Below the pieces are notes generated by a model. That model was not told the DNA's origin. It searched no databases and was given only the letters and a program-made list of their open reading frames with translations. A stretch of 62,342 nucleotides of DNA, counting the filler, from Raja brachyura (taxonomy: Eukaryota): assembly GCA_963514005.1 (NCBI GenBank). It is 4 parts of 4 records of this genome, joined end to end, with 100 filler letters (N's around TTAATTAATTAA, not from the genome) between each part and the next. Parts side by side here need not be neighbours in the genome. Positions count along the whole stretch, not along the records: positions 35,111 to 57,795 come from CAUPSL010000672.1; 3 more parts are not named here. One strand, given 5' to 3'. This document shows positions 1 to 62,342 of this stretch, piece after piece. Both the position numbers and the translations under genes were made by a program. Each line of letters starts with the position of its first letter. Positions within the stretch are counted from its first letter, which is position 1.

Positions 1-470
1 TCACCAGACTGATTCCTGGGATGTCAGGACTGTCTTATGAACAAAGACTGCATAGACTCGTTTTATACTCTCTAGAATTTAGGAGATTGAGAGGGGATCT
101 TATAGAAACTTACAAAATTCTTAAGGGGTTGGACAGGCTAGATGCAGGAAGATTGTTCCCGATGTTGGGGAGGTCCAGGACAAGGGGTCACAGCTTAAGT
201 ATAAGGGGGAAATCCTTTAGGACCGAGATGAGAAGGACTTTTTTTACACAGAGAGTGGTGGGTCTATGGAACTCTCTGCCACAGAGGGTAGTTGAGGCCA
301 GTTCATTGGCTATATTTAAGAGGGCGCTAGATGTGGCCCTTGTGGCTAAGGGGATCAGAGGGTATGGAGAGAAGGCAGGTACGGGTTACTGAGTTGGATG
401 ATCAGCCATGATCATATTGAATGGCGGTGCAGGCTCGAAGGGCCGAATGGCCTACTCCTGTACCTAATGT
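1..470 (+). mobile_element. CR1 (HER1-like) LINE 3' fragment; representative of dozens of copies across the window
   Basis: ORF2 C-terminal motifs ([27 protein letters not shown], FFTQRVVxLWNSLP) plus the recurrent 3' tail gatcagccatgatc...gaagggccgaatggcctactcctgcacc. Confidence 0.9.
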
Positions 471-1461
471 CTATGAACCGGCCTCCACCGCCCTCTGAGG
501 CAGAGAATTCCACAGACTCACAACTCTCTGTGAGAAAAAGTGTTTCCTTGTCTCCGTTCTAAATGGCTTACCCCTTATTCTTAAACTGTGGCCCCTGGTT
601 CTGGACTCCCCCAACACCGGGAACATGTTTCGTGCCTCTAGCATGTCCAAACCCTTAACAATCTTATATGTTTCAATAAAATCCCCTCTCATCCTTCTAA
701 ACTCCAGAGTGTACAAGCCCAGCCGCTCCATTCTCTCAGCATATGACAGTCCCGCCATTCCAGGAATTAACCTTGTAAACCTACACTGCACTCCCTCAAT
801 AGCAAGAATGTCCTTCCTCAAATTAGGGGACCAAGACTGCACACAATACTCTAGGTGTGATCTCACCAGGGCTCTGTACAACCGCAGAAGGACCTCTTTG
901 CTCCTATACTCGACTCCTCTTGTTGTAAGCCATTCGCTTTCTTCACTGCCTGCTATACCTACAGTCACTGGATGTTTACAAGAGAGAGTGAGATTTAGCT
1001 CTTAGGGCTGACGGAACCAAGGGATAGGGGGAGAAAGCAGGAACGGGGTACTGATTGGGGATGATCAGCCATGGATCAGATTGAATGGCGGTGCTGGCTC
1101 GAAGGGCCGAATGGCCTACTCCTGCACCTCTTGTCTATCGTCTATTGAATGGCAGTGTTGGCTCGAAGGGCTGAATGGCCTACTCCTGCACATATTATGT
1201 ACCATCTATTGAATGGCTTTGCTGGCATGAAGGGCCGAATGGCCTACTCCTGCACCTATTATTTACCATCTGTTGAATGGCATTGCTGGCTCGAAGGGCC
1301 GAATGGCCTACTCCTGCACCTATTGTCTACCATCTATTGAATGGCTTTGCTGGCATGAAGGGCCGAATGGCCCACTCCTGCACCTATTGTCTATGTTTCT
1401 ATGTTGTCTCTAATCCAGGCTGCTTTCAACCTGTGCCTCGTTCCCCAATTTGTTTGTGCAG

Positions 1462-1731
1462 CTCCCACCTACACCAGGGCCTACACCTGGAGGAGGCTGG
1501 CACAAGGCTACCTGGTGTGCCGGGCGAGCGGCTTCTTCCCCCGGGACGTCAACGTGAGCTGGGTCAGAGACGGAGAGGTGGTGGAGAGCGGGCAGGAGAC
1601 GGTCGACGTCGTTCCTCAACGCGATGGGACCTTCCAAGTCAGGAGCGTGCGCCCGCTAAACGGCGGTGGCGGGAAGTACGTCTGTCAAGTGGAACACGAG
1701 GCCGTCAAGGGCAAGCTCTTCATACCTCTGG
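1462..1731 (+). CDS. Gene 1 exon: MHC membrane-proximal C1-set Ig domain (W-category beta2-like or class I alpha3-like); upstream exons not in window
   Basis: Acceptor tttgtgcag|, donor G|gtgagg, phase 1/1, 270 bp. Translation APTYTRAYTWRRLAQGYLVCRASGFFPRDVNVSWVRDG...VVPQRDGTFQVRS...YVCQVEHEAVKGKLFIPL has C1-set motifs (LxC, GFFP, W, YxCxVxH) and class I-type PxxDGTFQ rather than class II beta NGDWTFQ. Confidence 0.9.
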
Positions 1732-3590
1732 GTGAGGGATACGTGAAAAGATCACAGCCGGCCCGTCGATCGACACAAAGTGTAGCAATGTTACAAAATT
1801 TTGAGATTTAAAAGATCGTCTGCAATTTATCCCATCAGATAAAGCATAAAAAGAAGTTTAATTTGACACCTAATTCACTTTCATATCTTCAGTATTAAAA
1901 AAGTTATGGCCATTTTCATACTCTGAAATTAGCATCTTGTTCCCCATTGCTTTTCCATTGACTTAACACAAAAGCTGTGATCGATCACAGTCAAAAGCCC
2001 ATAACTTTCTTAGAAATTAAGAGAACTCAATGAAATTTACAGTTATTATAGATTGAAGCATTCTGAAACAAATATGAAACAATCTTAATTGAATGACCTG
2101 AAATTAAAACAATTACGGCACGGAAACAGGCCTTCTCGGCCCTTCCAGTCCGTGCCGACCATTTATTTTCCCCTAGTCCCGTTTACTTGGATGACCTGAA
2201 ATTAAAGCATATAATTAGTTAGTTACCTAATTGTAGCTAATTACAAAATTCAATTACTAGATCTAAACATCTATCCATTTCTTAAAAAAAGATTAACATT
2301 TTTAAATAGCCTAAGAGTCCAAATAACATTCACACAAGAATTCACAACATAACTTGATTTTTAAATCTCAATGTCATGAATTTATAGGCCAAATGGAAGG
2401 TATTTAGCGTTTAATTCCCGTAAATTAATGGCCATTTAAATCATCTTGCGAGTGGGATATTGTGGAATGTGATCAGACAGACAGACAACAGACAATAGGT
2501 GCAGGAGTAGGCCATTCGGCCCTTCGAGCCAGCACCGCCTTTTAATGTGATCATGGCCGATCATCCCCAATCAGTACCCCGTTCCTGCCTTCTCCCCATA
2601 TCCCCCAACTCTGCTATTTTTAAGAGCCCTATCTAGCTCGCTCTTGAGAGCATCCAGAGAACCTTCCTCCTCCGCCTTCTGAGGCAGAGAATTCCACAAA
2701 CTCACCACTCTCTGTGAGAAAAAGTGTTTCCTCGTCTCCTTTCTAAATGGCTTACTCCTTATTCTTAAACTGTGGCCCCTGGATCGATTGGTTGCTGTGA
2801 ATTTAAACCCCATATCGGCAGAAAAAATACTGCCGGTTCGTATGGGTCTAAATCACTGGGTCAGGACTTTCATATGAGGAAAGACTGGATAGACTCGGCT
2901 TGTATCCGCTGGAATTTAGACGATTGAGGGGGGATCTTATAGAAACTTACAAAATTCTTAAGGGGTTGGACAAGCTAGATGCTGGAAGATTGTTCCCGAT
3001 GTTGGGGGAGTCCAGAACAAGGGGTCACAGTCTAAGGATAAGGGGGAATTCCTTTAGGACCGAGATGAGGAAAACATTCTTTACACAGACAGTGGTGAGT
3101 GGTGAGTGGTGAATTCTCTGCCACAGAAGGTAGTTGAGGCCAGTTCATTGGCTATATTTAAGAGGGCCTTAGATGTGGCCCTTGTGGCTAAAGGGATCAG
3201 GGGGTATGGAGAGAAGGCAGGTACGGGATACTGAGTTGGATGATCAGCCATGATCACATTGAATGGCGGTGCAGGCTCGAAGGGCCGAATGGCCTACTCC
3301 TGCACCTATGTTTCTATGTTTCTATGTTTCTATTCTAAGAAGCACGTTTATATCTAAAATAAACGGTTTACCTTGCTTTGTCCCGTACGTGATATCCGTC
3401 CCGTTGTCGGCGTTGACGGCTTTAGACGTCGATTTTTATTTTACTCCTACTATTAAATTATCCAGCGATATTTTTTAAAAACTTGATAAAACGCAAGTTG
3501 GATCGATTATTCTTCAGCAGCTAGACAGCCTGACAAAGGTCGACTTCGACAGGCTGGTTACCTGGACTTCACAAAGTGTCTTCTCTGCAG

Positions 3591-3704
3591 AACGCAACCT
3601 GGTAGTTTCGAACGAAGCTTTGATCATCATTGGAAGTGTGATGGGACTTCTAGGAATCTCCGCAGCGGTGGTGGCCACGGTGATTCATTGCTGGCTCCTC
3701 CATG
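3591..3704 (+). CDS. Gene 1 connecting peptide/transmembrane exon
   Basis: ttctctgcag| ... G|gtaagt, 114 bp, phase 1/1. Encodes ERNLVVSNEALIIIGSVMGLLGISAAVVATVIHCWLLH, a hydrophobic helix with a GxxxGxxG pattern. Confidence 0.85.
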
Positions 3705-3991
3705 GTAAGTTAATGCTGTGGGAGGGGCGGTGAACACGATAGACAAAGCAGTCAGGCCTCGCTGACTGCCATCTTGGGCCTAGGCCGCAGGCTTCAGTTG
3801 CCATGGCAACCTGCGGCCTAGTCAAGGGCTCATTGGAACAGAAACGTAAAAACATAGAAAATAGGTGCAGGAGTAAAGGCCATTTGGCCCTTCGAGCCAG
3901 CACCGCCATTCAATGTGATCATGGCTGATCATCCCCAATCAGTACCCCGTTCCTGCTGTCTCCCCATATCCCCTGACTCCACTATCTTTAA

Positions 3992-4621
3992 TGAAAGAAT
4001 GGATATGTGAGATATAGTTTGTGCTCACAATCACTACTCAGAGACTAAAGCGTGGAAACAAGAGATGCTTTTTATTTGCGAGTCTGCAGAATCGGGTGCC
4101 TCTCCAAGTTGAGACACACCGAAGTCAGAACAGTAAAGCCCCTTTATACACACAATTCTGCTGGCTTAACCTCCCCTTCTGGCTCTTCCCAATCAGAGCA
4201 CTGAGGTGCACAGTACGTCCCCCAGTACGTCCCACATCATACGTCGCATGTTCATGATAATGAGCAATTTCTCGACTAGGGGTGTGTAAGTAATATTCAT
4301 TTATTTCATTAAGCATGCCCAGTTGCAATTGGCCTGGCCTAGTTTTCTCACCTCCAACTGACCTGTCTCAGTTTTTTTATATCTGAACTAAAGCTAGTCT
4401 CTACTGACAAGGGTCCCATCCATCACTAGTCCCTACTGACAAGGGTCCCATTCAGCACTCCCCTTCTACCGCTATACAATGCCATCAATCCTCACTCAAG
4501 GACAGTTCTGGTAACTTCATTCCCAGCTGTGTCAGCATCCTCTCCCTGGCCTCTGTCGGCTAGAATCCTGTTTACAAGTTAGAATCCTCTCCTGAATCCT
4601 TACGATAGTGGGGTTTAATCA
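3992..4621 (-). mobile_element. Solo LTR, about 630 bp
   Basis: TG...CA termini and 6-bp TSD CTTTAA (3986-3991, 4622-4627). On the - strand: inverted CCAAT (4189-4193), TATAAA (4148-4143), then AATAAA (4076-4071). Confidence 0.7.
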
Positions 4622-5749
4622 CTTTAAGTTAATTGGCCAAGTTTTCACATACAAGGTAATTGCCTTGGAGCAACTGCGGAGCATCCCGGACAACGCGGCC
4701 CACCCCCTCCGTGACACACTGGTCAACCTGAGGAGCACCTCCAGCACCAGACTGGTTCCACCAAAATGCAGCACAGAAGGCCACAGGAGATCCTTCTTCC
4801 CTGTGGCCATCAAATGGTACAAATCCTCCCCCTTCTGCCGTGGGGTAGACTGGCTCCCCCCCCCCCCCCCCCAATCTTTCCACTCATCACTTCAAATTCA
4901 TGTTTCATGGATCTTGTGTTTTATGATGGTACACAAAATGCTGGAGAAACTCAGCGGGTGCAGCAGCATCTATGGAGCGAAGGAGATAGGCACCGTTTCA
5001 GGCCGAAACCCTTCTTCAGACTAAAATGTGTTTTATGACGGTTGGCAGATCAATTTCCTTCCTGCCATGTGTACAGTTCTATCGTATTGTTCCATATTGT
5101 ACCACTCAGACAATAGACAATAGATGCAGAAGTCGAGGTCATTTAACCCTTCAAGCCAGCACCGCCATTCAATGTGATCATGGCTGATCGTCCCCAATCA
5201 ATACCCCGTTCCTGCCTTCTCCCCATATCCCCTGACTCTGCTATCTTTAAGAGCCCTATCTAGCTCTCGCTTGTCCATGGCTGATCATCCACACTCCATA
5301 CCCCGTTCCTGCCCTCTCCCCATATCCCCTGACTCTGCTATCTTTAAGAGCCCTATCTAGCTCTCTCTTGAAAGCATGCAGAGAATCGGCCTCCACTGCC
5401 TTCCGAGGCAGAGAATTCCACAGATTCGCAACCCGCTGTGTGAAAAACGTTTTTCCTCGTCTCCGTTCTAAACGGCAGACCCCTTATTCTTAAACTCTGT
5501 GTGTGTGTGGCCCCTGGTTCTGGACTCCCCCAACATCGGGAACATGTTTCCTGCCTCTAACGTGTCCAAACCCTTAATAATCTTATATGTTTCAATAAGA
5601 TCCCCTCTCATCCTTTTAAATTCCTGAGTGTACAGGCCCAGCTGCTCCATTCTCTCAACATATGACAGTCCCGCCATCCCGGGAATTAACCTGGTGAACC
5701 TACGCTGGGCTCCCTCAATAGCAAGAATGTCCTTCCTCAAATTAGCAGA

Positions 5750-6183
5750 CCAAAACTGCACACAACACTCCAGGTGTGGTCTCACCAGGGCCCTGTACAA
5801 CTGCAGAAGGACCTCTTTGCTCCTATACTCAACTCCTCTTGTTATGAAGGCCAACAGGCCAAAACTGCACACAATACTCCAGGTGTGGTCTCACCAGGGC
5901 CCTGTACAACTGCAGAAGGACCTCTTTGCTCCTATACTCAACTCCTCTTGTTATGAAGGCCAACAGGCCAAAACTGCACACAATACTCCAGGTGTGGTCT
6001 CACCAGGGCCCTGTACAACTGCAGAAGGACCTCTTAGCTCCTATACTCAACTCCTGTTGTTATGAAGGCCAACAGGCCAAAACTGCACACAATACTCCAG
6101 GTGTGGTCTCACCAGGGCCCTGTACAACTGCAGAAGGACCTCTTTGCTCCTATACTCAACTCCTCTTGTTATGAAGGCCAACA
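5750..6183 (-). repeat. 4 x 109-bp tandem duplication of a CR1 ORF2 segment
   Basis: Unit ccaaaactgcacacaatactccagg...gaaggccaacagg starts at 5750, 5859, 5968 and 6077. Confidence 0.85.
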
Positions 6184-6902
6184 TATAACCATATAACCAT
6201 ATTACAATTACAGCACGGAAATAGGCCTTCTCGGCCCTTCCAGTCCGTGCCGACCATTTATTCTCCCCTAGTCCCATCTACCTGCACTCAGACCAAACCC
6301 CTCCATTCCCTTCCCGTCCATATACCTATCCACTTTCCTTTTAAATGTTAAAATCGATCCTGCCTCCACCACTTCTGCAGGAAGATCATTCCACACAGCC
6401 ACCACTCTCTGAGTAAAGAAGTTCCCCCTCATGTTACCCCTAAACTTCTGTCCCTTAATTCTCATGTCATGCCCTCTTGTTTGAATCTTCCCTACCCTCA
6501 ATGGGAAAAGCTTATCCACGTCAACTCTGTCTATCCCTTTCATCATTTTAAAGACCTCAATCAAGTCCCCCCTGTACAACTGCAGAAGGACCTAATTGCT
6601 CCGATACTCAACTCCTCTTGTTATGAAGGCCAACAGGCCAAAACTGCACACATGCCATTCGCTTTCTTCACTGCCTGCTGCACCTGCATGCTTACTTGAT
6701 GTGGAGTGAATTTATAGAGGTGTGTAAGATCATGAGAGGAATAGATCGGGTAGACGCACAATCCTTTTACCCAGAGTAGGGGAATTAAGATCTAGACACC
6801 ACAGTGCAGGTTTAATGTGAGGAGGGAAAGATTTAATAGGAACCTGAGGAGCTTGTTTCAATATTGATGCGAGACATGTAATCTCTCCATTTCTTTGCGC
6901 AG

Positions 6903-6932
6903 GTGGAAAGAAGTCAGACGTTACTCCAACAG
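6903..6932 (+). CDS. Gene 1 putative cytoplasmic exon 1
   Basis: ttctttgcgcag| ... G|gtgggc, 30 bp, phase 1/1. Encodes GGKKSDVTPT with basic stop-transfer residues; lies in a non-repeat island. Confidence 0.6.
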
Positions 6933-8067
6933 GTGGGCAAAAAGTCTCATTAGCTTTTGTATAATGTAGACGTAAGCCTAATATCCCACCCCCAAGAAGT
7001 ACGGAAACATAGAAACATCGAAAATAGGTGCAGGAGGAGGCCATTCGGCCCTTCGAGCCCGCACCGCCATTCATTGTCATCATGGCTGATCGTCCCCAAT
7101 CAATAACCCGTGCCTGCCTTCTCCCCGTGTCCCTTGACTCCACTGGCCCCTAGAGCTCTATCTAACTCTCTCTTAAATCCATCCAGTGACATTCGGCCCT
7201 TCGAGCCTACACCGCCATTCAATATGATCATGGCTGATTATCCAACTCAGTATCCTGTACCTGCCTTCTCCCCATACCCCCTGATCCCTTTAGCCACAAG
7301 GGCCACATTCCTGCATTCCTCAATTCGCTCCCATTTACCATGTTAAAAGGTTACACAGAAACATAGAAATTAGGTGCAGGAGTAGGCCATTCGGCCCTTC
7401 GAGCCTGCACTGCCATTCAATATGATCATGGCTGATCATCCAACTCAGTATCCCGTACCTGCCTTCTCTCCATACCCTCTGATCCCCTTAGCCACAAGGG
7501 CCACATCTAACTCCCTCTTAAATATAGCCAATGAACTGGCCTCAACTACGCTCTGTGGCAGAGAGTTCCAGAGACCCACCACTCTCTGTGTAAAGAATGT
7601 TTTCCTCATCTCGGTCCTAAAGGAATTCCCTCTTATCCTTAAACTGTGACCTCTTGTTCTGGACCTCCCCAACATCGGGAACAATCTTCCTGCATCTAGC
7701 CTGTCCAACCCCTTAAGAATTTTGTAAGTCTCTATAAGATCCTCCCTCAATCTTCTAAATTCTAGCGAGTACAAGCCGAGTCTATCCAGTCTTTCCTCAT
7801 ATGGAAGTCCTGACACGCCAGGAATCAGTCTGAGGAACCTTCTCTGTACTCCCCTCTATGACAAGAATGTCTTTCCTCAGATTTGGTGACCAAAACTGTA
7901 CGCAATACACCAGGTGTGGTCTCACCAAAACCCTGTCCTGTCATGTTGTTACTTGTGGGTGGAGCACCAAGGCAAATTCCTTGTATGTGAATACTCTGCC
8001 AATAAACCTACTTAAACTTAAATCCAATAAATAATGTCTAAATAATGTGACTTTGCTCTTCCCACAG

Positions 8068-8166
8068 TAGGCTTCAACAAGGAGACTGGGTTATGCCGAG
8101 CCTACACTTGCGGTGGGAGTGTGCATTCCAGCACATCTAACAGCTCAGATTCCAGCGGAGATTCAG
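8068..8166 (+). CDS. Gene 1 putative cytoplasmic exon 2
   Basis: ctcttcccacag| (NAGNAG cag/tag) ... G|gtacga, 99 bp, phase 1/1. Encodes VGFNKETGLCRAYTCGGSVHSSTSNSSDSSGDS. Confidence 0.65.
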
Positions 8167-8562
8167 GTACGATGAGACCCAGGAACAGAATTAGATCCGA
8201 ATATAGTAGCAATGTTACATAATTTTGATATTTTAAAAATCAAGTCTGCAATTTATCCCATCAGATAAAGCATACAAAGAAGTTTAATTTGACACCTAAT
8301 TCACTTTCATATCTTCAGTATTAAAAAAGTTATGGCCATTTTCATACTCGGAAATTAGCATCTTGTTCCCCATTGCTTTTCCATTGACTTAACCCAAAAG
8401 TTGTGATCGATGACAGTCAAAAGCTCATAACTTTCTTAAAAATTAAGAGAACTGAAATAAATTTTCAGTTATTATAGATTGAAGCATTCTGAAACAAATA
8501 TGAAACAATCTTACTTGGATGACCTGAAATTAAAGCATATAATTAGTTAGTTACCCAATTAA

Positions 8563-9066
8563 CCATATAACCATATAACAATTACAGCACGGAAACAGGC
8601 CTTCTCGGCCCTTCCAGTCCGTGCCGACCATTTATTTTCCCCTAGTCCCATCTACCTGCACTCAGACCATACCCCTCCATTCCCTTCCCGTCCATATACC
8701 TATCCACTTTACTTTTAAATGTTAAAATCGATCCTGCCTCCACCACTTCTGCTGGAAGATCATTCCACACAGCCACCACTCTCTGAGTAAAGAAGTTCCC
8801 CCTCATGTTACCCCTAAACTTCTGTCCCTTAATTCTCATGTCATGCCCTCTTGTTTGAATCTTCCCTACCCTCAATGGGAAAAGCTTATCCACGTCAACT
8901 CTGTCTATCCCTTTCATCATTTTAAAGACCTCAATCAAGTCCCCCCTTAACCTTCTGCGCTCCAAAGAATAAAGACCTAACTTGTTCAACCTTTCTCTGT
9001 AACTTAGTTGCTGGAACCCAGGCAATGTTCTAGTAAATCTCCTCTGTACTCTCTCTATTTTGTTGA
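8563..9066 (-). mobile_element. Second CR1 family, young near-identical 3' fragments (also about 6190-6570, 20557-20945, 28510-28990)
   Basis: [29 protein letters not shown]...FFTQRVVAVWNDLP is almost identical among copies. This copy is nested in the AT-rich DNA element. Confidence 0.85.
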
Positions 9067-10609
9067 ATTACAAAATTCAATTACTAGATCTAAACATCTA
9101 TCCATTTCTTAAGAAAAGATGAACATTTTTTAATAGCCCAAGTGTCCAAATAACATTCACACAAGAATTCACAAATATAACATGATTTTTAAATCTCATT
9201 GTTATGAATTTATAGGGCAAATTGAAAGAATTTAGTGTTTAATGACAGTAAATTAATGGCCATTTAAATCATCTTGCGAGTGAGATTTTGTGGAACGCGA
9301 TGGATTAGAACGCTGTGGTTGCGGTGAATTTAAACCCCATATCGGCAGGAAAAATACTGCCGGTTCGTATGGGGCCTAAATCACCGTTTCGCAACAAGCA
9401 GGTTGTTAAATAAGGAATTGCAGATGCTGGAGAATCGAGGGTAAACAAAAGGCTGGAGAAACTCAGCGGGTGCAGCAGCATCTGAGGAGCGAAGGAGATG
9501 GGCGACGTTTCGGGTCGAGACACTTCTTGAGACTGGTTAGGGATCAGCGAAACGAGAGATATGGACGGTGATGTGGAGAGATAAAGAACAATGAATGTAA
9601 GATATGCGAAAAAGTATCGATGATAAAGGAAACGGGCCATTGTAAGCTGTTTGTAGTGTGAAAATGAGACTTGGGTGGGGGAGGGATAGAGAGAGAGGGA
9701 ATGCCAGGGCCCGAGGGCTGAGGGAGAGGTGGGAAGGGGAGGAGACAGCCAGGGTTAACAGAATTGAGAAAATTCAATGTTTAAGCCCAGAAAAAGTGTT
9801 TCCTTGTCTCCGTTCTAAATGGCCGACCCCTTATTCTTAAACTGTGTGTGGCCCCTGGTTCTGGACTCCCCCAACATCGGGAACATGTTTCCTGCCTCTA
9901 GCGTGTCCAAACCCGTAACAATCTTATATGTTTCAATAAGATCCCCTCTCATCCTTCTAAACTCCAGAGTGTACAAGCCCAGCCGCTCCATTCTCTCAGC
10001 ATATGACAGTCCTGCCATCCCGGGAATTAACCTGGCGAACCTACGCTGGGCTCCCTCAATAGCAAGAATGTCCTTCCTCAAATTAGGGGACCAAAACTGC
10101 ACACAATACCCCAGGTGTGGTCTCACCAGGGCCCTGTACAACTGCAGAAGGACCTCTTTGCTCCTGTACTCAACTCCTCTTGTTATGAAGGCCAACAGAC
10201 CAAAACTGCACACAATACTCCAAGTGTGGGCTCACCAGGGCCCTGTACAACTGCAGAAGGACCTCTTTGCTCCTATACTCAACTCCTCTTGTTATGAAGG
10301 CCAACAGACCAAAACTGCACTCAATACTCCAGGTGTGGTCTCACCAGGGCCCTGTACAACTGCAGGAGGACCTCTTTGCTCCTGTACTCAACTCCTCTTG
10401 TTATGAAGGCCAACAGGCCATTCGCTTTCTTCACTGCCTTGCACTAAACGTTATTCCCTTAACATGTATCTATACACTGTAAATGGCTGGATTGTAATCA
10501 TGTACAGTCTTTCCGCTGACTGGTTAGCACGCAACAAAAGCTTTTCACTGTTCCTCGGTACACATGACAAAAATTAAACCGAACTTACACTTTGTGTTTT
10601 TTTTTGCAG

Positions 10610-10638
10610 CTCATGGCTTGACTAAATCTTCAGCGTAA
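10610..10638 (+). CDS. Gene 1 putative last coding exon
   Basis: Strong acceptor ttttttttgcag|. Encodes AHGLTKSSA* in phase 1. A possible donor (G|gtacat) directly after the stop suggests a separate 3' UTR exon. Confidence 0.6.
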
Positions 10639-11223
10639 GGTACATTCATCCAGTTTTATTCTTAATGGATTTAAGAGAGAGTTAGATGGAGCTCTCGGGG
10701 CTAGTGGAGTTAAGGGATATGGGGAGAAGGCAGGCACGGGTTATTGATAGGGGACGATCAGCCATGATCACAATGAATGGCGGTGCTGGCTCGAAAGGCC
10801 GAATGGCCTCCTCCTGCACCTATTTTCTATGTTTCCATGTTACTCTGGGCAAGAGACTCTGTGCTTCTGCCCGACCTATTCCTCTCATGATTTTGTCCAC
10901 CTCTATAAGATCACCCCTCATCCTCCTGCGTTCCAAGGAATAGAGACCCAGCCCTGCCCCGACCTCTCCCTGTGGCTCACACCCTCGAGTCCCGGCAACA
11001 TCCTCGTAAATCTTTTCAAGATGCTGTCGGGTCTCCGGTGTCGTTGGGCCTAACATCGTGGAGCCGGTCGGAACGAACCTGAGGGGGGCTCCAGTCGCGG
11101 AGCCTGCGGGCCTGCCATCGCGGAGCTGGCCGACTCCGGAGCGTGGAGAGCCATGGCGGCCCGACTCCGGAGCTTCGGAGGCTCCGGCCACAGGCCCGGT
11201 GGACAGGAACATCGGGAACAACA

Positions 11224-12350
11224 TTTAAACCAGCCTCTGCAGTTATTTCCTAAACATACTCGTCCAAGGGGGACCCGTTGGGTCTCATTGTCACACGGGA
11301 GGCCTGGTCCTCCAATGCAATATTCTACCACACACCCATAGCCCCCAAACTTCAGGCAGCCCCGACATTCCCTCTGTCTCTATCCCTCGGTTTAAACCAG
11401 CCTCTGCAGTTATTTCCTAAACATACTAGTCCAAGAGGGACCCGTTGGGTCTCATTCTCACACAGACGGCCTGGTCCTCCAATGCAATATTCCACCACAC
11501 ACCCATAGCCCCCAAACTTCAGGCAGCCCCGACATTCCCTCTGTCTCTATCCCTCAGTTTAAACCAGCCTCTGCAGTTATTTCCTAAACATACTAGTCCA
11601 AGAGGGACCCGTTGGGTCTCATTCTCACACAGACGGCCTGGTCCTCCAATGCAATATTCCACCACACACCCATAGCCCCCAAACTTCAGGCAGCCCCGAC
11701 ATTCCCTCTGTCTCTATCCCTCGGTTTAAACCAGCCTCTGCAGTTATTTCCTAAACATACTAGTACAAGAGGGACCCGTTGGGTCTCATTCTCACACGGA
11801 CGGCCTGATTCCACAACGCAATGTTCCACCACACACCCATAGCTCCCAAACTTCAGGCAGTCCCGACATTCCCTCTGTCTCTATCCCTCGGTTTAAACCA
11901 GCCTCTGCTGTTATTTCCTAAACATACTAGTCCAAGGGGGACCCGTCGGGTCTCATTGTCACACGGGAGGCCTGGTCCTCCAATGCAATATTCCACCACA
12001 CACCCATAGCTCCCAAACTTCAGGCAGTCCCGACATTCCCTCTGTCTCTATCCTTCGGTTTAAAGCAGCCTCTGCAGTTATTTCCTAAACATACTAGTCC
12101 AAGGGGGACCCATTGGGTCTCATTCTCACACAGACGGCCTGGTCCTCCAATGCAATATCCCACCACACACCCATAGCTCCCAAACTTCAGGCAGCCCTGA
12201 TATTCCCTCTGTCTCTATCCTTCGGTTTAAACCAGCCTCTGCAGTTATTTCCTAAACATACTAGTCCAAGGGGGACCCATTGGGTCTCATTCTCACACGG
12301 ACGGCCTGGTCCCACAACGCAATGTTCCACCACTCACACATAGCTCCCAA
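11224..12350. repeat. 167-bp tandem repeat, about 6.7 copies
   Basis: Unit tttaaaccagcctctgcagttatttcctaaacatactagtccaag...; repeated ORF starts at 11278, 11445 and 11612 give the period. Confidence 0.9.
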
Positions 12351-25076: not shown

Positions 25077-26729
25077 GTAAGAGTTATTAAAATACTCGGG
25101 CAAACTATTTAAGGTTGTCAGCGGTAGAGTCAATGAGGTCTGTCGTCACACTGTATCAATAGAAAATAGGTGGAGGAGGAGGCCAATCAGCCCTTCGAGC
25201 CAGCACCGCCATTCGATGTGATCATGGCTGATCATCCCCAATCAGTACCCCCGTTTGTGCCTTCTCCCCATATCCCCTGATTTTTAAGAGCCCTATCTAG
25301 CTCTCTCTTGAAAGCATCCAGAGAACCGGCCTCCACCACCCTCTGAGGTAGAGAATTCCACAGACTCGCCACTCTCTGTGAGAAAAAGTGGTTCCTCATC
25401 TCCGTTCTAAATGGCAGACTCCTTATTCTTAAACTGTGTGTGTGTGTGGCCCCTGGTTCTGGACTCCCCCAACATCGGGAACATGTTTCCTGCCTCTAGC
25501 GTGTCCAATCCCGTCAGAATGTTATATTTTTCAACTAGATCCCCTCTCATCCTTCTAAATTCCAGTGTATACAGTTCCAGCCGCTCCATTCTTTCAGCAT
25601 ATGACAGTCCCGCCATCCCTGGTTCTGGACTCCCCCAACATCGGGAACATGTTCCCTGCCTCTAGTGTGTCCAAGCCCTTAACAATCTTATATGTTTCAA
25701 TAAGATGCCCTCTCATCCTTCTAAACTCCAGAGTGTACAAGCCCAGCCGCTCCATTCTCTCAGCGTATGACAGTCCCGCCATCCCGGGAATTAACCTGGT
25801 GAACCTACGCTGCACTCCCTCTTCGAGCCAGCACCGCCATTCAATGTGATCATGGCTGATCATCCCCCATCAGTACCCCCGTTCCTGCCTTCTCCCCATA
25901 TCCCCTGACTCTGCTATTTTTAAGAGCCCTATCTAGTTCTCTCATGAAAGCATCCAGAGAACCGGCCTCCTCAGGCAGAGAATTCCACAGACTCGCCACT
26001 CTCTATGAGAAAAAGTGTTTCCTCGTCTCCGTTCTAAATGGCCGACTCCTTATTCTTAAACTGTGTGTGTGGCCCCTGGTTCTGGACTCCCCCAACATCA
26101 GGAACATGTTTCCTGCCTCTAATGTGTCCAAGCCCTTAACAATCTTATGTTTCAATCCTCTCATCCTTCTAAACCCCAGAGTGTACAAGCCCAGCCGCTC
26201 TATTCTCTCAGCGTATGACAGTCGCGCCATCCCGGGAATTAACCTGGTGAACCTACGCTGCACTCCCTCAATAGCAAGAGTGTCCTTCCTCCAATTAGGG
26301 GACCAAAATTGCACACAATACTCCAGGTGTGGTCTCACCAGGGCCCCGTACAACTGCAGAAGGACCTCTTTGCTCCTATACTCAACTCCACTTGTTATGA
26401 AGGCCAACAGGCCAAACCTGCACGCAATACTCTAGGTGTGATCTCACCAGGGCTCTGTACAACTGCGGAAGGACCTCTTTGCTCCTATACTCAACTCCTC
26501 TTGTTATGAAGATCAACAGGCCAAACCTGCACGCAGTACTCTAGGTGTGGTCTCACCAGGGCTCTGTACAACTGCGGAAGGACCTCTTTGCTCCTATACT
26601 CAACTCCTCTTGTTATGAAGGCCGACATGCCATTCGCTTTCTTCACTGCCTGCCGTACCTGCATGCTCACATTACCAATTTTAAAACTAATTTCCTGGTT
26701 CAAACAATTAGCGTGTGCTTTGTTCACAG

Positions 26730-26920
26730 AACCAGAAGTGCAAGATCGCAACGAAGCTGAACTGGATACAAGCCAGCTTATTGTTTTGATCTGTGGAGCG
26801 ACCATCGGAATTCTTGGCACTGCAACGGGATTCTGCCTGTGTTTCTGGTTGCGTTTCACCAGACAGGACTCTTGGATTCTCCGGGTCAGCCCTTTCATGA
26901 GGGTATCCCATTCATCATAA
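26730..26920 (+). CDS. WA: MHC W-category alpha chain, CP/TM/cytoplasmic exon
   Basis: tttgttcacag|, phase 1. Encodes EPEVQDRNEAELDTSQLIVLICGATIGILGTATGFCLCFWLRF...SHSS*. Class II alpha-like EPE connecting peptide and Cys/Gly-patterned TM. An internal splice donor in the tail cannot be excluded. Confidence 0.85.
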
Positions 26921-29900
26921 GACATGGATCTGCCGTCTTTGTCCCTGGGGGACTGTTTCCGGCATGCTTGGTTCCAGAGCCTGTCCAACCCCTTAAGGAT
27001 CTTTCCAGGCACGGCAGAGGTTCACCTGCACCCCCTCCAACCTCATCCATTACATCCCCTGCTCTAGATGCCAGCAGCTCTACATCGATGAGACCAAGCG
27101 TAGACTTCCAAAGCGTCTTTTTATGCGAATTCGCGCATTTATCGAGTGCTGCGCCCCTCAAAATTCCATGGCACCACCGGAAGCACGTATATATATTATA
27201 TATATAACACACACACACATATATATAGATGTGACATTTATAGATGTGACATTGATGTGTATAATTAAATAACACATGCAGATTTCTCTAGTTTCTTATA
27301 TATTTATAAACACATATATTAATTATATATATATATATATACGCATCATATATATATATATATATATGTGATGCGCATATATGTGTGATATATATATACG
27401 ACTGCAGTAGTTCCTCCCTGCTCTTATAAAATCCTTTTGCTATGACCCCTTGTCCTGGACCTCCCCAACATTGGGAACAATCTTGTTAAAGAAGGAACTG
27501 CAGATGCTGGAGAATCGAGGGTTACACAAAAAGCTGGAGAAACTCAGCGGGTGCAGCAGCATCTAAGGAGCGAAGGAGATAGGCGACGTTTCGGGTCGAG
27601 ACCCTTCTTCAGACTGTTCTTCGTGAACAATCTTCCTGCATCTAGCCTGTCCAACTCCTTAAGAATTTTGTAAGTTTGCAAGTCTAAATTCTAGAGAGTA
27701 TAAACCGAGTCTATGCAGTCTTTGTTCATAAGACAGTCCTGACATCCCAGGAATCAGTCTGCTGAACCTTCTCTGCGCTCCCTCTATGGCAAGAATGTCT
27801 TTCCTCAGATTTGGAGACCAGAACTGTACGGAATACTCCAGGTGTGGTCTCACCAAGACCCTGTACAACTGCAGTGGAACCTCCCTGCTCCTACACTCGA
27901 ATCCTTTCGCTATGACTGCCAACATACCATTGGCTTTCTTCACTGCCTGCTGCACCTGCATGCCTACTTTCAATGACTGGTGTACCATGACACCCAGGTC
28001 TCATTGCATCTCCCCTTTTCCTAATCGGCCACCATTCAGATAATAGTCTACCCTCCTGTTTTTGCCACCAAAGTGGATAACCTCACATTTATCCCCAGAG
28101 CTATAGCTGCCCTTAACTGGCCCTGCTGAATGGAGGGAATTTGAGGGAAATGAGTTACCGTATTTCCCAGCAATGAAGACGCACCCCTCCATTTATTTGA
28201 GTTGCTAAATTTTGGCAGGACAGGATCGAGGGTTTGGCTTAGTGCAGGGGTCCGCAGCCTTTTTTGCTTAGGGGCCAGGACCCTCCGGGACTAGTTGCCC
28301 AGGTACCCAGGTCACCTGCGAGCCCCGAGTCTAGCTGTGGTTCCGCCGTCCGGTCCCGGCGGCCGCTCGCAGCCACCCGAGCTGTGAGCGAGTTTTTTTT
28401 TGTTAGAAGTAAGTACAGTAGTGTGGTACCCAAGTACCTAATACATACACACACATTACCATTCTTGTACAACTTGGTGTTTTTAATTTAATAATAAAAG
28501 AACATGTAACCATATAACAATTACAGCAGGGAAACAGGCCTTCTCGGCCCTTCCAGTCCGTGCCGACCATTTATTTTCCCCTAGTCCCATCTACCTGCAC
28601 TCAGACCATACCCCTCCATTCCCTTCCCATCCATATACCTATCCACTTTACTTTTAAATGTTAAAATCGATCCTGCCTCCACCACTTCTGCTGGAAGATC
28701 ATTCCACACAGCCACCACTCTCTGAGTAAAGAAGTTTCCCTCTCATGTTACCCCTAAACTTCTGTCCCTTAATTCTCATGTCATGCCCTCTTGTTTGAAT
28801 CTTCCCTACCCTCAATGGGAAAAGCTTATCCACGTCTATCCCTTTCATCATTTTAAAGACCTCAATCAAGTCCCCCCCTTAACCTTCTGCGCTCCAAAGA
28901 ATAAAGTCCTAACTTGTTCAACCTTTCTCTGTAACTGACTTGCTGGAACCCAGGCAACATTCCAGTAAATCTCCTCTGTACTCTCTCTAGAACAGTGAAG
29001 GAAAAAGGGAAATAAAGAGTGTCGAAATAGATAGACAAGCGAGTAGACACATAGCGAAAGAGACAGACAGTAGCAACGTTACAATATTTTGTGATTTAAA
29101 AAATCAAGTCTGCAATTTATCCCATCAGATAAAGCATAAAAAGAAGCTTAATTTGACACCTAATTCACTTTCATATCTTCCGTATTAAAAAAGTTATGGC
29201 AATTTTCATACTCGGAAGTTAAGCATCTTGTTCCCTATTGCTTTTCCATTGACTTAACTCAAAAGCTGTGATCTAGGACAGTCAAAAGCCCATAACTTTC
29301 TTAGAAATGAAGAGAACTCAATGAAACTTTCAGTTATTATAGATTGAAGCATTCTGAAACAAATATGAAACAATCTTACTTGGATGACCTGAAATCAAAG
29401 CATGTAATTAGTTAGTTACCCAACTGTAGCTAATTACAAAATTCAATTACTAGATCTAAACATCTATCCATTTCTTAAGAAAAGATAAACATTTTTAAAT
29501 TGCCTAAGTGTCCAAATAACATTCACACAATAATCCACAATATAACATGATTTTTAAGTCTCATTTTCATGAATATATAGGCCACATGGAAGGAATTTAG
29601 TATTTAATTCCCGTAAATTAATGGCCATTTAAATCAACTTGCGAGTGGGTTTTAGTGGAACGCGGTGGATTGGAACGCTGCGGTTTGCGGTGAATTTAAC
29701 CCACAGTCGGCAGGAAAAACACTGCCGGTTCGTATATATTTTTTGTCCCCTTTTCGCAACGTTTTTATGTAAAAATAAACTGTGTACCTTCTTTTATCCC
29801 CTACGTAAAATCCTTCCCGTTGTCGGCGCTCACGGCTTTAGAAGATGATTTTTAAATTACTCTAGCTAATAAATGATCTAGCGTAGTTTAAAAATACCTT

Positions 29901-32900
29901 CGTAAAACAAATGTCGGAGCAATTTCTCTTGAGCAACGAAATCCCCTGACATGGATCGATTTGAACTGTCTGGAGAAAAACGGCATTTTAAACCCGCCCC
30001 CCCTCTGAAAGGCGCCAAAGTCGTGCACACGGGGTTATCCACTTTGGTGGCAAAAATAGGAAATGCAGCGGATCATATTGAGTGGTGGTGCAGGCTCGAA
30101 GGGCCGAATGGCCTACTCCTGCACCTACTCTATGTTTCTATGACTCCACGAGGGAATTGTGCAACTCGTGGAGTCATGGAAACAGAAAATAGGTGCAGGA
30201 GGAGGCCCTTCGGCCCTTTGAGCCAGCACCGCCATTCTTTGTGATCATGGCTGATCGTCCCCTATCAATAACCCGTGCCTGCCTTCTCCCCATATCCCTT
30301 GACTCCACCAGCCCCTAGAGCTCTGTCTAACTCTCTCTTAAATCCATCCAGTGACTTGGCCTCCACTGCCCTCTGTGGCAGGGAATTCCACAAATTCACA
30401 ACTCTCTGGGTGGAAAGGTTTTTTTCTCACCTCAGTCTTAAATGACCTCCCCTTTATTCTATTGCGTTAAAGAAGGGACTGCAGATGCTGGAGAATCGAG
30501 GGTTACACAAAAAGCTGGAGAAACTCAGCGGGTGCAGCAGCATCTAAGGAGCGAAGGAGATAGGCGACGTTTCGGGTCGAGACCCTTCTTCTGAAACGTC
30601 GCCTATCTCCTTCACTCCTTAGATGCTGCTGCACCCGCTGAGTTTCTCCAGCTTTTTGTGTAACTCCCCTTTATTCTAAGACTGTGTGGCCCCTGGTTCT
30701 GGACTCGCCCAACATTGGGAACATTTTTCCTGCATCTAGCTTGTCCAGTCCTTTTATAATTTTATATGTTTCTATAAGATCCCCCCCATCATCCTTCTAA
30801 ACTCCAGTGAATACAAGCCTAGTCTTTTCAATCTTTCCTCGTATGACAGTCCCACCATCCCAGGGATCAATCTGGTGAACCTACGCTGCACTGCCTCAAT
30901 CACAAGGATGTCCTTCCTCAAATTAGGAGACCAAAACTCAACACAACACTCCAGATGTGGTCTCACCAGAGCCCTGTACAACTGCAGAAGAACCTCTCTA
31001 CTCCTGTACTGAAATCCTCTTGTTATGAAGGCCAACATTCCATTAGCTTTCACCTCTCATACTGAGGAAGGGTTTCGACCCGAAACGTTGCCTATCTCTT
31101 TAGATGCTGCTGCACCCGTTGAGTTTCCCCAGCCTTTTGTGTGCCCACATTCCATCAGCTTTCTTCACCGCCTGCTGTACCTGCACGCCAACTTTCAGTG
31201 ACCGGTGCACAAGGACGCCCAGGTCCCGCTGCACCTCCCCCTTACCCAACCGAACCTTTCCTCTGGTATCTTTTCTTGAAAGTCACCCAAGCAGAAGCAG
31301 AAACAATAGCGAGAACGTCCTTCCTCAAATGTTTAAGATGGTGGATGAATCGAAGGTAGGCAAAATGGCTGGAGAAACCCAGCCTCTGTGGAGCGAAGGA
31401 ATTGGCGACGTTTCGGGTCGAAACCCTTCTTCAGATCGAGACCCTTCTTCCGAAAACACTTCTCCCCACCTTTGTTCCAAGTATCTTTATTTTTACTTCT
31501 CGTGAATCAGCGAGCCATTAAAACAACAGTGAATTTAAAACCACTCCTCTCTCGATATCAAAAAATTCCGCTGATGCTCGAAGCAGAAATGCCGGAAGCA
31601 GCAAAATACATTGTCGGAGAGTGTGCGATCGGCTTCATATTAAAAGCACCTGCACTTCCTCTTCTCACAGCTACTACCGATGTGTTAACCATCATGTCAC
31701 CTGCACCATTTACTCTCAAATTTGCAAAGTTCTGTGGCAGTTCCGATAAAAAATATTTGACTTCTTGTTTAAATTTCAAAATATACTTTATTCGAGAAAT
31801 AAATTATATATAATGCATGCTCCTTACAAATCTCCCTCCGACATTCTCGGAGGCTATGCACACTTTCTACAAATCACAATTTTACCCCCCACCCTTGCCA
31901 CACATGTGGCCCACTGGTGTGGAATCCCTTCCATTATAGAAACATAGACGGGAAGGTTGGTACTCCAGACAAACCTAAATCTTCCGGAGGACAAGACTTA
32001 GGATCTGTATGCGGGATATATAGACACCAGACAATAGACAACAGGTGCAGGAGTAGGCCATTCGGCCCTTCGAGCCAGCACCGCCATTCAATGTGATCAT
32101 GGCTGATCATAGAAATTAGGTTCAGGAGTAGGCCATTCAGCCCTTCGAGCCTGCCCCGCCATTCAATGTGATCATGGCTGATCATCCAACTCAGTATCCC
32201 GTACCTGCCTTCTCTCCATACCCCCTGATCCCTTTAGCCACAAGGGCCACATCTAACTCCCTCTTAAATATAGCCAATGAACTGGCCTCAACGACCTTCT
32301 GTGGCAGAGAATTCCACAGATTCTGTTCACTGCTCTTTTATTATTAAATTAAAAATAAGAAGTTGTACAAGAACTGTACTATGTCTGTATGCATCAGGTA
32401 CTTAAATACCACATTACTGTATTTCCAACAAAAATATATTGGTGGATAAAATCATGGGAGGAATTGAAACATATACGATTATCCACTTGTTATAAGGTTA
32501 TCCACTTTGGTAGCAAAAACTACCTTCTGTGGCAGAGAATTCCACAGATTCACCACTCTCTGTGTAAAGAATGTTTTCCTCATCTCGGTCCTAAAGGAAT
32601 TCCCCCTTATCCTTAGACTGTGACCCCTTGTTCTGGACTCCCCCAACATCGGGAACAATCTTCCTGCATCTAGCCTGTCCAACCCCTTAAGAATTAAGAA
32701 GTTTTCATGAAAATGCATACAATTTTGGTCTCCAAATCTGAGAAAGTACATTCTTGCCATAGAGGGGGTACAGAGAAGGTTCACCAGACTGATTCCTGGG
32801 ATGCCAGGACTTCCATATGAAGAAAGACTGGATAGACTCGGCTTGTACTCGCTAGAATTTAGAAGACTGAGGGGGGGTCTAATAGAGACTTACAAAATTC

Positions 32901-33259
32901 TTAAGGGGTTGGACAGGCTAGATGCAGGAAGATTGTTCCCGATGTTGGGGAGGTCCAGGACAAGGGGTCACAGTCTAAGGATAAGGGGGAATTTCTTTGG
33001 GATCGAGGTGAGAAAAACATTTTTCACACAGAGTGGGGAATCTCTGTAATTCTCTGCCACAGAGGGCAGTTGAGGCCAGTTCATTGGCTATATTTAAGAG
33101 GGCGTTAGATGTGGCCCTTGTGGCTAAAGGGATCAGAGGGTATGGAGAGAAGGCAGGTACGGGATACTGAGTTGGATGATCAGCCATGATCATATTGAAT
33201 GGCGGTGCTGGCTCGAAGGGACGAATGGCCTACTCCCACACCTACTTTCTATGTTTCTA

Positions 33260-33930
33260 TGAGAGAGGGAGGGGGGAAAGAGGGGTAGAGAGGGAAAGAT
33301 GGGGGGAGAGAGGGAGAGGGGAAGGGAGAGATGGCGAGAGAGGAGGGAGGGAAAGTGAGAGGCAAAGGGGGAGAGAGATGGAGGGGGAGAGGAGAGGGAG
33401 GGTGATAGAGAGAAAGGGAGGGGGGGGAAGATGGAGGGGAGAAGGGAGGGTGAGAAAGGGGGGGAGAGGAGGGAGAGAACGATGGAAGGAGAGAGCGATA
33501 GAGGGGGAAAGGGGGTGAGAGGGAGGGATGGAAAGTGAGAGGAAAAGGGGGAGAGAGGGATAGATGGGGGGAGAGGGAGGGAGAGGGGGGGAGAGGAGGG
33601 AGAGGGAAAGGTGGTGACAGAGAGGGGAGAGAGGGAGGGGTAGATGGGGAGAGAGGGAGAGAAAGGGAAAGGGGGAGACGGGGTGAGAAAGGGGGAGAGA
33701 GGGAGGGGTAGATGGGAAGAGGGAAAGATGGGGAGAAAGAGGGAAGGAGAGAGAGAGAGAGAGGGAAAGGGGGGGAGACGGGGAGAGAGAGAGAGGGAGA
33801 GGGGTAGAGAGAGAGGTGGAAGGGAGGGAGAGAGAGGAGGAAGGGAGAGAGAGAGAGAGATAGGGAGAGAGGAGGGAGGGAGAGAGAGGGGGGGGTAGAG
33901 GGGTGCAGAGAGAAAGAGGGGGGGAGGGTA
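33260..33930. repeat. Polypurine (GA-rich) low-complexity tract
   Basis: Almost exclusively G/A on the + strand. Similar tracts at about 34685-35010 and 43765-44645. Confidence 0.9.
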
Positions 33931-35010
33931 GAGTCAGTGCCGTCTTGATCACTGTGTGAGATTCAGCAGTGATTTTCCCACGTCGTTGCTCCCTCTAACA
34001 TTGGTGACCAGGGCTGCCGGAGAGGTCAGTACATCGGCCTCGGTGCGGCTAAGGGTTAGCCGCCTTTGTGATCTCCCCCGGGCGGACGGGGATATGATCT
34101 CAACAACAACTGCATCACACCTCCTCTCTGCAAGCCTTTGCACATCTCACTTCCTGACTGGGGGGGGGGGGGGGGGAAACTGCAACTAAAAAAACCACCT
34201 TCCGGCCCCTCTAGCCAGCCGTGCGCAGAGAGGATCGGAGATCGCTCGCTAAATTTAAAACTCAAACGCCGGCGGTTACCCTTGTTGCTCAGTGCTCAGT
34301 GGTTTCTGCAATAAGACCTTTCAATTAATCCCACCGGCTGCAGTTTCCTGTCTCCGAAAATTCCCCGAACTCCCCCTCCCCCCCCCCCCCCCCTCCCCAA
34401 TTTAGCATGTCCATGTCAGATCCTCTGGGATGTGGACTCCCAGGTATTTAAAGCTGCTCATACTATCCACAGTATCTTCAACGGTCTTGTACGTCCTCGG
34501 ATGTTGTGCCTCCTCCGATCTACGCACATTTATACCGTCCTACACCGGACTCGCTGGGGGCGATTTTACAATTTTACTCACGGCCGATCAAACCTACAAA
34601 CCTCCTGCGCTTGCGGGAGGAATCCCGGCGATCCCGGAGACAACGCACGCAGGTCACGGGGAGAAAACGCTCAAACTCCGTGCGGGGGGGAGAGAGAGAG
34701 AGAGAGAGGGGAGGAGGATGGGAGAGAGGGGGAAGGGGGTGAGAAATATGGGGGGGGGAGAGGAAGGGGGAGAGAGGGGAAGATTGGGGGGGAGAGGGAG
34801 AGGGAAAGAGAGATGGGGAGAGGGGGTGAGAAAGGGGGGAGAGAGAGAGAGGGGAAGGGGAGACGGTTAAAGAGGGAGAGAGGAGAGAGGGAAAGGGGGA
34901 GAGGGTGGGAGAGAGAGGGGAAGAGAGGGAAAGATGGAGGGGAGAGGGAGAAGGGAGGTTTAGAAAGAGGGGGGGAGAGGAGAGAGAACGATGGAAGGAG
35001 AGAGAGAGTG

Positions 35011-35110
35011 NNNNNNNNNNNNNNNNNNNNNNNNNNNNNNNNNNNNNNNNNNNNTTAATTAATTAANNNNNNNNNNNNNNNNNNNNNNNNNNNNNNNNNN
35101 NNNNNNNNNN
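35011..35110. other. Assembly join: 100-bp gap with TTAATTAATTAA linker
   Basis: 44 N + ttaattaattaa + 44 N. Confidence 0.95.
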
Positions 35111-37411
35111 CCCCCACTCTCAAACCTCCATCTGCTCACCCTCCTTCCCCTCTCACCCTCTTTCCCCTCTCCTTCTCACCCTCACTCCCCCTCCCTTCAT
35201 CCCCTCACTCTCCCTCCATCCCTCTCATCTCATCCTCCTTCTCTCCTTCCCTCCTTCCCCACTCATTCTCACCCTCCCTCACCTGTCACCCTCCCTTCAT
35301 TACTTCTGACTATCCATCACTCCCCTCTCCTTCCCCTCTAATTCCCTCCTTCCCCTCTCATTCTCACCCTCCCTCCCTCACCCTCCTTCACCTCTCCTTC
35401 TCCTCTCCTTCTCACTCTCCCTCCATCCCTCTCTCATCCCCCTTCTCTCCTTCCCCTTTCCTTCTGACCCTCCCTCCATTCATCCCTTCTGACCCTACAT
35501 CACTCCCCTCACCCTCTTCCCCCTCTCCTTCTCTCCTTTCCCTCACCCTCCTTCTCCCTTCCCTCTCAGCCTCCCCTCTCACTCTCCCTCCACCCACTCT
35601 CCCTCCATCCCTCTCCTCTCATCCTCCTTCTCTCCTTCCCCTCTCCTTCTCACCCTCCCTCACCTCTCATCCTCCCATCATCCCTTCTGACCCTCCATCA
35701 CTCCCCTCTCCTTCTCTCCTTCCCTCCTTCTCCTCTCCTTCTCACCCTCCCTTCATCCCTTCTGACCCTACATCACTCCCCTCACCCTCTCCCCCCTCTC
35801 CTTCTCACTCTCCCTCCATCCCTCTCCTCGCATCCTCCTTCTCACCCTCCCTCCATTCCTCCTCTCATCCTCCTTCTCTCCCCCTCTCATTCTCACCCTC
35901 ACCCCTCACTTCATCCCTTCTGACCCTCCATCACTCCCCTCTCCTTGTCACCCTCCCTCTATTCCCCCACCCTCCCTCCCCTCATCCTCCCTCCACCCCT
36001 CTCTCATCCTCCTTCTCTCCTTCCCCTCTCCTTCTCACCCTTCATCCCTTCTGACCCTACATCACTTCCCTCACCTTCTCTCCTTCTCCTCTCCTTCTCA
36101 CTCTCCCTCCATCCCTCTCGCATCCTCCTTCTCTCCTTCCCCATTTCTTCTCACCCTCCCTCCCACACCTCTCACCCTCCCTCCCTCACCTCTCACCCTC
36201 CCTTCATCCCTTCTGACCCTACATCACTCCCCTCATCCTCCTTCCCCTCTCCTTCTCTCATTCCCCTCTCCTTCTCCCCCCCTTCCCCCTCCCCTCTTGC
36301 CCTCCATTTATTCCTCACCCTCACTCCCGCCCTCCCTGCCTCCCCACTCACCCTCCCCTCATCCCCTCACCCTTAATCCCTCCCCCCTCCACCCTTTCCC
36401 CTCTCCTTCTCACCCTCCATCCCTCTCCCTCGATCCCCCCACTCTCCCTCCATCCCTCTCCACTCATCCTCCTTCTCTCCTTCCCCTCTCCTTCTCGCCC
36501 TCCATCCCCTTCCTCCACTCACCGTCCATCATCCCTTCCCTCCCACCCTCCCTCCATCCCTCTCCTCTCATCCTCCTTCCCCTCTCCTACTCATCCTCCC
36601 TCTCCCACCCTCCCTCCCTCCTTCTCCTCACCCTCCCTCCATCCCCTCATCCTCCCTCCCCTCTCTTTCTCTCACTCCCTCTTTCTCTCGCTCCCTCCAC
36701 TCTCAACCTCCATCTGCTCTCCCTCCCTCTCCCTCCATCATCCCTCCCCTCTCACCCTCCCTCCCACCCTCTTTCCATCCCCTCTCCTCCCCTCTCCCGT
36801 TTCATCCTCCACCCCCCTCCCTCTCCCCTCTTTCTCTCGCACCCTCCATCCTCTCCCTCCCCTCTCACCCTCCCCTCATCCCCTCAACCTCAATCCCTCC
36901 CCCCTCACCCTCTTTCCCCTCTCTTTCTCACCCTCCCTCCATCTCCCCTCACCCTCCCTCCATCCCTCTCCTCTCATCCTTCCTCTCTCATTCTCACCCT
37001 CCCTCCCTCACCCCTCACCCTCCCTTCATCCCTTCTGACCCTACATCACTCCCCTCACCCTCCGTCCCTCTCCTTCTCTCCTTCCCCTCTCCTTCTCACC
37101 CTCCCTCTCCCTCCCCTCTCGCCCTCCATTTATTCCCTCACCCTCACTCCCCCTCCCTCCCTCCCCTCTCACCCTCCCCTCACCCTCAATCCCTCCCCTC
37201 TCACCCTCCTTCCTCTCACCCTCTTCCCCCTCTCCTCACCCTCCATCCCACTCCCTCCATTCCCCCTCACTCTCCCTCCATCCCTCTCTTCTCATCCTCT
37301 TTCTCGCCTTCCCCTCCCAATCTCACCCTCTGTCCCTCCCCTTCTCACCCTCCATCCCCTTCCTCCACTCACCCTCCATCATACCTTCTCTCCCTCCCTC
37401 CTTCTCCCCCC
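35111..37411. repeat. Polypyrimidine (CT-rich) low-complexity tract
   Basis: 2.3 kb of mostly C/T with a recurring cccttctgaccctacatcactcccctc submotif. Confidence 0.9.
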
Positions 37412-38549
37412 ATGAGAGGGAGTATTAAAAAAGTTATGGCCATTTTCATACTCGGAAATTAGCATCTTGTTCCCCATTGCCTTTCCACTGACGTAACTCA
37501 AAAGCTGTGATCTAGGACAGTCAAAAGCCCATAACTTTCTTAAAAATTAAGAGAACTCAATACAATTTTCAGTTATTATAGATTGAAGCATTTTGAAACA
37601 AATATGAAACAATCTTACTTGGATGACCTGAAATTATAATAACCCATGTAATAATTTCTTTCAGTTCTCTTAATTTTGAAGAAAGTTATTGGCTTTTGAC
37701 TGCCCTCAATCACAGCTTTTGTGTTAAGTCAATGGAAAACAATAGGGAACAAGATGCTAAGTTCCGTGTTTGAAAATGGCCATAACTTTTTTTAATACTG
37801 AAGATATGAAAGTGAATTAGGTGTCAAATTAAACTTCTGTTTATGCTTTATCTGATGGGATAAATTGCAGACTTGATTTTTTAAATCTCAACATTTTGTA
37901 ACATTGCTACTTATCGAGATGGTGCTGTCTGGACAAGACAATGAATGCAGCTATTATGTTAAAGAAGGAACTGCAGATACTGGAGAATCGAGGGTACACA
38001 AAAGGCTGGAGAAACTCAGCGGGTGCAGCAGCATCTAAGGAGCGAAGGAGATAGGCGACGTTTCGGGTCGAGACCCTTCTTCAGATTGGCAAATGCGGCT
38101 ATTAGTCGTGGATTGTAAAAGACGCTACACCATGAGATAACACCAGTTTAAACCTGTTAAAGAAGGAACTGTAGATGCTGGAGAATCGAGGGTACACAAA
38201 AAGCTGGAGAAACTCAGCGGGTGCAGTAGCATCTAAGGAGCAAAGGAGATAGGCGACGTTTCGGGTCGAGACCCGAGTCTGAAGAAGGGTCTCGACCCGA
38301 AACGTCGCCTATCTCCTTCGCTCCTTAGATGCTGCTGCACCCACTGAGTTTCTCCAGCTTTTTGTGTACCCACCAGTTTAAACCTTATGCCATCCAGCTT
38401 TTAATGACAGCACCCACAATTCACCCACAAAATGGTCAATGTTTACAGCGCAAACATTGACCATTTTGGCGGTTTTTAACAGGTAAGAAAGTACGCGTTG
38501 AGCTGCCCAGTGCGTCCCGCTGGATTACCTTAGATGCAAGATTATAGAG

Positions 38550-39581
38550 TAGGTATGTTGCAAAACTTACCTTGAGCAGCGCTGCAGTTCTGCCGCTCCC
38601 CGTGTGCGCGACTTTGGCGCCTTTCAGAGGGGGGCGGGCTTAAAGTGCCGTTTTTCAACAGAGCTGGATAATCGATGAATGTTGGGCGATTTCGTTGCGG
38701 AAGAAAAATCGCTCCGACATTTCATCAATGAAGGTATTTTTAAATTACTCTAAATTATTTATTAACTAGAGTAATTTAAAAATCACCTTCAAAAGCCATG
38801 AGCGCCGACAACCGGAAGGATTTTCCGTAGGGGAGAAAGAAGGTAAATAGTTTATTTTTATATTAAAAGTTGTTTTTTTGGGAGGCTTTAATAATATTTT
38901 TATGTTGCGAAATGGGGTCCCAAAAAAATGTATGAACAAACAGTATTTTTCCCCACGACTTCACCGCTAACCGCAACGTTCTAATCCACCGCATTCCACT
39001 AAAACCCACTCGCTAGTTGATTTAAATGGCCATTAATTTACAGGCATAAAACACTAAATTCCTTCCATTTGGCCCAGAAATTCATGAAAATGAGATTTAA
39101 AAATTATGTTATATTGTGGATTATTGTGTGAATGTTATTTGGACACTTAGGCAATTTAAAAAAAGTTTATCTTTTCTTAAGAAATGGATAGATGTTTAGA
39201 TCAACTCATTGAATTTTGTAATTAGCTACAATTAGATAACTAACTAATTATATGCTTTAATTTCAGGTAATCCAAGTAAGATTGTTTCATATTTGTTTCA
39301 GAATGCTTCAATCTATAATAACTGAAAATTTCATTGAGTTCTCTTAATTTTTAAGAAAGTTATGGGCTTTTAACTTCCAGATCACAGCTTTTGAGTTAAG
39401 TCAATTGAAAGGCAATGGGGAGCAAGATGCTCATTTCCGAGTATGAAAATGGCCATAACTTTCTTAATACTGAAGATATGAAAGTAAATTAGGTGTCAAA
39501 TTAAACTTCTTTTTATGCTTTATCTGATGGGATAAATTGCAGACTTGATTTTTAAAATCTCAAAATTTTGTAACATTGCTA
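38550..39581 (-). mobile_element. About 1.03-kb AT-rich non-autonomous DNA transposon (hAT-like ends)
   Basis: Imperfect TIRs TAGGTATGTTGCAAAACTT / TAGCAATGTTACAAAATTT and 7-bp flanking duplication TATAGAG. Other copies start near 1783, 8207, 19566, 29071, 40730 and 49443. Confidence 0.75.
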
Positions 39582-40122
39582 TATAGAGCTCTATGATCTT
39601 TGATTTTATGTCTAGGGGGTGCTATACATAAAATCAAAGATAATAGAGCCCTATAATCTTTGCATAAATTGTTGGAGTAACTTCAACTTGGCAGGTCAGG
39701 CAGCATTTCTGCAGATTGCCTCCAGAAATGTTGCCTGACCTGCTGAGTTACTCCAGCATTTTGTGTATAAATCAGCAATTATCCTTGCAATTATTGCATG
39801 TGTTGCTTTGCATTATTTTGAATGTTGCGAGCAAAGAAGAATTTAAGCAATTTTTAAAAATAGGCATTGGTATTTTGCAAGCACGCTTGCAGCTTCGACC
39901 GCCCACATTGTTCTCTGGGGAAGGGATGTGTCAGGACGGGGCGGGGATATTTGCATTTGTTTTCTGTCGTGTGTGAGGTGCGGAGGGGAGAGGCGGCGAA
40001 GGGGGGGGGGGCGGCCATCGGCACCGGGCGTCGAGCGAAGGCAGCGAGGGGGAAGAAGGCGGGAAAGACGGTTGGGAACGGCGCTCGTCTCCAACTGCCC
40101 GCCCGTTCAAACCCCGGCGGCG

Positions 40123-40530
40123 GTTGCTAGGGGGAAAAGCCCCCGCTCGGCCAATCAGCGACTACCCGGGGGCTGTTACCAGGTGGAAAAGCCCTCGTTC
40201 GGCCAATCAACGACCCCCTCCCGCGGGGGCTGTTGTCAGGCGACAAGCCCCCGCTCGGCCAATCAGCGACCACCCGGGGGCTGTTGCCGGGTGGAAAAGC
40301 CCACTCTCAGCCAATCAGCGACCACCCGGGGGGCTGTTACTAGGTGAAAAAGCCCCCGCTCGGCCAATCAGCGACCGCCCGGGGGCTGTTGCCAGGTGGA
40401 AAAGCCCACTCTCAGCCAATCAGCGACCACCAGGGGGCTGTTGCCGGGCGGTAAAGCCCCCGCTCGGCCAATCAGCGACCACCCGGGGGCTGTTGCCGGG
40501 TGGAAAAGACCCCGTTCAACCAATCAGCGA
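40123..40530 (+). promoter_or_regulatory. Tandem promoter array, 8 x ~52 bp, with X-box-like, CCAAT/Y-box and kB-like motifs, inside a CpG island upstream of the WB ATG
   Basis: CCAATCA at 40151, 40203, 40259, 40311, 40364, 40416, 40468 and 40520. Units also carry GTTRCYRGG-like and most carry GGAAAAGCCC-like motifs. The array ends about 25 bp before ATG 40555. Confidence 0.75.
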
Positions 40531-40554
40531 CCCGGTTGCGGTCTTCCCTCCAAA

Positions 40555-40657
40555 ATGAGGGGCAATGGACGATGGCGATGGCCGCAGGGGAATGGCGGCG
40601 GCGGCGTCCTCCTCCTCCTCCTCCTCATCATCTTCATGCTCGACGCCGCGGCTCTGG
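40555..40657 (+). CDS. WB: MHC W-category beta chain, leader exon
   Basis: aaaATG ... G|gtgagg, phase 1. Encodes MRGNGRWRWPQGNGGGGVLLLLLLIIFMLDAAAL, a signal peptide with a poly-Leu core; in a CpG island. Confidence 0.75.
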
Positions 40658-40729
40658 GTGAGGAGGCTTGGCGGGCGAGGGAGGGAAGATGCGGGACGGC
40701 TGAGGGTGGAGGGAGAGGAGGGTTAAGTC

Positions 40730-41763
40730 TAGCAATGTTACAACATGTAGAGATTTTTAAAAAATCAAGTCTGCAATTTATCCCATCAGATAAAGCATAA
40801 AAAGAAGTTTAATTTGACACCAAATTTACTTTCATATCTTCAGTATTGAGAAAGTTATGGCCATTTTCATACTCGGAAATTAGCATCTTGTTCCCCATTG
40901 CCTTTCAATTGACTTAACTCAAAAGCTGTGATCTAGAACAGTTAAAAGCCCATAACTTTCTTAAAAATTAAGAGAACAATGAAATTTTCAGTTATTATTG
41001 ATTGAAGCATTCTGAAACAAATATTAAACAATCTTACTTGGATTACCTGAAATTAAAGCATATAATTAGTTAGTTATCTAATTGTAGCTAATTACAAAAT
41101 TCAATGAGTAGATCTAAACATCTATCCATTTCTTAAGAAAAGATAAACTTTTTTTAAATTGCCTAAGTGTCCAAATAACATTCACACAATAATCCACAAT
41201 ATAACACAATTTTTAAATCTCATTTTCATGAATTTCTGGGCCAAATGGAAGGAATTTAGTGTTTGATTCCTGTAAATTAATGGCCATTTAAATCAACTAG
41301 CGAGTGGGTTTTAGTGGAATGCGGTGGATTGGAGCGTTGCGGTTAGCGGTGAAGTCGGGGGGAAAAATATTGTGTGTTCATACATTTTTTGGGAACCCAT
41401 TTCGCAACATGAAAATATTATTAAAGCCTCCCGAAAAACCAACTTTTAATATAAAAATAAACTATTTACCTTTTCTTCTCCCCTACGCAAAATCCTTCCG
41501 GTTGTCCGTGCTCACGGCTTTTGAAGGTGATTTTTAAATTACTCTAGTTAATAAATAACTTAGAGTAATTTAAAAATACCTTCATTGATGAAATGTCGGA
41601 GCGATTTGTCTTCCGCAACCAAATCGCCCGACATTCATCGATTGGTCCTGCCTGTTGAAAAACGGCACTTTAAGCCCGCCCCCCTCTGAAAGGCGCCAAA
41701 ATCGCGGACACGGGGAGCGGCAGAAGTGCAGCGCCGCTAAAGGTAAGTTTTGCAACATACCTA
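40730..41763 (+). mobile_element. Full-length copy of the same DNA element, inverted relative to 38550-39581, in WB intron 1
   Basis: tagcaatgttacaac ... aagttttgcaacataccta, followed by further partial copies to about 42600. Confidence 0.75.
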
Positions 41764-44700
41764 ATTTATCCCATCAGATAAAAAGAAGTTTAATTTGACA
41801 CCAAATTCACTTTGATATCTTCAGTATTAAAAAAGTTATAGCCCATTTCATACTCGGAAATTAGCATCTTGTTCCCTATTGCCTTTCAATTGACTTAACT
41901 CAAAAGCTGTGATCTGGAACAGCTAAAAGCCCATAACTTTTTTAAAAATTAAGAGAACTCAATGAAATTTTCAGTTATTATAGATTTAAGCATTCTGAAA
42001 CAAATATGACACAATCTTACTTGGATGACCTGAAATTAAAGCATGTAATTAGTTAGTTGCCCCGTTGTAGCTAATTACAAAATTCAATTACTAGATCTAA
42101 ACATCTATCCATTTCTTAAGAAAAGATTAACATTTTTTAATAGCCCAAGTGTCCAAATAACATGCACACAAGAATTCACAATATAACATGATTTTTAAAT
42201 CTCATTGTCATGAATTTATAGGCCAAATGGTAGGAATGTTACAAAATTTTGAGATTTAAAAAATCAAGTCTGCAATTTATCACATCATATAAAGCATAAA
42301 ATGAAGTTTAATTTTACATCTAATTCACTTTCATATCTTCAGTATTAAAAAAGTTATGGCCATTTTCATACTCGGATATTAGCATCTTGTTCCCCATTGC
42401 TTTTCCATTGACTGAACACAAAAGCTGTGATTGAGGACAGCCAAAAGCCCAAAACTTCCTTAAAAATTAAGAGAACTTGAAGACATTTTCAGTTATTATA
42501 GATTGAAGCATTCTGAAACAAATATGAAACAATCTTACTTGGATGACCTGAAATTAAAGCATATAATTAGTTAGTTATCTAATTGTAGCTAATTACAAAA
42601 TTTGGTCTCCAAATCTGAGGAAAGACATTCTTGCCATAGAGGGAGTACAGAGAAGGTTCACCAGACTGATTCCTGGGATGGCAGGACTTTCATATGAAGA
42701 AAGACTGGATAGACTCGGCTTGTATTCGCTAGAATTTAGAAGATTGAGGGGGGATCTTATGGAAACTTACAAAATTCTTAAGGGGTTGGACAGGCTAGAT
42801 GCAGGAAGATTGTTCCCGATGTTGGGGAAGTCCAGAACAAGGGGTCACAGTTCAAAGATAAGGGGGAAATGTTTTAGGACCGAGATGAGAAAAACATTTT
42901 ACACACAGAGAGTGGTGAGTCTGTGGAATTCTCTGCCACAGAAGGTAGTTGAGGCCAGTTCATAGGCTATAGGGGATTTGCATGAAAGGTCACTGGGTCA
43001 TGGGGCTTGACGCACGGAGCCGCCCAATCCATCTGGAGGACATCCGTCACTTCCGGTATATGTTATTAATGCAAGAAATTCGTACTTTCCTACCTGTTAA
43101 AAAAACGCCAAAATGGTGGATTTTTGCGCTGTAAGAAATCGTGGAAGTCGGGGTAAGCGTGAGAGACGTACCCAACTGCAGAATTCCAAAAGTGAAGCGA
43201 AATGAAGGTACTATATACCGTCATTTCTCCTCACTTTTGGAATATCGAAGTAGGCTAAATGTCTCTCACGCTTATCCCGATTTGCATAATTATTTACAGT
43301 GCAAAAATTGACCATTTTGGCGGGTTTTAACGGGCCCGCTACGCTGCAAGTGCTTACCTGCAGTTCATGGCGTGTAATCCACTTGGGGTAGCGTAGCAAC
43401 AGCACGGGTCATGGGTCGTGACCCGATTGCCGTGAAACCTCCCAATATTTAAGAGGGAGTTAGATGTGGCCCTTGTGGCTGGAGGGATCAGGGGGTATGG
43501 AGAGAAGGCAGGTACGGGATACTGAGTTGGATGATCAGCCATGATCATATTGAATGGCGGTGCAGGCTCGATTGATTGTTTTATTTTAGCTATCATCCGA
43601 AGCTGGAAGAAGCTCGCTTTTACCACGGCATTGACTTGTTTGTCAAATTTCAGTGCTGAGTCAAATATCATGCCAAGATTTTTGAAGTGAGGTTTGAGTA
43701 GTAGGGTAAGGCTTCCAAGGCTGCCTACTATCATTTTGATTGAGTCTGAGGGTCCAAGAAGGATGACCTCAGAGGGCGGAGGGGATAAGGGTTGAGGGAG
43801 ATGAGGGATGAGGAGGGTGGAGGGAGAGGAGGGTGGAGGGGGAAGAGGGATGAGGAAGAGGAGGGTTGAGAGGGTGGAGGTTTGAGGGAGATGAGGGTGA
43901 GGAAGGGGAGGGAGAAGAGGGTGGAGGGAAAGGCGGGGTGAGTGTGGTGGAGGGAGAGGAGGGTTGAGAGGATGGTGGGTGAGGAGGGGGGAGAGAGGAG
44001 GGATGAGAAAGAGGAGGGCTGAAGGGATGGAGGGAGAGGAGGGTTGAGGGAGAGGACAGAGGGTTGAGTGGGTGGAGGGAGAGGAGGGTTGAGAGGATGG
44101 TGGGTGAGGAGGGGGGAGGGAGAGGAGGGATGAGAAAGAGGAGGGCTGAAGGGATGGAGGAAGAGGGTGGAGGGAGAGGAGGGTTGAGGGAGAGGACAGA
44201 GGGTTAAGGGTGGAGGGGGAGGGAAATGAGGGGGGAGGGAGAGGAGGGGGAGGGAGATGAGGGGGGATGGAGGGGGAGGGAGAGGGTTAAGGGTGGAGGG
44301 GGAGGGAAATGAGGGGGGAGGGAGAGGAGGGGGAGGGAGATGAGGGGGGATGGAGGGGGGAGGGAGAGGAGGGTTGGGGTTGAGGGAGAGGACGATGATG
44401 ATGGAGGGTTGAGTGGATAGAGGGAAAGGAGGGATGAGAAAGAGGAGGGTTGAGGGGGTGGAGGGGAAGAGGGTGGAGGGAGAGAGGATTGTGGAGCGAG
44501 AAGAGGTTTGAGGTAGAGGAGGGTTGAGAGTGGGTGGAGGGTTGAGAGGGAAGAAGTGTATGGGGTGGAGGGTGAAGAGGAGGAGGGTGAGGGGGTAGGG
44601 ATGAAGAGGGTGGGAGTGGAGGTTTGAGAGGGTGTGAGGTTGAAAAGAATGGGGCGAAGGGGGTAGGAACATACAAGGAATTTGCCTTGGTGCTCCACTC

Positions 44701-44814
44701 GCAAGTGACAACATGACATACACTGACAGTTGAGAATGATACGTAAAACATTAAAAATCAATAATAAAACATTATTGATTAAACATGTGAATTAAATAAA
44801 ATACCAGAGCAAAA

Positions 44815-45100
44815 GGGTTGCTGCCTTACAGCCAATGCAGCGCCGGAGACCCGGGTTCCATCCCGACTACGTGTGCTGTCTGTACGGAGTTTGTACGTTC
44901 TCCCCGTGACTTTTCTCCGAGATCTTCGGTTTCCTCCCACACTCCATAGACGCGCAGGTTTGTAGGTTAATTGGCTTGGTAAATGTAAAAATTGACCCTG
45001 GTGTGTGTAGAATGGTGTTAATGTGCGGGGATCGCTGGTCGGCGCGGACCCGGTGGGCCGAAGGGCCTGTTTCTGCGCTGTATGACTAAACTAAACTAAA
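44815..45100 (+). mobile_element. tRNA-derived V-SINE (HE1-like); other copies at about 14565-14830(-), 49250-49442(+) and 53320-53645(-)
   Basis: B-box-like gggttccatccc, V-domain-like ggagtttgtacgttctccccgtg...ggtttcctcccac, tail gggccgaagggcctgtttc...(taaac)n. Confidence 0.7.
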
Positions 45101-48100
45101 TGACAGTGGGAGAGGATGAAGAGCAGCACGTTGTCTGGGTTTGACGGTATTGAGCCTGTACCCTCTAGAGTTTAGAACTTAAGGACCGTGACATAGAAAC
45201 ATAGAAAAATAGGTGCAGGAGTAGGCCATTCGGCCCTTCGAGCCTGCACCGCCATTCAATGTGATCATGGCTGATCATCCAACTCAGTATCCCGTACCTG
45301 CCTTCTCTCCATACCCCCTGATCCCTTTAGCCACAAGTGCCACATCTAACTCCCTCTTAAATATAGCCAATGAACTGGCCTCAACTACCTTCTGTGGCAG
45401 AGAATTCCAGAGACCCACCACTCTCTGTGTAAAGAATGTTTTCCTCATCTCGGTCCTAAAGGAATTCCCCCTTATCTTTAGACTGTGACCCCTTGTTCTG
45501 GACTCCCCCAACATCGGGAACAATCTTCCAGCATCTAGCCTGTCCAACCCCTTAAGACTTCATGGAAGCTTATGGAATAGTCAAAGGCCTGGAAAAGCGG
45601 ATGTGGGGAGGATGTTTCTGATAGGGGAAGAGTCTAAGACCAGTGGGCACAGCCTCAGAAAGGAATTTCTTTAGCTAGATGGTGGCGAATCTGTGGAATT
45701 CATTGCCATAGAAAGCTGTGGAGGTCAAGTCATCGGGTATTTTTAAGGCAGAGATTGACAGGTTCTTGATTAGCCCGGTTGTCATGGGGTTACGGGGAGA
45801 AGGCAGGGGAATGGGATTGAGAGGGCGAGATATATCAGCCGGAGTAGACCTGATGAGCTGAGTGGCTTAATTTTGCTCCTTATGGGTGGTGTGTGGGAGT
45901 GAAGGCTGGAGCATTGTGTGAAGAAAGCATCTTGCCTGGTAACATCACGATCTGGTTTGGGAACAGCTCTGTCCAGGACAGGAAGGCTCTGCAGAGAGTA
46001 GTGTGTTCGGCCGAACACACCATGGGAACTACACTCACCCCCCCCCCCGCAGGACCTATACACCAGGAGGTGCAGATCCAGAGCCAGCCACTATGGGGGA
46101 CCCCTTCCACCCCAGCAACAGACTGTTCCAGCTGCTACGATCAGGCAAGCACCTCCGCTGTATATGCAGTATGCAGTATAATGTGGATAAATGTGAGGTT
46201 ATCCACTTTGGTGGCAAAAATAGGAAAACAGACTATTATCTAAATGGAGGCCGATTAGGAAAAGGGGAGAGGCAGCGTGACCTAGGTGTCATGGTACACC
46301 AGTCATTGAAAGTAGGCATGCAGGTGCAGCCGGCAGTGAAGAAAGCGAATGGTATGTTAGCTTTCATAGCAAAAGGATTTGAGTATAGGAGCAGGGAGGT
46401 TCTACTTCAGTTGTATAGGGTCTTGGTGAGACCACACCTGGAGTATTGCATACAGTTCTGGTCTCCAAATCTGAGGAAGGACATTATTGCCATAGAGGGA
46501 GTGCAGAGAAGGTTCACCAGACTGATTCCTGGGATGTCAGGACTATCTGAGGAAGGACATTATTGCCATAGAGGGAGTGCAGAGAAGGTTCTCCAAACTG
46601 ATTCCTGGGTTGTCAGGACTGTCTTATGAACAAAGACTGCATAGACTCGGTTTATACTCTCTAGAATTTAGGAGATTGAGAGTGGATCTTATAGAAACTT
46701 ACAAAATCCTTAAGGGGTTGGACAGGCTAGATGCAGGAAGATTGTTCCCGATGTTGGGGAGGTCCAGGACAAGGGGTCACAGCTTAAGGATAAGGGGGAA
46801 ATCCTTTAGGACCGAGATGAGAAGGACTTTTTTCACACAGAGAGTGGTGGGTCTCTGGAACTCTCTGCCTCAGAGGGTAGTTGAGGCCAGTTTATTGGCT
46901 ATATTTAAGAGGGAGTTAGATGTGGCCCGTGTGGCTAAGGCGATCAGAGGGTATGGAGAGAAGGCAGGTACGGGATACTGAGTTGGATGATCAGCCATGA
47001 TCATATTGAATGGTGGTGCGGCCTCGAAGGGCCGAATGGCCTCTACTCCTGCACCTAATTTCTATGTTTCTATGCTGTCACGCTGTGAAAACAGAGAAGA
47101 TGAGACGGAGTTTCTTGCCACAGGCAGTCAGAACTGTTAACTTCAATCTAACCAGGGACTAATTTGTGTTGCGTCTTAAAATTTCTTTTCTCTTCTAAAA
47201 TGTAAATACTGGCTCTGTTCTGTAGTTTTTGCACAATCCGCAGGCATTGCCACCTTCATTTCACTGCACATCTTGTATGTGTATGACAAAGTTGACTTGA
47301 TTTGAAGAGGACGGGGTTGGAGGGGGAGGTGAAGAGGGCATGGGTGACAATAGAGAATGGACAATAGCTGCAGGAGTAGGCCATTCGGCTCTTCGAGCCA
47401 GCACCACCATTCAATGTGATCACGGCTGATCATCACAAATCAGTGTCTGAAGAAGGGTTTCGGGCCCGAAACGTCGCCTATCTCCTTCGCTCCTTAGATG
47501 CTGCTGCACCCGCTGAGTTTCTCCAGCCTTTTGTGTATCCCAAATCAGTATCCCGTTCCTGCCGCCTCCCCAGATCCCCTGACTCCGCTATTTTTAAGAG
47601 CTCGCTCTTGAAAGCATCCGGAGAACCTGCCTCCACCGCTCTCTGAGGCAGAGAATTCCACAGACTCAAAACTCTCTGTGAGAAAAAGTGTCTCCTCGTC
47701 TCTGTTCTAAATGGCTTACTCCTTATTCTTAAACTGTGGCCCCTGGTTCTGGACTCCCCCAACATCGGGAACATGTTTCCTGCCTCCAGCATGTCCAAAC
47801 CCTTAACAATCTTAGGGTACACAAAATGCTGGTGAAACTCAGCGGGTGCAGCAGCATCTATGGAGTGAAGGAGATTGGTAACGTTTCGGGCCGAAACCCT
47901 TCTTCAGACCCTACTCCTTAAGTCTACTCCTTAACAATCTTATATGTTTCAATGAGATCCCCTCTCATCCTTCTAAACTATACAAGCCCAGCTGCTCCAT
48001 TCTCTCGGCATATGACAATCCCGCCATCCCGGGAATTAACCTTGTAAACCTACGGTGCACTCCCTCAATAATCTATATTAAGGTGGGGGGTGAAGATGGC

Positions 48101-48199
48101 AGCAGGTAAGGGGGGGTGAAGAGGGCATGTGGTGAGTGGGTGTCTTTCCCCCCCCCCCCGCAGTACGTGACATCGATTATTAATTTTTCCGCTCACCAG

Positions 48200-48457
48200 G
48201 GATGCACGTGGGCCAATTGAGCTTCTCTTGCGTTGGCGAAGATTTTTCCCTGACGATCCTGCGGTTTGCGTTCGACGGCGAAGAGTTCATCCGCTTCGAA
48301 TACTCCTCGAACAAGTTTGTGGCCAAACACCCCCTGGCGGAGCCATACGCCGATGAGCTGAACAACAATGAGAGAGTTATCAGAAACGTTGCCCGCTACA
48401 TTCGTCGCGTGCCGTTGATCTCGCACATAATTAAAGAAGGCATCCGAGCTGAGACTG
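48200..48457 (+). CDS. WB: MHC W-category beta chain, beta1 (groove) domain exon
   Basis: ttttccgctcaccag| ... G|gtaagg, 258 bp. Encodes GMHVGQLSFSCVGEDFSLTILRFAFDGEEFIRFEYSSNKFVAKHPLAEPYADELNNNERVIRNVARYIRRVPLISHIIKEGIRAET, with class I alpha2-like HxxQxxxxC and AxDG motifs. Confidence 0.85.
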
Positions 48458-48649
48458 GTAAGGTTTTGCATGGCTGAAGGTGGCGGAAAGGTTGGTGGGC
48501 AACGTGTTCGGTACGGAGGCTGACGGAGGTGATGAGTAGAGTCTCTGCAAGAGGCAGGGTGGGAGGAGCAATCTGTTATAAGACATCCGAGATGCCCTCA
48601 CAAGTGATACCTGGACTAAACCTACTCCCATCCAGCTTCTATCTCTTAA

Positions 48650-49199
48650 GGGCCTGTCCCACCAGCATGCAACTCTATGCGATGAGCGCGACCTAATGCG
48701 GTCGCTTGAGCCGTCCGGTGTGGCGGGGCCGGTCCCACTTCGATCGCCGGAATTGTGCGTAGTTCGTCCTGACATCGCGCGGGGCTCCGATAAACTGACT
48801 ATGTTCAAAAATTCCGCGCGGCAACGGCTTGTCGGCTCACAGTCGCCTTGACGCATTGCACACCGCCTCGACGTTGTGCCTCTCTGTAGGTCCCTCCATT
48901 ACCCTCTATGTGTGTGGCTCCTCTCTGTGTGTGCCTCTGTGCCCCTCTCTGTGTGCCCCTCTCTGACCTGGCGAACTTACCTTTAAGACTTCGCTCCAAG
49001 TTCGCCTCACTTTGCGCCGCGTTGCGCCACTCACCCGACCTCCGCGCGGCCCTCGCTGCCAGTTTGGTCGCGCTTGCCGCATGCAGGCGCATGCTGGTGG
49101 GAACGGCCCTGTACAGGGGATCACCCGACCTCCGCGCGGCCCCCGCTTCTAGTTTGATCGCGCTCATCGCTTGGAGTCGGATGCTGGTGGGACAGGCCC
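48650..49199. mobile_element. PIF/Harbinger-like MITE in the WB beta1-beta2 intron
   Basis: 19-bp perfect TIR GGGCCTGTCCCACCAGCAT; flanks taa / tat (TWA-like). Confidence 0.7.
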
Positions 49200-51506
49200 T
49201 ATACTCTCAGTTTCACTGCCTCCCAGGATGAAGCCTGACTACGAGCGCATGTCTGTATGGAGTCTGCATGTTCTCCCCATGACCTGCTTGGGATTTCTCC
49301 AAGATATTCGGTTTCCTCCTCCACTCCAAAGACAAGCAAAGGCTAATTTTCTTGGGGTAAATGTAAAACATTGTACCAAGTGTGTGTTAATGTGCGGGGA
49401 TGCCTGATCGGTGCGGGCTCGATGGGCTGAAGGGCCTGTATCTAGCAATGTTACAACATTTTGAGATTTTAAAAATCAAGTCTGCAATTTATCCCATCAG
49501 ATAAAGCATAAAATGAAGTTTAATTTGACACCTAATTCACTTTCATATCTTCAGTAGTAAAAAGGTTATGGCCATTTTCCTACTCGGAAATTAGCATCTT
49601 GTTCCCCATTGCTTTTCCATTGACTCATCACAAAAGGTGTGATCGAGGACAGTCAAAAGCCCATAACTTTCTTAAAAATTAAGAGAACTGAAATAAATTT
49701 CCAGTTATTACAGATTGAAGCATTCTGACACAAATATGAAACAATCTTACTTGGATGACCTGAAATTAAAGCATATAATTAGTTACACTACAATACAATA
49801 CGGTTTTATTCGTCACATTGCACATAATATGCAAGTGAAATTAATTTGCCAGCACCGGTACAATGATAAAGAACACACAATATACAATAAAAGTTAGTTA
49901 CCTAATTTTAGCTAATTGCAAAATTCGATTACTAGATCTAAACATCTATCCATTTCTTAAGAAAAGATTAACATTTTTAAATAGCCCAAGTGTCCAAATA
50001 ACATTCACACAAGAATTCACAATATAACATGATTTTTAAATCTCATTGTCATAAATTGATAGGCCAAATGGAAGGAATTTAGTGTTTATTTCCTGTAAAT
50101 TAATGGCCATTTGAATCATCTTGCGAGTGGGATTTTGTGGAACGCGATCGTTTGGAACGTTGCGGTTGCGGTGAATTTAAACCCCCATATCGGCAGGAAA
50201 CATAGAAACGTAGAAATTAGGTGCAGGAGTAGGCCATTCGGCCCTTCGAGCCTGCACCGCCATTCAATATGATCATGGCTGATCATCCAACTCAGTATCC
50301 CGTACCTGCCTTCTCTCCATACCCTCTGATCCCCTTAGCCACAAGGGCCACATCTAACTCCCTCTTAAATATAGCCAATGAACTGGCCTCAACTACCCTC
50401 TGTGGCAGAGAGTTCCAGAGACCCACCACTCTCTGTGAAAAAATTCCTTCTCATCTCGGTCCTTAAGGATTTCCCCCTTATCCTTAAGCTGTGACCCCTT
50501 GTCCTGGTCCTCCCCAACATCGGGAACAATCTTCCTGCATCTAGCCTGTCCAACCCCTTAAGAATCTTGTAAGTTTCTATAAGATCCCCTCTCAATCTCC
50601 TAAATTCTAGAGAGTATAAACCGCGTCTATGCAGTCTTTGTTCATAAGACAGTCCTGCCATCCCGGGAATCAGTGGTGAACCTTCGCTGCACTCCCTCTA
50701 TGGCAATAATGTCCTTCCTCAGATTTGGAGACCAGAACTGTACGCAATACTCCAGGTGTGGCCTCACCAAGACCCTGTACAACTGAAGTAGAACCTCCCC
50801 TGCTCCTATACTCAAATCCTTTTGCTATGAAAGCTAACATACCATTGGCTTTCTTCACTGCCTGCTGCACCTGTGAAAACGACCCGTTTACTCCTACTCT
50901 TTGCTTCCTGTTTGCCAGCCAGTTCTCTATCCACATCAATACTGAACCCCCAATGCCGTATGCTTGAAGTTTATATACTAATCGCTTAAATACTGAAAAA
51001 TACTGCCGGTTCGTATGGGGCCTAAATCACCTTTTCGCAGTGTAAAATTTGGATTAAGGTCATCCTGAGAAGCACGTATATATATATAAAATAAACGGCT
51101 TTCTTTTAGCTGTCCCGTACGTGAAATCTGTCCCGGTTATTGGCGTTGATGGCATTAGAAGCGGATTTCTATTTTACTCCAACGCTGAAATTGCCCTGCG
51201 ATTTATAACAAAAAATTCACATCACGGCAATCGGAATAATTCTGCAGCATTAGCTAGCACCCCGAGAGAATATATCCAGGTCAGGCAGGAGAAAAAACAT
51301 TTTAACCTCGCCCCCCCCCCCCCCTCAAAGGCGCTAAAGTCGCACACAAGGCCAGGGGAAGAACTGCAGTTAAGTTTTGTAACATACCTACTGTATCACT
51401 AAACTAAGCTAAACCAATTTTGAATAGCTTAAATCATGTTGGCATTGTTTTTCCTGACACCGCCAAGCACGTTTACACTCTGTGCGTTCTTTCCCGTCCA
51501 CTTCAG

Positions 51507-62342: not shown

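What the first reader, a model, noticed from the sequence alone, without database searches (positions are those of the whole stretch)
40123..40530. WB promoter built from eight tandem X-box/Y-box/kB-like modules
Seen: a 52-bp unit repeated 8 times and ending about 25 bp before the ATG. Most units read, on the - strand, GGGCTTTTCC (kB-like), CCYRGYAACAG (X1-like), about 14 nt, then CTGATTGG. The first unit contains CCCCTAGCAAC, and one contains CCACCAGGGGGC (40427-40438, CTCF core). Established: MHC class I/II/b2m promoters use a single S-X-Y module (RFX at CCTAGCAAC, NF-Y at CTGATTGG) for CIITA/NLRC5, and class I adds kB sites. Inference: a multimerised, inverted X-Y module with non-canonical spacing and a period of about five helical turns; it may be a copy-number-variable expression tuner or a bidirectional promoter.
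Basis: partly seen in the sequence, partly recalled or inferred. Interest (0 to 1): 0.7.

Follow-up and report, generated by a model that had tools for sequence, protein, structure and literature searches.

The report
Eightfold repeated MHC-type promoter in skate
Just in front of an ancient immune gene (MHC W-category beta chain) of a skate lies a 52-base stretch repeated eight times, each copy carrying look-alikes of two of the protein-binding sites that human MHC genes carry only once, which gives a first, still untested clue to how this ancient gene class is switched on.

Summary
The array is real: 8 copies of a 52-bp unit at 40113-40532, with no other copy in the window, inside a CpG island and ending 22-27 nt before the ATG of a W-category MHC beta (WB) gene of a skate. 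Homologous proteins confirm that leader exon. Every unit holds an RFX X1-like 9-mer and an NF-Y CCAAT box; 7 of 8 of each match sites printed for human CIITA-bound XY boxes letter for letter. Both motifs together occur in 29 of 200,000 shuffles of the unit, and differences between units mostly spare them (1 of 22 alleles breaks one; 4-7 expected). It is not a canonical S-X-Y module. It is inverted relative to the gene, has no X2/CRE and no S box, and its Y-to-X offset is 24 bp against 31-34. The kB claim is weak (4 of 8 units, no consensus match), and the CTCF core occurs in one unit only. Best reading: an RFX/NF-Y promoter module multiplied by tandem duplication. CIITA/NLRC5 use, copy-number variation, bidirectionality and conservation in other species are all untested. 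I found no description of W-gene promoters in the papers searched.

The parts
40113..40532 (.). Tandem array, 8 x 52 bp (one 5-bp insertion after unit 2, one 1-bp deletion in unit 3, one 1-bp insertion after unit 4)
   Evidence: TRF; alignment; no other copy in window
40123..40131 (-). X1-like RFX site of unit 1 (CCTAGCAAC on -); the others start on + at 40175, 40232, 40283, 40336, 40388, 40440, 40492
   Evidence: 7 of 8 nine-mers seen verbatim in the X1 position of human CIITA-bound XY boxes
40149..40158 (-). Y box / NF-Y site of unit 1 (RRCCAATCAG on +); CCAAT of the others at 40203, 40259, 40311, 40364, 40416, 40468, 40520
   Evidence: 7 of 8 ten-mers identical to Y boxes of human MHC-II XY boxes
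40133..40142 (-).
   Evidence: broken in 4 of 8 units
40427..40438 (+). CTCF-core-like 12-mer, unit 6 only, made by one C-to-A change
   Evidence: the CTCF consensus used is recalled
39880..40729 (.). CpG island holding upstream GC boxes, the array, exon 1 and the start of intron 1 (GC 0.66, CpG o/e 0.82; window 0.48 and 0.51)
39939..39956 (+). GC box (39939) and octamer ATTTGCAT (39949) upstream of the array
   Evidence: the octamer occurs 4 times in the window, so it may be chance
40555..40657 (+). WB exon 1 (signal peptide, phase-1 donor GTGAG)
   Evidence: matches the N-termini of 4 of 4 homologues; only + strand leader-like exon found in the window
48200..48457 (+). WB beta-1 exon (DS1-like)
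51507..51791 (+). WB beta-2 exon with P57 and G61
55027..55131 (+). WB connecting-peptide/transmembrane exon
38544..39581 (-). Dispersed ~1-kb AT-rich element with short terminal inverted repeats and a CTCTATA duplication; left boundary of the promoter island, not part of the array
40730..41762 (+). Second copy of the same element, inverted, in WB intron 1 (95% identical to the first)
22052..26920 (+). WA (DS10-like) alpha-1, alpha-2 and TM exons, the likely partner chain; exon 1 not found; lies on a separate gap-bounded contig (20399-35010)

Best explanation
The array is the proximal promoter of the skate WB gene. One ancestral pair of an RFX site and an NF-Y site, related to the MHC X-Y module but lacking X2 and S and shortened by about one helical turn, was multiplied to eight by local tandem duplication, with later patchy exchange between units. 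NF-Y and RFX bind along it every ~5 turns on roughly one face of the helix, keep the CpG island open, and let transcription start, without a nearby TATA box, near the 3' end of or inside the array. It works as a redundant RFX/NF-Y cluster rather than as one precisely built enhanceosome; CIITA or NLRC5 may be recruited (I put this at about one in three), less well per unit. Shown: the array, its position, the gene's identity, the motif matches, the missing S and X2, the offsets. Inferred: binding, start site, mode of origin, any co-activator.
For: Position 22-27 nt before a confirmed ATG in a CpG island. Motif quality: 7 of 8 X nine-mers and 7 of 8 Y ten-mers occur verbatim in human CIITA-bound XY boxes, among them HLA-DRA, HLA-DMB and CD74 (parts 1-2 of 8 of that table, compared by eye). 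Both motifs in one unit: 29 of 200,000 shuffles. X and Y have the same relative polarity as in MHC promoters. Differences between units spare the motifs: 1 of 22 derived alleles breaks one, 4.1-6.6 expected, P 0.002-0.046 over 8 mutation models; strict columns variable 1 of 11 against 17 of 41, Fisher P 0.044. An inverted S-Y module kept over 30% of HLA-DRA activity in reporters, and S or X2 mutations cost only about 40% and 30% (PMC1802633, section read). MHC-II promoters have no TATA and set their start by nucleosome eviction (PMC2677874, passages). CIITA and NLRC5 orthologues are reported in whale shark (PMC8455134, one passage). Tandem duplication of 60-240-bp pieces is common in this window.
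Against: The Y-to-X offset is 24 bp at 5 of 7 junctions, 25 and 29 at the others. This equals XY-box lengths of 39-44 against 46-49 at MHC promoters; CIITA-regulated genes had 46-50, one 63 (PMC4381081), and NLRC5 binding is also spacing-critical (PMC4374748). No CRE/X2 and no S-like motif. The conservation test is post hoc: the motif rules were fixed after seeing the array, G41 of the Y flank was not counted, alleles may not be independent, and CpG decay alone gives the variation at X positions 6-7. The phase fit rests on two numbers (24 and 52), and only 15 of 28 Y-X distances are within 0.2 turn because the insertion after unit 2 shifts the phase. No binding, TSS or orthologous promoter data. 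In a salmon cell line the enhanceosome seemed not to drive MHC induction (PMC7573153, passages).
Confidence: 0.58

Rival explanations
1. A general CCAAT/GC-box CpG-island promoter. NF-Y does the work; the X-like site is bound by RFX1-3 or is incidental, and the element has no history or role as an MHC X-Y module.
For: RFX5 and NF-Y co-occur widely outside the MHC, at arrays of CCAAT boxes (PMC4889920, passages). CCAAT plus a good X1 site at short offsets is seen at non-MHC human loci such as MKNK2, BTG2, MAP3K14 and B4GALT3. No X2, no S, wrong offset. GC boxes upstream.
Against: Double-CCAAT spacings reported for NF-Y are 19, 24-28, 35-37 and 43 bp within the 75 bp examined, not 52. The X site is kept in 7 of 8 units. 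An X-Y pair of MHC polarity in front of an MHC gene is a specific coincidence.
Confidence: 0.2
2. A mostly neutral minisatellite: one working X/Y pair next to the start site, the other seven units being by-products of slippage in a genome that duplicates short pieces often.
For: 117 TRF rows in 62 kb, with many tandem copies of retroposon fragments. The conservation signal falls to P 0.046 under strong CpG weighting. The insertion after unit 2 breaks the helical phase.
Against: CCAATCA is invariant in 8 of 8 units and GTT..GG in 8 of 8, while units differ by 14% on average. CpGs are kept (o/e 0.75 in the array).
Confidence: 0.12
3. A captured mobile-element enhancer, like the NF-Y-binding tandem repeats in the U3 of LTR12/ERV-9, now used as the WB promoter.
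For: LTR12 U3 has 5-17 repeats of about 41 nt with CCAAT boxes, in four related subtypes (PMC11853044, passages), a close parallel in build. The island is flanked by transposon copies.
Against: No second copy of the unit in 62 kb (best outside score 28 against 72-92 for the units). I noted no LTR ends, TATA-to-poly(A) layout or target duplication around the array, but did not search for them by program. The left flanking element has its own target duplication and is an independent insertion. Translated-array searches found no credible relative, but these protein sets are poor for eukaryotic non-coding DNA.
Confidence: 0.1

Closest known systems
MHC class II W/S-X1-X2-Y module (HLA-DRA type; RFX5/RFXAP/RFXANK, CREB, NF-Y, CIITA)
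   Same: X1-like and Y sequences equal to human ones; same relative polarity; next to the start of an MHC gene; no TATA box near the ATG (nearest TATAAA at 39766).
   Different: Eight copies instead of one; inverted relative to the gene; no X2, no S (the next unit's Y box sits in the S slot); Y-to-X offset 24 instead of 31-33.
MHC class I / B2M SXY module (NLRC5) with enhancer A (kB) and ISRE
   Same: X1 and Y present; a kB-like decamer in 4 units.
   Different: No S box, which sets NLRC5 specificity (section heading and passages); offset 24 instead of 34; no consensus kB and no ISRE match.
Orientation-independent S-Y enhancers (RAB4B, CD74, intergenic MHC-II sites)
   Same: Precedent for an inverted module that still works through RFX and CIITA.
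   Different: Those are single and keep canonical spacing and X2.
LTR12/ERV-9 U3 enhancer repeats
   Same: Tandem GC-rich units, each with an NF-Y CCAAT box plus a partner site, in related subtypes, upstream of a start site.
   Different: Those are ~41 nt, with GATA/MZF1 partners, dispersed in thousands of copies; here 52 nt, an RFX-like partner, one copy in the window, no LTR anatomy seen.
W-category MHC genes (Okamura et al. 2021, PMC8713811)
   Same: The gene itself is a WB (DS1-like) next to a WA (DS10-like) in a multi-gene cluster.
   Different: Pairs are described as head-to-head in sharks; here WA and WB are on the same strand, across a scaffold gap. No promoter is described there.

Membership tests
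MHC S-X-Y module | X1 box (RFX site) | tested here: met
   8 of 8 fit GTTRYYRGG; 7 of 8 verbatim in human XY boxes
MHC S-X-Y module | Y box (CCAAT, NF-Y) | tested here: met
   RRCCAATSR 8 of 8; CTGATTGG 7 of 8
MHC S-X-Y module | X upstream of an inverted CCAAT on one strand | tested here: met
   met on the - strand across the 7 unit junctions
MHC S-X-Y module | X2 box (CRE-like) next to X1 | tested here: not met
   no TGACG, CGTCA or TCATC in the array; one TGACA, inside the altered X of unit 3
MHC S-X-Y module | S/W box about 16 bp from X | tested here: not met
   no match to three short S motifs (partly recalled) in 39582-40729; the slot is taken by the neighbouring Y box
MHC S-X-Y module | Fixed X-Y spacing (XY length 46-49) | tested here: not met
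   equivalent length 39 (5 of 7), 40, 44; about one turn short
MHC S-X-Y module | Orientation towards the gene's start site | tested here: not met
   CCAAT then GTTGC on the WB sense strand; inverted
MHC S-X-Y module | RFX/NF-Y binding and CIITA or NLRC5 dependence | not testable with these tools
   needs EMSA, ChIP or reporters
NF-kB site (enhancer A type) | GGGRNNYYCC, conserved | tested here: not met
   0 matches in the island; GGGCTTTTCC in 4 of 8 units; consensus recalled
W-category beta chain (the gene) | Class II-type leader/beta-1/beta-2/TM exon layout | tested here: met
   four exons, all introns phase 1
W-category beta chain (the gene) | beta-2 P57 and G61 (no W61); beta-1 Q6, A32, G35, D37 | tested here: met
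   ILPNFDGTF gives P57 and G61; Q6, A32, G35 present, 37 is E as in the published little skate WB DS1-like row; numbering read by eye
W-category gene pair | WA partner adjacent, head-to-head | tested here: inconclusive
   WA with Y8, L55, F57, W61 is adjacent but on the same strand, on a gap-bounded contig, and its exon 1 is missing
VNTR / minisatellite | Copy number differs between individuals | not testable with these tools
   one sequence only
LTR U3 enhancer repeat | Dispersed copies with LTR anatomy | tested here: inconclusive
   none in 62 kb; the rest of the genome was not available

The most novel reading that the evidence does not exclude
W-category genes are run by an RFX/NF-Y X-Y element, so this control is as old as the split of W, class I and class II. 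In skates the element has been multiplied into a phase-locked lattice (units 3-8) that recruits CIITA or NLRC5 without S or X2. Its canonical X-to-Y polarity points away from WB, towards where a head-to-head WA partner would start. It would then be one shared two-way promoter that couples the alpha and beta chains, the WA exons being on a wrongly oriented contig here, and unit number would set the level.
Probability: 0.15. Interest if true: 0.78.

Novelty: new variant of a known kind. Interest (0 to 1): 0.5.

Why it matters
W-category molecules are proposed as the intermediate between MHC class II and class I, and I found nothing on their regulation in the papers searched. An X-Y-like element at a WB promoter makes a direct test possible: does W answer to CIITA (class II-like), to NLRC5 (class I-like), or to neither? 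A natural eightfold, inverted, shortened module would also test how strict the enhanceosome geometry really is. If it proves a plain NF-Y promoter or a skate-only minisatellite, it is a curiosity.

Tried and rejected
kB module: rejected as a conserved part. CTCF core: one unit only, treated as incidental; CTCF does act on human MHC-II (PMC2292219, search listing only). Structured RNA: the array folds no better than shuffles (z -1.65; 8 of 100 shuffles as good); Rfam gave 12 sub-threshold hits in 38400-41900, none in the array. Composite transposon made by the two inverted flanks: rejected, since the element is dispersed (about ten copies or fragments) and the left copy has its own target duplication. 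WA exon 1 to the left of the array on the - strand: looked for by alignment to homologous leaders and by two scans of the whole window, and found nowhere. Contig ends gave no clue to orientation. Orthologous arrays through chance ORFs: array-plus-leader translation, 0 hits among 42 candidates; array translation against 1.84 billion proteins, 1 weak hit (E 1.4e-4, 26%, 1136 aa) taken as low-complexity noise and not examined. The SI Appendix of PMC8713811 was too large to be read; it holds the shark gene maps and expression data and may bear on orientation and promoters. Structure prediction was not used: the finding is non-coding.

Full report
1. The observation. The array is there as described. 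TRF gives 40113-40532, period 52, 8.0 copies, score 548. Each unit reads on the + strand GTTRYYRGG, 18-19 nt, then CCAATCA. On the - strand CTGATTGG is exact in 7 of 8 units and CCYRGYAACAG in 6 of 8; unit 1 has CCCCTAGCAAC and unit 6 has CCACCAGGGGGC at 40427. One statement is too strong: GGGCTTTTCC is in 4 of 8 units, and nothing in 39582-40729 fits the recalled kB consensus GGGRNNYYCC. The array has no other match in the window: BLAST of 37300-43700 finds only self-matches for it, and the consensus scores 72-92 on its own units and at most 28 elsewhere. Units differ by 4-19%, mean 14%. Units 4 and 6 differ at only 2 positions and units 3 and 7 at 4, which suggests stepwise duplication with later exchange.

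2. The gene. An ATG at 40555 opens a 103-nt leader exon with a phase-1 donor. It is followed by beta-1 (48200-48457), beta-2 (51507-51791) and TM (55027-55131) exons, all in phase. The beta-1 exon finds 4 proteins among 60 candidates, two from Amblyraja radiata (84%), one from Rhinoraja longicauda (70%) and one unnamed; all four begin with a leader of the same kind. A scan of both strands for ATG-to-donor hydrophobic exons returned 2 candidates, this being the only one on +. Beta-2 has P57 and G61, the W-category/class I marks defined in PMC8713811 (parts 1-3 of 6 of the text read), and beta-1 matches the published little skate WB DS1-like row. Upstream lies a WA gene that matches the little skate DS10-like rows and carries Y8, L55, F57 and W61. 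So the window is from a skate W-category cluster; such clusters are multicopy and lie outside the MHC in elasmobranchs (PMC10751288, passages and part 96 of its supplement). The array sits in a CpG island (39880-40729; GC 0.66, CpG o/e 0.82 against 0.51 for the window) and ends 22-27 nt before the ATG. There is no ATG between 39926 and 40555, and the nearest TATAAA is at 39766. Several other CpG-rich stretches exist in the window, so the island alone proves little.

3. Are the motifs more than chance? The eight copies are not independent, so I tested one unit. Dinucleotide shuffles of the consensus held both GTTRCYRGG and RRCCAATSR in 29 of 200,000 cases, co-oriented in 12; random 52-mers in 17 of 1,000,000. 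Of 14 other complex tandem arrays that I picked from the 117 TRF rows, none holds both. Outside the array there is one strict pair within 100 bp, with a poor X. Against real sites: in parts 1-2 of 8 of the table of CIITA-bound XY boxes (supplement of PMC4381081; compared by eye), 7 of 8 X nine-mers occur verbatim in the X1 position (unit 1 as HLA-DRA, unit 5 as HLA-DMB, units 2 and 6 as CD74 enhancers, units 4, 7, 8 as HAUS5 and PSMD3). Also 7 of 8 Y ten-mers equal Y boxes of MHC-II XY boxes. Differences between units spare the sites: 1 of 22 derived alleles breaks a motif, against 4.1-6.6 expected, P 0.002-0.046 over 8 mutation models. This test is post hoc, leaves out one change in the Y flank, and becomes marginal when CpG decay is weighted strongly; I count it as suggestive. 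The kB-like decamer has 4 substitutions and 1 deletion in 10 columns.

4. How it differs from an S-X-Y module. The canonical module has S, X1, X2 and Y in fixed order, orientation and spacing (PMC7866136, passages). Here X and Y have the canonical relative polarity only across unit junctions and on the - strand, so the module is inverted with respect to WB. The offset from CCAAT to the next X is 24, 29, 24, 25, 24, 24, 24. In the table's terms that is a length of 39-44, against 46-48 for class II and 49 for class I promoters, so about 9 bp or 0.86 turn short. CIITA-regulated genes had 46-50 bp, one 63, and NLRC5 binding is spacing-critical too (PMC4374748, section read). There is no X2/CRE and no S-like motif; the S slot, about 16 bp from X, is filled by the neighbouring unit's Y box. 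Because 52 bp is close to five turns, Y-X distances among units 3-8 stay within 0.24 turn of the canonical phase, but the 5-bp insertion after unit 2 puts units 1-2 half a turn out; 15 of 28 distances are within 0.2 turn. This rests on two numbers only and is weak evidence. It therefore fails membership of the S-X-Y family. It may still work like one: the RAB4B module kept over 30% of HLA-DRA activity when inverted, and S and X2 mutations cost only about 40% and 30%, while the X mutation abolished activity (PMC1802633, section read).

5. Mechanism. Most likely (0.58) one RFX/NF-Y pair was multiplied by local tandem duplication, which is common in this window, and now forms a redundant cluster. 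NF-Y keeps promoter regions free of nucleosomes and helps set the start site (PMC6624317, passages), and MHC-II genes position their start by nucleosome eviction rather than a core promoter (PMC2677874, passages). With the last CCAAT only 35 bp from the ATG, I infer that start sites lie at the 3' end of or inside the array. Sharks have CIITA and NLRC5 (PMC8455134, one passage); I did not establish RFX5, RFXAP or RFXANK for skates. I put co-activator use at about one in three. Rivals: a general NF-Y promoter (0.2), since RFX5 and NF-Y meet widely outside the MHC (PMC4889920, passages) and short CCAAT-to-X offsets occur at MKNK2, BTG2 and other loci; a mostly neutral minisatellite with one working unit (0.12); a captured LTR-type enhancer like the LTR12 repeats (0.1; PMC11853044, passages).

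6. Bidirectional use. Shark WA/WB pairs are reported head-to-head, and the array's canonical polarity points left. In this window WA is on the same strand as WB, but all its exons lie on one contig (20399-35010) between two 100-nt scaffold gaps, and its exon 1 was found nowhere. No leader-like frame lies on the - strand between 39582 and 40125. A same-strand pair is listed in lungfish. The idea is open, not supported.

7. Novelty. Three papers in the library hold 'W-category', 'MHC' and 'shark' and two hold the W-type terms. The word 'promoter' occurs 0 times in the main text of the four I opened; the fifth, a bioRxiv preprint on TLR genes, I saw only as a listing. A search for tandem-repeat RFX/NF-Y MHC promoters listed 7 papers, none on this subject by title and start of abstract. 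The library lacks most subscription journals, and the SI Appendix of PMC8713811 could not be read. I file it as a new variant of a known kind: known sites, in an arrangement I did not find described, at a gene class whose promoters I did not find described. Interest 0.5: real and testable and tied to the origin of the MHC classes, but one sequence, no function shown, and three defining features plus the orientation fail.

Noticed in passing
window 61151-60690 and 59112-58635, - strand: Two V segments of TCR alpha/delta type (label from recall), each with a leader exon and a recombination signal with a 23-bp spacer, beside the W-category cluster but beyond scaffold gaps.
   Followed up: no
window 38544-39581 and 40730-41762; fragments at 1783, 2183, 8207, 9066, 19566, 29071, 37421, 41763, 42231, 49443, 49892: A ~1-kb AT-rich element with imperfect 16-bp terminal inverted repeats starting TAG and a CTCTATA target duplication, probably a non-autonomous hAT-type transposon (label inferred). 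Two copies, 95% identical, flank the WB promoter and exon 1 in inverted orientation, so recombination between them could flip that island.
   Followed up: partly
window 20399-35010: The WA gene lacks an identifiable exon 1 and lies on the same strand as WB, unlike the head-to-head pairs reported for sharks; the contig may be wrongly oriented or the exon may be in a gap.
   Followed up: partly
window 1460-3700: The 3' half (Ig-C1 exon with P57/G61 and a TM exon) of a second, divergent WB-like gene, about 40% identical to the first in beta-2.
   Followed up: no
window 11224-12350 and 18290-19227: Other tandem arrays with highly similar units: 167 bp x 6.7 (94% matches) next to a CpG-rich stretch, and 33 bp x 28; neither holds the X or Y motifs.
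   Followed up: partly
window 39949-39956: Octamer ATTTGCAT 167 bp upstream of the array; HLA-DRA uses Oct-2A (PMC2192141, search listing only). Four copies in the window, so possibly chance.
   Followed up: no
window 39582-39770: Two short palindromic AT-rich segments (39582-39655, 39663-39765) left of the island; they give only sub-threshold miRNA-hairpin hits.
   Followed up: partly
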